Below are positions 1 to 64,000 of a DNA stretch of 64,000 nucleotides, piece after piece. The DNA comes from a virus (taxonomy: Duplodnaviria > Caudoviricetes), in IMG/VR virus record IMGVR_UViG_3300047160_035177, positions 209 to 64,208 of that record; one strand, 5' to 3'. The position numbers and the translations under genes were made by a program. The stretch's first letter is position 1, and every line of letters begins with the position of its first letter. The notes under the pieces were generated by a model. It was not told where the DNA came from. It saw only the letters and a list, made by a program, of their open reading frames with translations, and ran no database searches.

Positions 1-204
1 CTCATCGGGCGTGTAGGCATCTACACCACTTGAAAAAACGTGTGCGAAGCCGCGTTCACCACCATCGCCGTCAGTGCCGTGTATCGTGGTGGAATAATCG
101 ATCCTAAGAACGCGCCCGAGACAAACAAATGCCTCGGGCCAAACGACACCGTTGATCTCGGGGCAATCGAGTAGCTTGCCGGGGATTTCATCTATGAGGC
201 GCAC
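1..204 (-). CDS. 5' part of a putative virion protein running off position 1 (MRLIDEIPGK...LGRVLRIDY...GFAHVFSSGVDAYTPDE)
   Basis: Own translation: GTG at 204 overlapping the upstream stop, 68 open codons ending exactly at base 1. Confidence 0.7.
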   Translation of the reverse strand, partial: MRLIDEIPGKLLDCPEINGVVWPEAFVCLGRVLRIDYSTTIHGTDGDGGERGFAHVFSSGVDAYTPDE

Positions 205-569
205 TTACAGCTATTCCAGGTTGTTCCCTGCGGACAACGAGGCGGGTAAGGCGGAGTTGTAGTTGGGGTGCAGCAACCACCGCCGCCCGGCGCAAAACTT
301 GTGTATCCGAACGGACAAACAGAAAAACCCGACTTTATTCCTGTTTCCGATGCTTCAGAAGCAACCGCGCGCCGCTGCACTGCAGATCTTGATGCTGGTT
401 TAGTTGTGCCTACGACGCACCGTTGACTGATGTAATCCCAATAGTAGCCGGGTGGGCAGCCGTGCCAAGTGTTGTAAGGGGTAAGCACAGCGCCTTGACC
501 GTATTCGGGCACGAAGCCCATTCCGTGGTCAACGTAGGAAACACCGCACTGATCAACCATTCGTCGCAT
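192..569 (-). CDS. Cys-rich putative virion protein with CPxG(Y/T) repeats
   Basis: GCPPGYYW, CPFGY, CPQGTTW; coupled to neighbours. Confidence 0.7.
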   Translation of the reverse strand: MRRMVDQCGVSYVDHGMGFVPEYGQGAVLTPYNTWHGCPPGYYWDYISQRCVVGTTKPASRSAVQRRAVASEASETGIKSGFSVCPFGYTSFAPGGGGCCTPTTTPPYPPRCPQGTTWNSCKCAS

Positions 570-1000
570 CAGATTTTCCTTCCCGCGGTAGTAAACGCGC
601 TTTTGAAAACGTAGTTGGAAACGATGCCGGCGATCACAGAAACGAGGATGTTGATCACCACGGCTTCGGAGAAAGTGAAATCGCCGAGACCGGACGGGCT
701 AGATGTTGCTCCAATTCCATCAACGGCAGGGGCGAAGAGCATTCCCAGACCTGGACGCGTACGCCCACGCGAGGCGGGGAGACTAGCCCTGACAACTTGG
801 CCCACGGCAACTTCGCTGAAACCTACAGGTTGGGCATCTTGGGGGAGCGGGCAGAGGGACATCCCGATATCGATCATCCCACCGACACCGGGCTGCGTCG
901 CAGGTTTGCAGAGTGTGGGATCGGCCATGAGCGGACGTTGCCGCCCATCTTGGTAGACGGCGAACTGACGCCGATTCCAATCCCACACTGAGTAATTCAT
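569..1000 (-). CDS. Tail-anchored membrane protein with GLG/GIG motifs
   Basis: PGLGM, DGIGA, SGLGD; C-terminal hydrophobic helix VVINILVSVIAGIV. Confidence 0.75.
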   Translation of the reverse strand: MNYSVWDWNRRQFAVYQDGRQRPLMADPTLCKPATQPGVGGMIDIGMSLCPLPQDAQPVGFSEVAVGQVVRASLPASRGRTRPGLGMLFAPAVDGIGATSSPSGLGDFTFSEAVVINILVSVIAGIVSNYVFKSAFTTAGRKI

Positions 1001-1227
1001 TCAAGATCCGAGAACGGCGGTAGCTCCGAGAAAGCCGCTCCTTGGGATTCTACCTGTTCGCGTGACAGCACAACAATCCGAACCTCGATCACCTGCCCAC
1101 AAGAATTCGTCGCCGCAACGTTGATGAACCGTGCACCACGGCCGAGCGCTTCAAGCTCGGCGCTCGTAAGTGCAACTTCAACGGGGCAAGCGTGATGGTT
1201 GTAGGCGGGCGCGGTCATTTTTGCCAA
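997..1227 (-). CDS. Hypothetical protein
   Basis: ORF coupled to downstream gene (ATGA overlap). Confidence 0.55.
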   Translation of the reverse strand: MAKMTAPAYNHHACPVEVALTSAELEALGRGARFINVAATNSCGQVIEVRIVVLSREQVESQGAAFSELPPFSDLE

Positions 1228-1313
1228 GGCGACGCGGAAGGCAGCGGACGTCCCAACTTTTGCTCTTCGAGAGCTTTCTGATCCGCTTCACGGCGGACCT
1301 TGTCGGTGAATGC

Positions 1314-1361
1314 TCAACCAAGACCAGTAGGAACAACGGGAACGGGAACGATGTGGATCAT
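1314..1361 (-). CDS. 15-codon mini-ORF MIHIVPVPVVPTGLG; frame stays open past the TGA to 1215
   Basis: ATG overlaps the stop of 1358..2578; ends exactly on a GLG motif. Confidence 0.3.
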   Translation of the reverse strand: MIHIVPVPVVPTGLG

Positions 1362-2578
1362 GATTTCCCCCGTGAAGCGACCGCGAGAAGCACGATACCA
1401 ACAACAATCCCGATAACGCCGAACGCGGTTGCGCTTGTGCTAGCTGTTTGCGGGCTGCTGGTCGTTGGAAGCGTAGTGAGCAACTTTGGATCAAATTCTT
1501 GCTGTGTGTCCATCCAGCGGGCACGCTCGGTGCCAGGAAGCGGCCACTGGCCGGTGCTCATCGCGATCTTCACCTGTGAAGGCGAGAGATTGATCCACTG
1601 GCCTTGGACCGCAGCGTTTATGAGGGCGTTGGTAGCCAAGCCCACCGCGAGAGAAGCGAGAAGATTCCCACCGGTGCCGAGCGTCCAAAGAGACGTCCAG
1701 GCGGTACCAACGGAAGCAGCGGGGCCCGCGTTGGGATTCACATAGACCTGCAGAACGGGGCCTTCAAGGCGCCGATCGACACTCGCTAGAATTCCCGTGG
1801 GACCAACCTGAGCCGCGGTCGCTGTTAGAACGTCGTACTTGTGGCCCCACTCTACAGCGGTCGACTGCGTTGGCTGGGATCCACAGATGATGCGATCTGT
1901 GAAAGGTCCAACGGCGCGGGTTTGATCTACGCCTCTGGTGCTAGACCAAGAAGACGAATCGGAGGCAAGCCACATCGCCGCCGTCTGCAGGATGGGAAGC
2001 GTCTTCTGATACTGCGCAGGCAGACGAGCGGTCCACGAAGCTACGATCCCTTGCGACTGTTGTAGCTCGGGCGATTCACACTTGGTGGATCCGTCAGGGT
2101 TGCGGAGCGTCAGCGTTCCCGTGGAGCTGCGCACGAAGCCCTGATCGATTGGGGTCGGTGTCTCAGTGCAAGCCGCGAAGGGAGCTTGAATCGATGGGTC
2201 GTTCGCACGAAGCTTGTGCGATTCGTCGATCATCGTGGCCCACGACTTCGACGGGTGGTAAACGCCGGGCTCGACCACTTCGGTAGCGGCAACGGTCGGC
2301 ACCGCGAAACCTTGGCTGTAGCCAGTCCAGATCGCTTGGCAGCGACCGAGCTTATCGACCACTGACTGCGGAGTCGGGAAGTAATCGATGTTGCTGTTCA
2401 GATCGGCAGCGAAAACAGTTCCGCCGTTGGGAAATGCAGCTGGTAGATCAGCTGCTGCCCATGTTCGGCACGGCTGCGAGCTGGACGAGAAGATCCCACC
2501 ACCGGAGACAACGCCGCAGTTGCCTACCTCACGGTAGCGCTTGTCGTCAGTCTGGCCAAGTGATCGAACGGATAGCAT
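1358..2578 (-). CDS. Large tail-anchored putative virion membrane protein
   Basis: N-terminus MLSVRSLGQ; C-terminal TM AFGVIGIVVGIVLLAV followed by basic residues. Confidence 0.8.
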   Translation of the reverse strand: MLSVRSLGQTDDKRYREVGNCGVVSGGGIFSSSSQPCRTWAAADLPAAFPNGGTVFAADLNSNIDYFPTPQSVVDKLGRCQAIWTGYSQGFAVPTVAATEVVEPGVYHPSKSWATMIDESHKLRANDPSIQAPFAACTETPTPIDQGFVRSSTGTLTLRNPDGSTKCESPELQQSQGIVASWTARLPAQYQKTLPILQTAAMWLASDSSSWSSTRGVDQTRAVGPFTDRIICGSQPTQSTAVEWGHKYDVLTATAAQVGPTGILASVDRRLEGPVLQVYVNPNAGPAASVGTAWTSLWTLGTGGNLLASLAVGLATNALINAAVQGQWINLSPSQVKIAMSTGQWPLPGTERARWMDTQQEFDPKLLTTLPTTSSPQTASTSATAFGVIGIVVGIVLLAVASRGKS

Positions 2579-2579
2579 T

Positions 2580-2894
2580 TCACTTTTGAAGTTTGCGAAG
2601 CATGCTTTTGAAAGCGTCTATTTGCATGTTCAACTCGTCTTCGTCGTCTTCGCTTTTGGCTTTATCTAACTGCTTTTCCGCACCTTCGATCGCGTCTTCC
2701 ACTTCTGATTCAAGGCCGTCTTTGAGATCGTCGAACCATTCCGCATCGGTCATGTCGCTATGTGGACGACGTGAACCCAACGCGAGCGCGCCGGTCGAGC
2801 AGACAGCGTAGAGCATGGTGCTTTGGCCACCGTGCCACGCACAAGCGGCTTCGACTTCATCGCCATCAAATTCGATTTCATACTTTGGCATCAA
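2580..2894 (-). CDS. Acidic hypothetical protein
   Basis: Intact ORF in operon. Confidence 0.65.
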   Translation of the reverse strand: MMPKYEIEFDGDEVEAACAWHGGQSTMLYAVCSTGALALGSRRPHSDMTDAEWFDDLKDGLESEVEDAIEGAEKQLDKAKSEDDEDELNMQIDAFKSMLRKLQK

Positions 2895-3058
2895 TTTTTC
2901 CTCGATCGAGATGCGATAACGGCAACGATGCCGATCAGAGCTGCGGCGATTCCAACCTTGGTGATCGTTGGTAGCGTCGAAGCAGTGGAAGTCGAAGAAG
3001 CTTGGGGTGCTTCCTTAACTTCGGTAACTGTGGCGGCACCGAGTGGGATCTTGAGCAT
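2891..3058 (-). CDS. Small tail-anchored membrane protein (MLKIPLGA...)
   Basis: Start reassigned to the ATG in a TAATG overlap at 3058; PLGA motif; C-terminal TM plus SRSRKN. Confidence 0.7.
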   Translation of the reverse strand: MLKIPLGAATVTEVKEAPQASSTSTASTLPTITKVGIAAALIGIVAVIASRSRKN

Positions 3059-3531
3059 TAGCGTTTCAGCAATAGGAGTAGAAGAACCGCGCCACCACCG
3101 AGAAGCAGTAAGGTTTGAGGCGTGATCGAGCTTGGAACTTGGTAGCCCGGGTAACCTGGATACATGCCAGGATAACCGGGAACATTCGGGAGAACCCCAG
3201 CGCCGAAGCTGGCAAGGATGCCGCAAGCACCGCCCGAGTAGCTTTCCCAAGAAGGACCGAGACGGAGAGCTAGAATCCGTCGCGTCTCATCGTTCCAAGT
3301 ACCGGTGACGGAAGCGGCCGTGAGTTGTCCTTGACCCTGAAGGTAAAACTGGATCGCGCGGATGCAGTAATCGCTCGACATCTCTGCCGCGGTCTTCTTG
3401 TCGCAGCGCTGGCAGCCCGAACCTGAAGGATCGAGAGTGATCTTGTAGTCGGTTGGATTCGGGCAGACGAGGGGCGCAGGGTAGTACCCAGTCGGGCAAT
3501 TCGGCGATGCCTGTCCAAGTGCAGAGCGCAT
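3058..3531 (-). CDS. Cys-rich tail-anchored protein with a possible peptidoglycan-binding-like motif
   Basis: MRSALGQ; AIQFYLQGQGQ...VTGTWNDETRRIL resembles a PG-binding helix pair; C-terminal TM. Confidence 0.7.
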   Translation of the reverse strand: MRSALGQASPNCPTGYYPAPLVCPNPTDYKITLDPSGSGCQRCDKKTAAEMSSDYCIRAIQFYLQGQGQLTAASVTGTWNDETRRILALRLGPSWESYSGGACGILASFGAGVLPNVPGYPGMYPGYPGYQVPSSITPQTLLLLGGGAVLLLLLLKR

Positions 3532-4589
3532 TAGCCGGCAGATTTCTTCATGATACCTAGAGCAAGAAGAAGGACCGCAGCGCCGATCGCGATCTTGACA
3601 CCGGTAGAGAAACCTACGTTGGCTTGGCTGGTATCAACTGGCGTTCCGGGCGCGGGCGCGGGCGTTGTTGCGGTTGGCGTAGGCGCCAACGTGGTGGGAA
3701 CGCTTGGGACTACGCAGCACGTGTACTGACCGCGGGCCTCGAGCGTGTACGGTGGTCCGCACGGAATCGGATTCTCGCCGGGTAGGAAGCAATTAGCCCC
3801 ACGAACGCACTTCACGCAGCGGGTGCGAGGATCGACCGCGAGATACTCGCCCGCAGGGCAAGTTGACGGCCCTTGATCGGGAGTTGACCAACCAGGTGCG
3901 CAAAGCGGATTGCAGATCTCGCAACCAGATCCGCTAGGATCTGCAGACCAACCGTAGCCAGGAATACAGGTAATGTGGCTACCGGTGGGTGGTTGCTGAT
4001 AACCCGGCGAACACGGGATCGGTGCAGGAGGGGGAGACGTTGGCGCAGGTAACGTAACTACCGTGGGTGTGAGAGTCACCGCTGGTGCTGGCGTCTTTTC
4101 GACAAGATCCGTCCAGACCATACCGGGTGAGTAAACGCCTGGTGAAACTAGAACTAGACCGCCGTCAGGGGTTGCAACGAGAAGTCCAGCCGATCGCAAA
4201 TCTTGATTTTGGCAGTTACAAGTTCTACCGGCCACGAAACCGCTGTTTGGGGTACAACCGGGTGGATCAAAGAGCGCCGGAGTCTTTGTTCCGCCTCCGA
4301 TGTACCAACCAACCGACGAACTACCTCCAACTTCAGTAACCGGAACTTGGGTGCCGCGGAACAGCGAGTCGATCTGATCAAAAGTCAGATTCGTGTCGCT
4401 GCCATAACGGCCACGTGCTATTTGGTTCTGTGTAGCGCCAACGGGATTGTAATTGCAGTTCCCACCAGGAACGATGCTGTATCGAGATCCCCCAGCCTGA
4501 ACACCTTTGGGCTGGTACTGTTGCTTCGCCTGCCCGAGCCCACGATTTAGGTACGCGAGAATGCTGTCTCGCATAGTTGGTTGAAACAT
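3531..4589 (-). CDS. Cys/Pro/Thr-rich tail-anchored virion protein
   Basis: RGLGQ; CxPGY and CxxC repeats; PT-rich stalk; C-terminal TM. Confidence 0.8.
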   Translation of the reverse strand: MFQPTMRDSILAYLNRGLGQAKQQYQPKGVQAGGSRYSIVPGGNCNYNPVGATQNQIARGRYGSDTNLTFDQIDSLFRGTQVPVTEVGGSSSVGWYIGGGTKTPALFDPPGCTPNSGFVAGRTCNCQNQDLRSAGLLVATPDGGLVLVSPGVYSPGMVWTDLVEKTPAPAVTLTPTVVTLPAPTSPPPAPIPCSPGYQQPPTGSHITCIPGYGWSADPSGSGCEICNPLCAPGWSTPDQGPSTCPAGEYLAVDPRTRCVKCVRGANCFLPGENPIPCGPPYTLEARGQYTCCVVPSVPTTLAPTPTATTPAPAPGTPVDTSQANVGFSTGVKIAIGAAVLLLALGIMKKSAG

Positions 4590-5545
4590 TACTTTTTCCC
4601 CAAGAAGTAGATGAGGCCTAGAACGACCGCGGCGCCGATACCAACCTTAGCGCCGGTCGAGAGATTCGACGTCAACGTTGAAGGTGGCGTGATCGTCGCG
4701 GGCCCCGGCGTTGGCGCTGCCGTTGGCGTTGGTGCCAAAGTCGTAGGCGTCGCGCCCGGCGTTGTAGTAACAGACGGCGGCGCTGCTTGGCCCGGTGGGA
4801 TGGGCGCGCACACAACGCAGTCGGGATACTGTGGGTGATGCACCGACTGCCAACCTTGCTGACACGTCTGCGGGCCATGCACGTACGGACGTGGGCAACC
4901 GCCGATCGCGCAGCCAACGCAGCCCGTGTCTTCCTGCACCGTGAATGTGTAGCCAGGCGGGCAACCACCGAACACCCAGCCCATCGGCGGCTTCGCATAG
5001 CCAGACGGGCAGGGCTGCGCGTTGTCGCGTAGGCACGTGTTGCAGCCGTCTGGCGACAAAATCACTTTCGGGTGATCGGCCGTGCACTGTTGCTGCCAAG
5101 TGAATGGCGGCATGCAGATGGGCGGTGGGTTGCCTGGTCCAAAGCCTGCGGGCGGCATGTTTCCCCCTGGAGGCGGAGCGCCCGGTGCGGGTGCTCCTGG
5201 TGCGCCTCCGCCCGGTGGTCTTTGTATCGGTGGATTTTCGCTGATGTTGCCGGTCGGGCATTTATAGCAATTGGGATTCGATGGATCGGCTTGGATAGCT
5301 ACATCGCAGTAAGACGTTCCGCCGAAATCGTGCCAATACGACTTTGAGAAGTAGGCGCCTTGGCAGGTAGCCGTTACACACGTGTAGCAAGTATCGTCTG
5401 CCCACTTTGGTTGCTGACCGGGAGGGCAAATGTAGGTATTCGGCTGCTTGCCCGAATTGGGATAGTCAGGCGGGCAGGATGCACCAAGACCCGCTAGCGC
5501 ACGCGCGACGTCTGATCGAATCGTTGACTGCGCTCGCTGCCTCAT
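4589..5545 (-). CDS. Cys/Pro/Thr-rich tail-anchored virion protein, likely paralog of 3531..4589
   Basis: Start set at ATGA overlap 5545; AGLGASC; CPxGY repeats; shared TTLAPTPT and STG(A/V)K(V/I)(G/A)IGAAV anchor. Confidence 0.8.
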   Translation of the reverse strand: MRQRAQSTIRSDVARALAGLGASCPPDYPNSGKQPNTYICPPGQQPKWADDTCYTCVTATCQGAYFSKSYWHDFGGTSYCDVAIQADPSNPNCYKCPTGNISENPPIQRPPGGGAPGAPAPGAPPPGGNMPPAGFGPGNPPPICMPPFTWQQQCTADHPKVILSPDGCNTCLRDNAQPCPSGYAKPPMGWVFGGCPPGYTFTVQEDTGCVGCAIGGCPRPYVHGPQTCQQGWQSVHHPQYPDCVVCAPIPPGQAAPPSVTTTPGATPTTLAPTPTAAPTPGPATITPPSTLTSNLSTGAKVGIGAAVVLGLIYFLGKK

Positions 5546-6024
5546 GACATCTCCAACGTGGGTTGAACCGGCCGCGTCCGCCGCAAGATGAGCCAAACGA
5601 GCGTAGCACCAGCGATGAGACCACCTGTGATGATGAGCGGTTTGTATTGCTCCGTGAACGGAACTGCAGAAGGTGGGAGAGGCGAAAGCGACGGACCTAC
5701 AGACTGACCCTGCATCTGCTCGAACTGTGTTCGCCAGTCAGCAAGTTTCGATCGGTATTCAAGCGTCTTCTCGTACGTCCCGTAAAAGAGGCGGGCAGTC
5801 CAATCTTGGTGGTCGCTGTAAAACTGCTTCCACTCCTGCCTCCAACGAGTCCACGCGTTGACCCACAGCGTGTTGGTTCCGGCTCCGGTGAACTGTTGAG
5901 TAATACGGATCGCAAGCTCATCTACAGCCTTGTCGACCGCGTTCATCTCATCAAGCATCTGCCCGGGCGTGACAACGATCGCGCCGAGCCCGGATGCGTA
6001 CTGTGCGGAAGCAACGCGCAGCAT
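5542..6024 (-). CDS. Helical, Trp-rich tail-anchored membrane protein
   Basis: MLRVASAQYASGLGA; WTRWRQEWKQF; C-terminal TM. Confidence 0.75.
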   Translation of the reverse strand: MLRVASAQYASGLGAIVVTPGQMLDEMNAVDKAVDELAIRITQQFTGAGTNTLWVNAWTRWRQEWKQFYSDHQDWTARLFYGTYEKTLEYRSKLADWRTQFEQMQGQSVGPSLSPLPPSAVPFTEQYKPLIITGGLIAGATLVWLILRRTRPVQPTLEMS

Positions 6025-6027
6025 CGA

Positions 6028-6486
6028 TCAATCCTGGTGATCGGCGCATTCGCCGGTTTCGCAAGCCTCGCAAGCTTCGGATGCTTCGTAGGCGTCTTCT
6101 TCTGCTTCCTCCGCGTCGTTCGCTTCGGGGTGGTCTTCTAGATAGCGCTTTACCTCGGCCATGAGGCGGGAACGGGAGCGCCGGGCTCGACGCTCACGAA
6201 GCGCAGTCTTACGTCCGTCTTTCGTTTTGGGCGAGACGTAGCGTTTCCAGAACCAGTAACCGCCAGCGAGAAGAGCGGCCGCCAACGCGAGCTTGGTCCA
6301 AGAAGATGACGATCCCTGCGTTGGAGGCGGAGATGGTTGAGGCTGCTGTTGCCCCAACGGGGAAAGTTGTGGGAGCTGGTTCGGAATCGCGATCAGACCT
6401 TGCGGCGTCTGCACCGCGGTGTAGCCGAGAGGCTGGCCTTGTGGGCCAAGAAGTTGGCCGTCAGGCCCGATCAAAATCTGATTCAC
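6028..6486 (-). CDS. Single-pass membrane protein with basic then acidic C-terminal tail
   Basis: PLGY and PLGQ; TM LALAAALLAGGYWFW; RERRARRSRSR then E/D-rich end. Confidence 0.7.
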   Translation of the reverse strand: MNQILIGPDGQLLGPQGQPLGYTAVQTPQGLIAIPNQLPQLSPLGQQQPQPSPPPTQGSSSSWTKLALAAALLAGGYWFWKRYVSPKTKDGRKTALRERRARRSRSRLMAEVKRYLEDHPEANDAEEAEEDAYEASEACEACETGECADHQD

Positions 6487-6489
6487 GGA

Positions 6490-6927
6490 TCACTCCTCTT
6501 CATCGGGCGGAGGCGACGCTTTGGGCGCTGAGGGTGCTGCTGCTTTCGGCCGTGAAAGCACGATCGCGAGCGTGACAGCACCAAGCGCGACCGCGCCGAT
6601 CACCCAAGGATTCTGGTACCAAGCTTGCGCCGGCGCCGGAATGTTCGGCGGCATCGTTGACGGCATGTTCTTGCAGATGCAGTCAGCGATCAGTTGTGGG
6701 CCACCAACGGCCGCGATCGTTGCGTACCAGGGAGCTTGCGCGGGCGTCCCTGGTGCAACGCTCGGCGTCAACGCCTGCACGATCGCAGCGCTCGCTGCAG
6801 CGCGAACTGCAGGGTTGCACCCGACCTTGGACACGACATCCTTAAGGACCGGGATGTACTGCGTCGGGATGATCGAGCAGTAGTCGAACTGCCCTAGCGC
6901 TGTAGTCGGGCGGAGCATCCGACTCAA
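6490..6927 (-). CDS. Tail-anchored membrane protein
   Basis: MLRPTTALGQ (ATG at 6918 may be the true start); TM WVIGAVALGAVTLAIVL. Confidence 0.75.
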   Translation of the reverse strand: MSRMLRPTTALGQFDYCSIIPTQYIPVLKDVVSKVGCNPAVRAAASAAIVQALTPSVAPGTPAQAPWYATIAAVGGPQLIADCICKNMPSTMPPNIPAPAQAWYQNPWVIGAVALGAVTLAIVLSRPKAAAPSAPKASPPPDEEE

Positions 6928-6964
6928 GACGCTAACACGTGCGCGGCGTTACAAGCAATTCGAG

Positions 6965-7255
6965 CTAGAGCGCGCCCGCCTTTTTTACCTTGAAAGTGCG
7001 ATCATCCGCGGCGCGTTTCTTCTCGGTTGCCCACGATCCGTTGGCAACGATCGGCGAGAAGGGAAGATTACCGACCCAGTTTTGCTCACGTTCGCGACAC
7101 TCTTTGTCGTCGCAAACGGTAGATGATCGGTACGCGTTGTGAATTCGTTTCTGCGCGTGCTTGCCGCAACGTGAGCAACGCGCGAAAGAGCTAGCGGGCA
7201 CCTCTCGTACGTTGCCGTAGCGCGTAGGCGGATTCTTTTTATGTTCAACTCTCAT
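6965..7255 (-). CDS. Small Zn-finger-like protein
   Basis: Start at ATGA overlap; CSRC...CDDKEC. Confidence 0.55.
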   Translation of the reverse strand: MRVEHKKNPPTRYGNVREVPASSFARCSRCGKHAQKRIHNAYRSSTVCDDKECREREQNWVGNLPFSPIVANGSWATEKKRAADDRTFKVKKAGAL

Positions 7256-7872
7256 CGTCGCCCCATGGGAATAGCAGCGGGTTGCCAACCGGCAACGGAC
7301 GGTCGGCGCACAGGCTCGATCGGCCATGCTTGGTAACGCGCGATCGAGTGAATCATTTCGGTCGTGTTCGGGCCGGGAACGGGATCCAGCACGATACGCC
7401 GGCCATCGCCAACTTTGACCACAGTAAAAACATGATGGAAGCCTCGTGACGCATCGGTCGTTATCGTCACGAATTCAGCGGTGTTACCGATAGCCATGAC
7501 CATCGCGGCCAAGGTGGTCGCCATCTCTTCGCAATCGACTTGACGCCCGCGCCGGCCGTCAGCGCGATCCCATGTCTCGGGTTGGAGCACCAAGTAGGGA
7601 TGTTGGGTGTATTCGGTGTGCAGCGGGTCTCGCACGTATCGAACGTTTTTTAGAACGTAGTAGTAGATCGCCGCGATCTCGGAAAGGTAGTCCTTGGCCT
7701 CGACCTGGGCGATGATCGATTCAACGAGGCGACGCAGCTCCGGAGATTGTTCTCGCGTGAGCGCGTCACGCACGAGACGACGCATGTCATCGATCGTGTA
7801 CGGAACGCCGTCGTACTCACGGGACTCGTAGCGTTTCCCCGCGGCGTACTGCGTGTGACCGAGACTCAACAC
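7252..7872 (-). CDS. Transglutaminase-like cysteine protease (putative virion maturation protease)
   Basis: VRYVRDP, DCEE (catalytic Cys), FHHVF (His), VLDP (Asp): papain-like transglutaminase core triad; own N-terminus MLSLGH. Confidence 0.8.
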   Translation of the reverse strand: MLSLGHTQYAAGKRYESREYDGVPYTIDDMRRLVRDALTREQSPELRRLVESIIAQVEAKDYLSEIAAIYYYVLKNVRYVRDPLHTEYTQHPYLVLQPETWDRADGRRGRQVDCEEMATTLAAMVMAIGNTAEFVTITTDASRGFHHVFTVVKVGDGRRIVLDPVPGPNTTEMIHSIARYQAWPIEPVRRPSVAGWQPAAIPMGRR

Positions 7873-8042
7873 GGAAGAATTCTAGCATTTCGACGTCGCC
7901 AGCGTTTCCGCGCCCACGCGCCAGCAAAGAAAAGCGCGCAGATGAAGAGCGCAAGCAGCGCGACCTTCATTGGTGCGGACAAAGAACAGTAGCACCATCG
8001 GCAAACGCAACCTATGCCGGTACCGTTGCAGTTACAGCGCAT
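7866..8042 (-). CDS. Small Cys-rich membrane protein (MRCNCNGTGIGCVCRWCYC...)
   Basis: TGATG-coupled start; GIG motif; TM then RKRWRRR. Confidence 0.6.
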   Translation of the reverse strand: MRCNCNGTGIGCVCRWCYCSLSAPMKVALLALFICALFFAGAWARKRWRRRNARILPC

Positions 8043-8449
8043 CAACCCACAACGATCGTGTAACTCCAAGTGATCGTCTGCGCGCACTTCGTGCCCTGAT
8101 CGATCATTACCGTGACCGTCATCGTTCCTTGCTGCGGAACTTGGGGTGGCGACGCGTCGAATTCGACGTAAGTTCCGCCGCCCGCAACAGTAAAGCTGCC
8201 GGGAATGTTGAAAGGGGCTCCGATCACTGGCACGAAGTGCATCACGTAGGAAGCAACGACGACTGGCTGATTGAATGTGATGTCGGACTCGTTCGGATCG
8301 ATGGCCATCGCACCGGGTAGAGGATTCCGATCCACTATGACCGCTAAGGTACAGGGGCCTTTAACCGTTGTCCTCTTCGCGCAGTTGCGGCAGGCTTGCG
8401 AAGGAACTGCGCCGCCGGCCGTACGAGCTTGTCCCGTGTTCCTAGGCAT
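8042..8449 (-). CDS. Beta-rich (Ig-like?) hypothetical protein
   Basis: Alternating hydrophobic strands; in structural operon. Confidence 0.55.
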   Translation of the reverse strand: MPRNTGQARTAGGAVPSQACRNCAKRTTVKGPCTLAVIVDRNPLPGAMAIDPNESDITFNQPVVVASYVMHFVPVIGAPFNIPGSFTVAGGGTYVEFDASPPQVPQQGTMTVTVMIDQGTKCAQTITWSYTIVVG

Positions 8450-8738
8450 GGATGCACCATCGGAGCGCGAAAGCTCCTAGACCGAGAAGTGGTTGTGTAC
8501 CGTCGGGAGTAACTACCTCACCGCAGGCTTTGCGAATCAGCTTCCCCCACTTGTCCTGTTGCTGGGCCGCAGCGATGACGCGGTCACGAACGGAAGCGCC
8601 ATCGAACATGAGCATTTCGTAGGCGGCCATCGCGTAGGAAGCGTGCACGAGCCCGTAGGCGGGAGACGTATCTTGCTGGGCCGCCATGAGGTAGCGGTCC
8701 GCTTGGCGTATGACGGCAGCGCGCTCGCGATCGGTCAC
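8442..8738 (-). CDS. Protein resembling a conserved uncharacterised Nucleocytoviricota family
   Basis: RQADRYLMAAQQDTSPAYGLVHASYA matches the RQxxRYxxAxQQDxSPxxxxxHAxYA pattern I recall from prasinovirus and mimivirus proteins; not searched. Confidence 0.6.
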   Translation of the reverse strand: MTDRERAAVIRQADRYLMAAQQDTSPAYGLVHASYAMAAYEMLMFDGASVRDRVIAAAQQQDKWGKLIRKACGEVVTPDGTQPLLGLGAFALRWCIHA

Positions 8739-8748
8739 GCCGAAGATT

Positions 8749-8913
8749 CTACGCTGCTTCGTCTTCTAGCGGCAACTCAGGTTCCGACTCATCTTCAGGT
8801 GTGGGCTCTACGGATTCGTTTTCTTGTTTTCCGAACGTTCGATCCCAGCCGTCACGGAAGGCTTGCGAGCCGCCAAGAGCGACAGAGAACGGCGTTGACT
8901 GAAGATACTTCAC
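8749..8913 (-). CDS. 54-aa acidic protein missing from the ORF track (MKYLQSTPF...FRDGWDRTFGK...)
   Basis: Own translation; GTGA overlap with upstream gene; fills the gap exactly. Confidence 0.65.
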   Translation of the reverse strand: MKYLQSTPFSVALGGSQAFRDGWDRTFGKQENESVEPTPEDESEPELPLEDEAA

Positions 8914-10964
8914 GCTTGGATTATCTGCTGCTTAAGCTCGATGAACAACTCACGCAACCACGCTTCGCCTCGTGGGGTGAGAAGAACCGAATCAGGTTCG
9001 TTCGGCCGTTGTGCACAAACCTGCCGGACGATCTCTTGGAACGCGTCCACACCCGCGTTGACGATGTCCTGAAGGTAGAGACGCGGAACCTCCGCAACTA
9101 CTTCTTTCGCGATCTCCACTGCGGGTCGACCGCTCTCGGAAGCTTCCTCGAGGCGCTTCACCGCAACGCCAAGCGCACCGATTTCACTTTCTGTTAGCTG
9201 CGTAGGCTGCACGACTTCGGGCTTCAAGGGCTCTGCAGGTGCAGGCGCGGGCGCGGAAGGCGTTGCTACCGGTGCCGGCGCGGGTGTAGGCGCGGGTGGA
9301 TACATCGGGTAGGGCTGCGGGAATGCGGGCGCTACCTGAATCGGAAAAGCGCCGGGAGGCATCATGTAAGACATCGGCATCATCGGAGCAGCAACCGGTG
9401 CGGCCGGTGCTGTCTGCCGTTGGCCGATCGCGGTCGCTACACGCTCAAACACGCCTTTCGCGGCATCAACGACGCCCGCATCCTTCATGTCTTTAGCGAG
9501 CTGACCGATCTCGGTGCGCATCTCGCCTCCACCCTTTTCGTCGTTGCCGACGCCGGGCATGCGCATCCCGAACTGACTGGCGATACCGACAACGCTTCCG
9601 ATGGTGTCCGAAACAGATTTCAGCGCATCGGGCTTCGAGGTTCGAGCTTCGACCAAGTTGCGCTGCAACTCCTCTTTCTGTTTTTCGATGTCGTGGATGC
9701 GTTGCTCCAGCATCTGAATTCGATTTTCCTGACCCTTGATCTGCTCGCGAAAGATTCCTTCCTGCTTATCTAGCTCGGTCTTCTTCGCGAGATCGTACAT
9801 TTCCTTGAGACGCTCTGTAGCGCGCCGCTCATCGCTGTTCTGATCAGATAGACGCTTGACGTCGGACTGCCACTGACTGCGGATCGATTCGATGTCGCGT
9901 TGATGTAGCTCGTCGCGGTGCTTCTGCCGCTCACTGAAGGAATCCTCGCGTTCCTTCAGCTTCTCTTGGGACGCCTCGAGCTTCTCAACAAGCTTCTCAG
10001 CTTGTTCCTTGTGCTCACGTAGAAGCTGTTTTCGCTCTTCTTCCCACCGTTCGCGATCGTGGCGCTTGTCTTGTTCCCAACGCTCACGGGCTTGATCAAG
10101 CTCGCGCCGTGCGTCGCCTTGCATCTTGGCGACCGTTTCGGCGGATGGGTTACCGTGCGCAAGCTGGATTGCCTCGATCTGTTTCAGAAGAATGTCTGTC
10201 TTTGAATCATTGGCTTCCTTGAGAACCTTCAACATCTCCCCGAATTCACGACCGTGCGGGCCGCCATCGCGTAGATCCTGGATTACCTTCAACAACATTT
10301 CGTTGTTGAGCTTCATTACCTCCGCATCGGGCGAGATGACCCCACCCACTCCTTTAATTTTATCTTTGGAAACGCCACGAAGCATCGGAGGCGCGTTGAT
10401 GGGTACTTGCCCGAACATCTTCAACGGTCGGACTTTTCCAGATTGGGCGTGGTAGCCCATGAACTTCAGTTGATACATATATCCGCCGTTCTCCTGCTCG
10501 ATTTCGGACAGGAGATCATCGGCGTTACGTACGGCCATGATCGACCATTGGCCTGAAAAACCGGACGACGGCTTACCTTCTATGAAGGTAGGCGATACAC
10601 GCCAAGCAGTTACATACGACTGCGGATCTGATTTCAGCTTATCGATCCATTCATCGATAAGTTTCGTCAGCCCCGTTTCTTCTGCAGATAGAGCCGGTGG
10701 GATTCCAGTTGTACGATTCGTAACGTCTTCGCGAAGCGCCCCGAAAATCGGGGGCCTTTTCCGTTCTGGTTTTTCTTCTTCCTCGTTGACGACGGCATCG
10801 TTGACGCTTTCTTGCTCGCCGTTCTCGTCTAGCAGTCCTGCTTGCCGCGCCTGCGCTTGAACTTCAGCGAGATCGATATCGATTTTGCGCGGACGTCCAC
10901 GACGACGTGGAAATACCGGCTCGGGTGCAGGAAGCGCTACATCATCTTGGACTTCGTCATTCAT
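8910..10964 (-). CDS. Large coiled-coil protein with N-terminal AT-hook-like motif
   Basis: PRRRGRPRK; long E/K/R/Q heptad region; Pro-rich linker. Confidence 0.75.
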   Translation of the reverse strand: MNDEVQDDVALPAPEPVFPRRRGRPRKIDIDLAEVQAQARQAGLLDENGEQESVNDAVVNEEEEKPERKRPPIFGALREDVTNRTTGIPPALSAEETGLTKLIDEWIDKLKSDPQSYVTAWRVSPTFIEGKPSSGFSGQWSIMAVRNADDLLSEIEQENGGYMYQLKFMGYHAQSGKVRPLKMFGQVPINAPPMLRGVSKDKIKGVGGVISPDAEVMKLNNEMLLKVIQDLRDGGPHGREFGEMLKVLKEANDSKTDILLKQIEAIQLAHGNPSAETVAKMQGDARRELDQARERWEQDKRHDRERWEEERKQLLREHKEQAEKLVEKLEASQEKLKEREDSFSERQKHRDELHQRDIESIRSQWQSDVKRLSDQNSDERRATERLKEMYDLAKKTELDKQEGIFREQIKGQENRIQMLEQRIHDIEKQKEELQRNLVEARTSKPDALKSVSDTIGSVVGIASQFGMRMPGVGNDEKGGGEMRTEIGQLAKDMKDAGVVDAAKGVFERVATAIGQRQTAPAAPVAAPMMPMSYMMPPGAFPIQVAPAFPQPYPMYPPAPTPAPAPVATPSAPAPAPAEPLKPEVVQPTQLTESEIGALGVAVKRLEEASESGRPAVEIAKEVVAEVPRLYLQDIVNAGVDAFQEIVRQVCAQRPNEPDSVLLTPRGEAWLRELFIELKQQIIQA

Positions 10965-11481
10965 TTTCGACCATCGCTCTAGGTGGTTTCGGGATGCCCC
11001 ATCGCCTACGAAGCTTGACGACGTATTGACCGGTTTTCAGACCTAGTTTCTTTGCTGCCAGTTTTGTCGGCAACGACTCAATTATGTTTTGTACCTTAGG
11101 ACGGTTGTCCTCGCGTGATCCTCTTCCAACCTTGTTCTTATTGCCCCACTGCTCTTTGCCTCGACAGATTCCTTCATGCATCAAAATACGCGCAACAGAG
11201 CCCACGCCGATTTTAAAACGCTCTGCTAACTGATCTGTTGTGAAACATCCAGCGCGATATAGCGCGGCAACTTCAGCTCTAGTTTCGTCGCTGATTTTAC
11301 GCCGGTGTATATTTGGGATGTCGCGACCGCGCTGTGGAACACCGTCCGCACGGATGACTTCATAGATCCTAGGACGAGCGACGTGCAGAGTACGTGCGAT
11401 TTCAGGGATCGACTTTTCCGCTAAGTAAAGCTCGAGGATTTGAGCTTTAAGCTCATCGGAAAATGCTTTATGGCGCGACAA
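10957..11481 (-). CDS. Multi-HTH DNA-binding protein
   Basis: KSIPEIARTLHVARPRIYEVI; TTDQLAERFKIGVGSVARIL; third HTH-like segment. Confidence 0.7.
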   Translation of the reverse strand: MSRHKAFSDELKAQILELYLAEKSIPEIARTLHVARPRIYEVIRADGVPQRGRDIPNIHRRKISDETRAEVAALYRAGCFTTDQLAERFKIGVGSVARILMHEGICRGKEQWGNKNKVGRGSREDNRPKVQNIIESLPTKLAAKKLGLKTGQYVVKLRRRWGIPKPPRAMVENE

Positions 11482-11926
11482 CGGGGTTTGTTTGTGGTTG
11501 GGCAGGAGAAAACAGCGCTTCTACGATTTGAGCTGTGTGCAACGTCTCCTGATCTTGCACGCGTTCTTTTACAAGCATAACCAGCCGTTGGACAAGAGCG
11601 AAAAAGTTTGTCGAAGCGATCGCGCGAGTAAGGTTGCCAAGCCGATCCAGCTCTTCGCGGAGATCTCCGATTTCATCTTCGAGATCAACAACGTCTTCCG
11701 CGGTCAGCGCGCCAACCTTCGCGAGCTTGAGCATGAATCCGTAGATCCAATCGCGCATCTCCGCGCGGCCGTTCTTCGTGTCGTCCCGAAGCTTTTTCAA
11801 AAACGCATCAGAGCCGACCGTGTCCTGCCGACCCTTGATCTCGTCGTGAATGTCGATCCACTCATCGGCGCGGGTAGGATCTTCTAACGGTTCTTCCTTC
11901 ACGGCAACGGCTGTTTCTTCGGTCAT
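11468..11926 (-). CDS. Hypothetical protein
   Basis: Coupled ORF. Confidence 0.65.
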   Translation of the reverse strand: MTEETAVAVKEEPLEDPTRADEWIDIHDEIKGRQDTVGSDAFLKKLRDDTKNGRAEMRDWIYGFMLKLAKVGALTAEDVVDLEDEIGDLREELDRLGNLTRAIASTNFFALVQRLVMLVKERVQDQETLHTAQIVEALFSPAQPQTNPVVAP

Positions 11927-12342
11927 GGATTCTTCTCCTGGGTAGTAGACAACGCCGCAGCGGCCGCAAGCTGCACTTGATGCCTATCTTGCTCCAACAA
12001 GCGGCGTTCATCGAGATCGTCGATCTCGTCTTGTCTCAAGGGTGCCCAGATCGAGCAATCGATCGGCAAAATCGGCGCTGTGCTCAGTATCGAAATCGCG
12101 CGCGCATCGGCTCGACGCTCTTGGAATTGCACTCCCGCGCGGCAGAAACAACGGCGCTGGGCGAGCGCAGAAGTTTGTATCTCGATACCCGTCGGAAATT
12201 GCGTTTCGATGAAATGCCTGCAAGGTCCGCGTTTGCAGATCGTCGGATCTTCCTGCGAAACGGGCTCACTCGTCGTCGCAGCAATTGAAGGCGCGAGCGC
12301 TTCGGCTTCCGCTTCCAAATCGTCAAAAAGATCTTCGGCCAC
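11923..12342 (-). CDS. Hypothetical Cys-containing protein, probably leaderless
   Basis: TACACT 6 nt before the GTG start. Confidence 0.65.
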   Translation of the reverse strand: MAEDLFDDLEAEAEALAPSIAATTSEPVSQEDPTICKRGPCRHFIETQFPTGIEIQTSALAQRRCFCRAGVQFQERRADARAISILSTAPILPIDCSIWAPLRQDEIDDLDERRLLEQDRHQVQLAAAAALSTTQEKNP

Positions 12343-12415
12343 GGCGCGAGTGTATGCGCTGCTGTGCTTTACACGTCAAGAACAGATTTTAGATCTGTCG
12401 CTGCACACAATCGAC

Positions 12416-12443
12416 TTGACATCAACTTGTTTGTCGCCATTCT
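12416..12443 (+). promoter_or_regulatory. Sigma70-type promoter for the putative ncRNA
   Basis: Perfect TTGACA at 12416-12421; CATTCT -10 after 16 nt. Confidence 0.45.
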
Positions 12444-12449
12444 ACGCAA

Positions 12450-12572
12450 TGAAAGAGCGACGGTGAGGAGCAAGCCTCCTCAACGTGTCTCGTTTGCTAA
12501 AAGCAAACAGGATCGTCGGCAACCGTTGCTCCGGAGGGCGGGATCGCGAAAGCGGTCCCGCCCTTTGTGTTT
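12450..12572 (+). ncRNA. Candidate structured small RNA, family unknown
   Basis: Stem 12455-64/12522-31 encloses hairpins 12465-81 and 12492-12508; followed by a terminator; no convincing ORF. Confidence 0.45.
12535..12572 (+). terminator. Rho-independent terminator
   Basis: 12-bp GC stem GGGCGGGATCGC/GCGGTCCCGCCC, GAAA loop, then TTTGTGTTT. Confidence 0.7.
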
Positions 12573-12667
12573 CTAGAACTTCGCGGACCCCTCCGTGACC
12601 CTCCGTAAAATCGCGCCGAAGGCCTCTAGCTTGCGCTAGGCGGGGCGTTTGGCTTCGGGTTGGTACT

Positions 12668-13069
12668 TCACCCTTCCGGATCCGGATCCGCGTCTCCTAC
12701 ACAATCGCCTAGACCGCGGTACAGAATCCGACCATCGGGTAAGAGCATCGCTAGAACGTCGTAAGGCCCGTCAAAGTTTCGTCGCGTTATCCTAACTGCA
12801 CGTAATTTATCGTCAATTTGGACAACAAGCTGTGAAGGCCAAGTACGCCCAAAGCCGTTAAAGACCGTAAAGCCACGGGCCACCAAGTCGGTTTGCACAC
12901 GTAATTCCTCAAGCATCACGCGGGCTCGATGCTGCTTCTCTCGCTCTGCTCGTTCCCGCAACGTTCGTAGTACTGCAGTACGGTCACGGCAGTACGTGTT
13001 GCAGTACACCGATGGACGACCGGCTTCGTTTCGTTCGGGAATTAATCGACCGCAAGTTTGACACGTCAT
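12668..13069 (-). CDS. Zn-finger protein with possible degenerate nuclease-like C-terminal domain
   Basis: CQTC...YCNTYCR; LVARGFTVF...LVVQ. Confidence 0.6.
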   Translation of the reverse strand: MTCQTCGRLIPERNEAGRPSVYCNTYCRDRTAVLRTLRERAEREKQHRARVMLEELRVQTDLVARGFTVFNGFGRTWPSQLVVQIDDKLRAVRITRRNFDGPYDVLAMLLPDGRILYRGLGDCVGDADPDPEG

Positions 13070-13120
13070 GGGACCCTTCTTTCTTCCCTCACAGGGCCTT
13101 CTTATAAGACGATATACGGG

Positions 13121-13170
13121 GGGTGTGAAATAAGCTTAATTACTAGGGTGTGAAATAAGCTTAATTACTA
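13121..13170. repeat. Perfect 25-bp tandem duplication
   Basis: GGGTGTGAAATAAGCTTAATTACTA at 13121-13145 and 13146-13170. Confidence 0.95.
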
Positions 13171-13255
13171 CCCCCCAAAATCGACTTTATATATGACGAT
13201 CCATGGTGTGAAGAAAGAAGGGGCTTATTTCACAAAAACAACGAAAACGGATTTA

Positions 13256-13400
13256 TTTTCTACCCTAGAAATTGCTTCTTGCACCGAGTAAGAAGTGCAA
13301 GAAGGGTAATTTCTACCCTCCGAAATTAGCTTCTTTCACTAGCAAGAGGTGGTGAAAGAAGTGCAAGAAGGGTAATTTCTACCCTGCGAAATTAAATGCT
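13256..13400. repeat. Iteron-like 30-bp direct repeats with nested inverted repeats (putative origin)
   Basis: AAGAAGTGCAAGAAGGGTAATTTCTACCCT at 13290-13319 and 13356-13385; partial third copy near 13256; AT-rich non-coding gap. Confidence 0.85.
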
Positions 13401-13413
13401 TCTGTGAAAGAAG

Positions 13414-14661
13414 CTACTCGTCAACAAGCCAGTACCAACGACCCGTGCGTCCACCAGTCACGACGTCTTTCTCGCAAAGCTGCTCCGCGACTCTTATCGC
13501 GAGCAATGCTTCGTCGAGATTTCTTGCCGTTAAGTGTGTTTTCCTGACAAGCATACTTCGTGCCATACCAGCCTGACCGGCGTTCTTGAGGGCTGCCCGG
13601 ACACGATCCAATGGCGATGCGGTACGCTCGATCACCAAGCCGAAGTTGTCGACCAACGATCGCATGCAGTGCTCTACGAACAAAATCGCCGGCAGCATCG
13701 AGTCTGGCTGGACAACGAGATCGCCCACCGAGTCCGGTGTACGCAACGACGCTTCGTAGAGAGTAGCGACCCGTAGAACGTGCTCTTTAGCGCGGGCGAA
13801 ACTCGGTGCGATATGTGCGGAAGCGCTGCGTTGCAGATCTTGCCACGCTGGATCCTTGTCCCACTTCCGTACTAGCTCCCAAGCTTCGTCACTCAACATT
13901 CCGTAAGTAGGAAGTGTAAGCGGGCCAATCAAAAAATTCAGCTCGTCTTGGAGCTGGCGAACCAGACTAATGACGTCTTGGTCGGCTTCCATCTCCTTGT
14001 CGTCCGGGCGTTTAGCACAACATATCAAATACCTCGCCATCTTCCCGGCGTGCCAATCCAGCATCCCAACAGCGCTGTTAACCAGCTCGCGCGTGGACGC
14101 TCCTAAAATTGAAACGCGCGGGCGCTCGATACGCACTTGCTTGCCGCCCGCTTTGACACGGGACATCGTCTCTGGCGCGTCATAAAGCGTGTTCCACATC
14201 TCGCTTTGGTGTCCCCACCACTTCGCGGCCAAAAGACGATGCAGATCTGTCCACTCGTAGAGGATGATCAGTCGGTTAGCCTCTTTGGCTAGCTCGTCAA
14301 CGATTCCTTCGGGCGATGAAGTACTCGGAAAGAACAGACGCGCTCCACCGTTCGAGACGCGATCGAACACGGGAGAAGCCATCCGAAGAGCGCGCTTGAT
14401 CGAAGAAGTTTTCCGAGATGCGGACGAATCACCCACGATCAGTTGGTAGAGATGCAACGGGTGGATCACGTTTCTAAAAACGAGATCCATCTGCGGCGCT
14501 ACCGCAGTCGACGTCAACGCTAGCGCCGACATAATGTGGTACTCGGGCGGGGCATCGGTACCCTGCACTGCGTACCATACATAGTTGTAGATGAGGCCCC
14601 CCGGCGGAAGGAACTTCTCGTAATCAGAGAAATTCCAAACGGGTGCGACAACCGCCGTCAT
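13414..14661 (-). CDS. DUF3987/YfjI-like replication protein with C-terminal winged helix
   Basis: LYQLIVGDSSASRKT degenerate P-loop; SSPEGIVDEL; start reassigned to MTAVV. Confidence 0.7.
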   Translation of the reverse strand: MTAVVAPVWNFSDYEKFLPPGGLIYNYVWYAVQGTDAPPEYHIMSALALTSTAVAPQMDLVFRNVIHPLHLYQLIVGDSSASRKTSSIKRALRMASPVFDRVSNGGARLFFPSTSSPEGIVDELAKEANRLIILYEWTDLHRLLAAKWWGHQSEMWNTLYDAPETMSRVKAGGKQVRIERPRVSILGASTRELVNSAVGMLDWHAGKMARYLICCAKRPDDKEMEADQDVISLVRQLQDELNFLIGPLTLPTYGMLSDEAWELVRKWDKDPAWQDLQRSASAHIAPSFARAKEHVLRVATLYEASLRTPDSVGDLVVQPDSMLPAILFVEHCMRSLVDNFGLVIERTASPLDRVRAALKNAGQAGMARSMLVRKTHLTARNLDEALLAIRVAEQLCEKDVVTGGRTGRWYWLVDE

Positions 14662-14755
14662 GTATGTCTCTTTCGCGTGTCGTAGATCATCGGCGGCCGA
14701 TCGTTTACACCCACACGCTAAATGGGTCAAAAGAAAAAAGAATCTTCGAATTGCT

Positions 14756-14784
14756 TTGACAACCATTGATTGAGCACCTAGGTT
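14756..14784 (+). promoter_or_regulatory. Sigma70-type promoter of the replication operon
   Basis: TTGACA-N17-TAGGTT. Confidence 0.65.
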
Positions 14785-14799
14785 GCGTGACCGCCGACG

Positions 14800-16284
14800 A
14801 TGTCCTCAATCACTCCACTTCCACGCACAGATTGGTTCATTTGGCGCGCGCCTCCTGATAGCTGGCGAATCGAACATGCCGACGTTCCCGGGCTCGTTTG
14901 GGGCAACACGCGCGGATGGACCGTAAAACTCCATCGAAGCCATCTGCCGCTCACGCCGATTTACTACCCCACCACCAATAATCTGATTCCTACGAACGAG
15001 CTTCTGCGCCCCTACCAACGTGAAGGGCTCCAATTTTTAAAATCGCGTCGCGGCTCGCTTCTCGCTTTCGAGATGCGTCTAGGGAAGACGATCACAGCTT
15101 GCTGCGCGCACGATCCCGATGACGGCCCTCTCGTCGTTGTAGGCCCACTCGCCTCTCGTGACGTGTGGCGGCAGTGGATCGAACGCATCCACGGTGTCCC
15201 ACCAATTCTTCTTCTCGGTCGCAAAGATCCCGAGCCGATGCCCGGATACCCTGCCTACTTCGTCCACTACGATATCCTGGACGCGCACGTAGGCCTCGTT
15301 CCGAAGCTTGGAACCCTCGTCCTAGACGAAATTCATCTTTGCCAGTCCGGGAAAACTCGCCGCACTCAGGCCGCGACAGTTTTAGCAACGCGCGCCGCAC
15401 GCGTGATCGGCCTCTCCGGTACGCCCATGTGGAGCCGCCCGATTTCGCTTCATCCTGTGCTTCACCTCATCTCTCCCGGTGCCTGGGGTGCCCGCCACGC
15501 CTTCGGTCTACGCTACGCGGGCGCGGAGCCAGGCGCCTACGGATGGCACTACGACGGCATTTCAAATTCTGAAGAGCTGCAAGCGCGCCTTGGTGAAGTC
15601 GTTTACCGACGAACCTGGAAAGACGTTGTGGGCGATTTACCACTTACCCAACGCATCGTAGAGCCCATCGAGATCGCACAGAAAGACGTCCAGCAAATCG
15701 AAGAACTTGCGATGGATGCTGCGCTTGCCCGCGGCAAGTCCACCGTCGCGGGCTACACAGCAACACTCCGCCGGAAGCTCGCATCGCTAAAAGTAAAAGC
15801 AGCGGTCGAGACAGCCACGCGCGCCATGCAGGACGGACACAAGGTCGTGATCTGGACGTGGCACAACGAGATCGCCGAAAAAATTTCTTCGGCAATCAAC
15901 CAAGGTGCCGGTCTGCAAGTCGGGCACTTCGCTACGTTCCGATTGAACAGTCACGATTCCCAGACCGTTCGGGACGTCCAGGTAAAGCAGTTTCGCGAGA
16001 TGCCGATCGCTTCCGCGATGATTGCCGGCATCGCAGTCGGTGGCGTTGCGATCGATCTTTCCTGCTCTGATTACGCGATCTTCGCGGAAGTAGATTGGAC
16101 ACCTGCGAATGTACTTCAAGCTGAGATGCGCACGTTCTCGCCAACGCGCCCGCATGTTGTTATCTATCTGGAAGCTGACGTTCCTCTCGAACGAAAGCTT
16201 TTTGAGGCCTTGGGCGTTCGAGAAGACATGAATGCCCGTGTTGGACTAGGTGAATCCGAAATCGCAAGAATGGTGCTGGAATGA
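14800..16284 (+). CDS. SNF2-like superfamily 2 helicase
   Basis: LRPYQREG, EMRLGKT, LDEIH, LSGTP, DWTPANVLQAEMR. Confidence 0.9.
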   Translation: MSSITPLPRTDWFIWRAPPDSWRIEHADVPGLVWGNTRGWTVKLHRSHLPLTPIYYPTTNNLIPTNELLRPYQREGLQFLKSRRGSLLAFEMRLGKTITACCAHDPDDGPLVVVGPLASRDVWRQWIERIHGVPPILLLGRKDPEPMPGYPAYFVHYDILDAHVGLVPKLGTLVLDEIHLCQSGKTRRTQAATVLATRAARVIGLSGTPMWSRPISLHPVLHLISPGAWGARHAFGLRYAGAEPGAYGWHYDGISNSEELQARLGEVVYRRTWKDVVGDLPLTQRIVEPIEIAQKDVQQIEELAMDAALARGKSTVAGYTATLRRKLASLKVKAAVETATRAMQDGHKVVIWTWHNEIAEKISSAINQGAGLQVGHFATFRLNSHDSQTVRDVQVKQFREMPIASAMIAGIAVGGVAIDLSCSDYAIFAEVDWTPANVLQAEMRTFSPTRPHVVIYLEADVPLERKLFEALGVREDMNARVGLGESEIARMVLE

Positions 16285-16484
16285 AAAAGCAAGTAACAGA
16301 CGAAAATGACGACATCCGCCGCGTTGTACGATTAACACCGGACGGCCAATTCTATTTAAGCAAGCTCTCTGAATACTATTCAAATATGCTTGGTGTGAAG
16401 ATCCGAAACAATCAAATCGTTGAGGCCGCACTTCGAGAGCTCATAAACAAGACCGGCGCTAACGGACACGAAAAGATCAAATGA
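16281..16484 (+). CDS. Small possible ribbon-helix-helix regulator
   Basis: VVRLT strand followed by two predicted helices. Confidence 0.45.
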   Translation: MKKQVTDENDDIRRVVRLTPDGQFYLSKLSEYYSNMLGVKIRNNQIVEAALRELINKTGANGHEKIK

Positions 16485-17389
16485 AAATCCCTCTGAACTT
16501 TGATAAATCTAGCGTTCTCTACGCAAATGAAGTAATCTCAAGGGCGCTGAAGCGCTTCGGATGCTCCCCTCCCGGAGGTAGATCGGGCGATGGGTGGAGC
16601 GGGATCGCAGAGCTGCAACGCTGCGCCTACCGTTACTATCTCAACAACGAGCTTCAAGCCACGCCCGTCGGCCCTGGCGCGACGATGAGCACCGCGCTCC
16701 AAGTCGGTACTTATCTACACGCCTTCATGGCGGCCCACTACATTCGATTTCTCCCGGAGGGTTACCCGGGTTGGCAGAAAGATTTTCCCGGACCCATGGA
16801 ATTCATCGACGCATGTGCCAACGAGCGCGTCGACGTTACCGCCTTCGAAGAGGCGAAACGGCTTATGTATGGCTACCTCGAGCATTACTCCAACGAAGAG
16901 ATCCAGCCCGTAGCGGTTGAATACGAAGCAGGAACCCCCGGAATTCACACGTGCCGCTACGACGCGGTCGTTTGGAAAGATGGCGGTCTCTGGGATCTAG
17001 AAACAAAAACGATGGCGCCTACCACCGCGTCCCGCGCCGATGCCTTCGAGGGTTGGTATCTCGACGGTGAAATCGTCGGTCAGGTCTACGCGTGGAAGCT
17101 CGCTAATCTACAAGAGAAGTTTCAAGCTCCTCTTTCAGGCGTGATCATCAACGCCCTCATCAAGTCCCGTGTTCCTGAGTACCGCCGGATGGAAGTCGTC
17201 ATCCCGGAAAAGGTGGTCGAGGCCTACGCCCGAGATCGTCAGTTCTGGGGTCAACAACGTGAGCATTACCGTCGTAGTGGCTACTGGCCCAAATCTCTTT
17301 GGGGCTGCCGTGGAATCTATGACCGTTGCGGTTTCTTCGCCCATTGCCGAGACGAAGACGCAAATCTCATCGAGATAAGGAAACCATGA
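16481..17389 (+). CDS. Cas4/AddB-like PD-(D/E)XK exonuclease with probable Fe-S cluster
   Basis: QRCAYRYYL; RYDAV...DLETKT; C-terminal CRGIYDRCGFFAHC (1+3 Cys arrangement). Confidence 0.8.
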   Translation: MKIPLNFDKSSVLYANEVISRALKRFGCSPPGGRSGDGWSGIAELQRCAYRYYLNNELQATPVGPGATMSTALQVGTYLHAFMAAHYIRFLPEGYPGWQKDFPGPMEFIDACANERVDVTAFEEAKRLMYGYLEHYSNEEIQPVAVEYEAGTPGIHTCRYDAVVWKDGGLWDLETKTMAPTTASRADAFEGWYLDGEIVGQVYAWKLANLQEKFQAPLSGVIINALIKSRVPEYRRMEVVIPEKVVEAYARDRQFWGQQREHYRRSGYWPKSLWGCRGIYDRCGFFAHCRDEDANLIEIRKP

Positions 17390-17730
17390 TCTACGAATAC
17401 GCGATCGTCGACGTCGAGATTCGATCTCCCACTTTTGAATCCGACGCAGAAGAAACCATGGAGCATTTCGACAAGTTGGGCGGTCAAGGCTGGGAATTGG
17501 TTTCCGTCAATGGCGGCGCCGCGTTTTTCCGTAGAAAGAAGGTGCACGAAATCGAAGAACAAAAACCGCGAGCATCCTTCGATGATGTCGTTTCTCTCAT
17601 AGAGGATGTCCTTGCAGGCGCTGGATACAACGCTGAACGTGCTAAGCGAAATTATTCTGATCAAGTAATTCTGTTTACATCACGCCCTGACGGACCGAAG
17701 ATTCGTATTTTCGTTACGACAGACGAATAA
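17386..17730 (+). CDS. DUF4177-like protein
   Basis: LGGQGWELVSV motif; start at ATGA overlap. Confidence 0.55.
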   Translation: MIYEYAIVDVEIRSPTFESDAEETMEHFDKLGGQGWELVSVNGGAAFFRRKKVHEIEEQKPRASFDDVVSLIEDVLAGAGYNAERAKRNYSDQVILFTSRPDGPKIRIFVTTDE

Positions 17731-17795
17731 TACGGTTGACCGTCAATTGATTATCAGATAACAAACTGCCGCCGACTATCTAACTAGGAGCGCCA

Positions 17796-18605
17796 ATGCG
17801 CGAAATCAAAATCGTTCCGGGTGGAGCGCCCGCGAGAGTCCATGGGTTGGTAGCGGGACTATCAGGAAGCGGAAAGACGAGCTTTGCTGCTTCCGCACCC
17901 AAGCCCTTGTTCATCTCTGACGTCAACGAAGGCGGTTACAACACCCTCTTCGCGATGGATCCCGCGATCTGGTGGGATTCCAAGGTAGCGCCGGAAGTTC
18001 ATGCCATCGAGAAGTACACGGACATGTCCGAGGAGATCTCGAAGCTCGAGCAGATGGCCGCGAAGAAAACGTTTCCGTGGCAGACGCTCGTGATCGATCC
18101 CTTGTCCGTCTACGTCGATCGATTCCTGGGTGAATTGATGGCCCAGGATCTATACAAGGACAGCCGGAAGTACTACGGCGATCTTGCCTCCCACATCCAG
18201 GCGCTCGTCCGACGTGTGCATGCGCTTCCCTGCCACGTTCTATGGCTCTGCCACGTGAAGCACGATGGAAGCGAAGTGAACGGCCCTCACATCGGCGGTC
18301 AGATGGCTGAGAAGTTTCCCGCCTACTGCGATTTCAAGTGGCTTACCAACGTCGTAACTCAGCCTAACGCTCCACCAGTCTACGAGCTTCGAACGTTGCC
18401 TTACCGCACGTGGACTTTTCTAGGTGGCCGATGGCCCCTCTACGATCCGATGATTCCCAGCTTCAAGTGCATCTCGCAGCTTTTGGGCCTTGGCTCGCCG
18501 GTATCGCCTTCGGTTCCTGGATTCCCGAATGGCGTCACATACCCACCACGATCGGCTAATGCGCCAACGAATGGCGTTAATCAGCAACAAACAACAAACC
18601 CGTAG
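17796..18605 (+). CDS. AAA_24/Sak4-like recombination ATPase
   Basis: GLSGSGKTS Walker A; LVIDPLS Walker B; sits between nuclease and SSB genes. Confidence 0.8.
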   Translation: MREIKIVPGGAPARVHGLVAGLSGSGKTSFAASAPKPLFISDVNEGGYNTLFAMDPAIWWDSKVAPEVHAIEKYTDMSEEISKLEQMAAKKTFPWQTLVIDPLSVYVDRFLGELMAQDLYKDSRKYYGDLASHIQALVRRVHALPCHVLWLCHVKHDGSEVNGPHIGGQMAEKFPAYCDFKWLTNVVTQPNAPPVYELRTLPYRTWTFLGGRWPLYDPMIPSFKCISQLLGLGSPVSPSVPGFPNGVTYPPRSANAPTNGVNQQQTTNP

Positions 18606-18614
18606 GAGACAGCC

Positions 18615-19220
18615 ATGAAGATCGGATTTGACTACCGCAACACGTCGCCTTGGGGCGGAGGCTTCGCTGAGTTACCGCCGGGCGAAGACTATATTTTCCG
18701 CATCACCGCCGCGGAGATGAAGACCAGCTCGAAGGGGAACGCCCAGGTTCAAATCAAGGTTGAAGTCTGCAACGACAACGAGCTGAAGGGTCGGCAGAAA
18801 TCTTTTTTCTATCCAGCGACCGAGAAGGGAATGGGGCGGATGATGTCCCTGATCGTCGCGACCGGGATTCCTCTGGACGCGAACGGCCAGCCAGACACGG
18901 ACGATTTTATCGACAAGTACTTTTGCGCCGATGTCATCAACGATCCCTACGCCAAGACCGACCCACGCACGGGCGAAGTTGTCATGGTTGATAGCTCCAA
19001 GGCTATGAACGAGCGACCGTTGCCGCAGCAAGGAACGACCCAGGCTGCCCCACAGCAAATGTTCCAGGCTCCAGCCCCGGTTGCGGCTCCGGTGCAGCAA
19101 TTCGTGCCCCAGGCTGTACCGCAGACCGTTGCAGCGCCTCGTCCCGTGGCCGCGCCCGCGATGGCTCGTCCGCAAGGCAATAACAACACCGCTTTCCCGC
19201 GTCCGCCAGTTCGTCAGTAG
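18615..19220 (+). CDS. DUF669-like single-stranded DNA-binding protein
   Basis: LPPGEDYIFRITAAEMKTSSKGN; Q/P/A-rich tail. Confidence 0.7.
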   Translation: MKIGFDYRNTSPWGGGFAELPPGEDYIFRITAAEMKTSSKGNAQVQIKVEVCNDNELKGRQKSFFYPATEKGMGRMMSLIVATGIPLDANGQPDTDDFIDKYFCADVINDPYAKTDPRTGEVVMVDSSKAMNERPLPQQGTTQAAPQQMFQAPAPVAAPVQQFVPQAVPQTVAAPRPVAAPAMARPQGNNNTAFPRPPVRQ

Positions 19221-19320
19221 CGCTCCTGGTGCTCGAGTAAAGCCTCGGTGGCTCGTGTTTACTTGAGCATTTCCTTCCCGTGTGGCCCCGAACGGGCGGA
19301 GCTTCGGGGCATTTAAAATC

Positions 19321-20823
19321 ATGATTCAACGCGATGAAAATGGGCAGGTAGTGCACAGCCGCGGACCTGGCGATTCTCCCAGTTGTGAGGGTTGCCCATG
19401 TTCCCGCGACGGCAAGCCTGGCAAGCCTGTGCGCGCATGGGGTGCCAAGGGCGGTCTAGCGATCGTCGCCGAAGGCCCCGGTAGTGAAGAGTTGATCCAG
19501 GGCTACCCACTCGTGGGTCCCACGGGTCGGCTGCTCAACGATGTTCTGCGTAAGGGAAAGATCGACCGACAACAGTGTTGGATCACCAACGCGCTTCTGT
19601 GCGCTCGTCCATCGATCGATCAGGACATGTTCCGAGCGATTGAACACTGCCGACCGCGGCTCGAAGCTGAGTTACAAACCGCGGCTCCTTCAGCGGTTCT
19701 CGCTCTTGGTGGAACGGCGGCTAAAAGCTTGAAGCTCCCGGTAACGGCGATTTCCGAAGCCCGGGGCACCGTCCAGTATTCTCCGTTCCTGCCTAACGTT
19801 CCCGTTATTACCTCACTACATCCTGCATCGCTCTTCAAAGGTGGCGCAGGTGAAGTAAAAGGCGGTGGGAAAAACAAGCAGAACGTCGACGCGCAAATGA
19901 TGTTTCTTCAGGCCGATGTCGAAAAGGCGGGAGGCGTTGCCTCCGGCGCAATTCCTGCTCAGTGGTCCGACGACATCAAGGTCATAACGTCCATCGAGGA
20001 AACCGCCGCCGAAGTTAAGGCAATCATCGAAGAAGCCCGTGCATGGTGCGCACTCGGTATCGATCTCGAGTGGAACAAAGATCGGATGATCACGTTTCTA
20101 GGCCTTGGCCACGGCGGCCGATCGATTTCGATTCCGTGGTTCCTCATGTCCGAAGAAGCGCTAAACGCTGCCGAAACGGCAATGGTCGATCCGACTCTGC
20201 CCAAGATCATCCACAATCTACAAGCGGACAAAGAGATTTGGGAACTATGCATAGGTCCCATGAATGGGAAGCTCATTGACACGATGTTGCTTCACCACGT
20301 TGGTTTTCCAGGACTCGCTCACGACTTGCAGCAGGTAGCTACTCAGTTTCTCGTCATCCCACCGTGGAAGACAGCTCACCGAGAAGAGCGGAAGAGCGTC
20401 GACAAGGCCTTGAAGCTCCGTGACCGCGAAGCAAAAAAGCTCGCCAAAAAGATGGATCGCATGAAAGCCCACGACGAACGTAACGCGCAGAAGAAGGCGG
20501 AAGCCGAAGAGCGCAAGGCTCAACGCGTAGCCGAACACGAAGCGCGCAACGCAGCCTCCGCGGCCGCAGGCCAAAAGCGCCGTGGCCGGCCGCCCAAGGT
20601 GCGTCCATCGCTAGACGCACCGCCGCCCACCCCCGTTGCCGTGGTGCCTCCAGAACCGCCTGCCGTTGCGCCCGCGGCTGAGATTCCCGTGGAGCCAACG
20701 CCAACGCCTCCTGTTCCTGACAGCCCCTTCGCAGCGCTGGCAGGAGCCCTCAAGAAGAAGCCCACCAAACGTCAACTCAACATCGTTGTTGTGGATGACG
20801 ACGGAAGCGAGCGGCCGGGATGA
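19321..20823 (+). CDS. polA: Split DNA polymerase A, N-terminal chain: family-4 uracil-DNA glycosylase-like domain plus 3'-5' exonuclease motifs I and II
   Basis: CEGCPC, AEGPGSEE, LVGPTG, TNALLC, HPASL; IDLEW (ExoI), HNLQAD (ExoII); charged and Pro-rich tail. Confidence 0.8.
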   Translation: MIQRDENGQVVHSRGPGDSPSCEGCPCSRDGKPGKPVRAWGAKGGLAIVAEGPGSEELIQGYPLVGPTGRLLNDVLRKGKIDRQQCWITNALLCARPSIDQDMFRAIEHCRPRLEAELQTAAPSAVLALGGTAAKSLKLPVTAISEARGTVQYSPFLPNVPVITSLHPASLFKGGAGEVKGGGKNKQNVDAQMMFLQADVEKAGGVASGAIPAQWSDDIKVITSIEETAAEVKAIIEEARAWCALGIDLEWNKDRMITFLGLGHGGRSISIPWFLMSEEALNAAETAMVDPTLPKIIHNLQADKEIWELCIGPMNGKLIDTMLLHHVGFPGLAHDLQQVATQFLVIPPWKTAHREERKSVDKALKLRDREAKKLAKKMDRMKAHDERNAQKKAEAEERKAQRVAEHEARNAASAAAGQKRRGRPPKVRPSLDAPPPTPVAVVPPEPPAVAPAAEIPVEPTPTPPVPDSPFAALAGALKKKPTKRQLNIVVVDDDGSERPG

Positions 20824-21635
20824 AAGCTCGGCCGTTTCTGAAGTGGGCGGGCGGCAAGAAACAGCTTCTACCTGAGTTGTTGAAGCGCGTTCAGATGAAG
20901 TCATATAGGACCTACTACGAACCGTTCTTAGGTGGTGGTGCTCTCTTCTTCGCGCTCGCGCCGAATCGAGCCGTGATCTGTGATGCGAATCTGCGTTTGA
21001 TTCAAACGTACAAAGCGGTGCGTGACTCGGTTGATCAAGTGATCGATATTCTTCGTTGGCATCAAGATCAGCATTCCGAAGAGCATTTCAAAGCAATGCG
21101 AAATATCGATGTAGATAACAAAGATAAGATCGCATGCGCCGGCTGGATGATTTATCTCAACAAGACCGGCTACAACGGTCTATATCGCGTCAACTCCAAG
21201 GGTCATTTCAATGTGCCCTTCGGCCGATACGCGAACCCCAAGATTCTGGATGAAGAGAACTTGCGTGCTTGCTCGGAGCTTCTCGGCCGCGCTGCGATTC
21301 GATGCCAAGATTTCCGAGAGAGCTTAGAGAATCCTATCGGCGGCGACTTCGTCTATCTAGATCCGCCCTACGTTCCCATCTCGGAAACATCTTCGTTCAC
21401 GTCGTACACCGCAGAAAAGTTCACCCACGAAGATCAGAAGGATCTAGCGGCCTACGCCGCGGAGCTGAAATCCCGCGGTGTCTCGGTGCTCCTCTCTAAC
21501 TCCTCGGCACCGTCCGTGACTGAAGATCTCTATCCATCCTTCAAGATCGAGAAAGTTAAAGGCCGTCGATCTATCAACTCCAAAGCCTCGAAACGCGGTC
21601 CCATCGATGAGTATCTGATCTCCACGGAGACGTAA
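20820..21635 (+). CDS. dam: DNA adenine methyltransferase (Dam/D12 class)
   Basis: FLKWAGGK, YYEPFLGGGALFF, VYLDPPY. Confidence 0.92.
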   Translation: MKARPFLKWAGGKKQLLPELLKRVQMKSYRTYYEPFLGGGALFFALAPNRAVICDANLRLIQTYKAVRDSVDQVIDILRWHQDQHSEEHFKAMRNIDVDNKDKIACAGWMIYLNKTGYNGLYRVNSKGHFNVPFGRYANPKILDEENLRACSELLGRAAIRCQDFRESLENPIGGDFVYLDPPYVPISETSSFTSYTAEKFTHEDQKDLAAYAAELKSRGVSVLLSNSSAPSVTEDLYPSFKIEKVKGRRSINSKASKRGPIDEYLISTET

Positions 21636-23206
21636 TGAAAATCTCGCCCGACATCATGAATGAAGGCGTTTACAACGCCCGCGACGTTCTCAGCACATGT
21701 CGTGTCTACCCGTTTCTTATCGATGCGGTCGAGCGCAGCGGCTGCACACAGGTCTACGAAGTTGACGAGCAGATGGCCCACCTTGCCCTGCAGATGACGC
21801 GCGTCGGTATGCCCGTATCTGCTTCGGAGCGGAAGCGGGCAGGCGATCACCTGCGAGAGCTTCGAGATCAAGCCGCCACCGATCTTGAAATAACGATGGA
21901 ATTGAATTGGGAAAGCTTCCTAACTTGGGTCGCCAAGCTTCAAGCCTCCAAGATTCGTAAGAACGAGCCCGCGTTGGGAACACCGCAGTTCGAAGGCGGT
22001 CCCGCACATTCGGAAGAAACGTCCTTCTACGCGCGGGTGGAAATTCGAAAAGAGCAGTTTCGAAAACTCATCGAGAAGCACGGTTGGGCGAAGAAGGGCT
22101 TGAACCTCGGCGCCAAGATTCAACAAGCCGCGTTGTTGCGCGCCTCGGGTGTTCCGCTCACGAAGACGACCCTGAAGAGCGCAATCCCCAAGGTCGACAA
22201 AGAAGTCCTCGAAGACATGCGGCAGTTTCCCGCGGCCAAGGCCTTCTTGCAGTGGTCTCTTACCTCCGCCGCGCTCCGCAACTTCGTGGACAATCTCGAT
22301 CTAGACGAAAACGGATTCATGCATCCGGAATGGGAGATCCACAAGATCTCCGGCCGCTGGGGTAGCAAACCGAACGTGCAGAACTGGAGCAAGCGCGCTG
22401 GGGGAGGCGTCGAGAATCTACGAAAGATGATCGTCGCCCCTGACGGTTACACCTTCGTTGGCGCTGATCAGAAGCAACTTGAAGCGCGGCTCATTGCTGC
22501 TGACTCCGGTGATCCATTCCTCAAAGGTGTCTTCGAACGCAACGAAGATATCCACTCTGCCATGGCCGGAGTTGCCTTCCCGACTGCATGGCCCAAGGCG
22601 GCCGAGACCTATATCGCTCACAAGAAAACGAAATGCGGGCCAAGTGATCTAGAGCCCAAGTGCGATATGTGCAAGCAACGGGACAAGATCCGCGATCTCA
22701 CCAAGCGCCTCGAATACGGCGGCTTCTACGGTGGTACCGATCAGACCCTGCACGAATCTTGCGTGAAAGATTTCCCCGAGCTTAAGCGGGGAGATGTCGT
22801 CAACTTCCTCGCCAACTTCAACAAGCAGATGCCTCGCGTTATGGCGTGGCGCGTAGATATCCTCGAGCAAGCCACCAAGGAAGGCGAGATCCGCTCGCCT
22901 ATACTAGGCCGTCGAGAATGCTTCCCGATGGGTCGTGTAGAGCCAACCGTGGCCTACAATTTCAGGCCGCAGTCCGGTGGCGCTGATCTCTGGGATCTCG
23001 GGGCGATCGAATTCTGTAAACGTTGGGATCAAAGAACGTGGGATGCCCGGATCTGCCACAACGGCCACGACTCAGTCCTGATCTTGTGCCGAGAAGACGT
23101 AGCGCCAAAGGTCGTCGAAGATGTCCACGCTTGTTGGGAACGAGATTGGAACGGCGTTCAGTTCCTCATGGATACTAAGGTAGGCAAAAGCTGGGCGGAC
23201 GTTTAA
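21635..23206 (+). CDS. polA: Split DNA polymerase A, C-terminal chain: ExoIII plus polymerase domain
   Basis: YNARD (ExoIII); ADQKQLEAR (motif A); KRLEYGGFYG (motif B); HDSV (motif C). Confidence 0.9.
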   Translation: MKISPDIMNEGVYNARDVLSTCRVYPFLIDAVERSGCTQVYEVDEQMAHLALQMTRVGMPVSASERKRAGDHLRELRDQAATDLEITMELNWESFLTWVAKLQASKIRKNEPALGTPQFEGGPAHSEETSFYARVEIRKEQFRKLIEKHGWAKKGLNLGAKIQQAALLRASGVPLTKTTLKSAIPKVDKEVLEDMRQFPAAKAFLQWSLTSAALRNFVDNLDLDENGFMHPEWEIHKISGRWGSKPNVQNWSKRAGGGVENLRKMIVAPDGYTFVGADQKQLEARLIAADSGDPFLKGVFERNEDIHSAMAGVAFPTAWPKAAETYIAHKKTKCGPSDLEPKCDMCKQRDKIRDLTKRLEYGGFYGGTDQTLHESCVKDFPELKRGDVVNFLANFNKQMPRVMAWRVDILEQATKEGEIRSPILGRRECFPMGRVEPTVAYNFRPQSGGADLWDLGAIEFCKRWDQRTWDARICHNGHDSVLILCREDVAPKVVEDVHACWERDWNGVQFLMDTKVGKSWADV

Positions 23207-23629
23207 ATGTACAACGGCGAACCACCGTTTATGAGCGGCTCTGATACTTCCGAAGCCGCCGCGGACTACATAAAAGAATTTGCGGGAACACAAAGACACT
23301 TCGTTCTTAAATTCTTTCTGCAACGAGGCTCTGAAGGCGCGACCGTCGACGAAGTTGAATTAGCGTGCGGCCTCAAGCATCAAAGCGCGTTCCCGCGAAT
23401 GCGCGAATTAGAGGGTATGGGTCAGATTGTCCGCCTTGTAGAAACGCGAAGGACTCGAAGCGGTTTGGAGTCCCATCTTTTTGTGATAATCAGTGAAGTT
23501 AACGAACGGGATACGATTCCATATCAGGAACGCCGTTTCATAACTCGAGATTTGTTCGAGATTCTGCTTCAACATTTAGATCCGGCGAAGCGTCAACATA
23601 TATGGGACCATGATTTGAAGGATGAATAA
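23207..23629 (+). CDS. Winged-helix DNA-binding protein
   Basis: GATVDEVELACGLKHQSAFPRMREL. Confidence 0.6.
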   Translation: MYNGEPPFMSGSDTSEAAADYIKEFAGTQRHFVLKFFLQRGSEGATVDEVELACGLKHQSAFPRMRELEGMGQIVRLVETRRTRSGLESHLFVIISEVNERDTIPYQERRFITRDLFEILLQHLDPAKRQHIWDHDLKDE

Positions 23630-23845
23630 ATGTCTGATCTCATCAACCATCCATCGCACTATACGAACCATCCCAGTGGTATCGAATGCATCGACGTTAC
23701 CGAGCATTACAACTTCAACATCGGGAACGCGATTAAGTACCTTTGGAGATGCGATGAGAAAGGCGCTCCGATAGAAGATCTCAAGAAAGCAGTTTGGTAC
23801 ATCAACCGTGAAATTGAGCGTCGGGGAAGATATGAGACCAGATAA
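23630..23845 (+). CDS. DUF3310 family phage protein
   Basis: INHPSHY...IECID...GNAIKYLWR...EDLKKAVWY. Confidence 0.85.
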   Translation: MSDLINHPSHYTNHPSGIECIDVTEHYNFNIGNAIKYLWRCDEKGAPIEDLKKAVWYINREIERRGRYETR

Positions 23846-24152
23846 CAAGCCGAAATCTTCCGTGGAATACGATCGGGAAATGTTCGAACACGGTGACATT
23901 GTCATCACCATCTCAACGGCCCGTGTAGAGAACCCTTGGGTATCTATCGCTTTCGGCCGCAAGAGCTTGGATCCAGCGCGTCCGTCGCCTTGGATCGCTT
24001 GGGAACGTCTCGATGAAATCGAGGATGCGATCGAGGCCTTGCGCGAAAGCGAAATGGGGCGACAAGCGGAGTACCGCACCGAGCAGCTTATCGAGCATCG
24101 ACAACGCCGCGAAGGCCGCAGCGGTTACAGGAACATCTGGAACGATCGTTGA
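23832..24152 (+). CDS. Hypothetical protein
   Basis: Start reassigned to the ATG after a purine-rich RBS. Confidence 0.55.
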   Translation: MRPDNKPKSSVEYDREMFEHGDIVITISTARVENPWVSIAFGRKSLDPARPSPWIAWERLDEIEDAIEALRESEMGRQAEYRTEQLIEHRQRREGRSGYRNIWNDR

Positions 24153-24430
24153 TGAAAGCTGAAAACGTCGAAGCGGCCCAGAAGATGCTCGAGAACTGTT
24201 GCGGCCGTGGCCCGAAACCAGATCTAGATAAGCTCGCTTCGTTGCTTGGTCTACCAGCGCCCCCGCAAACGTTCCTCTACACCAAAGAAATGTTGATCAT
24301 GCCTCGCAGCGGTATGCGCGCATTCTCACTGTGGGCGATGGAAAAATTGGGGTTTCAACCGCCCTACGCTCCAACGGATGCCCCACACGTGTTGTCGAAC
24401 CTCCTGGACACTCTTCGTATCGAGCGTTAA
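24149..24430 (+). CDS. Hypothetical protein
   Basis: Coupled ORF. Confidence 0.55.
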   Translation: MMKAENVEAAQKMLENCCGRGPKPDLDKLASLLGLPAPPQTFLYTKEMLIMPRSGMRAFSLWAMEKLGFQPPYAPTDAPHVLSNLLDTLRIER

Positions 24431-24439
24431 CCTCAAGGC

Positions 24440-24652
24440 ATGACGTTCGGCCAGATCAAGACGAAGAAGGAACTGCCGCGGAAGTTCGTTGTGGGCTCGC
24501 CTGTGCGTAAGCCTGCTCGTCTAAGCGTCACCGTCATGGCCAACACTGACAAGCTGGAGATGAACCGCAAGCGGATCGGGTCGAAGAAGACCGCACGAGG
24601 GATGCAACCCTTCAGCTCCGCTTCGTTGAACACTCCACCGATCTCCCGGTGA
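24440..24652 (+). CDS. Small basic hypothetical protein
   Basis: TAACCT-N6-ATG leaderless signature. Confidence 0.55.
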   Translation: MTFGQIKTKKELPRKFVVGSPVRKPARLSVTVMANTDKLEMNRKRIGSKKTARGMQPFSSASLNTPPISR

Positions 24653-25113
24653 TTCCGACGTCGACGCGGAAGATCGCGTCTTGCATCTTGCCTCGGCGCC
24701 AAGGCCGCGGATCTCTCTGGCAAGGTGGCGTCCAGCGCTTCTCGGCCGATGCGCCTTGTGTAGTAGCTTTGAAAGACGTTGATGCGGCGGTTCTTCTCGA
24801 ATGCGAAGCTGAGATCGACGTTGACGCTCCCGTGGTGCGTTACCTTCCTTTGGTGGATAGCGCTAGCGATCTTGATTACCTGCCGGAGCTGCACGACGTC
24901 GCCCGTGAGATGGCCATCACCATCCATCAAGGCGGAGACGTCGCAACGCTCTGCTACCAGGGCCGGAACCGCTCGGGGCTTCTCTCAGGGCTGATTCTTT
25001 ACGAGCTTGGGATGGACGGCCGCGATGCCGTGAAGCTCGTGCGGAAGCGACGCCGCAGGCACGCCCTTTCCACACCCGCGTTTGCGAAATACCTCAACGG
25101 ACTGGTAGGCTAA
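24649..25113 (+). CDS. Dual-specificity/tyrosine protein phosphatase
   Basis: CX5R loop LCYQGRNRSG; LVDSASD general-acid loop. Confidence 0.8.
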   Translation: MIPTSTRKIASCILPRRQGRGSLWQGGVQRFSADAPCVVALKDVDAAVLLECEAEIDVDAPVVRYLPLVDSASDLDYLPELHDVAREMAITIHQGGDVATLCYQGRNRSGLLSGLILYELGMDGRDAVKLVRKRRRRHALSTPAFAKYLNGLVG

Positions 25114-25118
25114 CCGAC

Positions 25119-25640
25119 GTGAGCGATACTTTCGCAGATTACCGAGGCTCTGCCGCCAAGGGCGGACCGCGCGTTGTGACATTCATTCCAACGGCGGTTG
25201 GCCAGATCCTGGCGAATTGCCCAACCTGCGCGGGTCGCTGGTCGCTGACCACGGTTACCGGCGAGGATTACAACTGCAATCCCGCCGAGCCCGGCAACGG
25301 TGGTCAACCCCTCGTGCTTGGCTGGTATGAGCTGCAGACCGAGGTGGATGTCTACTGGCAGCAAGTAAACCCGGCCGATGCCTGTAGCGTGGATCCTTAT
25401 TGTACCGGGCGTCTCCTGCGCGCTGGTGCCTGCATTGTTTTCTATGTCGACGCGGCCGAGCGCGATGGAATCGTCGTTCTAAAATTCGCTTCGATCACGC
25501 TCACGACAACCTATCCGCCTTCGGGGCTCGCTCGCATCAACCGCAGCGATACCATCTTGGGAACGCTCGTCACCGGCGAATCTGCCAACATCGAGCCCGC
25601 GCCGGCCTCGCCTGCTTGCACCCCGCGGCGACCGGTGTAG
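25119..25640 (+). CDS. Cys-containing beta-rich hypothetical protein
   Basis: TAGGCT-N7-GTG start; intact ORF. Confidence 0.6.
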   Translation: MSDTFADYRGSAAKGGPRVVTFIPTAVGQILANCPTCAGRWSLTTVTGEDYNCNPAEPGNGGQPLVLGWYELQTEVDVYWQQVNPADACSVDPYCTGRLLRAGACIVFYVDAAERDGIVVLKFASITLTTTYPPSGLARINRSDTILGTLVTGESANIEPAPASPACTPRRPV

Positions 25641-26255
25641 CTAGTACGGCAGAATCGGAATTTCTTTCGCCCGTTTCGGGATCGAGTCGCCTTCGATGGA
25701 ATCGATCCGCCCGAGATCGATGATCACGGGCTTTCCACGCAACAAGCCCCAGTTGTCGCTGTGCCAGTCTTCCCAGATGAATCCTAGGCGCGCCAAGGTC
25801 TTCACGCCTTCATTCACGGCCTCGAGCGCCTGACGCATCCGACGATCTGCCTCGGTGGGGCCTCGGTGCTCCGCCTCGCGCCACGAGATCTCGCGTAGAA
25901 CCGCCTCGTAGGTGTTCTCCCACGAGTCCGTCTCATCATCGTCGTCGGTGAATTCGTAAAGCTCATCGATCGGCGCGCCCCACGACGCAGGAAGCTTCTC
26001 TACACGATCGGCCTTGATGGCGTACCCTGACTTGAGGCGCCACACCACATGCACCGGGACGATCCACTGTGGTTGAGGCTTCTGGCCCGCTACCAGCCAG
26101 CACGCGAGCGCGTCGCCCGCATCATGCGTAACCTTAACGACACCATCCGGGACCGCATAGACGCACGCGTCTTCACCGCAACCTATCTTTTCTGAATTCG
26201 CGGTGAGGCCTAGAGCCTTCTCTTGGCTATCCGAAAGTTGAATCTTCCAAGTCAT
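25641..26255 (-). CDS. Atypical protein kinase-like protein
   Basis: KIGCGEDACVY Gly loop, VVKVT, DWHSDN catalytic loop, IIDLG; start at TAATG overlap. Confidence 0.75.
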   Translation of the reverse strand: MTWKIQLSDSQEKALGLTANSEKIGCGEDACVYAVPDGVVKVTHDAGDALACWLVAGQKPQPQWIVPVHVVWRLKSGYAIKADRVEKLPASWGAPIDELYEFTDDDDETDSWENTYEAVLREISWREAEHRGPTEADRRMRQALEAVNEGVKTLARLGFIWEDWHSDNWGLLRGKPVIIDLGRIDSIEGDSIPKRAKEIPILPY

Positions 26256-26947
26256 TACCGAACGGCCCAGGGTACCGGTCGCCCCGCGGGCCACGGCTGA
26301 TTTATCCCGGCGATCTTTAGATCGTTCGAGTCCAAAGCGTAAGCGATATTACCTTTGCAGGTTGTGCAAACCTGAGAGAATTTAAATTGCCCCAAGACAA
26401 CATCCATCTCACCGGGCGTGGGGAACCTACCTGTGCGGGCGCCGACATCGCGCATCGTTCCCAGGATCTGCGTCTGGATCTGTCTCCACTCAGAATCCTT
26501 GAAGCGAACGCCCATGGAGCAAGGTGGTCCGCCATCGATCCCGCGGTACTTGTGCGAGATCCACGTCTGCGCCCAACAGTTGGGACAGAACGGCCCCTCG
26601 CCATTTTCCTTGGTCAAGGCATCAACCCTTGGAGTCACCTTGGTGCCGCACGAGAGGCATGCGGCGGTGCCAGCCTGCACGGGCGTGTTGCCGGCCATCC
26701 CCTGTTGACCCATCTGCGCAAGCTGTTGCTGCGTCTCTTGCTGCCGAGAGACCATCATGTTGCCCTGCGCAGATCGCGGCGCGGGTCCCGTCTCGGCCTT
26801 GCGAACGCGGATCCCTTGGGGCATCCCACGAACGCCTTGCGTCCCGGGAGTCGGTCGCGACACGCGGATCGAAGTGTTCGGCGGAGTCACGACACGCGTT
26901 GTTGGTGCTTGCGTAGACTGCTGCCTAGTCCCAACTTTGATGCCCAT
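26255..26947 (-). CDS. Hypothetical protein with disordered N-terminus and Zn-binding CxxC pairs
   Basis: CLSC, CPNC, CTTC. Confidence 0.65.
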   Translation of the reverse strand: MGIKVGTRQQSTQAPTTRVVTPPNTSIRVSRPTPGTQGVRGMPQGIRVRKAETGPAPRSAQGNMMVSRQQETQQQLAQMGQQGMAGNTPVQAGTAACLSCGTKVTPRVDALTKENGEGPFCPNCWAQTWISHKYRGIDGGPPCSMGVRFKDSEWRQIQTQILGTMRDVGARTGRFPTPGEMDVVLGQFKFSQVCTTCKGNIAYALDSNDLKIAGINQPWPAGRPVPWAVR

Positions 26948-26962
26948 GTTCAAAACTTTATA

Positions 26963-27475
26963 CTACGTAGCCCCGTAGAAATCCAAGAGCACGTCCGCTG
27001 CTTCGTTCGCGAGAACGAGCTGATTTACGTCTCCGCCGCGATCCGGGTGGTGCAAAAACGCAAGCTCGCGCCGGCGCTTGCGGATCTCTTCCACGCTGGT
27101 TGGATGTCCGAGACCTAATCTACTTAGCGCCGACGTCACGTCCGTAGGAAGTCGAGGCACCGACGGTCGTACCGACGGTCGCACCGATGATCGCACTGAC
27201 GGCCTACGAACCTTGAATGTCCGGCGCGGCTCTGGCTCCGGCGCCGCACGTGGCGCTGCATCAAGCCTAGTCCAACAAGCTAAACAAAGAACAATTCCAT
27301 TGCCCGATTCATAGAGGCGAAGGCCGCACGTAGGGCACGTCTCGTCCAGTTGCCAGTAAGGATCGTGCGGGGTTTCATCGAAAGATAAAATCGAGTCGAC
27401 GATCGTCTCCGCGGCTTCGTCTGCGGCGCGTTGGATCACCTGCTCGATCCAGGTTCGTCGCACGCGCTTTCGCAT
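26963..27475 (-). CDS. Zn-ribbon plus DnaJ-domain protein
   Basis: CPTC...CLAC; EIRKRRRELAFLHHPDRGG (HPD motif). Confidence 0.8.
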   Translation of the reverse strand: MRKRVRRTWIEQVIQRAADEAAETIVDSILSFDETPHDPYWQLDETCPTCGLRLYESGNGIVLCLACWTRLDAAPRAAPEPEPRRTFKVRRPSVRSSVRPSVRPSVPRLPTDVTSALSRLGLGHPTSVEEIRKRRRELAFLHHPDRGGDVNQLVLANEAADVLLDFYGAT

Positions 27476-27511
27476 CTAGAGATTGTACAAGGATCAGTCT
27501 ACCCTGCTCGC

Positions 27512-28027
27512 ATGCAAGCGGAGATGCGCAAGTTGTGGACCGATCACGTTGTATGGACGCGTAACTACATCATTTCCGCGATCGCGAACCTGGGCGATGT
27601 ACCTGCAGTTACCGAGCGTCTTCTTCATAACCAAGACGAGATCGGCGCCGCGATCGGGCCCTACTACGGTTGGCAAGCTGCGCATCAACTCAGCCAGCTT
27701 CTACGTGAGCACATCATGATCGCGGGCCAGCTCGTTACCGCTGCAAAAGTTGGAGATCGTAACGCCGCAACGCGCATCGAGCATGATTGGTACCGCAACG
27801 CCGATCAGATCGCGGCCTTTCTTGCACGTGCCAACCCATATTGGAAAGAGAAGTCGATGCAGGCGATGCTTTACCAGCATCTCACCTTGACCAAGGCCGA
27901 GGCGATGCTCCGATTACAGCAACGGTGGGTCGAAGACGTCGTCAACTACGACAACATCTACGCGCAAGCGCTGAAGATGGCGGACATGTTGAGCGCCGGG
28001 ATCTGCAGGCAGTTCCCGCAGCACTAG
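27512..28027 (+). CDS. Helical His-containing protein of a widespread uncharacterised family
   Basis: MRKLWTDHVVWTR, GPYYG, LLREHI, WYRNADQIAAFLARANPYW; start from TACCCT-N6-ATG. Confidence 0.7.
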   Translation: MQAEMRKLWTDHVVWTRNYIISAIANLGDVPAVTERLLHNQDEIGAAIGPYYGWQAAHQLSQLLREHIMIAGQLVTAAKVGDRNAATRIEHDWYRNADQIAAFLARANPYWKEKSMQAMLYQHLTLTKAEAMLRLQQRWVEDVVNYDNIYAQALKMADMLSAGICRQFPQH

Positions 28028-28288
28028 CTAGATTCGCGAATCACGAATCTTCGCCGCAGCTACGTTGAGCCAGTCCGCAACTTCCAAGACGTGTTTCCCG
28101 CCGTGGCAAGCGCGAACCTCGGTTGCCATCGCGTCCAGCTCTTCAGCATCATCCGTGTGAGCTTGGTTCCGCGCTTCACGAGCGATCTCGCTGAGCAGAT
28201 TCGCTAGATCGTCTCTATCGTCCGCGCCTTGCATCCACGCGCGCAGAATTATCTGCGCTTTCTCGTATGCCCAGTCAGGGCAGCTCAC
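28028..28288 (-). CDS. Hypothetical protein
   Basis: GTGA-coupled start. Confidence 0.5.
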   Translation of the reverse strand: MSCPDWAYEKAQIILRAWMQGADDRDDLANLLSEIAREARNQAHTDDAEELDAMATEVRACHGGKHVLEVADWLNVAAAKIRDSRI

Positions 28289-28503
28289 GCCTTCGCCTCC
28301 CGCAACATCGCCAAGAGGCCCAGCAACGCGGCCTTGGAATCTTCCCCGCGTCGAGCCCGGAACACGCAAAATTCGCAGGCTGCCTGCCAGCGGCCTGCTA
28401 CCTTGCGGATCCCGATCGCGACATCGTCCGCGGCAACGTCGAAGCGATGGGCGGCTCGTCTACGGATCTCGCTCGTCAACTCAGCAAATTGGATGGTCGG
28501 CAT
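28285..28503 (-). CDS. Hypothetical protein
   Basis: Intact ORF downstream of sigma factor. Confidence 0.5.
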   Translation of the reverse strand: MPTIQFAELTSEIRRRAAHRFDVAADDVAIGIRKVAGRWQAACEFCVFRARRGEDSKAALLGLLAMLREAKA

Positions 28504-28520
28504 GCTGCTTGTCTAACACT

Positions 28521-29156
28521 TTATACAACGGCCGTCAAGCCTCGCACGAGACGGAGTTTTTCCAGCACCTTCGCCTCGATCTGCCGCGCTCGTTCGCGAG
28601 AGACGTCCCACGCATCGCTGAACGTCTTGAGGGTAGATGGATCATCATGAAGAAGCCGACCGTATAGAATTTCGCGCTCTCGACTGTTAAGCGTCGTCGC
28701 GGCGATCGCCCGACGAAGCCAAGCAACCCGTTCGAAGCCGATCAACGTGCTTTCTGCGCTCGGTTGATGATAGTCCACCAAGTCACAATCACGTTCGTCG
28801 TCATCGAGCGGTACATTAAGCCGACTGCGAAAATTGCGTTTTCGTATCGCCTCGCTGATCGCGCCTTTGATCCAGAGTTGAGCGTAGGTCGAAAACCGTA
28901 CGCCCCGTTCCGGATCGAATCTGTCCGCCGCCTCGAGAAGCCCAAGATTCCCTTCTTGGATCAGATCAGGGTCGAAACCACCGCAGAACTGCAGCGCTTC
29001 GTGCAGAACAAACTTTAAGTTCGCGGTGATGAGCGCATCCCGGGCGCGTTTGCATCCGGCTCGTGCGCGCCGCGCGATCTCGATTTCAGTCTCGCGATCG
29101 ACTACCTGGGCGTGTGCATTGAGATCCCGTGAATAGGCTTGGGAAAGCTTTTCCAT
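28521..29156 (-). CDS. RpoD/RpoH-like sigma70 factor
   Basis: LITANLKFV, DLIQEGNLGLLEAADRFDPERGVRFSTYAQLWI, VSRERARQIE; start reassigned to MEKL. Confidence 0.9.
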   Translation of the reverse strand: MEKLSQAYSRDLNAHAQVVDRETEIEIARRARAGCKRARDALITANLKFVLHEALQFCGGFDPDLIQEGNLGLLEAADRFDPERGVRFSTYAQLWIKGAISEAIRKRNFRSRLNVPLDDDERDCDLVDYHQPSAESTLIGFERVAWLRRAIAATTLNSREREILYGRLLHDDPSTLKTFSDAWDVSRERARQIEAKVLEKLRLVRGLTAVV

Positions 29157-29243
29157 GCGAGCAAGATAAACGACGATCGATTTTTGGCAAAGAAAAACTG
29201 TTGAACGAGTTATACAGACCGTGGTACGTGATAGAATCCTCGC

Positions 29244-29840
29244 ATGACCATTACGGATCTCCTTCTTCTCGGCGGAGCCGGGTTTCTCGGCTGGAAGATC
29301 TATGAGGCTGTGCAGGATCAGCAAAGCCAGAAGACCGAAGCACAAGGGATGCCCGTCTACATGCCCCTCGTCGCCTCGGCCGCCGGCACCGCGGGAATCC
29401 CGACGTGGGCGCTCGCTGCCATCGTCAACACGGAAAGCTCTTGGGACAACTCCCCGCGCGAGAAGAGCTGCTCTGATGGATGCTCGGTCCCGTGTCGCGC
29501 TTCGTGCCCACCCACATGCGCGATCGGTCTAGCGCAACTCAAAGCCAAATACTTCGCGCCTGGAGGCGACGCTACCGCGCTGTGCGACCCCGCGACGAAC
29601 CTCCGGATCGCGGCCCAGCATCTCCGCGATCTTTATGCCCACTTCAAGGACTGGAACATTGCCTTCGTGGCCTACAACCAAGGCACGGGCACTGTAGATA
29701 GCGCGATCAAGGCTGGGAAAGACCCCATCGCGCTCAACTCTTCCTACGTCAGCAAGACCGTCTCGGCTGCCCAACGCTACGGCGCCGGTAGCGCCCTAGC
29801 TGGTAGTTTGCGTCTTCCTTCACTGTTCAGGGTCGCATGA
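29244..29840 (+). CDS. Membrane-anchored lytic transglycosylase (SLT family)
   Basis: N-terminal hydrophobic anchor; AIVNTESS, GLAQL, AYNQG. Confidence 0.85.
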   Translation: MTITDLLLLGGAGFLGWKIYEAVQDQQSQKTEAQGMPVYMPLVASAAGTAGIPTWALAAIVNTESSWDNSPREKSCSDGCSVPCRASCPPTCAIGLAQLKAKYFAPGGDATALCDPATNLRIAAQHLRDLYAHFKDWNIAFVAYNQGTGTVDSAIKAGKDPIALNSSYVSKTVSAAQRYGAGSALAGSLRLPSLFRVA

Positions 29841-30721
29841 AAATCGACAAAATTCTGTTCTCCGTCTCCGAGCCCGAGGAGTACTCCTCCTTCTGGAACA
29901 TGCAATCTCGGATCTGGCGCTCGATGGGAATCGAGCCCGTGTGTCTTCTCTTCGGCAAGAAGGCAAACACCGACATGACCGAGGAATACGGGAAGATCAT
30001 TGAGCGGGAGTTTTTCCCCGATCTCCCTTGGTCTGTTCAACTCGTGTGGTCGAAGTTTGACTACCCAACCGAAGAACCCGAAACAACTTGGCTCATCGGG
30101 GACATGGATCTTGTTCCGCTTCAACGAGCCCATTTCACCAAGAAGATCGAAGAAACCGATCCTAACCACATAGCGCATCTTAACGCGGGAGGCATCTCCC
30201 AACCGCGCCTCGGCAGTATCGACGGTTTCTTGACCCAAGGCCCCCAACGCTTCCGCAAGGATCATGGCCAAACCGGCGGTGCTGATCTACCGGGCCACTA
30301 CTGGGCCATGAAGGGCAAGCACTTCGGGATCTTCTCGCAAGGGCGTTCCTTCTGGGATCAGGTGAACCATATCATTTCATCGAATCGCTACGGCCTTGGG
30401 CCCATGGACGGGAAGCCTCCGCCCCACGCGGTCGGCGAAAAGTACTGGCACTTCTGGTGCTGCGAAGAGAATTACACTTCTGAACTACTCTGGAACGCGT
30501 TAAAAGAAGGCAGGGTTGCTTTCGATCCTCTCTATTACAACAACAACCACAACCGCGAACGCATCGATCGCAGCAACTGGAACGAGGCGCACAAGACGTA
30601 TCGCCCGGATATGAAACGAATCGCTGCTAAGCAGATCGTCGACATCCACTGTTGCCGTCCCTACAAGCGACAGAAGGACGAACTGGAGAAGATGATCGAA
30701 GCCTCGGGCGTGCTGGGATGA
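29837..30721 (+). CDS. Glycosyltransferase-like protein (GT-A?)
   Basis: WLIGDMD DxD motif; lies within a glycan locus. Confidence 0.55.
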   Translation: MKIDKILFSVSEPEEYSSFWNMQSRIWRSMGIEPVCLLFGKKANTDMTEEYGKIIEREFFPDLPWSVQLVWSKFDYPTEEPETTWLIGDMDLVPLQRAHFTKKIEETDPNHIAHLNAGGISQPRLGSIDGFLTQGPQRFRKDHGQTGGADLPGHYWAMKGKHFGIFSQGRSFWDQVNHIISSNRYGLGPMDGKPPPHAVGEKYWHFWCCEENYTSELLWNALKEGRVAFDPLYYNNNHNRERIDRSNWNEAHKTYRPDMKRIAAKQIVDIHCCRPYKRQKDELEKMIEASGVLG

Positions 30722-31200
30722 TCATCTATGCCCATCGCGGCAATCTCGATGGTCCCGAAGAAAACAACGAGAATAGGCCTTCACAGATTGAACGAGCTTT
30801 GGAAGCGGGGTTCTACGCCGAAGTCGACATTCGCCGTAGCTACAGCGGTTTCTGGTTCGGCCACGACGGGGCGGACTACCGCGTGGAAGACGATTGGATC
30901 AACGAGCGTCGAGATCGTCTTCTTCTGCACGTGAAGGACTTCGAAACCCTGCAATACATCGCGGATCGGCGGCTTGCGTGGCACTTCATCTGCCACGCTT
31001 CGGATCCCTACACCATCACAAGCCGGTCGCATGTTTGGTTGCACGATATCCGCAAACTTGTGCCAGACGATCGCACCGTGGTTCCGCTTCTGTCGCTCGA
31101 ACAGCTACGCGCATATCCCTACATCAAAGTCGTAGGTGGGATCTGCACTGATTATCCCTACGAAGCGCACATTCTCACAACCTGGCAGAGCGTAGCGTGA
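30718..31200 (+). CDS. Glycerophosphodiester phosphodiesterase-like protein
   Basis: IYAHRGN...EN...EVD...GHD; GICTDY. Confidence 0.75.
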   Translation: MIIYAHRGNLDGPEENNENRPSQIERALEAGFYAEVDIRRSYSGFWFGHDGADYRVEDDWINERRDRLLLHVKDFETLQYIADRRLAWHFICHASDPYTITSRSHVWLHDIRKLVPDDRTVVPLLSLEQLRAYPYIKVVGGICTDYPYEAHILTTWQSVA

Positions 31201-32030
31201 CGATCGTTATCCCGATGGGTGGTACGGGCGCTCGTTTCCTCGCCGAGCGCTACGTTCCTCCGAAGCCGCTTATCCGCTTACTGCCCGATCGCCGCATGAT
31301 CATCGAGCATGTCCTGGACATGTTTCCCGACAACGGCGAGCGCCTGATTTTCGTCTGCAATGAACATCATCTTGCCGAAACGCACATGGAAGAAGTGCTC
31401 AAGAAGCTGCGTCCCAACGCCATCATTGTTCCCATCGCGCCGCACAAAAAGGGCCCGGTGTGGACCGTTAAGGCAGCCTTCGATCACATCGATCCAAGCG
31501 AAGAAGTGATTGTCTCTTACTGCGATGGAACCGTGAATCTAGATCGCGAGAGGCTATCTCAACACGTCAAGGATCAGAAACTTGATGGGTGCCTGATCAC
31601 TCACACGGGCTTTCATCCTCATGTGCTCTCGAAAACCACCAAGATGGCTTTCGTCAAGCCCACCGGAAATCACATCGAACAAGTGAAAGAGAAAGAGAGC
31701 TACACGAACGATCCGCAAAGCGAACACGCCTCGTCTGGCGTTTACTGGTTCCAAAGTGGCGAGATCGTCAAGATGTACTTCGAAGAGTACTTAAATAGCC
31801 AAAAAGGTACCTACAACGGCGAGCATTACGTCACGCTCGTCTACAACCTGATGATCCGCGACGGGCTGCGCGTGGGCTACTTCGACACAAGTCATGTCGC
31901 GATTCTCGGCACGCCCGACGAAGTTCGCAACTTCGAGGCATGGGCTGCCATTCTCGGAGGCGCGCAGGTTCGAAATGAAGAAGACTTGGTGCGCTGCTAC
32001 CGTTATTGGAAGCAATACCACCAGCGATGA
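31197..32030 (+). CDS. Sugar or alcohol-phosphate nucleotidyltransferase
   Basis: IVIPMGGTGARF...PKPLI; VSYCD; KEK...ASSGVYWF. Confidence 0.8.
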   Translation: MTIVIPMGGTGARFLAERYVPPKPLIRLLPDRRMIIEHVLDMFPDNGERLIFVCNEHHLAETHMEEVLKKLRPNAIIVPIAPHKKGPVWTVKAAFDHIDPSEEVIVSYCDGTVNLDRERLSQHVKDQKLDGCLITHTGFHPHVLSKTTKMAFVKPTGNHIEQVKEKESYTNDPQSEHASSGVYWFQSGEIVKMYFEEYLNSQKGTYNGEHYVTLVYNLMIRDGLRVGYFDTSHVAILGTPDEVRNFEAWAAILGGAQVRNEEDLVRCYRYWKQYHQR

Positions 32031-32935
32031 CGCGTATTCGACGCGTTGTCCGAGGCGTCAAGCGTAAGCTGTTTCAGAAACCGAAGCCAGCGCCTCCGAC
32101 ACTTCCAGTCCCAGTTGTCGTTGCCTCTCGCCCACGTCCGACCGCAGAACGCACGTGTATCACGTGGGGCAACCCGACGAGCAGCGGCCTCGGCGACCGT
32201 TTTATGGATCTCGTTTTGCTGCTCGCGTATGCACGGATCGAGCAGCTAACGTTGAACATTTCGAGTTGGCCGAAGCATTATGGATCATCGAGGATGCTCG
32301 ATTTCCGTTCGAAGGACACAGCGTTGGAGATCGTCAAGAATTACATCCGATTCCCACCCGACATTCGATTCGATGCCACTTGCGAACACGTTTTCAAGCC
32401 GTACATCGGAGGCGGTGCGAGTTTGGGCGGTTTCTACGAGTCTTATCTTTCAAGCAAGTGTTCACAGAAGCACTTCGAGCGTTGTGTTTCCGACGCGGCT
32501 AAGGACTTCTCGTTCTGCGATGAGATTCTAAATTTCCTCGCGAAGCTGCCTTCTCGACTCGTAGGGATCCACGTCCGACGGAGTGATAAGTTCCAGGTTG
32601 GTGTTGATGACGGAACGGTAATGCCGACGAGTAAGCTCGATCGAATCAACGAGCTAACATATCGAGCTATCGATCGATTTCGTGATGCCAGCTTCTTCGT
32701 TTGCGGCGACGAAGATTCAAAGGCCGATGTATTTCGCGAATATGCGCGTAGTCGTGGGCAATTGATCACGATCCCGTCGATGCCGAAGCACGAGGCCAGC
32801 TTTTACGATCTGGCGGTTCTCAGCCGTTGCGATCCGGTGCTCGTCTCGCACACAGGTTCTAACTTCAGTCGCTTTGCCAGTATGATCGGCGGGCACACTT
32901 TCGCATCAGTTACTGCGTTGCCATCCAACCTATAG
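32027..32935 (+). CDS. Fucosyltransferase-like GT-B glycosyltransferase
   Basis: SGLGDR, GIHVRRSDK, FFVCGD, DLAVLSRC, SNFS. Confidence 0.7.
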   Translation: MTRIRRVVRGVKRKLFQKPKPAPPTLPVPVVVASRPRPTAERTCITWGNPTSSGLGDRFMDLVLLLAYARIEQLTLNISSWPKHYGSSRMLDFRSKDTALEIVKNYIRFPPDIRFDATCEHVFKPYIGGGASLGGFYESYLSSKCSQKHFERCVSDAAKDFSFCDEILNFLAKLPSRLVGIHVRRSDKFQVGVDDGTVMPTSKLDRINELTYRAIDRFRDASFFVCGDEDSKADVFREYARSRGQLITIPSMPKHEASFYDLAVLSRCDPVLVSHTGSNFSRFASMIGGHTFASVTALPSNL

Positions 32936-33839
32936 CAGCTTCGATCTCCCGGAGCGGCCTCGTTTCGGGCAAAGTATCGTAGAAGGCGCAAGGGTTCTCC
33001 ACGTTGAATCCCGACACCCCTGCATAGGCGGCAAAGTTATCTGCTTCCGAAAGCGCCAACCGCGGTACGTCTTTGATCGATTCCAACGGCAGGCTCGACG
33101 TCGGTTTTCCTGCCAGTTGATGCACCAGCATGTGATCGCCAACGTAAGGGCCGATCACCCGGTTCAAAAAGTTTTGGTCGGCTCCGTGGGCACTCCATAC
33201 GACCGAGTCCGAGGCGACAAACTGATCCCAGCTCGGCCAACGTTCACGGATCTTGTCGACTCGATAGGCAGAGAGCCCACCCATGAGGCCCGCATGCGCG
33301 ACGTTGTCCAGCAAGCAGTGCGCCCACGCTCCTGAAGCAACGAATGCTTCTAGCGTGACACGGTCGCGCACCATCGGTAACGCATCGATGTCTCGGCAGG
33401 CGACGATCTCTGCGCCTTCTTCGAACCAGATCGGACGCATTCGCCACAGCATCCCGCGGCAAAGCTCGCCCGGGTGTCCAAGGCTGCGCAGCTTCAACAT
33501 GCCCGCTTCTTCTGCGCGTTTCAGCACCGCACCGTACGGATGCGCCATCAACGAATCGTCGTGGTGGATAACTACCGTCCATGATGGAAACAACGTCAGG
33601 CACGCCCGCAGAACCGCGGGCACCGAACGATGGTAGAGTCCCAACGCGCGTTCATCATCCGGCCGCATCTGGAAAACGGCGTAGCTCAGAATCCGTTTTC
33701 CATCACGCGGTCCCGCTTCGGCCAACCGGCCAATTTCCATGGGTTTCGGCAACGGCGCTCGACTGGGTAGATAAGAAATGTGAGGCGTGTGTTTCAGCTT
33801 CACTTGCGATCGGCGATCCATCGTTCGTAGCTTTCTCAT
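32910..33839 (-). CDS. Uncharacterised glycosyltransferase-like protein
   Basis: ILSYAVF, GMLWR, CRDIDA, H...MGG pattern. Confidence 0.6.
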   Translation of the reverse strand: MRKLRTMDRRSQVKLKHTPHISYLPSRAPLPKPMEIGRLAEAGPRDGKRILSYAVFQMRPDDERALGLYHRSVPAVLRACLTLFPSWTVVIHHDDSLMAHPYGAVLKRAEEAGMLKLRSLGHPGELCRGMLWRMRPIWFEEGAEIVACRDIDALPMVRDRVTLEAFVASGAWAHCLLDNVAHAGLMGGLSAYRVDKIRERWPSWDQFVASDSVVWSAHGADQNFLNRVIGPYVGDHMLVHQLAGKPTSSLPLESIKDVPRLALSEADNFAAYAGVSGFNVENPCAFYDTLPETRPLREIEAAIGWMATQ

Positions 33840-35278
33840 GCTCGACGTTGAATTCCTCGAGGCGGTGCGACGGGATTCTGATGGTGGGTCAAAGATCCCA
33901 TGGTAGAGAAACGATAGTAGTACAAGACTCGGTCAATACGGGTCTCCGAATGCAGCAATCTACGAAGGCGGCCGCTCCAATTCGCGTCTTCTCCGAAGTT
34001 GATCTCGGGGAACTTCACTTGCGCGGCTAACTCTCGCTTGATTGCGCACAGATGATTCGGCCTTCGTTCGTATCCCCACGATACAGTACGATCATCGAGA
34101 TGTAGCCCAAACTGAAAGCGCCGCGGTAGCCGACCGTCCGTGGTCATTTCTCCATCGAAGGTGACACAGTCGGTACCTTTCGAGGCAGCTTCAACGATAG
34201 CGTCCAAGTAATCGGAAGCGATCTCGTCATCGTCATCGATGAAGATCACATATCTCCCCAACGCCTCCGCGATGAGCTGATTCCGTTTCTGGCCCACCTT
34301 CATACGACCATCATCGAGAAGCGATCGGATCTCAATATCGGTACGCTCCAACGCTTGGCCTTTGAGATCGTCGATCAGGCGGGAAAACATCGGCCCACGA
34401 GCGAGAACCGTCGGGATGAGCACGCTCAACAAAGGCTCCGTTCCAGCGTGTTCGACATGGCTGGACAAGTTCAACACGCTCGACGGTGTTTCCTTTGGGA
34501 ATCCTTTCAACCGTCGACGGAAGTAGGTATCTCGATCTGCAGCGAAAAATCGATCATTGCGCACGTACAGCGCATCACGACCGCGGCCAACGTTCGAGGG
34601 ATGCTCGTGACGCGCCAGCACAACGGGAAGCGAGTAGAGCTTGCCCGTCTTGCGCGCTACGTCGGTGTATTCGTTGTCGCACCACAGGGACTTGTAATCT
34701 GGATGGTAGACGTAGCCCCACGACTCCCACAGCTTCCGGCCCATCACAGGCAACGTGCAGATGTCCCGCCGGTAGCCGTCGCTGTAGTGGATCGCCCCAT
34801 CGAGATCAGGAAATTTTCCCAACATATCTTCGACGGCCCGGGCGTCGTACCCATCGATCTGGGGCATCATGTCGTCCGAAGCGACGATGAGCACATCGAA
34901 GTCGCGGCCCGCGATGTCTCGGTTCACGGCATCGATTTTGTTTTCCGATTTCCCTATCACCACGACAACCGACGGATCGCAAGCCTTCGCTTTGTCTAAA
35001 ACGTCCAACGTCGCTTGATCATCTTCGTCTACGGAGACGAGAAATTCTACCGAGTGATATCGGGATCTCAGCTCGATCCAACGACTTAGACAAACAAGAA
35101 ACTTCTGTGGCCGAGCCCGAGTAGGCAACTTCACCAGTACCCGACGCGGTGAAATTTCTCGATTTACCTGGTGAATCGAGGCCTTTTCGGCCTCCGTCGT
35201 CGAAGCCACATACCGCAACGGTCCATGTTGCATGCCCACTTTGAGGCGTCGATTCACGGCCCGATGGTATCGTTTCAT
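33836..35278 (-). CDS. Tandem two-domain GT2 glycosyltransferase
   Basis: LPTRARP...ASDDM and LSVLIPT...FIDDDD...GED. Confidence 0.8.
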   Translation of the reverse strand: MKRYHRAVNRRLKVGMQHGPLRYVASTTEAEKASIHQVNREISPRRVLVKLPTRARPQKFLVCLSRWIELRSRYHSVEFLVSVDEDDQATLDVLDKAKACDPSVVVVIGKSENKIDAVNRDIAGRDFDVLIVASDDMMPQIDGYDARAVEDMLGKFPDLDGAIHYSDGYRRDICTLPVMGRKLWESWGYVYHPDYKSLWCDNEYTDVARKTGKLYSLPVVLARHEHPSNVGRGRDALYVRNDRFFAADRDTYFRRRLKGFPKETPSSVLNLSSHVEHAGTEPLLSVLIPTVLARGPMFSRLIDDLKGQALERTDIEIRSLLDDGRMKVGQKRNQLIAEALGRYVIFIDDDDEIASDYLDAIVEAASKGTDCVTFDGEMTTDGRLPRRFQFGLHLDDRTVSWGYERRPNHLCAIKRELAAQVKFPEINFGEDANWSGRLRRLLHSETRIDRVLYYYRFSTMGSLTHHQNPVAPPRGIQRRA

Positions 35279-35301
35279 TCACGAGCGTGCTAGCTTGACG
35301 T

Positions 35302-35556
35302 ATGGCCAAATCTGCCGCTCTTGCTCGTCCGGTGCAGCCCGATGACGTTCTCGCTGACATCATCGGCAGTGATCGCCCGATGCCCCGAACCCAGATCGTG
35401 AAAAAGGTTTGGGACTACATCAAGAAGCACGGCCTGCAGGATCCCGACGACAAGCGCGTGATCGTTGCTGACAGCCTTCTTCGCGATCTGTTCAATGGGA
35501 AGAAAGAATCGACGATGTTGCAGTTAGCCGGCTACATCTCGAAGCATGTCGACTGA
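35302..35556 (+). CDS. SWIB/MDM2 domain protein
   Basis: LADIIG...PRTQIVKKVWDYIKKHGLQDPDDKRVIVADSLL. Confidence 0.9.
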   Translation: MAKSAALARPVQPDDVLADIIGSDRPMPRTQIVKKVWDYIKKHGLQDPDDKRVIVADSLLRDLFNGKKESTMLQLAGYISKHVD

Positions 35557-35989
35557 TCAAGAATCTTTCGCTAGTCGCCTCGTCGGCTCAACGGGGGTCT
35601 TCGCGGTTTTCTTCGCGGCGTGTGCGCTTCTCGGCCAGCATCATCTCCCAAGCACACCGTCGCTTTCGCTCTTCCTGCTCGCTGCGTACGCGCTCACGGC
35701 CATCGTTGTAGACAGCAAGATCGCTTGGCCTTTCAGTGAGCTGGCTGGAAAGATTCCGATCTTCGGTCCCGGGCTCTACTCAGAAGACAAGGATGGGACG
35801 CAGAGCGGCTTGCTTTCCTGCGCTATGTGCACGGGAATGTGGACCGGAGCAGCCCTCGCGGCCGCGGGAATCTCGATCTACCCGATCGGCGATGGCCTTC
35901 TCGGCGCACGGGATCTCGTCGTTCATGGAATCATTTCTTCGGGTGCTTCCTTCGCAGGCCACCTTGTGGTTGAAAAACTGAAGAAATGA
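35546..35989 (+). CDS. Multi-pass membrane protein (DUF1360-like)
   Basis: LLSCAMCTGMW motif; several TM segments. Confidence 0.6.
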   Translation: MSTDQESFASRLVGSTGVFAVFFAACALLGQHHLPSTPSLSLFLLAAYALTAIVVDSKIAWPFSELAGKIPIFGPGLYSEDKDGTQSGLLSCAMCTGMWTGAALAAAGISIYPIGDGLLGARDLVVHGIISSGASFAGHLVVEKLKK

Positions 35990-36003
35990 GAAACTAGCAC
36001 CGC

Positions 36004-36237
36004 GTGGATCTCGACGCGGCGCTTGCATTTATACGCGAACTGGGGCCCGTAGCAGGCTTCCCGATCCTCGTTGCGTTGTGGTTCATGCTGCGTCTAGAAC
36101 GCAGGCTAGAACACATTTCCAACGCTCAGGAAAAGCTCCTAGTCACCCAAGCGGTGCTCCTCCGCACCTTCGACTCTCTTGACGGAAGCGCCGTTCACGG
36201 TTTGATCTCAGGCGAGACAGAGGAGATCAAGCGATGA
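36004..36237 (+). CDS. YvrJ-like putative holin
   Basis: GFPILVALWFMLRLERRL. Confidence 0.55.
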   Translation: MDLDAALAFIRELGPVAGFPILVALWFMLRLERRLEHISNAQEKLLVTQAVLLRTFDSLDGSAVHGLISGETEEIKR

Positions 36238-36449
36238 ACGTCGTGGCGTGGATCTTGGGTCTGGCGCTTCTCGGCACGCTTATTGCTCTCGAGATTCGCG
36301 TCTCGCGCCGTCTACGCGCGAAGGAGCGCGCTATCCAGACTGAGATCGACAAGATCGCCGAAGTGATCGACGCGAGATTCCAGCGTCAGTATGGCCGCAA
36401 GAGCGCCACGCTCGCCCAGCATTTCCCGCGACTAGGAGCCGGGCAGTGA
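36234..36449 (+). CDS. Small N-anchored membrane protein
   Basis: N-terminal TM; coupled. Confidence 0.55.
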
Positions 36450-37528
36450 ATATCTGTTGCGCCCGTGGTGGCGTTGCTAGCGGCGGTGGATCCCAGGGCC
36501 CGCAAGGGCCACAGGGCCCGCCAGGATCTACAGGTCCACAGGGCTCGCAGGGAGCCCAAGGTCCGCAAGGCGCACAAGGCGCCGCTGGTGCGCAAGGTGC
36601 TCAGGGCTCGCAGGGGGCGCAGGGGGCTCAAGGCGCACAGGGCGCGGGTGTAACGCTCAACAACGCAGCGGACGGCCGCTTGACGTTGGTTACCGGTGTT
36701 CCCGTTCCTCAGACCGACCAAAGCGCAAAAACCGTCCTTTATTACACGCCGTACATCGGCGACAGCATTTCGCTGTGGAACGGCGCATCTTGGCAGACGG
36801 TTATTTTTACCGAGAAGAGCATCGACTTCACGGTTCTAGCCAACAATATTTCAGCAAACGTAAATTACGACATTTTCGGATTTCTTTCGGCGGGAACGCT
36901 TGCTCTCGATCCGCCCTTCGCTTGGGCAACAAGCGGCGCAGGAACCAGCACGCGGGTAGCAAACTTAACTCGCCAGGATGGACGACTCGTAAAAAACGGT
37001 GATGCGACGCGGTTGTACCTCGGCACTATTCGAGGTACAGGCGCGAATCAAACTTCCGATACAGCGGCCGGTCGCTACGTTTGGAACAGCTACAACCGCA
37101 CGACGCGGCCGATGTTGGAGCAGTCAGCGACCAATAGTTGGACGTACACAACGGCCACTTGGCGCCAAGCGAATGCAGACACGGCGAATCAAGTTGCGCA
37201 TGTAGTTGGCTTTGTAGATGACGACTTATATCTATCTCTAGGCGTAATCGCTTCCTGTGCCGTCGCAGACGCTGCTGTTTCCGTCGGTGTAGATTCGACG
37301 ACAACACCGAACGCCAACATGATCATATCTTACCAATCTGGTACGATCACAGCGGCAATCACAGCTTATCTTACCTATCAACCTACGATTGGTTACCATT
37401 TCTACGCGTGGTTGGAAATTTCCCCGACCGGTTCTGGCACAGTTACATGGTTTGGTTTCATCGGTACCAATCCAGTTACGGCAACGACATCCGGCCAATC
37501 TGGCATCTCGGGAACGTGGTCATGCTGA
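36446..37528 (+). CDS. Collagen-repeat fibre/spike protein
   Basis: MNICCARGG; (GxQ)n; [12 protein letters not shown]...YYTPYIG domain. Confidence 0.8.
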
Positions 37529-37547
37529 ATAAAATGGGAGCGGGGTA

Positions 37548-38522
37548 ATGTCTACGATCTGTTGTCAACGCGGACCACGTGGACCCGAAGGCCCCCAAGG
37601 TACCCAAGGCCCGCAGGGTTCGACGTCGTTTCTGAATGTTGTCGCCGACGGGCGCCTAACGGTTGCTTCGGGCCAGCCCGTTCCGAACAACCAAGATCTT
37701 CCTGCTCAAGGAACGCTCTTCTACACGCCCTATACTGGTGCATTCATCGCGTTGTGGGACGGCGCCCAATGGATCATCGTTCCTTTCACCGAACAGAGCA
37801 TCGTTTTCGCTGGCGGGAATGCGATCGTAGCCAACACTAACTACGACATCTTCGGCTTCCTATCCGCGGGAACCCTCGCGCTAGATCCGCCCTACGCTTG
37901 GGCTTCTAGCGGCGCAGGCACCAGCACCCGCGTCGCGCCTCTCTCACGTCAAGACGGTGTGCTGGTCAAGAACGCGGATCCAACGCGTCGCTATCTGGGA
38001 ACAATCCGCGCCAGCGCCAACAACCAAACATCTGACAGCTTGGTTCAACGGTTCGTCTGGAACAACTATAACCGGGTGACTCGACCGGTTTACATGTTCT
38101 ACAACGTGCACACATGGACATACAGCGCTCCGGGCTCGAATGTTTGGCGCGAAGCTGACGACTCAAACAACCCAAGTACTCCACGAATCATCGAGCAGGT
38201 TGTCGGTGTGGTCGACGATGCGGTTCACATCCAACTAGCCGTTCTGTCAGCTCTTAACAGCGGAGCCGACGCCGCTGTGGGTATAGGCATGGATTCGCTG
38301 ACCAGTCCCGATGCGCAATGCTCCAACACCTACAGCTCCATTCAGACCTTCGTAAATTTGTATGCATTTTTGGAACAACAACCCAGCATCGGATACCACT
38401 TCTACTCATGGTTGGAGCAATCGCCCGCGAACGCGAGCCCGACATTTCGCGGATTTGATGGCGCTAGCTCCTTCCCTGCATCTGATCAGCGCTCCGCTCT
38501 TAGCGGAATGGTGACGTCATGA
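37548..38522 (+). CDS. Fibre/spike paralog with short collagen segment
   Basis: MSTICCQRG; DGRLTVASGQPV...FYTPYTG; clear paralog of 36446..37528. Confidence 0.8.
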   Translation: MSTICCQRGPRGPEGPQGTQGPQGSTSFLNVVADGRLTVASGQPVPNNQDLPAQGTLFYTPYTGAFIALWDGAQWIIVPFTEQSIVFAGGNAIVANTNYDIFGFLSAGTLALDPPYAWASSGAGTSTRVAPLSRQDGVLVKNADPTRRYLGTIRASANNQTSDSLVQRFVWNNYNRVTRPVYMFYNVHTWTYSAPGSNVWREADDSNNPSTPRIIEQVVGVVDDAVHIQLAVLSALNSGADAAVGIGMDSLTSPDAQCSNTYSSIQTFVNLYAFLEQQPSIGYHFYSWLEQSPANASPTFRGFDGASSFPASDQRSALSGMVTS

Positions 38523-38959
38523 TCTACACGCAACTGCTTCGCCAAGTAAGAGTGGTGTCGCCAAACACGATCGGCGTGACGGGGCAAACTGGACGTGCCG
38601 TCATAGATGCTGGTCAAGTCAGATTCGTCGAGCCGAACAGCGTACCTGATGGCCCGGTTGTCATCACGTTTGCCGCCGGCGCAACGAACACCGAGAAAAG
38701 CGACGCGCAGGCTATCGCTGACGCCTACGATTGGATCGACCGCGAAACGAAGAACGGTGCGATCGACGATCGAACCAACGAGCTTCTCGTAAGCGTGCTC
38801 CAACAGAGCAAAGAAAATCTTTGGTACGGCTCTCTCGTCGCCTCCGACATCAACCTGCAGACGGCCCGCGACACCATCAACTCTGGTGAGGCACTCAAGG
38901 GCCAAGTCGCAGCCGCCAACACACAAAGTGAAGTCAACGCAGTCACGGATACTCGTTAA
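38519..38959 (+). CDS. Putative fibre assembly chaperone
   Basis: Between fibre genes; ends LKGQVAAANTQSEVNAV like fibre chaperones. Confidence 0.45.
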   Translation: MIYTQLLRQVRVVSPNTIGVTGQTGRAVIDAGQVRFVEPNSVPDGPVVITFAAGATNTEKSDAQAIADAYDWIDRETKNGAIDDRTNELLVSVLQQSKENLWYGSLVASDINLQTARDTINSGEALKGQVAAANTQSEVNAVTDTR

Positions 38960-38961
38960 CC

Positions 38962-40425
38962 ATGATCTGCTGTAGACAAGGGCCTCGTGGGCCAGCAGGT
39001 CCCCAGGGTGTGCAGGGGCCTTCGGGCGATGCGCTGATCTTCAACTCGATCGCGCTGAACGCGCCGCAGCTCCAAGCCGCGTTCGGCTACCCGAACGGCT
39101 CGGTGGCGTTCGTCAACTCGGTCCAAGATCTGTTCACGTTCGATGCAAGCAGCACGCTCACGCCCGATCAAATCACCATCGTGCAGCCTCTCGCGGGAGG
39201 CGGACGCTGGCTCAGGCGCAACGTTCCCAGCCAGGATTGGGCGAAGCAGTCGACTTGGTTTCTCGATCCCGCTGGGGATGACGAATTCTCCGGCGCTACC
39301 GCGCTTCTACCCATCAAGACGTTCGCGGAGCTTGCCCGCCGCATTAACAAGCTCTCGATCACCCAAGCGACTACGATCACTCTCGCGGCCGGGACCTACG
39401 ACGATCTGCGCCTCGAGCTGACGATTCCACAAGGGATCTTCATCACGATTCAAGGCCACGTCACGACCACGTACACGGGTACAGTCCAATCGCATGTGGC
39501 GACGGTTCCCAGCACCAACACCCGCGGGCAGATCACGGACCCAGGCGCTAGTTATACAGACAAGCAGCGCCTCAAACTCGCTTCTGGGGCTATCGCATAC
39601 GTAACCCGCGTCATCGCCCCGACCAACGCCAACGTCTCGCGTTGGGGCCTCGACAACCCTGCCGTGTCGATCACGCCTACGATCGTTGAGCCTAACGACG
39701 GCGATTCCTACACGATGGATACGCTCGATTCCATCATCGGGCAAACGGATCTGATCATCCACGGCGGCGGGGTGTTTCTCACACGCGAAGTCACCATCAA
39801 CGCCGGTTCGCCATCGCGGGCGCATCGAGCCCATGTCGACAACGGCACTGCATCGAACGTCCGTTGGTACTCCTGCCTTTGGAACGCTCCCACCAACAAC
39901 TTCTACGACTACGAAGGAACCATCATCTGTTCGGCTTTGGCAGGTACAGCCGTAAACTTCGATGGACAGGGTGTCATAGTTCTACTTCGCAACAGCGTCA
40001 TTCAATCCAGCGTTTGGTCAGCGCTGAACTGCTTTTTGGATTTCTTTTCCTCATGTTGCATCGATGGAGCTTCTTCGGTTGCCGCCAACAACACAGGAAC
40101 GGGCAACGGGGCGAACATACGCCAACCAGGAACTGGTGGGACGCCTTCCGATCTGCAGATGGTTGACATCTCCGATGCAGCCGCGTGGGAGATATTCGGT
40201 GGGGCTACCGTAGAATTCTTCACCGCTCAGACGGTTTGGGGCACGAACAACACGCTTACGACGGCAACTTTCATCGTCCGCAGCGGAAGCAACCTGCTTT
40301 ACACCGTCAAACCCATCGTGGCCGGTGGTGCGTCAGATACTCAAATCGGAGGGAATCTGAAGTCCTACGCTCAGGTTCCTTTCTACGACACTTCGCACGG
40401 CTGCGGCTTCATCGACGACGTCTAG
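38962..40425 (+). CDS. Fibre/spike protein with probable beta-helical body
   Basis: MICCRQGPRGPAGPQG; GGGRWLR; DPAGDDEFSG...PIKTFAEL. Confidence 0.75.
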   Translation: MICCRQGPRGPAGPQGVQGPSGDALIFNSIALNAPQLQAAFGYPNGSVAFVNSVQDLFTFDASSTLTPDQITIVQPLAGGGRWLRRNVPSQDWAKQSTWFLDPAGDDEFSGATALLPIKTFAELARRINKLSITQATTITLAAGTYDDLRLELTIPQGIFITIQGHVTTTYTGTVQSHVATVPSTNTRGQITDPGASYTDKQRLKLASGAIAYVTRVIAPTNANVSRWGLDNPAVSITPTIVEPNDGDSYTMDTLDSIIGQTDLIIHGGGVFLTREVTINAGSPSRAHRAHVDNGTASNVRWYSCLWNAPTNNFYDYEGTIICSALAGTAVNFDGQGVIVLLRNSVIQSSVWSALNCFLDFFSSCCIDGASSVAANNTGTGNGANIRQPGTGGTPSDLQMVDISDAAAWEIFGGATVEFFTAQTVWGTNNTLTTATFIVRSGSNLLYTVKPIVAGGASDTQIGGNLKSYAQVPFYDTSHGCGFIDDV

Positions 40426-40457
40426 CCCGAAGCCAACGGACAAAGTACAAGGCCTGG

Positions 40458-41093
40458 ATGATCCAACCCGCTCTAGGTGTAGATGTTTCCCACTGGAAAC
40501 CCGTACGAGACTGGAAAGAAGTTAGCGCCGCGCAAATTTCGTTCGTTGGAATCAAGGCGACCGAAGGCCTTAACCATATAGATCCCAAGCTACGGGACCA
40601 TCGGGAAGGCTTTCGGCAACAGCCTTTTCTGCTTGGTGTGTACTACCACTTCGCTCGCAGTGGCGACCCCGTGAAGCAGGCAGAGCGCCTCCTGGACGCC
40701 GTGGGCCAGCTCCGGGACTATGAACGCCTCGCGCTCGATCTCGAGGTAGCGACCACGCCACGGCCGCAGGACACCCTCTCGTGGACCGATGTCTTCTTCG
40801 ACACCCTAGATGATGGATGGCCCGACAGGCGGCACCTTATCTACACCAACGAGCGCTTCTGGAGGAGCATCGGCAACCCCGACTGGGACAGAGCTGCCGA
40901 AGTAGATCTCTGGATCCCTCGCTACTCTGACCAAGAGCCGCTCGTCCCGAAGCCTTGGAGCACCCCCGCCCGCGGGTGGGTGATCTGGCAGAACACCGAT
41001 CAGGCCGTCTGCCCGGGCTTCGACACGTTCGTAGACGGAGATGTTTTCTACGGCGATGCCGCCGAGCTAACTCGATACGCGAAGTTGGGCTAA
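40458..41093 (+). CDS. GH25 lysozyme (endolysin candidate)
   Basis: GVDVSHW, IKATEG, YYHF, LDLE, IYT, WQNT, VDGDVF; start reassigned. Confidence 0.9.
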   Translation: MIQPALGVDVSHWKPVRDWKEVSAAQISFVGIKATEGLNHIDPKLRDHREGFRQQPFLLGVYYHFARSGDPVKQAERLLDAVGQLRDYERLALDLEVATTPRPQDTLSWTDVFFDTLDDGWPDRRHLIYTNERFWRSIGNPDWDRAAEVDLWIPRYSDQEPLVPKPWSTPARGWVIWQNTDQAVCPGFDTFVDGDVFYGDAAELTRYAKLG

Positions 41094-41401
41094 GCGGCGT
41101 TCTTCGCCTTGAGCGCAACCGCCAGCTTGATCGCAGCCTTCACGCCGTCTTTGGCGCGCAAGGCCTTTACCTTTTCGACGTCCGCCTTGGACAGGTTGCG
41201 CATGTTGCCCATGAACTGACCTTGAAGCTTCCGGGCTTCCGACTGCGCCGGGCTCGTTGTCTTGGGCTTCCCGTTCCCATTCCCATTCGCCTTCTTGGGT
41301 GGAGGTTCGCCTAAGGCCTCTAGCACTGTCTCCCGCGTCTGCGCTTCGATCAGAGCTGTAACCTTGCTCACAAATTCTTCTACGATTTCCTCTACGGTCA
41401 T
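41090..41401 (-). CDS. Small basic putative DNA-binding protein
   Basis: RKLQGQFMGNMRNL...KDGVKAAI resembles a family I associate with myxobacteria (recall only). Confidence 0.55.
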   Translation of the reverse strand: MTVEEIVEEFVSKVTALIEAQTRETVLEALGEPPPKKANGNGNGKPKTTSPAQSEARKLQGQFMGNMRNLSKADVEKVKALRAKDGVKAAIKLAVALKAKNAA

Positions 41402-41438
41402 TGGTGGTCGTCCTTTCGGGCGCTTTGTATAGGCACGT

Positions 41439-41654
41439 TCAACGGTGGGCGGGATGGCCGCGCTCGTAGGAAACGTGATCGGGATGCCAGTAAATTCTAT
41501 TGTCGACCACGGTGAGAAGGCCGCTCACGCAAAAGCCGTCGACTTCTCGGGCTTCGGCATGCGTGAGCGTGCTTCTCTGACGTTCGACGTAGCTTCTTGC
41601 GCGCTCGAGGCCTGCATCGGCCATCGCGTGGAGCACTGCACCAAAGAAATTCAT
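41439..41654 (-). CDS. Hypothetical protein
   Basis: TAATG-coupled start. Confidence 0.5.
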   Translation of the reverse strand: MNFFGAVLHAMADAGLERARSYVERQRSTLTHAEAREVDGFCVSGLLTVVDNRIYWHPDHVSYERGHPAHR

Positions 41655-41842
41655 TAGATTTTCCATACGTTCGTTGGAAGGCCGAAGCACCCTTCGATGC
41701 GCCAAGTGCCGCGGTTGGTCTGAAGATGGATCTCGTACCCACCAGGTTCGCCCGCATAAATGCCTACCATAGTTTCGGGATCGTCGTTGATCTTGATGTC
41801 CAACACCTTATCCCCGATCGCTTCTTCGATTCGCTCGATCAT
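41654..41842 (-). CDS. Hypothetical protein
   Basis: Coupled to recombinase gene. Confidence 0.55.
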   Translation of the reverse strand: MIERIEEAIGDKVLDIKINDDPETMVGIYAGEPGGYEIHLQTNRGTWRIEGCFGLPTNVWKI

Positions 41843-42834
41843 GGGTTCTCCTTTTTCCGCAGCTTTTCGATTGCGGTGTCCATCACCTCAGCGCCTTCTC
41901 GAGCGTGCTCTGCCAGGTTGTCCACATAGCGCATCGTCATGGTCATGTTGGAGTGTCGAGCGAATGCGAAGGCCGAGGCAGCTCCTTTCTCCTTCACAAC
42001 CTGAGTAATCGCTCGGTGCCGGAAGCCGTGGGGCTTCGCGTTGGGAACCCCAGCGGCCGCGGCTGCGGTGCGAATCACTTTGTAGAGGCCCACCCCCGTG
42101 AGCCGCCCGCCTAGATAGTTGGTGAAAACGGGGCCTGTTGGGGGCCATCCATGCTTCGCTCGTACGGTGATCCAGGCGGCTAGAACCTCGGCCACCTTTG
42201 GGGTGATCGGCACCTTGTTGCGATCGATCTGCCCTTTTCCCAGGATGTTGACCGTTCGCTCCTTGAGATCTACATGCTCGATATCGAGGCCTAGAACTTC
42301 GCCCCGCCGTAGGCCATTGCCGAGCATCAAGTAGACCGCCGCTCGGTTCCGCACCGCGAGAAAGCCCCAGTTTCTGGTGCCCGCGGCGTCCTTGTCGAAG
42401 TGATCTAGAAGCGCCGCGATCACTTCATCCGGCGGACCCTTGGTATCCCGGCTTTTTTGAATTCGAGGCAGCGGCACCGCGAGGCGCCACGAGATCAGGC
42501 CCAGGGTGTTGCCTACCGAGACCACAGCTGCGAGGCCTCCGTAGATTCGGCGCCTGATCGTCGCCGTTGCCTTTCCTTCCGCCTCGAGGTGATTTGCGTA
42601 GGCGAGTAGCAACCGATTCGCCTTCGCCTGGCTTTGAAGCAAGAGCTTAACTGCGGTGCGCTGATCCACCGCCCCGATCCATTCACGGAAAAGCTCTAGA
42701 TCTTGCTCGTACTCCGCAAGGGTGCTTTTCTTCCGCCGCGCCCGCCAGAATTCTAGGATCTGATCCTCGGGAGGAAGATCCTCGTCGGTTATCCGCTTAA
42801 CGAGCGCGGTGGTTTCGGGTTTTTGGACGGGCAT
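41839..42834 (-). CDS. Tyrosine recombinase (integrase/Xer-like)
   Basis: GLRRGE (R), GKG (K), HGFRH (HxxR), ARHSN (H), MRY (Y). Confidence 0.9.
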   Translation of the reverse strand: MPVQKPETTALVKRITDEDLPPEDQILEFWRARRKKSTLAEYEQDLELFREWIGAVDQRTAVKLLLQSQAKANRLLLAYANHLEAEGKATATIRRRIYGGLAAVVSVGNTLGLISWRLAVPLPRIQKSRDTKGPPDEVIAALLDHFDKDAAGTRNWGFLAVRNRAAVYLMLGNGLRRGEVLGLDIEHVDLKERTVNILGKGQIDRNKVPITPKVAEVLAAWITVRAKHGWPPTGPVFTNYLGGRLTGVGLYKVIRTAAAAAGVPNAKPHGFRHRAITQVVKEKGAASAFAFARHSNMTMTMRYVDNLAEHAREGAEVMDTAIEKLRKKENP

Positions 42835-42952
42835 GTGGCATGCGACGTGGGATGCGTTTCATGGTTCCTCTACCGCGATCGGGTCGACGTGACGCCGCTC
42901 CAACAGCGGAGCACGAGGTAGGCGAAGACCGGGCATGGAATTTCCTTGGCGG

Positions 42953-43156
42953 TCACGGCCGTGCCCTCCATTCGATTTCGTTCCGCTCGCACCAAGCCCG
43001 AAGCGCCGAGAAGCCGTGCACTTCGGTCAGATGATCCAGAAAGCAGTGCAGGGAATCGCAGAGCACGGGCCCGCAACCGTCTTTCAGACACACACCGCAG
43101 GTACATGCGTTAGCTGGATACCGACACACGAGGCAGGTTGGCTCGACGTCGTTCAC
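42953..43156 (-). CDS. Small Cys-rich protein
   Basis: CLVC, CTCGVC, C...HC...H. Confidence 0.5.
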   Translation of the reverse strand: MNDVEPTCLVCRYPANACTCGVCLKDGCGPVLCDSLHCFLDHLTEVHGFSALRAWCERNEIEWRARP

Positions 43157-43374
43157 GACTGCACCGAGGCCGCGATCATGCGGTCCATGACCGCGTCCAT
43201 CGCGGCGGGCGTTGACTGGCTAGCAACCGCCGCTTCGATCTCGGCGCGTGAGCCGCGGGGCCCGAGCAACAACCACCCGTCCAAGAGCGCATACCACTGG
43301 CCCGGCTGGTAGCCCGGAGCGCTGTAGCTCTGTTGCCAGATTTCGATCGCGGGCTGAGTCGTCTTGGTTTGCAT
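43153..43374 (-). CDS. Hypothetical protein
   Basis: GGAG RBS; coupled downstream. Confidence 0.5.
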   Translation of the reverse strand: MQTKTTQPAIEIWQQSYSAPGYQPGQWYALLDGWLLLGPRGSRAEIEAAVASQSTPAAMDAVMDRMIAASVQS

Positions 43375-43391
43375 GTTGTTTCTCCGAGCGG

Positions 43392-43619
43392 TTAGTAGTC
43401 GGTCTCGTAGAACGCTTCACCAGCGTCGGCCGGGTCGAACTGCCGATCGTGGTTGCGGCCGTCAGCTTTCCAGCACGCATCGCAGTACATGCCTGCGTAA
43501 ACATCCATCGAGTAGCGCTCGTCAGCCTGGCGGATCTTGTTCGCCTCGATGCAGCGCCGGCAGAAGTAGCGACCAAACTTCACTTCGGCTCTTTCGAAAA
43601 TGTCCATCGTCGTCTTCAT
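43392..43619 (-). CDS. Small Zn-finger protein
   Basis: GGAGG RBS; CRRC...YCDAC. Confidence 0.6.
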   Translation of the reverse strand: MKTTMDIFERAEVKFGRYFCRRCIEANKIRQADERYSMDVYAGMYCDACWKADGRNHDRQFDPADAGEAFYETDY

Positions 43620-43721
43620 GTTGGCCTCCATGAAGATCAGCTTGCGGCCACCGAGTCGAAGAGTCAACAAAAATTATGCTTTTGATAACCAAATCTGAAA
43701 AAGCCCAATGATATCAAGGAC

Positions 43722-43904
43722 TTACACGATTTCTCGAAGATCCGAGGGATCGTAGCGGTCCGCGATCCGCATCGCCTCACGCAAGGAATCACCGTCTACG
43801 CCCACGAAAACCTTTTGGGGGCGGAAAATGGGTACGTTCCCTCGAAGCCGGGCTAGGAGGGCCTCGTAGCGCTTCGCGATCTTGAGAGCTTGTCGTTTTT
43901 TCAT
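43722..43904 (-). CDS. Hypothetical protein (MKKRQALK...)
   Basis: ATGA-coupled start. Confidence 0.5.
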   Translation of the reverse strand: MKKRQALKIAKRYEALLARLRGNVPIFRPQKVFVGVDGDSLREAMRIADRYDPSDLREIV

Positions 43905-44116
43905 CCCAAGATTTCCTTGAGGGCACGTGCCACGGGGTTCCGCTCCCACACCGTTTGCCCCCAACGGTAGGCGAGCAGTTCGTGGAGCAGCGTGTCGCTC
44001 AACACGGCGCCGATCCCGCAGTAGGTGCAGACGAAATACCGTTGATCGGCTTGCGGGCCGTTGACCGCTGCGGCGTAGTGACGTCCGTGCGTCGACTTCG
44101 GGCACTTATCGCTCAT
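43901..44116 (-). CDS. Small Zn-binding hypothetical protein (MSDKCPK...)
   Basis: ATGA-coupled start; C...H...CTYC. Confidence 0.5.
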   Translation of the reverse strand: MSDKCPKSTHGRHYAAAVNGPQADQRYFVCTYCGIGAVLSDTLLHELLAYRWGQTVWERNPVARALKEILG

Positions 44117-45048
44117 GGAAGACACACCTTCGTGTCGGGCGGAAGCCCAGGTTTCCACGTACAACGCCGGGCGCCGCATTCTGCGTCGCTCTTGCACGAG
44201 GGCATACAGCCTCGAACGTCCCGAGCGTCTTCGGAGTAAAGCAAGGCGCAGGAGGAGCCTTCTGAACACTCGTCGCTCGATCCGCACGAGGCTACGCAGT
44301 CAGCCACGATCGCATCGGGACCACGTTTCAACGTCGCGCAGATCTTGCCGTCCGTGCAGCCCTTTTCTAGGCAGTCGGCTTCTCCCCGCTTGGTGCACTG
44401 CCTACGCCCTTCGCCGGCGATCAGGCAACCGAGGCCTTCAGGACAGTCCGCGTCCTTGTCGCAGGCGGGAATGCAACGCGAGGAAGAGTCCTCAGTTTTC
44501 AGGTTGATGCAGGCGCTCCCCTTCGGGCATCCCTCAGCGCACGTCTTGGGTAGGCACACTCCCTCGACGCAGTAGAGCCCGGCCGCGCAGGAATTTTCAC
44601 CCCGACACGGTGAATTTACAGGCCTCGCACCGTTTTTGACGCAACGGCGGATCGAGCGATCGCGTCGCGGTTGATCTAGACAAGCACCGTCGGGGCAATC
44701 GGAGTCGGTGGTGCAGTTCGAAGGAAGGCAGCGCCACAAGCCCGCAGCGGTCGCCCCGCAGATTTCAGTAGGAGCGCACTCTAGATCTGACGAGCAGACA
44801 CGTGGACACGAGCCGCGAACGCATTCCGTCCCGCAGATACTCTGGCAGTCGAGCGGGGCAACAGATCTGTGTTGCTCACGGCGAGAAAAAGCCGCAACTC
44901 TCGTCGACTCGCTACGCGTGGAAGTCTCCGGTAGCGACGGCTTCGGCCTGGGGCTCGAAACCGCCGAGCCAACGAAGCGCCAGCCGACGATGATCCCAAC
45001 CACGGCAAGGAGTGCGAAGAGAGCCCGAGAGTTGCGGCGGCGAGTCAT
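44113..45048 (-). CDS. Exported or membrane-anchored Cys-repeat protein
   Basis: N-terminal basic plus TM; five CxxDxxC-type repeats (CSSDLEC, CTTDSDC, CDKDADC, CGSSDEC, CKSDAEC). Confidence 0.8.
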   Translation of the reverse strand: MTRRRNSRALFALLAVVGIIVGWRFVGSAVSSPRPKPSLPETSTRSESTRVAAFSRREQHRSVAPLDCQSICGTECVRGSCPRVCSSDLECAPTEICGATAAGLWRCLPSNCTTDSDCPDGACLDQPRRDRSIRRCVKNGARPVNSPCRGENSCAAGLYCVEGVCLPKTCAEGCPKGSACINLKTEDSSSRCIPACDKDADCPEGLGCLIAGEGRRQCTKRGEADCLEKGCTDGKICATLKRGPDAIVADCVASCGSSDECSEGSSCALLYSEDARDVRGCMPSCKSDAECGARRCTWKPGLPPDTKVCLP

Positions 45049-45293
45049 GGGAGTGTCAGCGAGATCGGGTTACAGTCGTAGTCCTCGTAGTTCCAGTAAC
45101 AGTAATTTTGCACGCAGTAATAGATCGTGCCGTCAATTGATTGATAGCACTGGTAGTGAATCGGGTAGCAATAATGTACCCAGTGCGAACACTGCGCGGC
45201 TTCAGCCACTTCGCTTTCAGGCGCTCGCGCACCTACAAGCAGCGCCGCTGCCGCGGCCAACAAGAATACGAACCTTCGCAACTTCTGTCTCAT
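45045..45293 (-). CDS. Secreted 6-Cys Tyr-rich peptide
   Basis: Signal peptide MRQKLRRFVFLLAAAAALLVGA; AGAGG RBS. Confidence 0.7.
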   Translation of the reverse strand: MRQKLRRFVFLLAAAAALLVGARAPESEVAEAAQCSHWVHYCYPIHYQCYQSIDGTIYYCVQNYCYWNYEDYDCNPISLTLP

Positions 45294-45409
45294 TTGGTCA
45301 CCTCTATCCTACGCACGCGTCGCTAGGTACTGCACCCGCTGCGTCGCAGAGCGGGGCTTGCCTTTTCGTCCGAGCGTTGTATAACTGTTTAGACAAGGAG
45401 GCAAGAAAA

Positions 45410-45574
45410 ATGTCCACCGGTCAGACGCGAGAAGAGGAAACCCTCGAGGTGATCCAGCAACTACGCCAGATGAAATCTGATCTTCGGCGGCAGCTTATCG
45501 AGCTGAACGAAGAGAACACGCGGCTCTACGCCGAAGTGGCGCGACTTCAGCGCAAACTCGGGGAGCTGGCTTAA
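45410..45574 (+). CDS. 54-aa coiled-coil protein
   Basis: AAGGAGG RBS and TATAAC upstream; heptads ELNEENTRLYAEVARLQRKL. Confidence 0.7.
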   Translation: MSTGQTREEETLEVIQQLRQMKSDLRRQLIELNEENTRLYAEVARLQRKLGELA

Positions 45575-46860
45575 GACTTCGGAAACGTTCGGAGTCCCGG
45601 CGTTTCTTGCTCAACGTTTCCGCCCTTGAGGGCCACGAGATCGGCCGCGACGTAAGAAATGTGGTGCTGGGCGTGCCAATCCGACGGAAAGTAAGTCTCC
45701 GTGCGGATGTTGCGGAACCGAACGTCGGTGTTGCGGATGTACTTCGCCTGCTCGGCGCGAGTCCAATACCACCACGAGTTTTCGTTCCAGTAGCTTACGT
45801 GCGTGGGATCCTGGAACGCCCCGCGGCCATCGGTAGAAGGAGTCAGCGAGAGAAGCCAACCGCCTTCGGTGAGACAGCTATGGATCTGCCTCATCGTTTG
45901 CTGCTTTAACGGCAAATGCTCGAGAAAATCGTGGGCTCGGAAAGCACCAACTGAGCCGTTGGGCCACGGCCAAGCGCGGCTCAAATCGTGGCGTAGTCTC
46001 GGCTCGACGTCGTGAAGATCGATAGGAGTCCAACCTGGCGCGCAGTTGTGTGCTCCACCGAGATCGTAAGCGGGAAGCCCTGCCAGCTCAGCCTGGCGAA
46101 GCACCAAGCGCTCGATGCGTTCGAGATAGAGCTGCGCCGAGAGCTTCTGGATTTTGTCGACGTTCTGCGCCCACGTGTTCGCGCCGTGCGTACGGTAGAG
46201 GTAGAGAACCTCGGGGATGAGCTTGCACACGCCCGATAGATAGGTGCGCTGTAGTAGATCGAGATCATCGCAAAGCTCGTACTGATGGGAATGTCCGCCC
46301 ACGCGCTCGTAGAACGTTCGGCGCCAGGCACGTACGTGATTCGGTGCCCACTGGATCGTGGAGAACGTGGCCGCGCTAGGCTGCCAAGCGATGGGGTGAA
46401 CAACGCGTCCTCGCGGTGTGTCTACTTCATCGAATCGCCAACCGTCGCTTTCCCACGCGGTGCGAACAGTAGGGTGGTTGTAGGTGCGCAAAACGTCGTC
46501 GTCAGAGAAATCTGCCCAGTAGGAGTAAACGAAGTCAACGGCGTGATCTTCGAATGCTTTCGCGATTTTATCGAGCGAACCGGGCATCAGAAGATCGTCG
46601 TGATCCAGCTCGATCAAGACATCGCCTCGACCCATCGAGAAAGCTAGATGCTTGAGAGCCCCAACACCGGCGCTGGTCGGCACGGGAAGCCGAACGATTC
46701 GAATACGAGGATCTTCGAACGGAAGATCAGCATCTTGCGCTTGGCCGTTGAGCGCGATCACCCATTCGAAGGGAACATCGCCAGCCGCGTCTTGGATGCT
46801 CGTCCAAAGCTCGGGCAACCAACGCGTGTCGTGGCTCGGCGTGATGAGCGAAAGCAGCAT
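45571..46860 (-). CDS. GT2 glycosyltransferase fused to a SAM-dependent methyltransferase
   Basis: SLITPSH...ELDHDDLL; YDLGG, AHDFLEHL, GAFQDPTH. Confidence 0.85.
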   Translation of the reverse strand: MLLSLITPSHDTRWLPELWTSIQDAAGDVPFEWVIALNGQAQDADLPFEDPRIRIVRLPVPTSAGVGALKHLAFSMGRGDVLIELDHDDLLMPGSLDKIAKAFEDHAVDFVYSYWADFSDDDVLRTYNHPTVRTAWESDGWRFDEVDTPRGRVVHPIAWQPSAATFSTIQWAPNHVRAWRRTFYERVGGHSHQYELCDDLDLLQRTYLSGVCKLIPEVLYLYRTHGANTWAQNVDKIQKLSAQLYLERIERLVLRQAELAGLPAYDLGGAHNCAPGWTPIDLHDVEPRLRHDLSRAWPWPNGSVGAFRAHDFLEHLPLKQQTMRQIHSCLTEGGWLLSLTPSTDGRGAFQDPTHVSYWNENSWWYWTRAEQAKYIRNTDVRFRNIRTETYFPSDWHAQHHISYVAADLVALKGGNVEQETPGLRTFPKS

Positions 46861-46979
46861 GCGAAGCTTGTAGCATCGAGCTTACGTGCTGTATAACTCT
46901 TTCGACGCGTTCCCGGACTCTCCTCTTTCAAGAAACCCCTCCGACAACGGGAACGCGTCGTTTTTGTTAGAATCCTGGG

Positions 46980-47144
46980 GTGGACGAAAAAGGGAATTGC
47001 AACTGCGGGCGGCAGGCACGCAAGCCGCTGAAGATGCGCATCGTCGACGGCAAGCGCGTGTACCTCGATGATGATGGCAAGCCTGTAGATCCCGCGACGT
47101 TGGCGCCTCCACCGGTGAAAAGGGTGCGGGAGATCACGCCATGA
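46980..47144 (+). CDS. 54-aa protein missing from the ORF track (MDEKGNCNCGRQ...)
   Basis: TAGAAT-N6-GTG; stop overlaps the next ATG. Confidence 0.5.
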   Translation: MDEKGNCNCGRQARKPLKMRIVDGKRVYLDDDGKPVDPATLAPPPVKRVREITP

Positions 47145-47500
47145 AGCGCGGTTGCCTGCAGTTCGGCACTCCGCACTTAGCGCAGTTCGATCTCGAGATC
47201 CCCGAGACATGGCCGGAGATGCAGCGAGGCCTCGTGGGCCGGGATCTCGGAAGCAAGCAGGGAATGCTCTTCGTCGGCCACGGCGAGGCCGTGGATATGT
47301 GGATGAGCGATGTCAACTACCCGCTCGACATGGTGTGGTTGGGAGATGACGGGCGCGTGAAGACGATTCAGAGGAACGTAAAGCCCGGCGATCCGAAGAC
47401 CTATAGGTCAGGCGGGATCGCGTGCGTGGAGCTACGAGGCGGAACGGCGAGGGCCCTGGGAATTCAGAACGGAACGCCTTGGGTCGTTTTCAACTGCTAA
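47141..47500 (+). CDS. DUF192 family protein
   Basis: RGLVGR...GMLF...MWM...YPLDMVWL...VELRGG. Confidence 0.85.
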   Translation: MKRGCLQFGTPHLAQFDLEIPETWPEMQRGLVGRDLGSKQGMLFVGHGEAVDMWMSDVNYPLDMVWLGDDGRVKTIQRNVKPGDPKTYRSGGIACVELRGGTARALGIQNGTPWVVFNC

Positions 47501-47503
47501 TCT

Positions 47504-48463
47504 TTAGCCGTTGGAGAAGAGGCGCACCCAACGCGCTCCGCCGGCCTCCGTCGTGTTGCAGTAAATGAACGCGTTGACACCCGTTGCGAAGCTAATCGTG
47601 GCGCCGGTGTTGGTCATAATGCAGTTAACGGCGCTGCTATTACCGGTATCGTTGTTGGTCACAGACCAAGTGTTCGTATTGGCGCCGGTGTAGATGATAA
47701 CGATCGATCCCTCTTTCGCAGGGGCGACCATACCGGTAAGCGTGAAACCGGCGCTCGGACCGGTAATGAACCAGAACGAAGATCCACGGAGATCAACGTT
47801 GTTGTTGTTGCCGTTCGAAAGCGTGATCGATTTCGCGGGACCTAGACACAGGTTGCCGAGAATCCGGGTGAACGTATCTGCGACGTTCTGACCGAGATCG
47901 ACATCGATCGCATTGGCGCCGATAAGCACGTTACCGTTCGCGGTCGCGACGTTGCCCGTGCCAGCATCAAGAGTAAGATTCCCGCCGGTAGTTCCCGAAG
48001 ATGCGCCTGCTTTGAGGCTGATTGAGCTGCCGGCTCCAGCTACGGAAGGAGGCGCCAACGCGCCTGATCCGTTCGTCTGAATGATGTCGCCGCTAAGCGT
48101 TGTCGCGCCGCTGAAGTAGGCTATCTGCGTTGCCGTGCCCGAGATTGTTCCCGCACCTTGGGGACCTTGTGAACCCTGTGAACCCTGCGAACCCTGCGAA
48201 CCTTGAGCACCCGTCGCACCTTGTGAACCCTGCGAACCTTGAGCACCGGTGGCGCCCTGAGCACCCGTTGCGCCTTGAGCTCCAGTCGAGCCCTGGGGTC
48301 CTTGAGAACCCGTTGCGCCCTGTGGGCCCTGAGCTCCAGTCGAGCCCTGCGGACCAGCGGAACCTTGAGCGCCGGATGCGCCTTGGGGCCCTTGGGGCCC
48401 TTGGGGGCCTTGAGGACCCTGCGCTCCTCCGCTTTGGTATCCGCCTCGAGCGCAGCAAATCAT
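47504..48463 (-). CDS. Long collagen-repeat fibre protein
   Basis: MICCARGG; about 30 Gly-X-Y triplets; Gly/Asn-rich C-terminal domain. Confidence 0.85.
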   Translation of the reverse strand: MICCARGGYQSGGAQGPQGPQGPQGPQGASGAQGSAGPQGSTGAQGPQGATGSQGPQGSTGAQGATGAQGATGAQGSQGSQGATGAQGSQGSQGSQGSQGPQGAGTISGTATQIAYFSGATTLSGDIIQTNGSGALAPPSVAGAGSSISLKAGASSGTTGGNLTLDAGTGNVATANGNVLIGANAIDVDLGQNVADTFTRILGNLCLGPAKSITLSNGNNNNVDLRGSSFWFITGPSAGFTLTGMVAPAKEGSIVIIYTGANTNTWSVTNNDTGNSSAVNCIMTNTGATISFATGVNAFIYCNTTEAGGARWVRLFSNG

Positions 48464-48490
48464 CGTTCTAGGCCCATGCTACCATGGGCT

Positions 48491-48718
48491 ATGGCGACAC
48501 GATTCTCGACGGGAGTGTTCACTCGCGGCAATCTCGCCACGTTCCGCAGCGGGGCGACGTTTGCGCGGGGTGGATCGCGTGTTCTGTTGTGGCAATCGAC
48601 CGCGAACCCGAATCCGTTAGGAAACTCCGGAACTTTCAGCCTGACTCGCGTTGTAGGCCCCCAGCGATGCCGCCCGTGCCCACCGGGAAAGCCTCAGTGT
48701 AACTGCGTCAAGTCGTGA
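48491..48718 (+). CDS. Small basic protein with Cys-rich C-terminus (MATRFSTG...)
   Basis: TGcTACCAT-N5-ATG; PLGN; CRPCPPGKPQCNC. Confidence 0.55.
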   Translation: MATRFSTGVFTRGNLATFRSGATFARGGSRVLLWQSTANPNPLGNSGTFSLTRVVGPQRCRPCPPGKPQCNCVKS

Positions 48719-49002
48719 AAGTTCGTTACGTAGACGGCGACGTTCTAGATGGCTACGCAGCTCTGCACGCGCTCACGGCCGCGGGCAGGAAACTCGGTAT
48801 CCCACACGGCGAAATCTGGATTGCCCAGGATCTGAAATCGATTTCGCCGGTGCTGAAGTTTCATGAAGAAGTCGAATACCAAATGCGCAAGCAAGGGATG
48901 CAAGCCGCAGCGTCGCACGTTCGCGCGATGCGGCTCGAGCGCGAAAAGTTCGAAGGCACAGCCGTCTACGAAAAAGCCAAGCGGCTCCTAAAGGATCGCT
49001 AG
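48715..49002 (+). CDS. Hypothetical phage protein
   Basis: EIWI...HEEVE...SH possible metal-binding motif. Confidence 0.55.
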   Translation: MKVRYVDGDVLDGYAALHALTAAGRKLGIPHGEIWIAQDLKSISPVLKFHEEVEYQMRKQGMQAAASHVRAMRLEREKFEGTAVYEKAKRLLKDR

Positions 49003-49231
49003 CTGTAGTACTCTTTGAACATGAGTTTTCGATGCGCGTGCGGTAAGAAGAAAAAGAAGTAGCTGTGTGTCCCTGTCGGCGCAAATCCGCAGCGCCCGCG
49101 CTTGACGAGAACGGCAACGTGATCGTGGCCGCGGTTGTCGCTCCTCCACCATCCTCTTCTTCCCTACCAACACAGAACGCGCGGAAACTTAGATCGCTGC
49201 CTGCTCGCTTGCTTCGGCTCCGCCGGGGTCG

Positions 49232-49441
49232 TTAAGGCTGCGGGTGCGGACCGGTGGTGTAAAGCTGGTGCGATCCGCAAGTGTCGCAGGCCTCGGGCGC
49301 CGGGGCGTTCCAGCGGTGGTCACAGAGCGTACACGTGTAGCCGAGAAGCGTTCGAGGCTTACGTAGAGTGACGCCAACGAGAACGCCAGCGACGAAGCCA
49401 GCAACGAAACCGGTGCTCAGAAGAGCCACTAAGTCCATCAT
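49232..49441 (-). CDS. Membrane-anchored Zn-ribbon protein
   Basis: N-terminal TM; CTLC...CDTC. Confidence 0.6.
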   Translation of the reverse strand: MMDLVALLSTGFVAGFVAGVLVGVTLRKPRTLLGYTCTLCDHRWNAPAPEACDTCGSHQLYTTGPHPQP

Positions 49442-50382
49442 TCCGCCTCCACTGCTTCGGCCTCGGCCTGTTTCTGGGCTTTCACTCGGGCTCGCTCCGC
49501 TCGATGTAGAAGAGGAAGGAATCCAGGGATCGCCTCTCCTACTCGACCTTCCGAGATATCTCCAGTAATCCATGAAAGTAGGGCGATCTCCCGTTTGCTG
49601 AAGATGGTTCGATCGTCATTCTCGCGATCGATGTCTACGAGCTTTCGAAGCTGCTTCTTCCCGGGAAGGGGTTTAGCGCCGGCTTTGCCGCCAGCTTTTT
49701 CAACGGCTTTGCGCACACTAACTCCGTTGTTGCCGTGCGCGCCAAGCTCCGTCAGCACTTCGATCTGCTTCTCGCGAGGCAGCGTCCCGAGCTTGCTGAC
49801 AGCGTTGCTCGCTGAGATCTGGCCTTGCTCGACCGCTGCTTGAACTTTGGGGTGCAGATCGAGCAGCTCCACCCAGGCGCGGATCGTCACGGTGGAAACG
49901 CCGAAGATCTCCGCGACGTCGCTGTCACTACGGCCGCGTTGAAGGAGAATGTTGGCCTTCTTCGCGCGGGCGAGCGGGGTGTCATCTTCCCGTTGCTCGT
50001 TCAGCACGATCGCAGTTTCGAACGCAGCGCCGTCATCTCCGCGCCACAGCAAGATGGGGATCGAAACAGGAGATGCGCCTTCGGCTCGTAGGCGACGGTT
50101 CGCTTCACGAGCGCCTCGAACGCGCTGACGTCCGTCGACTACTTCCGGTTGCTCACCATTTTTGCGAACGATCACGGGCTCGAGAACACCGCGGGCCATG
50201 ATCGAGCGGACGAACGGCTCACTCAGGGGTTTCTCGATGCGCGGGTCGTAGAGCGCGTGATCCTTGTCTTCGATGATCAGCAGGTTGTCGGGATCCAGGT
50301 AGAAAACGGTGCCGCGGTGGCCATCGAAGGCTGTCTTGGTCTTCTTGTCTTTGCTCTTCTCTAGGTCCTTTTTCTTGGTCAT
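49438..50382 (-). CDS. ParB-like protein
   Basis: GVLEPVIVR...VVDGRQRVR; HTH DVAEIFGVS; GGAGG RBS. Confidence 0.85.
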   Translation of the reverse strand: MTKKKDLEKSKDKKTKTAFDGHRGTVFYLDPDNLLIIEDKDHALYDPRIEKPLSEPFVRSIMARGVLEPVIVRKNGEQPEVVDGRQRVRGAREANRRLRAEGASPVSIPILLWRGDDGAAFETAIVLNEQREDDTPLARAKKANILLQRGRSDSDVAEIFGVSTVTIRAWVELLDLHPKVQAAVEQGQISASNAVSKLGTLPREKQIEVLTELGAHGNNGVSVRKAVEKAGGKAGAKPLPGKKQLRKLVDIDRENDDRTIFSKREIALLSWITGDISEGRVGEAIPGFLPLLHRAERARVKAQKQAEAEAVEAE

Positions 50383-50514
50383 GGGCGATACCTCCGGGGT
50401 TGCGATCTGTATAACGAGTTGGACAACCGCCGCAAGAAATTTTGTTTTACCGGTCAAGGCTAGCGACGACTGTTGCCGGATACGTACTCGCCCGTTAAAC
50501 TCGCTAGACAGTCG

Positions 50515-50808
50515 ATGCCAGGAAAAAAACCGTCTTTCAGGCAAGTGTCCTTCAAGGAGTCGTTCAAGGGATTTCGGATCGCCAAGTCCCGCGGCTCTGT
50601 TCTTCTCGAACGAGCCGTGAAGAAATTCGGGTCGCTCGCCTTAGCGACCAAAGACTTGAACGAGAAGACCGTGCACGGTCCCCACGCCAGACGCTACCTG
50701 CGCGCGTCCGTGTGGCACTGGGCAACGGGTCAACACAAGCCCGGACGGAAGGCGGCCGCGGCCCTAGAAAAGTGGGCCAACATCTCTATTCGTGCGTGGG
50801 ACGAATGA
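50515..50808 (+). CDS. Cro/XRE-like HTH protein
   Basis: SVWHWATGQHKPG...AAALEK. Confidence 0.55.
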   Translation: MPGKKPSFRQVSFKESFKGFRIAKSRGSVLLERAVKKFGSLALATKDLNEKTVHGPHARRYLRASVWHWATGQHKPGRKAAAALEKWANISIRAWDE

Positions 50809-50981
50809 CTTTTCGAATCGACATCATTGAAGAGGATTCGGGAACGGTCGTTCAGAGCGTGCGAGGGATCCCCGAGCGGAAAATGATGTTGATTCTCAGC
50901 ATGTTAGGCGCGGTCGGCAATTTCTTGCGTGAGATGCGACCGGTACGGGAGGCGATCCGAGCGGCCATGGAGCGGCGATGA
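50805..50981 (+). CDS. Hypothetical protein
   Basis: ATGA-coupled on both ends. Confidence 0.55.
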   Translation: MTFRIDIIEEDSGTVVQSVRGIPERKMMLILSMLGAVGNFLREMRPVREAIRAAMERR

Positions 50982-51598
50982 ACGAGACATGTCAAGTCAA
51001 TGGATGTGGTAAGCCAGCTTCCTCTTTTATTCGTCTTCTCGTTCCGCTAGATGACGGGACTTCGTATCCGATCTCGTTGCCGGTGTTCTTCTGTGAATCG
51101 TGCCGTCACGACGTCCGCGAGCGCGCAGACGCGATGAATGATGATCTTTGGGAGAACGTCGAGAAGTTGATTCCCGAGGGGCGCAAACCTTCACGAGAAG
51201 ATGTCGAGATCGAAACGGCGGACATGATCAACGTGCCGCCTCCGCCTCCCGATCTCGCCGCTGCATTAGATCGCTTCGCACGAGCATCGGCCGCATTCTC
51301 GCAGATGACGGGCACGGGATCGGTACGGGCGCACGCTGCGAGCGAGATCGCCAATCGAGCTGATTCCTGCGCTCGCGTGCTGCGCAATTGGCCCAGAGGA
51401 GCGGAATCGGAGCGTCAAGCAGCCGCGAACGCGTTCGGCAGCTTGAGTGAGCACATGCGCAACATCGCCAAGTTCCTCGGCCGCAACGACGTCGAAGGCG
51501 CAAACGAGCTTGTTCCGGAGCTTGGAAGCAAATTTTTCATGGCGCGGCAGCTGACAGCGATCGCTGTAGTAGCGATGACGGCGCCTCTGACGAACTAG
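50978..51598 (+). CDS. Hypothetical protein with N-terminal Zn-binding motif
   Basis: CQVNGC...FCESC. Confidence 0.6.
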   Translation: MNETCQVNGCGKPASSFIRLLVPLDDGTSYPISLPVFFCESCRHDVRERADAMNDDLWENVEKLIPEGRKPSREDVEIETADMINVPPPPPDLAAALDRFARASAAFSQMTGTGSVRAHAASEIANRADSCARVLRNWPRGAESERQAAANAFGSLSEHMRNIAKFLGRNDVEGANELVPELGSKFFMARQLTAIAVVAMTAPLTN

Positions 51599-51732
51599 AG
51601 CAGCACTAATAGAGCTGCTAGAGCCGCGAGCGCCAGCACCGCTGCGAACGGGCGCAGATCGAGAGTCTGACTCGTGCCCGAAATTCCCTGGGCCAGGAAG
51701 AGACGGAGACGTCTGCGTTCACGGCGAGTCAT
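51595..51732 (-). CDS. 45-aa Arg-rich tail-anchored peptide missing from the ORF track
   Basis: Own translation MTRRERRRLRLF...FAAVLALAALAALLVLL. Confidence 0.5.
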   Translation of the reverse strand: MTRRERRRLRLFLAQGISGTSQTLDLRPFAAVLALAALAALLVLL

Positions 51733-52066
51733 AGCGCGGGCCCCTAGAAATCGCCTCGAGTACTACAGCGCGGGGCGTGAATTTTTCTTCAACGAACCCC
51801 AAGGCTTGACGCCACTGTGAGATCCGTTGTTTGGTGACGTCAAATTCTTTGGCTACTTTCTCGATGGGCTCACAGCGTTGAAACATGCAGACGATGTGCT
51901 TCAAGCCGTTGGGACCGCCATAGCAAGTCACGATCCGATGGACGATCTGCGCGGCTTTTGCGTCAACTAACGGATTGGTGCTTTGCTGGATTGCCTCTCG
52001 AGCCCACTGAGGAAGCGCAGCGATCCGCTTCGAGCGAAGCAGAACGAACGCATCAAACGGATCCAT
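51719..52066 (-). CDS. HTH protein
   Basis: IEKVAKEFDVTKQRISQWR; start reassigned to MDPF. Confidence 0.6.
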   Translation of the reverse strand: MDPFDAFVLLRSKRIAALPQWAREAIQQSTNPLVDAKAAQIVHRIVTCYGGPNGLKHIVCMFQRCEPIEKVAKEFDVTKQRISQWRQALGFVEEKFTPRAVVLEAISRGPRYDSP

Positions 52067-52478
52067 CCCATTCGGCCGCGGGGCCTTCCCAGACGACGGA
52101 TCGACCGGAGACTTTGGCTTGCTTACCGCATTCATCACAACGGATCTCCGCTCTAGATCTCAAGAGGCCTGCAGATAGCTCCTTGGTCGTGGCCAGATCG
52201 CGCGCGACGAGAACGATTCGATCGCGTGTGGCATGGGTACGCGGGCAGGTGACCGTGAGATCAAGAACCTGCAAGAATTTGCCTTTGATCGAAGGCCGAA
52301 AGTAGCTAGCCCGGATCTTCTCGAGCAGCTCAGGTGACCAATCTCTCGTATCTACTGTAACCCCGCCTACACGATTAAACGTTGGGTTTGGCGCTACGGG
52401 CGCAGGCCGACTCCATCGTCCAACGATCGCTACAGCGGCGATAACACTCAGGCCTAGACCCACGATCGTGAAGATCAC
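52053..52478 (-). CDS. N-anchored membrane protein with Zn-binding motif
   Basis: N-terminal TM; CPRTH...CDEC. Confidence 0.55.
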   Translation of the reverse strand: MIFTIVGLGLSVIAAVAIVGRWSRPAPVAPNPTFNRVGGVTVDTRDWSPELLEKIRASYFRPSIKGKFLQVLDLTVTCPRTHATRDRIVLVARDLATTKELSAGLLRSRAEIRCDECGKQAKVSGRSVVWEGPAAEWDGSV

Positions 52479-53173
52479 GGCTCTTGTTCCTCTTCATCTT
52501 CGATGGGCTCGAGTAGCCCTTCTTCGCGGAAAGAGAAGTACGGTGCGCGATCTTCACGCGAGCGCGGGTCGATACCGGGACGCCCGATGATGAGGTGATC
52601 GAACAGACAAAGATCGTACTCAGCAAGCAGCTCTTGAACTGCCGCGGTCAACTCAGCGTCTGCCTGGGAGGGTGAGGGGTCTCCCGACGGATGGTTATGC
52701 AGGAAGAACATGCAACGGGCGTTGCCCAAGATGGCGTCCTTCAACATGTCCTTGGCGCTCGCCTGGACGTTGTCGATGGCCCCCTTGTGCGCGAGCTTCC
52801 AACCGATCAACTGCCAACGCGTGTCCAAGAGACCCACCACAAGGTGCTCTTGGTCGAGCCAACCCATGCCTTCGAAAAGTTCGTAGAGATCCTCGGGCGT
52901 CTCGATGACAGGACCGGGATCTTCGTCGCCGCGAAAGTCAGCGTCGCGCTCGATGTAGACAGCTTTGGTGTCGGGATGGATCCTCGTGACGAATTCGAGA
53001 TCCTTGACCACCGGCGCGAAAGACGTCACAGGCGAGAGATCGTCGACGTCGTACCAACTCGTCTTCTTGGGCGCGTCCGAGAAAGTGACCCGGGCGCGCG
53101 AGCCCTTGGTCTCCTTCACGATGCCGACGTTATAGGTGTCGCCTTGACGGTACACGAGAGCGCCTTTGCGCAT
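52475..53173 (-). CDS. radC: RadC-like JAB domain protein with extra N-terminal SH3-like domain
   Basis: QEHLVV, HNHPSGDPSPSQAD, FDHLII. Confidence 0.85.
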   Translation of the reverse strand: MRKGALVYRQGDTYNVGIVKETKGSRARVTFSDAPKKTSWYDVDDLSPVTSFAPVVKDLEFVTRIHPDTKAVYIERDADFRGDEDPGPVIETPEDLYELFEGMGWLDQEHLVVGLLDTRWQLIGWKLAHKGAIDNVQASAKDMLKDAILGNARCMFFLHNHPSGDPSPSQADAELTAAVQELLAEYDLCLFDHLIIGRPGIDPRSREDRAPYFSFREEGLLEPIEDEEEQEP

Positions 53174-53177
53174 GCGC

Positions 53178-53945
53178 CTATTCTATCTTGCTTTGCTGGA
53201 CCTTGGCCTGAGCGCGCACGCTGATCATCTGCGACGCGAAGATGATCCGCTTGCGCAAGGCTTCGGCGGAGGCCTCGCCATCGGCGACTTCGATTTGCTC
53301 AGCGGGCTCGTCTACGGCCACGAGCTTCTTGTCTTCTTCTCGCATCCACGTGAGTAGCGTTCCGGCCGCGGTGTCAGCTGTCAGCGTGCGTAGGTTCGTC
53401 TTGGCTTCGGCTGTGGTGAAGATCCAATCGAACTTGCTTAGGTTCACGTCGTCGCTGATTTCTCCCGTGACGCAGCCCGAAGCCATCACGGGGATCGAGC
53501 CGGAGAGACGAGCCGCGGAGCCGAAGAACAGCCGGAAATTCGGCTTCCACGGGAATTTTTGAGATCGACCCGTGGGGGCTGATTTTTCTATCTCATGTCC
53601 TTTGTGTAAGCCTAGATACATCTTTGGAAACCACTTCGCCTTCCCATCGCGCATGCACGAAGGACTTCTACAGAAATACTGGTGGATCAGTTCCCATCGA
53701 CCTTCGGGGATTTCGCAGTGACTTCGAAGCGGCTCCGGAAGCGTCTTCGCTGTTTCAGGCTGGATGCGCAGGACAAGATGCTTGGGTTGGCCTGGAGGCG
53801 GAAGCGATCGAAGCACGATGCAGGCCTTGGGCTCGGCCGTGAGAATTCGCTTCGTGAGCGCGGTAGCGATCTTGCCCCAACGTACGTCATCGGGCGCGAG
53901 CCCAGCGCGGGTGTAGTTGTAGTCAGCTACGAATTCGAAGGGCAC
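53178..53945 (-). CDS. Hypothetical protein
   Basis: Intact ORF in operon. Confidence 0.65.
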   Translation of the reverse strand: MPFEFVADYNYTRAGLAPDDVRWGKIATALTKRILTAEPKACIVLRSLPPPGQPKHLVLRIQPETAKTLPEPLRSHCEIPEGRWELIHQYFCRSPSCMRDGKAKWFPKMYLGLHKGHEIEKSAPTGRSQKFPWKPNFRLFFGSAARLSGSIPVMASGCVTGEISDDVNLSKFDWIFTTAEAKTNLRTLTADTAAGTLLTWMREEDKKLVAVDEPAEQIEVADGEASAEALRKRIIFASQMISVRAQAKVQQSKIE

Positions 53946-53948
53946 GGG

Positions 53949-54734
53949 CTACTTCGCAACGGCAGGCGAGTAGAGAAACCGGTGCTGGATCGCGTGGATC
54001 GTGCTGACCCGGGGATCAACCACGAAGTCCAAGTTGTGCTCTTTGAGCTTGCCACAGAACGCGACGTCTTCGCCGGCATGCTCGAAGCCCTCAGCGACCC
54101 GGCGGAACCATTTTATCTTCTCGCCGGTTTCCTTCTCGACGGTTTGAGCGACATTTCGAATTTTGTCGAGATCGAGAAGAGCGCAAGCGAGCCCGCAGAA
54201 TTCAACGGGGAATGCCGTGAGGCTTTGTGGGAGATCAGCGCGTAGTAGTGGCTTGTGCCGCCCATCGGCATCGAGGATGAAAGCGTTGTAGACGCCATCG
54301 CTCGCAACGTAGCGCTGGAAAACAAGGGCCGCGACCATGGCCGCGTCCCAGCGCGCCATCGTCTCGACGAGCATATCGAGGCCTTTGACGTCGATCACGG
54401 TATCGGAGTCGAGGAAGAGAAGCTTGTGGTAGCCCGCATCGAGAAAGAACTTGAGTAGGTGTTCTCGATTGTTGGCGATCTCGAAGCTCTGCACGGTGAG
54501 AGGCGTTAGCCCTAGATCACAAGCGAGGCCTTTAGCGACACAGGCCAAAGTTTCTTCGGTCACGGAACGGCCAGGCGCGCAGGGAATAGCAACACCAATC
54601 CCAGCGTTGTGCAGGCTCTTTTTCCAACGAGGGATGAGCCGCAAGATCGCTTGATGCGCGTCTTGATCACTGATCTCTTCTTCGCCGAGAGTTAAGAGTG
54701 CTTCCTGGAGCCTTGCTTTCACTTCGGGTGTCAT
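53949..54734 (-). CDS. GT-A fold glycosyltransferase-like protein
   Basis: LLFLDSD, CGLACALL, GEDVAFC, VDP...H. Confidence 0.7.
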   Translation of the reverse strand: MTPEVKARLQEALLTLGEEEISDQDAHQAILRLIPRWKKSLHNAGIGVAIPCAPGRSVTEETLACVAKGLACDLGLTPLTVQSFEIANNREHLLKFFLDAGYHKLLFLDSDTVIDVKGLDMLVETMARWDAAMVAALVFQRYVASDGVYNAFILDADGRHKPLLRADLPQSLTAFPVEFCGLACALLDLDKIRNVAQTVEKETGEKIKWFRRVAEGFEHAGEDVAFCGKLKEHNLDFVVDPRVSTIHAIQHRFLYSPAVAK

Positions 54735-55498
54735 GGAGTCACGATCTGGCCGGAAGCCGTTGGTTTGCGGGGCGAGAGAAGACGATTCGAGATGCGAGAG
54801 GCGATTCCATCTTCGATGCGCACAGCCCATGTGCAGCGCTCGCCTACAAGGCGTTGCTCAGGACCGTGGCGGCCGCTTTGGCACCGGACGATTTCGCGCA
54901 CGGTGAGACGAGCGGCGCTGTCTAGACTCATGTGGAAAATGGGGTAGCAGAGACGGAAGGTAACTTCCTTCGCGTCGGCTTCGGGGTTCCCGGGCATCCA
55001 ACCCAGACGGCCTTCGACGATCACGGGCTTGGTGCGGTCGGCAACGTCGACTTGAGACGGAGCGCGCATGAGGCACTCAGGGCAAAGGCCTGTGACCATC
55101 GCGGGGCCGCCGGCGCTATTGGGAAGCCATTCCCACGTCATCGCGTACTGATCGCCAGGGGCGCGGGCGTAGATCACTTTGATGTACTTCGCGCCTTTGA
55201 TCTGCGGGGCTCCTTCGCCAAACGAACGGCCCAGCATTCGCTTGCTGTAGTAGCGCTCTAGATCGTGTCGCAGCTTGGTCGGGTCCTCTTTACCCTGCAC
55301 CATGTTGTCGACGCGCTTCTTGATTTGCTGAATAGCCTTGACGTGCTCTTCAGCGCCGGCAGCGAGCGTGTAAGTGACGTCCTTACCGTGGACGATTTGC
55401 TGGGATTCTAGGCGCCCAGATTCGGAAACCACACGCGTTGTGTGGTCCTGACCGGGACCGTGCCCATAGGGGTGAATCGGGCAGGGCTTGGTGTCCAC
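54731..55498 (-). CDS. Hypothetical Cys/His-containing protein
   Basis: TTGACC-N17-TAAATA-N6-GTG suggests start 55498 (track gives 55504). Confidence 0.65.
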   Translation of the reverse strand: MDTKPCPIHPYGHGPGQDHTTRVVSESGRLESQQIVHGKDVTYTLAAGAEEHVKAIQQIKKRVDNMVQGKEDPTKLRHDLERYYSKRMLGRSFGEGAPQIKGAKYIKVIYARAPGDQYAMTWEWLPNSAGGPAMVTGLCPECLMRAPSQVDVADRTKPVIVEGRLGWMPGNPEADAKEVTFRLCYPIFHMSLDSAARLTVREIVRCQSGRHGPEQRLVGERCTWAVRIEDGIASRISNRLLSPRKPTASGQIVTP

Positions 55499-55535
55499 CC
55501 TCACTATTTAGAGCACTGGACTTTACTGGTCAAGG

Positions 55536-55952
55536 CTAACGTCGGCGCCCAGCGGGCTGGATTAACTCATCGAGAGGGTTGATGTCTTCAGGAGCTGGCG
55601 GGCTCGGCGGCACCGCTTGCACGATGGGCGCAACGTGCGCGTCGACCATCTGTTCGATTCGTTGCTGTGGGTGGGCTCCTAGAAGAGCGCTCACCTCGCG
55701 CCCGTCTTTGAACAAGATCATTCGAGGCACGTTGCGCACGTTGTATCGGCGCCGTGCGTCGGGGTTTTTATCGACGTCGAGTTTTACGATCGTGAGGCGA
55801 CCAGCGTACTTCTGGGCGATGCGATCGAGCGTCGGTGCGAGGGCTCGACAGGGGCCGCACCACGTGGCCCAGAAATCAACGAGAACGGGGAGCGGGGCTG
55901 AAAGTACATCTTCGTCGAAAGTCGCGTCTGACGTCTCGTACGTGTCGCTCAT
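55536..55952 (-). CDS. trxA: Thioredoxin
   Basis: VDFWATWCGPCR; VP cis-Pro; FKDG. Confidence 0.92.
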   Translation of the reverse strand: MSDTYETSDATFDEDVLSAPLPVLVDFWATWCGPCRALAPTLDRIAQKYAGRLTIVKLDVDKNPDARRRYNVRNVPRMILFKDGREVSALLGAHPQQRIEQMVDAHVAPIVQAVPPSPPAPEDINPLDELIQPAGRRR

Positions 55953-56161
55953 CGACGGCCGCAGTTACAAGGCTTCTGCGCGCAGGTGATAACCTGGCCG
56001 TTCGGCGCCTGCGCTATCGCGTGCGTGTGCCCCGCAGACGGGTAAACGCGCCAACCCACGATCTGGTGGGAGTGCCCCGACTCAATGCTACTCGTGCCGT
56101 TGCCGGCAGCGTCGAGTTGGGCGCAGTGGGTGTGACCGGCGCTTGGAGTTAGCTGGATCAT
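55949..56161 (-). CDS. His-rich putative metal-binding peptide
   Basis: PSAGHTH twice, SGHSH, CNC. Confidence 0.65.
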   Translation of the reverse strand: MIQLTPSAGHTHCAQLDAAGNGTSSIESGHSHQIVGWRVYPSAGHTHAIAQAPNGQVITCAQKPCNCGRR

Positions 56162-56164
56162 GAT

Positions 56165-56335
56165 CTACTTCGCATGGCTGCCATCGCACCGCGGCTTCGT
56201 ACTGGACTTGCCGCACGAGCAGAGCGCGATTTTGTCGCTGGTGATCAGGTTCCCGTCCGCGTCGTAAACTGGGCAGCAATCGACGAGGTAGGGTCCACCC
56301 TTGGTAAGGTTCACTTTCGGCTCTTTGTTATTCAT
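56165..56335 (-). CDS. CDGSH iron-sulfur [2Fe-2S] domain protein (56 aa), missing from the ORF track
   Basis: Own translation MNNKEPKVNLTKGGPYLVDCCPVYDADGNLITSDKIALCSCGKSSTKPRCDGSHAK; exact CDGSH consensus; ATGA-coupled. Confidence 0.9.
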   Translation of the reverse strand: MNNKEPKVNLTKGGPYLVDCCPVYDADGNLITSDKIALCSCGKSSTKPRCDGSHAK

Positions 56336-56547
56336 GGTGTTCCCATTTTTATATCAGGGGCGAGGCCTGTCATCATGGCTAAAATCGCCCCGAGCGCGAA
56401 AGAGGCGACGCTTCGGCCCGGAAAAATTTTCGCGGTCGCCATCCCAATGGTCCCAGCCGTCACAATCTTCCCGGTCGGAGACGCAAGAAAAGCATCGACC
56501 CGGGTGATCCCGGTTTGTTCCTGACCAAGTGATCTAATCGCGAGCAT
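56332..56547 (-). CDS. Small membrane protein (MLAIRSLGQ...)
   Basis: N-terminus nearly identical to 1358..2578; two hydrophobic segments. Confidence 0.7.
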   Translation of the reverse strand: MLAIRSLGQEQTGITRVDAFLASPTGKIVTAGTIGMATAKIFPGRSVASFALGAILAMMTGLAPDIKMGTP

Positions 56548-56955
56548 TTAGTAGCTGGGCGTGAAAAGCTTGAACGGCTGCGCGGGCGCGCTCGCGGTCG
56601 AAATCGTCGGTTGCGGAGTAGCAGTCACAACCGGAGGAGTTACGATCGTAGGAGCTGCCGCGGGGCGTGGTGCCGTTCTAGTCGCATGCGCGATCACAGT
56701 CTGATCGGCAATGATCTCGTACGGATAAGGCGTGTAGCTACCTGGGCAGCGACCCGAGATCGCAGCTTCGGTATCCACACCAACGTGCTTGCGCACGCGC
56801 CGGTGCTGCGAGGTGAGGCGTACCGGAGTGCCACCACCGCCAGCGAACGGTACAACCTGCGGCGCCACCCAGTTCGGAGCGTTGGCACCGCAAGTCCACT
56901 GGATCGGAGCGAACTGGGAGGGAAGCGCGCCGTAGCAATCCCTTGAAAAAACCAT
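56548..56955 (-). CDS. Putative virion protein with Pro/Thr-rich tail
   Basis: Intact ORF in structural operon. Confidence 0.6.
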   Translation of the reverse strand: MVFSRDCYGALPSQFAPIQWTCGANAPNWVAPQVVPFAGGGGTPVRLTSQHRRVRKHVGVDTEAAISGRCPGSYTPYPYEIIADQTVIAHATRTAPRPAAAPTIVTPPVVTATPQPTISTASAPAQPFKLFTPSY

Positions 56956-57051
56956 GGAGTTGAGCGTACCTCGATCGCGTCCCGGGGTCTACCAGGAGCC
57001 TGCTTGTATAACTGGTTTGACAGGCGGCCGCGCGCGCGCGAGGATCGGCGC

Positions 57052-57567
57052 ATGAAACACATAATTTTCGTTTTTCTGCTTCTCGGGTGCGATGGCGATC
57101 CGATCCTTGCTGGTGATGCTGGCGGCAGCGGAAGCGACGGCGGAGGCGGAGAGATCGATCCCAACCAGATCGGTCACGGTGACGCGGGCGTGCAGGCGGA
57201 AACAAATTCTGATGCAGTCGTGGATCCTGATGCGGTCCCGGATATTCTAGAAGCGCCTTCGGGTCCGTGTGATCCCTACAAGCAGACGGGATGCGGTCCT
57301 GGAGAGGCCTGCGACCGCACGTGCGATGGCTTCAAGTGCCGCAAGGCGGGCATCAACGGATCAGGCGGAATGTGTATGGTGATCGGAGATGGATACTGCG
57401 CCGCCGGGTTAACGTGCGTCAAAAGCGAACAGACCAACGGGAGTTATAAGTACTTCTGCGAGAAGTTGTGCGGCAGTGTCAACGACTGCGCTGGGCGCCC
57501 GTGCAACCCCGTGTGGTGCGATTGGAATCGCACGGGCTCTACCGTTACCGGAATTTGCGGTCTCTAG
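57052..57567 (+). CDS. Cys-rich lipoprotein of myxobacterial style
   Basis: Lipobox LLGC; DAG linkers; CDPYKQTGCGPGEAC; antisense to flanking operon. Confidence 0.75.
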   Translation: MKHIIFVFLLLGCDGDPILAGDAGGSGSDGGGGEIDPNQIGHGDAGVQAETNSDAVVDPDAVPDILEAPSGPCDPYKQTGCGPGEACDRTCDGFKCRKAGINGSGGMCMVIGDGYCAAGLTCVKSEQTNGSYKYFCEKLCGSVNDCAGRPCNPVWCDWNRTGSTVTGICGL

Positions 57568-58196
57568 AGACCACAGAGAATCGGGAACTGGCTCAAATTG
57601 AGCGGAAGCAGGTTGGAGCCGCCGCAGTCGACAACGGTGCGGCCGCTGACCCTGCGAATCGAAATTTGAAAATTCGAGATCGTCGCGCCGCAGCCGAGAA
57701 GCTCGAAGCCCGGCGTGCAACTGGTCACTTCCGCGTAGATGAAACCGGTGCAGGTGACGACAACATCGGTTCCAGGAGCGCTGCACTCAGTGATTTGGTA
57801 CGCGGTGGTCGTATCGTCGCAGCTGGGAAAGAACGCGGCGAGAACGAAGGAGCCCGTTGGAAGTGTAGCTTCCATCCGAACCTCGATCTCATAAGTGCCT
57901 GGAGCGAGATCGGGAACGCAGACGATACCGTCGAGAGGACCCGGATTGATGAATCCAGGCTCCGGCGAAAGCAGGTTAGTTGCTCCGCTGAAAGCGAACG
58001 GGCCGCCGGCCGAGAAGATGAAGTTATTCGCGCCCTGGGCTTCCTCAGTGCGGAAGTAGTTGCAGCACGCTGAGATGTCGCAGGGCGTGGTGGACGTCGC
58101 GCCCGCAAGCACGGCCGCGCAAGGCGCAGTGCCGATAGCCGGGTTGAGCACAAACTGCGGCTCATTGCTGGGGCATTCGCAATCGTTCGTGCTCAT
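57564..58196 (-). CDS. Cys-rich beta-sandwich protein (vertex/penton candidate)
   Basis: TYEIEVRMEA, VVVTCTGFIY, FQISIRR strands. Confidence 0.55.
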   Translation of the reverse strand: MSTNDCECPSNEPQFVLNPAIGTAPCAAVLAGATSTTPCDISACCNYFRTEEAQGANNFIFSAGGPFAFSGATNLLSPEPGFINPGPLDGIVCVPDLAPGTYEIEVRMEATLPTGSFVLAAFFPSCDDTTTAYQITECSAPGTDVVVTCTGFIYAEVTSCTPGFELLGCGATISNFQISIRRVSGRTVVDCGGSNLLPLNLSQFPILCGL

Positions 58197-58540
58197 CGTC
58201 GTGTGCTCCTACCTAGAAGGAACGCGATTACCGGTACGGATAGTATCATCAGCGCCGTGAGGCCCTGATTCTCCTTCACCCATGCGATCGTTTGCAGGGC
58301 AGGATTGATATCTGAAAGCTTGTGCTGCGTCGGTGTGGTCGTTCCGAAGGAAGGAAGCGACGCGAACGGAGGCGCGACGATGATTCGTCGCACTAGCTGG
58401 AAAGTCGCAGGCGCGCCGGGATCGTTGGTGCTCAGCGCCGTTCCCGCAGCGGTCAGGCCCGCATCGACAAGGGGATCGATGTAGCCCGGCTGCGTCGTCG
58501 GGGCGAACTGGCCAAGTTGGCGCGTCTGGATCGAGAGCAT
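58193..58540 (-). CDS. Tail-anchored membrane protein
   Basis: MLSIQTRQLGQ; C-terminal TM. Confidence 0.7.
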   Translation of the reverse strand: MLSIQTRQLGQFAPTTQPGYIDPLVDAGLTAAGTALSTNDPGAPATFQLVRRIIVAPPFASLPSFGTTTPTQHKLSDINPALQTIAWVKENQGLTALMILSVPVIAFLLGRSTRR

Positions 58541-58924
58541 TTAGCTTCGCTTTCGCTTTCGCTTCTGCTTGTTCACGGTCGCGGCCGCGATCGCCTTTGC
58601 GTCGGGAAGCGAGTAGCCCTGCGCTAGAGCGCTCTTCTTGATCGCCTCGTACTGACGGTTTTCTTTTTTCGTCGCGCCGGGAAGATGCTTGCCACCGGGA
58701 TTCGAACGGCGCTTGCGCTCGTGGGGCTTGCGCTCTTGCTTGATCGCTTTGTCGAATTCGCCGCCGTCTTTGGTCAGAAGATAGTAGCCACGGGGATCAC
58801 GGCAGATCTCCTCACCGCCACCAAGGCCAACGCACTGCCCGACTTTGGGCATCTTGTAGCCATCGACCTGCAGGACCGTCGCGACCTTGCGCGCCTCGGC
58901 CTTGGTGAGATTCCAGAGACTCAT
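58541..58924 (-). CDS. Basic putative DNA-binding protein
   Basis: RQYEAIKKS...AKAIAAATVNK resembles a ChaB-like/plasmid-stabilisation-annotated motif (recall); KRKRKRS end. Confidence 0.6.
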   Translation of the reverse strand: MSLWNLTKAEARKVATVLQVDGYKMPKVGQCVGLGGGEEICRDPRGYYLLTKDGGEFDKAIKQERKPHERKRRSNPGGKHLPGATKKENRQYEAIKKSALAQGYSLPDAKAIAAATVNKQKRKRKRS

Positions 58925-58931
58925 GCTTACC

Positions 58932-59147
58932 TTAGCGAGAGCTGATTAGAGCTGAGATCGCCCAGAGACCACCAAGAAGGAGCGCGATAGGAAGCCAAGC
59001 CGCGCCAGTAGCAGCCTGACCAAGTTCGCCACAACCACAGTTGCTTCCACCAGAGAGCGCGGGAGGCTGAGGTGATGCACCGGCGCTCTGCCAACCGAGG
59101 CCGTGGTTGACGAGGAGAGTGCCGTTCTGATCGTAAGCCATTCGCAT
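58932..59147 (-). CDS. Small tail-anchored membrane protein
   Basis: HGLGW, ELGQ; C-terminal TM. Confidence 0.7.
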   Translation of the reverse strand: MRMAYDQNGTLLVNHGLGWQSAGASPQPPALSGGSNCGCGELGQAATGAAWLPIALLLGGLWAISALISSR

Positions 59148-59158
59148 GGAGATCTCCC

Positions 59159-60028
59159 TTAACCGCCAGCTTGGTAGGACTTGTTGTCCAACGCTTCGGC
59201 GAGAAGTTGTTGGTTAACCATGTAACCGCGGACACGAACGCCAACGATGGTTGGGAATCCCGGAAACGGCGAGTGAAACACCTTGTAGCCAGCGCCAACG
59301 CTGTTCTTCATGACGTCGGTGTAGGGCGGATGCGAGAGAGCGGCAATCTCAGGCGCGTTGACGATTTCATCGCCGCTTGCGGTATCGCCTTGCGTGAGCG
59401 TCTGCTCACCAAGGGCATGCACGCCGTTGTCTGCCCGGAGGAAGAAAGCGACTTGGCCGACGAGAGAGAATGGATCTACTGCGATGAAGGCGCCGGGAAG
59501 ACCGGGGTTATTGAGCGCGGCGAAACTCGAAAAGCTCGTGACGATAAGAGACTGAGTATCGGGAACGCGGATGTCGCCGGGAAGCTTATCGCCGAGGTTC
59601 TGCGTTTCGTTGAGATCCAAGGGAATGGAATGCACACCAAGCGTGCGATCGAAGTTGACCCAGCCCGAGCGGATGATTGGAACGATGTCGGTGTTCCGAA
59701 GAACGTTGCTCGCGAGAAAATCGAAAACCTGTTGGGAACACGAGTAGGCGGCCGCGGTCAGGGGCGCTGCGCACCCCGCGAATTGCGCAACGACGCCTTC
59801 CTGACCGAGACCGTCGAGAGAGCTTAGCGAGATCGGCTGTAGCTCGCGAGCGAGCATCGATGCGGCGTTGGCGTCAACACCGATGCCCTTGGCGAATGGC
59901 GGAAGCTCGTGCTTCGCCCCAGAGAGTACGGGCGCTGGCGCGGGCAATCTTTTCTTCGGGGCACCGTTAGGCGCCCCGTCGCCTACCCGGAACTTGCGAT
60001 CCGGGGGCGAATCGGTGGGGCGGCCCAC
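59159..60028 (-). CDS. Capsid protein candidate (possible single jelly-roll after a propeptide)
   Basis: Disordered N-terminus ending DGLGQ; beta-rich remainder ending VGVRVRGYMV. Confidence 0.5.
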   Translation of the reverse strand: MGRPTDSPPDRKFRVGDGAPNGAPKKRLPAPAPVLSGAKHELPPFAKGIGVDANAASMLARELQPISLSSLDGLGQEGVVAQFAGCAAPLTAAAYSCSQQVFDFLASNVLRNTDIVPIIRSGWVNFDRTLGVHSIPLDLNETQNLGDKLPGDIRVPDTQSLIVTSFSSFAALNNPGLPGAFIAVDPFSLVGQVAFFLRADNGVHALGEQTLTQGDTASGDEIVNAPEIAALSHPPYTDVMKNSVGAGYKVFHSPFPGFPTIVGVRVRGYMVNQQLLAEALDNKSYQAGG

Positions 60029-60032
60029 GGGT

Positions 60033-61085
60033 TTACCCCACGTTCGGCGCGGTCATTGCTCCCGGGAGAGCCGGAATGCCGCAACCGCCAGCACCGCAAG
60101 TGATGAGCCGGAAGCCCGCGAAGACGAACGAGACGACCACATTGAATCGGCTAGGCCGCGTCAGCGTGAGCGCTACTTGGAGAATCTTCTGGCAGTCGAG
60201 GTAAGCCCCAACACCGATGCAGTCGGGAACCTCGTTGGTGATATCCCAGTTGACCTGGGGCGACCACAGATCGAGCGGGAACTGGGTGTTTTGCCAACCG
60301 CAGCCGTTGACGTTCACCTCGGTTACACCGGAGAGACACTCCGGGTGATCCAAGGTGAGCAAGGGAACGGTCGCTTGGAAGTTGCTGGTGCTGCCGCCGG
60401 GGCACTCCAGGCTCGCGCAAAGTGTGTTCTGCCCTGCGGAGAGAAGCTTGCAGTCCAAGACCGAAATCGGAATCGACATCCCACGGACGTCGAGGCCTGG
60501 GATGAGCTGCGATCCGAAGTCGATCGAGAAAGTAGCTTCCTCGTCGCTGCTCGTGAAGGAGTTGCTACCGCAATTCGGGTTGCACGAGGGGATATCGATC
60601 GCCGAGAACGGGAAGTTCTGGGCGCGGGTGTCCTTCGTATCGATGAAGGCGAAGGCCATAAGGTCGGTGATGAACACCGGGCCATCGGAGGTTGAGAGAA
60701 CCTCTCCAACAACGCGCTCGCCTTCGGTGTCGCGATCGTAGGGAATGTCGACCGTGAGGAACCACGGGAGCACGCGGCCCTGGATCACAGCCTGCGCAAC
60801 AGAGCCAAGCCCGGGCTCGCCAAGCGCCGAAACGCCCGACATGCCCATGGCCGAGTTGGGCCGCGAGCGGACGAGATCTTGAATCTGCGACTCACCGGAG
60901 ATGAGCCGCTGTTGCATGCCGGCAAGTTGCTCGGCCATGCGCTGCTCGAGGCTTCCAAGATTCCGACGCAGATCGTACCAGCGAACAAGCTGATCATCGC
61001 CGCCCTGCGCCTGGCCCATAGGGGTAAGCTGGGGGGGATTATAAGGGGGGAGCTGGCGAGAGTGAGGCGGGCGATTGATCGGCAT
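60033..61085 (-). CDS. Capsid protein candidate (possible single jelly-roll after a propeptide)
   Basis: AAGGAGG RBS; coiled coil then ALGEPGLGS; FLTVDI, FITDL, VSFVFAGFRL strands. Confidence 0.5.
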   Translation of the reverse strand: MPINRPPHSRQLPPYNPPQLTPMGQAQGGDDQLVRWYDLRRNLGSLEQRMAEQLAGMQQRLISGESQIQDLVRSRPNSAMGMSGVSALGEPGLGSVAQAVIQGRVLPWFLTVDIPYDRDTEGERVVGEVLSTSDGPVFITDLMAFAFIDTKDTRAQNFPFSAIDIPSCNPNCGSNSFTSSDEEATFSIDFGSQLIPGLDVRGMSIPISVLDCKLLSAGQNTLCASLECPGGSTSNFQATVPLLTLDHPECLSGVTEVNVNGCGWQNTQFPLDLWSPQVNWDITNEVPDCIGVGAYLDCQKILQVALTLTRPSRFNVVVSFVFAGFRLITCGAGGCGIPALPGAMTAPNVG

Positions 61086-61160
61086 CGAAGTCTCCTCCTT
61101 GGAGGGCATCCCTTTCGGGCCTCTGAGCTTATATGCGGGCTCAGGATCCGCAAAACTGAA

Positions 61161-61250
61161 CGCGGCGCCGGAAGAACTACCTCACCGGCAGGGACCGGCG
61201 CCGCGGAATATAAATCGGGGCTACGTTAGCCGGCTACTAGCCCCAATTTA
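61161..61250. terminator. Two inverted repeats downstream of the major capsid candidate
   Basis: CGCGGCGCCGG (61161-71)/CCGGCGCCGCG (61195-205); TAAAT-GGGGCTA/TAGCCCC-ATTTA (61211-50). Confidence 0.55.
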
Positions 61251-61256
61251 GTGGAG

Positions 61257-62057
61257 CTAGCAGAGGGTAACGCAGGCGAGACCGTCGATCGCGAACGAAA
61301 CCAGCTCGATGATCCCGTGGATATCGCCGAGCTTGGAATCAGGGCAGTTGCCGGCGGTCGTGCAAAGCGCGTCGCCACCCACGATCGCCGCGGCGTCGAG
61401 AGCATTGAAGCAGTTGTTGTCCGCGTCGGTGATCTCGGCGAAGAACGTAAAACCGGTCACCGAAGAGGTGTTGCCGATCGCCAGCGGGTTGACGATCCGG
61501 AACTTCGGCTGATCCGGCAGGCCGTTCGTCACGTTGACGAACAATGGGCAGGTGCAGTTGATGTCGGGGGAGCCTGGGATCGACGACTCCTGCGCGCAGG
61601 TGGCCGAAGCCATCGTCGCGAAGGCGCCCCCGCCCTCCGGCAGCTGCGAGAAGGCCTCGCAGATCTCATCAACGCCCCGAACCTGCAGGGTGATGAAGCC
61701 GGTCTCGATGATGAGGCTGGCCAGGAAGAGAACGACCGCGCCGTCAAACGCATTGAACCCGAGAGCGAGATCGCCCGCGTGATTCGTGTGCGTCGGAGTC
61801 ACGCTGGTGATGAACACCGGCACCGACAGGAAGTCCGGCACGAACACGGTACCGTCGCTTCCACCGAAGAAGATTCCCCGGAAGAAGTCGGTGGAGCAGC
61901 CACCAACCCCGGTGGGGTTCTGGAAGAGCTGCGAGCGGGCATTCACGTCCGGGAAGCAGCAAAACGAGCCGCAAAGCCCGTTAAGAATGCTGTCCTGGAT
62001 GCGGATGTACTTGGTGTGGTTGAGGTTCGTGATCTGGGATGCGCAAACTGCTGGCAT
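61257..62057 (-). CDS. Major capsid protein candidate (single jelly-roll?)
   Basis: Strong TTGGAGG RBS before MPAVC; flanked by hairpins; beta-rich; LFQNPTG...THTN motif like non-tailed virus capsid proteins I recall. Confidence 0.5.
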   Translation of the reverse strand: MPAVCASQITNLNHTKYIRIQDSILNGLCGSFCCFPDVNARSQLFQNPTGVGGCSTDFFRGIFFGGSDGTVFVPDFLSVPVFITSVTPTHTNHAGDLALGFNAFDGAVVLFLASLIIETGFITLQVRGVDEICEAFSQLPEGGGAFATMASATCAQESSIPGSPDINCTCPLFVNVTNGLPDQPKFRIVNPLAIGNTSSVTGFTFFAEITDADNNCFNALDAAAIVGGDALCTTAGNCPDSKLGDIHGIIELVSFAIDGLACVTLC

Positions 62058-62129
62058 TGTTCTAACCTCCAACGAAGCGCGGCTTTTGACCGCTGGGTCC
62101 GTTAAAGTAAAACCCCTTCACTTTTGAAA

Positions 62130-62171
62130 CAGGCGCCGGGGTGTTAAAGGGGCAATAACCCCCGGCGCCTG
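62130..62171 (-). terminator. Hairpin between core protein and capsid genes
   Basis: CAGGCGCCGGGG/CCCCGGCGCCTG 12-bp stem followed by TTT on the minus strand. Confidence 0.6.
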
Positions 62172-62183
62172 ATCAAGAGTCAG

Positions 62184-63740
62184 TTACCCGATGCCGACCG
62201 AATCCAGCGTGCCTTGGAGCTGCTGAGCGCGCTGAATGAGCAGGCTCGCCACGAACGGGTCGTTAGCGGCAGCGCCTGCCTTCTTGAGGGCCATGTCACC
62301 AGCGACGCCGCGAGCCCCAGCGGCAGCCGGCGCCACCGCGGTTCCCGAAGCGGTCACGCCCGGAGCCGGCATGGTGCCCGGGAAGTAAGGCGACGGAAGT
62401 GGGCATGGGCTGGTGCTGGTCGGCCATGCACACCCGTACTGGCAAGTGCCAAGACCGGCTCCGTGCCCACAAGTGCCTCCAAGGCCTGCGGTGCCAGTCG
62501 GCGCCAACGCACCCGGAGCGGGTGGCGTGACGGCCGGAGGCAACGCAGAGCCCGGGAAGTACGGCGAGGGCAACGGACACGGCGAAGTGCTGGTCGGCCA
62601 AGCGCAGCCGTATTGGCAGGTACCAAGCCCTGCGCCATGGTCGCAGAGTCCGCCGAGCCCGGCCATGGGCGATCCGTAGATCGCGTTGCCGAGAACGCCA
62701 CCCTTACCGGGGCCGAGCCCGACCATCGGCAGCACGATGCCGAGAACGTCTTCGACAAAGTGCAGCGCCGCACCGAGAGCGATCAGCTCCCGATTCGAGC
62801 GCCAAGCCGAAGGCGTCCAGTTCTGTCCGCCAGCCCACCACAGAGCGCCCGTGGTGATCGCCGAGACGACCGGAGGAGCCCACTTCGAGGCGCTGATCGA
62901 CGGAGCGGCCTTGGCAAGCTGGGTAGTACCCCAGCTCGACAGAGCGCGTGCGCCGATGAGACCAATGGAGGCGATTGCTGCCTTCTTGGTCAGATCGACG
63001 AAACGACCCGTCGGGTTGGCGCTCCGCATCTCATACGACCGTCGGTGCCGTCGCCGGCGCTCTGAAGGCATGTACGAGGAGTACGGACGGCCAAGAGCCG
63101 TAAACTCGCGGCTCCGCCGATGACGCCGCCTGCGGCGCTCGCCTACAGCCTCACGGGACCGTCGCCGCGACCGGCGCCGCCGACGCTCGCCCATGAAGAA
63201 CGGGAGAAACTCGCGCGACCGACGCCGCGCCCGTCGACGCGACCGTCGCCGCCTCCGGCGCTCACCGAGCCCGAAGAAACTCGCCAGAGTTTCCCGGCTT
63301 CGCCGCCTTCGGCGCCGCTCGCCCGTTCGCCGAGACCGACGCCTTCGGCGCCGCTCACCAGCGCGCATCGTCTCGCGCGACCGGCGCCGACGTCGACGCT
63401 CGGAAGCAACAACTTCACGCGACCGCCGACGCCGCTTGCGCGACCGCCTCCGGCGACGCTCCGAAAGATCACCTGCGACGGCTTCTCGCGACCGGCGCCG
63501 ACGACGCCGACGGCGCTCTGCTAGCGCCTGAAATGCTGCCATGGCCATGCGATTCTCCTTTGGTCGATAACGACGACGTTCACCGAGGGTTATCGGTCCA
63601 TCTGGCGGATAAACCAGCGTGGCCGTTGTGACGCCTCCTATCACCGCGTCTGCGGGTAGCGCGTCACGATAACGCCGTCTGCGTTTACGCACGTTGATCA
63701 CGTTACGTGGATGGGGGAAAGCGTCAAGAGAAAATTTCAA
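62184..63740 (-). CDS. Protamine-like Arg-repeat core protein fused to hydrophobic and Cys-repeat regions
   Basis: About 10 xERRRRR(R)SR blocks; hydrophobic helices; duplicated GLGTCQYGCAWPTSTSPCPLPSPYFPG. Start uncertain: TTG 63740, GTG 63692, or ATG 63548 with AAGGAG RBS. Confidence 0.8.
   Translation of the reverse strand: MKFSLDAFPHPRNVINVRKRRRRYRDALPADAVIGGVTTATLVYPPDGPITLGERRRYRPKENRMAMAAFQALAERRRRRRRRSREAVAGDLSERRRRRSRKRRRRSREVVASERRRRRRSRETMRAGERRRRRRSRRTGERRRRRRSRETLASFFGLGERRRRRRSRRRARRRSREFLPFFMGERRRRRSRRRSREAVGERRRRRHRRSREFTALGRPYSSYMPSERRRRHRRSYEMRSANPTGRFVDLTKKAAIASIGLIGARALSSWGTTQLAKAAPSISASKWAPPVVSAITTGALWWAGGQNWTPSAWRSNRELIALGAALHFVEDVLGIVLPMVGLGPGKGGVLGNAIYGSPMAGLGGLCDHGAGLGTCQYGCAWPTSTSPCPLPSPYFPGSALPPAVTPPAPGALAPTGTAGLGGTCGHGAGLGTCQYGCAWPTSTSPCPLPSPYFPGTMPAPGVTASGTAVAPAAAGARGVAGDMALKKAGAAANDPFVASLLIQRAQQLQGTLDSVGIG
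62381..62665 (-). repeat. Duplicated Cys/Pro-rich coding repeat of about 37 aa
   Basis: Two nearly identical peptides encoded with many synonymous DNA differences. Confidence 0.85.
63028..63521 (-). repeat. Poly-Arg coding repeat array
   Basis: Repeated (G/S/A)ERRRRRRSRE units. Confidence 0.9.
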
Positions 63741-63811
63741 CGATTACTGATGCTTACATTGAGAATCGAGTCGTGTACGTTGAATCGCTAGCAATTATCG
63801 ACGTTTGGGGA

Positions 63812-64000
63812 TCATCCCGTGATCATTCCCGTGGAATCCAAGCCCAGAAATCCGCCTTGGATCACTGCAACGGGATGGCCGTCCATCGAAACAGCGAGGA
63901 GTTTTTTGCCTTCGGGATCCCACGCCAAGAGACACGGATCGATGGCGCAGATCTCGTCTACGTCTTCGGAGATCGCGTCATCGACATCTTTCCGTTCGTA
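63812..64000 (-). CDS. 3' part of a protein entering from the right edge (YERKDVDD...LAWDPEGKKL...QGGFLGLDSTGMITG*)
   Basis: Own translation: 62 codons plus TGA, first codon starts exactly at 64000. Confidence 0.7.
   Translation of the reverse strand, partial: YERKDVDDAISEDVDEICAIDPCLLAWDPEGKKLLAVSMDGHPVAVIQGGFLGLDSTGMITG

Follow-up and report, generated by a model that had tools for sequence, protein, structure and literature searches.

The window, the whole 64,000-nucleotide stretch of viral DNA analyzed here, carries at the head of a late minus-strand block a gene for an arginine-rich protein (the basic gene), whose likely product is 502 amino acids (aa) long, with translation probably starting at GTG 63692. 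The features of this gene, of its downstream neighbor, and of a separately encoded enzyme are as follows (L002 is a homologous metagenomic locus, and types A and B are the protein types described below).

62184..63740, minus strand: whole gene, longest open frame (518 codons stop to stop)
63700..63727, minus strand: promoter-like TTGACG-N16-TAACGT, ending 7 nt before the GTG
63582..63692, minus strand: N-terminal leader of about 37 aa (coding conservation versus L002)
63546..63560, minus strand: internal AAGGAG-N6-ATG, encoding Lys-Glu-x-x-Met (conserved at the DNA level between the window and L002)
63030..63581, minus strand: basic repeat region, ten Glu-Arg(4-8)...Ser-Arg-Glu blocks (sequence and Arg codon comparison with L002)
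62676..63014, minus strand: Gly/Ala-rich helical domain with three main helices (family alignment, AF2, profile match to type B)
62541..62660, minus strand: Cys/Trp/Pro repeat copy 1, 4 Cys (self-comparison and alignment)
62367..62486, minus strand: Cys/Trp/Pro repeat copy 2, 4 Cys (self-comparison and alignment)
62196..62306, minus strand: C-terminal helical hairpin with an invariant Asp-Pro (alignments; AF2 helices at pLDDT about 60)
61257..62057, minus strand: downstream neighbor, 266 aa (GC3 0.83 versus 0.55 in the overlapping plus-strand frame)
7252..7872, minus strand: transglutaminase-fold Cys-His-Asp enzyme (PF01841, E 3.8e-5)

Codon comparisons show that the arginine-rich frame, on which the original prediction depended, is the translated one: at 40 of 46 aligned Arg positions, L002 uses a different Arg codon from the window, and in the leader different codons are used at 22 of the 33 identical residues, with changes mostly at third positions. 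The codon evidence also ruled out as a gene the opposite-strand Arg-rich frame at 63193-63531 (plus strand). The leader, which consists of a basic start, a conserved Gly-Gly-Val-Thr-Thr, and a Leu-Gly end before the first Glu-Arg block, was also present in homologues P0006, P0010, and P0011. Alignment with homologues corrected the start, as the conserved coding part begins upstream of the SD-ATG at 63548. This internal ATG is possibly a second start that would give a 454-aa form without the leader, and the Lys-Glu-x-x-Met encoded there recurs in the P0011 protein. The promoter-like element was read by eye and scores under the scanner's threshold; the counterpart at the homologous position of L002, TTGACT-N18-TAGAGT, lies 8 nt upstream of the ATG there. 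The signals of the gene are of bacterial type.

Counting bore out the originally described series of about ten Arg blocks with hydrophobic spacers, several of them preceded by Leu-Gly, Met-Gly, or Val-Gly. All ten block starts consist of a small residue followed by Glu-Arg-Arg-Arg, the residue before Glu being Gly in 6/10 (Leu-Gly twice; Met-Gly, Val-Gly, Ala-Gly, and Thr-Gly once each) and Ser or Ala in the others. Seven of the ten blocks end in Arg-Ser-Arg-Glu plus a hydrophobic residue, and the spacers are hydrophobic and 2-10 residues long. Tandem Repeats Finder detected only short 9-12-nt arrays, so that the Arg blocks do not represent a recent repeat at the DNA level. As delimited for charge (residues 1-242, 62967-63692), the basic half comprises 93 Arg and 5 Lys versus 24 Glu+Asp in 242 residues, for a net charge of about +74. 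The charge is asymmetric, with a strongly positive N-terminus and neutral to slightly acidic C-terminal parts (+3, -5 to -7, 0), which is consistent with an N-terminus remaining on the cytoplasmic side, with the DNA. These observations support a protein of protamine-like composition that is linked to a conserved helical anchor domain.

The helices of the "hydrophobic helical segment" in the original prediction are there, but their hydrophobicity is marginal. AF2 modeled three helices at pLDDT 66-82 in the Gly/Ala-rich domain, whose invariant residues in the type A alignment are Arg, Arg, and Glu. The model of the whole C-terminal domain was mediocre (pLDDT 52), and a VIA structure search with it returned only generic helical matches, none above Z 7.9, which is under the noise level given for helical bundles. 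By the Kyte-Doolittle measure, one window exceeded 1.6 (maximum, 1.71) and the remaining windows reached at most 1.0. On a rough Hessa-type sum with approximate scale values, the best 19-residue windows of the anchor helices scored 4.8-5.8, compared with -1.6 and 1.2 for true C-terminal anchors of neighboring genes in the same genome and 4.3 for a soluble helicase helix. The Gly/Ala-rich helical domain is proposed as the anchor and, at this marginal hydrophobicity, may or may not insert into a membrane. The claim that the two Cys/Trp/Pro copies are conserved in protein and not in DNA was confirmed: 35/40 residues are identical versus 83/120 bases (69% DNA identity), and the codon differences between them comprise 23 synonymous versus 5 nonsynonymous changes. 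A core of three Cys per copy was retained in nearly all aligned relatives; AF2 pLDDT was about 30 over copy 1.

The protein belongs to a rare family, type A, of about a dozen metagenomic proteins (the window, L002/P0006, P0003-P0005, and P0007-P0014), matched by profile search at E values of 1e-12 to 1e-229 and sharing one order: leader, basic repeats of variable number, helical domain, two Cys motifs, and C-terminal helices. Homologues were called as single proteins of 430-723 aa. Their block number varies, as does their net charge (+44 to +130, some N-termini being truncated), and the anchor is conserved, which is what a bulk electrostatic role predicts. Ser beside the Arg runs was not invariant, being replaced by Leu, Phe, or Ala in P0010; a kinase/phosphatase idea was rejected on this ground and because the phosphatase-like DSPc match (20.3 bits versus a cut-off of 33.5) and the kinase-like APH match (16.6 bits versus 23.2) were both sub-threshold. 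The protein had no Pfam relative at E 0.01, nothing in PHROGs, NCBIfam, or PDB sequence profiles, and no tblastn match in 50,697 phage records; the ESM Atlas gave unnamed clusters only, at 0.87. Family-pattern scans of IMG/VR and GTDB genomes found no further members, and the single metagenome scan yielded one locus, L002. A degenerate DNA pattern for Glu-Arg5-x-Arg-Glu was discarded: its IMG/VR hits were single chance matches and off-frame Arg-rich frames in GC-rich phages.

A homologue survey, proposed with the original prediction as a check, recovered these type A relatives and, beyond them, the same build in every complete relative found that shares the enzyme. Across all 18 IMG/VR loci encoding a relative of the transglutaminase-fold enzyme, an Arg-rich look-alike was present in 8/8 records that are DTR or at least 90% complete, each time as one long protein with a 290-530-residue Arg/Lys region and then a hydrophobic helical domain. 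The helical domain of type B showed weak homology to the window's family (hhalign: Prob 73%, E 3e-5, 114 columns). Homology between type C proteins and that family was not detectable, the likeness being one of architecture only; type C proteins do carry a motif, Gly-Val-Thr-Thr/Ala, resembling that of the leader. Type B has Asn-Pro before each Arg run, and in both types B and C the chain that bears the basic region also contains acidic Gly-Glu-Tyr repeats. Longer genomes tend to have a more highly charged basic region, with a net charge of +74 in the 64-kb window, +124 to +136 in records of 80-83 kb, +141 at 112 kb, +165 to +188 for lengths of 138-140 kb, and +161 at 179 kb (Spearman rho 0.88, p 0.002, n=9, the lineages not being independent). 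Rho was 0.83 once close relatives were collapsed (n=6) and dropped to 0.55 after two type A contigs of uncertain completeness and two partial records were added; the trend owes most to differences among the three protein types, and within type C charge does not increase steadily with length.

The 266-aa gene directly follows the basic gene. The same gene follows the basic homologue in L002, and another such protein, P0016, is recorded on a contig of the same size (1996 bp) as that of P0004, so that the pairing is kept in L002 and, judging by equal contig size, with P0004. The 266-aa product is a candidate major particle protein (AF2 pLDDT 27 from 3 sequences); in the related locus L130, the genes after the basic gene have the highest GC3 of the locus. 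Neighbors in the late block are leader-bearing, membrane-anchored particle-type proteins, and the window also encodes ParB, an integrase, and an SLT lysis-type gene at 29244-29840. Condensation without a packaging motor, as originally predicted, agrees with the gene content in that none of the six genomes tested has a detectable packaging ATPase. In six-frame searches, Terminase_6N, FtsK, and A32 gave no match in the window's genome and five relatives, HK97 capsid gave none in the same five relatives, and portal and NCLDV capsid gave none in the window's genome and four relatives, and the scanned window ORFs of 150 aa or more contained no HK97 capsid, portal, or terminase family, although very divergent versions could escape such searches. 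The canonical P-loops in the window are those of an SNF2 helicase and an AAA_24 protein only.

The transglutaminase-fold gene lies about 7.7 kb upstream of the basic gene on the same strand, across the circular join. Its Asp-Cys, His, and Asp are invariant in 20 homologues, and most of the close ones bear a Leu-Gly leader of their own. Such leaders are also found on about ten other proteins of the late gene block, mostly before Gln. Pfam scans of about 50 window ORFs returned no protease family, and we regard ORF 7252..7872 as the candidate processing enzyme. Enzyme and basic protein co-occur in relatives; for P0009 and P0014, co-occurrence is judged from matching contig sizes, enzyme homologues lying on contigs equal in size to theirs (99,642 and 119,388 bp). 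The sole phage relative is gp34 of SSIP-1 (30% identity, E 1e-18, two-genome BLASTP), annotated as a structural protein of this internal-membrane icosahedral phage (PMC6356626). The SSIP-1 genome contained no homologue of the Arg-block protein and has only the enzyme and a sigma factor in common with the window.

The translated frame, the conserved architecture, the co-occurrence with the enzyme, the tendency of charge to follow length, and the lack of a recognizable motor lead us to view the gene product as a core protein that condenses the genome of an uncultured, probably tailless bacterial virus, an interpretation whose chances we put at about even. In the N-terminal half, the roughly ten poly-arginine blocks, with a net charge near +74, would bind cytoplasmic viral DNA and neutralize it in the manner of protamines and adenovirus core proteins. 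The C-terminal half, with its three-helix Gly/Ala-rich domain, two Cys-rich knobs, and terminal hairpin, would fix the protein inside the particle to an anchoring layer that may be a lipid membrane or the shell itself; the DNA would thus be tethered and compacted while the particle forms around it. The Leu-Gly-ended leader may be removed by the transglutaminase-fold cysteine enzyme, and cutting at every block would be possible in the window's clade and is not required by the core-protein model. That the protein binds DNA, belongs to the virion, is anchored in this way, and condenses the genome as assembly proceeds is our inference, and a membrane in the particle is likewise conjectural.

The original prediction took the chain for a polyprotein, a precursor of protamine-like peptides, a membrane protein, and small peptides with Cys. 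In this reading, the enzyme would cut after hydrophobic-small pairs (such as Leu-Gly, Met-Gly, and Val-Gly) before Glu, and about ten of the protamine-like peptides, each of 15-25 residues, would be freed. Among 51 block starts from ten members of type A, P1 was Gly 25, Ala 12, Ser 10, and Asn 2 times and P2 was Leu 24, Ala 8, Val 6, and Phe 4 times, i.e., a small P1 at 47/51 and a hydrophobic P2 at 44/51. These preferences favor processing, as do the Leu-Gly leaders on other late-block proteins and on most close enzyme homologues, the enzyme's invariant triad, and its homologues on contigs sized as those of P0009 and P0014. Yet type B shares both build and enzyme while having Asn-Pro before its Arg runs and neighboring genes without visible Leu-Gly leaders, and type C, with the same build and enzyme, lacks the Leu-Gly/Glu junction in its leaders. 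Because Leu-Gly/Glu boundaries are specific to the window's clade, the polyprotein idea is only partly supported: the hydrophobic-small/Glu boundary stands within that clade and gives way to Asn-Pro in the wider group. Small-Glu and Asn-Pro both suit helix N-cap positions, so the conservation of block boundaries has a structural explanation. Other details also argue against cutting: P1' is always Glu at the blocks versus Gln, Ala, or His in the leaders, Leu-Gly pairs are to be expected in a C-terminal half so rich in Gly, Leu, and Ala, and Glu-started blocks are nearly absent in P0009. The release of small Cys peptides was not supported, and we consider the polyprotein reading as a whole improbable.

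Three other functions are less likely still. Arg-rich blocks that alternate with hydrophobic spacers and precede an amphipathic helical domain are reminiscent of penetrating or antimicrobial peptides, and a membrane-active role in entry or lysis, in which the polycationic arms would attach to anionic lipids or to the host envelope and so bring about genome delivery or membrane disruption, would also suit the particle-type genes nearby; membrane proteins are among the top structural neighbors of the helical domain, if at noise level (Z up to 7.9). We nevertheless find this quite improbable, as charges of +74 to +188 per chain that rise with genome length are unexpected for a lipid-directed role, block number varies freely, and the gene has as its partner the structural gene of strongest codon bias and not the SLT gene. 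The presence of ParB and integrase genes, together with a basic domain that must stay cytoplasmic, would be in keeping with an unpackaged organizer that serves replication, segregation, or host shut-off by holding the host nucleoid or viral DNA under replication at the cell membrane; against this very doubtful alternative stand the position of the basic gene within a late minus-strand block of leader-bearing, membrane-anchored particle-type proteins and the conserved high-GC3 266-aa gene that directly follows it; the basic gene of L130 has the same position. The least probable role is that of a scaffold or chaperone, comparable to scaffolding proteins and the T4 prohead core, whose basic region would neutralize acidic inner surfaces or nucleic acid during assembly and then be degraded. 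The virus-encoded Cys-His-Asp enzyme, the leader motifs, and the acidic Gly-Glu-Tyr repeats of types B and C are consistent with it, but the charge-length trend suits a partner whose amount scales with the genome, and the net charge of the C-terminal parts is only 0 to -7.

Known systems resemble the proposed core protein in part. Protein J of phiX174-type microviruses, which binds the genome by a basic N-terminus, lies with a hydrophobic C-terminus on the inner capsid, and works without a terminase-type motor, is the closest phage analogue in logic; it has about 20-40 residues, serves a 5-kb single-stranded DNA genome, and has no homology to the window's protein. T4 proteins IPI-IPIII are basic, are packed with DNA, and lose a short N-terminal leader to the prohead protease, but T4 is tailed, has a terminase, and uses a serine protease cutting after Glu, and its internal proteins have neither Arg-block repeats nor an anchor domain; the terminase, portal, and HK97-fold capsid that accompany such proteins were not found in the searches of the window and its relatives described above. 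Protamines have clusters of 4-8 Arg, short neutral hinges, and Ser beside the Arg runs, and neutralize the charge of DNA; like P6.9, they are free peptides of 30-100 residues. The window's blocks are instead bracketed by Glu, separated by hydrophobic spacers, and fused to an anchor of about 280 residues, so that the product has the Arg clusters of a protamine but, at about 500 aa with a 280-aa non-basic domain, not the size of one. The adenovirus proteins pVII and pX/mu are Arg-rich and coat and condense a double-stranded DNA (dsDNA) genome in a non-tailed capsid. Their propeptides are removed by a virion cysteine protease at sites with small residues, and in pre-mu a short Arg-rich peptide is followed by a hydrophobic C-terminal segment. 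The window's protein has no sequence relation to these (no Pfam match at E 0.01) and differs in being one 500-residue chain with about ten blocks, a conserved anchor domain, and bacterial gene signals; its candidate enzyme has a transglutaminase fold, in place of adenain. In adenovirus, whose core and packaging have been reviewed, packaging does not require protein VII, the best-known analogue (PMC12090768), which means that a basic core protein alone does not replace a motor. Baculovirus P6.9 provides the protamine-like comparison (PMC5899202, PMC6669607). In the portoglobovirus SPV1, circular dsDNA is condensed by VP1 into a nucleoprotein core within an inner lipid layer and an icosahedral shell; SPV1 is, however, archaeal and 20 kb in size, and VP1 is described as forming a nucleoprotein filament with DNA, not an anchored Arg-block chain (PMC8459092).

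To our knowledge, the well-studied large dsDNA bacterial viruses all pump naked DNA into a preformed shell by means of an ATPase. Condensing the genome with proteins is characteristic of eukaryotic viruses such as adenovirus, baculovirus, and giant viruses, and of a few viruses of archaea, and we know of no large bacterial virus with the motor-independent, concurrent assembly found among eukaryotic viruses and some archaeal ones. Full-text literature searches found no bacterial virus reported to encode a protamine-like protein, and in the NO16 study particles showed host histone-like proteins only. A look-alike in every complete relative found, with a charge tending upward with genome size, suggests an undescribed route of DNA condensation in bacterial viruses. 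More tentatively, and with the chances leaning clearly against it, these genomes may represent an unrecognized lineage of 64-180 kb bacterial dsDNA viruses without terminase, portal, HK97, FtsK, or A32, in which packaging would be independent of a motor and accomplished by a charge-matched, anchored protamine-like protein with a transglutaminase-fold maturation enzyme. Both the Arg-block protein and the enzyme can be produced and assayed without a host and, if the interpretation is true, would mark out a dark viral lineage and offer a concrete, testable handle on an alternative packaging route in bacteria.

The minus-strand frame at 62184-63740 was open for 518 codons, and the original prediction described it accurately, with Arg blocks, spacers, and Cys/Trp/Pro copies all in place. 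Its first half contained ten block starts (small residue-Glu-Arg-Arg-Arg); seven blocks ended in Arg-Ser-Arg-Glu plus a hydrophobic residue, and the mostly hydrophobic spacers of 2 to 10 residues ended in Gly in six cases. This basic half comprised 93 Arg, 5 Lys, and 24 acidic residues, for a net charge of about +74. The Cys/Trp/Pro repeat was indeed conserved in protein and not in DNA: the two copies shared 35 of 40 residues versus 69% of bases, with 23 synonymous and 5 nonsynonymous codon differences. Five different Arg codons were used in the gene, and Tandem Repeats Finder identified no long DNA repeat within it.

Whether the Arg frame is the translated one was answered by a full-length homologue, encoded as a single 501-codon frame on metagenomic contig L002. 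A protein-guided alignment of codons showed different Arg codons at 40 of 46 Arg-Arg positions, and changes were most frequent at third codon positions (first/second/third: 14/10/32 in the leader and 88/75/145 in the C-terminal half). This pattern ruled out an antisense Arg-rich frame as the gene. The stretch of some 50 residues preceding the obvious SD-ATG (63548) is also coding, with different codons in L002 for 22 of 33 identical residues. In L002, translation would begin at an ATG located eight bases past a promoter-like TTGACT-N18-TAGAGT; in the window, a promoter-like TTGACG-N16-TAACGT, read by eye, lies seven bases upstream of a GTG. Because of this upstream coding and the matched promoter-like elements, that GTG is taken as the start of a predicted 502-aa product. 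An internal ATG might additionally give rise to a second isoform lacking the N-terminal leader. The source's own gene call covered only the last 281 residues, which leaves the record's public protein set without the Arg-rich half.

Features of the Arg-block gene
62184-63740, minus strand: Arg-block frame, at the head of the 55.5- to 64-kb part of the late block
63692, minus strand: GTG taken as the start
63546-63560, minus strand: AAGGAG-N6-ATG inside the coding region, its DNA kept in the window and L002, with Lys-Glu-x-x-Met also in the homologue P0011
62184-63026, minus strand: source's gene call, P0002

Relatives (type A) were looked for by word matching and with a full HMMER profile search of 1.84 billion representatives; only about a dozen were recovered, all metagenomic, and none were found in Pfam, PHROG, NCBIfam, or PDB. 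Where complete, the relatives in this homologue survey shared a common order of parts.

Parts of type A proteins, from the N-terminus
Leader: Gly-Gly-Val-Thr-Thr-like segment with a Leu-Gly end before Glu-Arg, seen in P0006, P0010, and P0011
Basic repeats: very variable in length, net charge +44 to +130, one version Lys-rich
Helical domain: conserved, with Arg, Arg, and Glu invariant
Cys motifs: two
C-terminal helix pair: Asp-Pro invariant

The second half of the protein had been proposed to include a membrane protein. AF2 modeling of the 281-aa C-terminal part from 12 sequences (mean pLDDT, 52) upheld the helical segment, with three main helices (residues 6-41, 51-67, and 80-102 of that part) at pLDDT 66-82, the C-terminal helices at about 60, and the Cys/Pro region unmodelled at about 30; a structure search with the helical-domain model returned generic helical matches only (Z ≤ 7.9). 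Membrane character was not established, as hydrophobicity was only marginal, with a single Kyte-Doolittle window at 1.71. A rough Hessa-type sum gave 4.8-5.8 for this domain; real anchors from neighbouring genes scored -1.6 and 1.2, and a helix taken from the soluble SNF2 helicase scored 4.3. Given this marginal hydrophobicity, the domain may span a membrane aided by its invariant Arg/Glu pair, lie on the membrane surface, or bind a protein shell.

The window makes up nearly the whole of a 64,208-bp record whose direct terminal repeats indicate a genome that is probably complete and either circularly permuted or circular. Its replisome is phage type (DUF3987 primase-helicase, SNF2 helicase, PD-(D/E)XK nuclease, AAA_24 protein, and UDG-exonuclease/PolA), and it also encodes an integrase, ParB, a sigma factor, an SLT lysozyme, glycosyltransferases, and four collagen-like proteins. 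The latter (Gly-x-y; 36446-37528, 37548-38522, and 38962-40425 on the plus strand and 47504-48463 on the minus strand) all begin Met-(x)-Ile-Cys-Cys-x-(Arg/Gln)-Gly. Across the circular join runs a long minus-strand block of proteins of no assigned function, many with a short Leu-Gly-ending leader at the N-terminus and a membrane anchor at the C-terminus. Two Cys-rich minus-strand proteins (3531-4589 and 4589-5596) have a nearly identical C-terminal end, consisting of a Pro/Thr-rich stalk, a Ser-Thr-Gly-x-Lys motif, a hydrophobic helix, and a short Lys tail; it resembles a sorting or anchoring signal, and neither protein has a classical signal peptide. Two more late proteins with strongly basic stretches, 58541-58924 and 6028-6486 (both minus strand), may be additional DNA-facing parts; one has a Lys/Arg-rich C-terminus and the other an Arg-Ser-Arg run just past a membrane helix. 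Directly after the Arg-block gene, in an order kept in L002, is a gene for a 266-aa Cys-rich protein (61257-62057, minus strand; GC3 0.83 versus 0.55 for the overlapping plus-strand frame). This protein had only two relatives among 5.8 billion protein clusters; its relative P0016 was recorded on a 1996-bp contig, the same size as that of the type A homologue P0004. Sub-threshold matches to a DSPc dual-specificity phosphatase (24649-25113, plus strand; E 5e-4, 20 bits, cut-off 33.5) and an APH/kinase-like fold (25641-26294, minus strand; E 0.007) lend weak support at best to a phospho-switch on the Arg-Ser-Arg-Glu motifs.

The candidate processing enzyme of the window, a transglutaminase-fold protein (7252-7872, minus strand; PF01841), retained Asp-Cys, His, and Asp invariantly in 20 homologues. 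Two close homologues, P0030 and P0027, are on contigs of exactly 99,642 and 119,388 bp, the same sizes as the contigs carrying the distant type A members P0009 and P0014, respectively. Most close homologues (alignment A7, P0018-P0034) have N-terminal extensions that differ widely in length and end in Leu-Gly or Met-Gly directly ahead of the conserved domain, and the enzyme may trim itself. An enzyme profile search identified relatives at 18 IMG/VR loci (30-36% identity; records of 20-180 kb). By BLASTP, these loci had in common with the window the enzyme (18/18), ParB (3 loci), and nothing else; the records are distant relatives. All eight that have direct terminal repeats or are at least 90% complete encode a polybasic protein of the same build. 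Type B, one protein of ~470-560 aa in each of three records of about 80 kb, has 290-360 basic residues as Asn-Pro-Arg(4-7) units, a hydrophobic helical domain, and acidic Gly-Glu-Tyr/Glu-Glu-Leu-Gly repeats; a weak but specific match linked its helical domain to the type A profile (hhalign Prob 73%, E 3e-5, 114 columns). Type C, open frames of 640-900 aa in nine further records, has an N-terminal Gly-Val-Thr-Thr/Ala...Asn-Gly motif, 320-520 Arg/Lys-rich residues, a hydrophobic domain, and Gly-Glu-Tyr-Phe repeats; hhalign found no significant relation to type A or B, and type C is therefore counted as the same architecture only. Each type B genome (L146, L147, and L148; G004, G018, and G006) has a second, shorter frame of 247-386 aa, a possible paralogue, with a weak match (E 6e-5 to 6e-8) to the hydrophobic domain of the polybasic protein in that genome. 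In an 82-kb relative (L130), an endonuclease VII gene (10414-11019, plus strand; PF02945, E 7e-23) directly follows the transglutaminase-fold gene, and its product may resolve branched DNA before genome enclosure.

The original prediction was of a polyprotein cut into peptides, and within type A the block boundary is clearly constrained: across 51 block starts, P1 was Gly/Ala/Ser/Asn in 49 and P2 Leu/Ala/Val/Phe/Met in 44. This boundary matches the Leu-Gly leaders found on particle-type proteins encoded nearby and on the enzyme. Several features speak against a cut at every block. Asn-Pro precedes the Arg runs of enzyme-sharing type B, whose neighbouring genes showed no Leu-Gly leaders, and the Leu-Gly|Glu junction is absent from type C leaders. 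Helix N-cap and N1 preferences accommodate both small-Glu and Asn-Pro, which offers a reading of the boundary other than cleavage. Moreover, P1' is always Glu at blocks versus Gln, Ala, or His in leaders, and Glu-started blocks are largely missing in P0009. Multi-site processing is thus a minority reading, and removal of the N-terminal leader appears the most plausible single cut.

For nine records, the basic region's net charge was set against the length of the record.

Net charge of the basic region by record length
64.2 kb (window): +74
79.9 kb: +129
82.4 kb: +124
82.6 kb: +136
111.6 kb: +141
138.1 kb: +165
138.4 kb: +185
140.1 kb: +188
179.4 kb: +161

Charge rose with length (Spearman rho 0.88, p 0.002, n=9), also with close relatives collapsed (rho 0.83, n=6, p 0.04); with two partial records, scaled by completeness estimate, and two type A contigs of unknown completeness, rho was 0.55 (n=13, p 0.05). 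Differences between protein types make up most of the trend, which is not monotonic within type C; in a small and phylogenetically confounded sample, it is suggestive rather than proven. At about 0.9-1.65 positive charges per kb per chain, neutralising a large share of the DNA would take several hundred to about 1,500 copies.

Condensation was proposed to proceed without a packaging motor. Canonical Walker A motifs in the window were confined to the SNF2 helicase, the AAA_24 recombination-type protein, and a chance match at a membrane-protein C-terminus. Six-frame searches detected no Terminase_6N, FtsK, or A32 family member in the window's genome and five relatives, no portal in the window's genome and four relatives, and no HK97 capsid in five relatives (a search that covered the relatives only); control genomes gave matches wherever such families exist in bacteria. 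An NCLDV capsid model matched neither the window's genome and four relatives nor any control genome and was hence uninformative. For motor genes, these negative results mean that none was detected and do not prove that none exists.

A domain of +74 cannot be moved across a membrane under the positive-inside rule; the basic half would therefore stay on the DNA side, and the chain would be anchored through its neutral-to-acidic C-terminal half. The Arg blocks would neutralise and bridge DNA, the hydrophobic spacers may pack on each other or on the anchor layer, and the particle would form around the condensed genome. Such concurrent assembly has been discussed for adenovirus (PMC12090768), and a nucleoprotein core is seen in portogloboviruses (PMC8459092). 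An anchor layer that came from the cell membrane would have to turn its cytoplasmic side towards the DNA, opposite to the PRD1 route, where a vesicle lumen receives the pumped DNA (PMC6356626).

The proposed mode of action is like that of adenovirus VII and mu, protamines, P6.9, phiX174 J, and T4 internal proteins, but the Arg-block protein is a member of none of these families. Full-text literature searches turned up no bacterial virus reported to encode a protamine-like protein, and the histone-like proteins noted in particles in the NO16 study were host ones only. In Salisaeta icosahedral phage 1 (JN880423), ORF 51 (38488-38631), annotated as hypothetical, encodes a 47-residue peptide whose N-terminal half is rich in Arg and whose C-terminal half is hydrophobic, the same logic in miniature. 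We rate the Arg-block protein as a putative basic viral core protein that represents a new protein family in an uncharacterised group of viruses.
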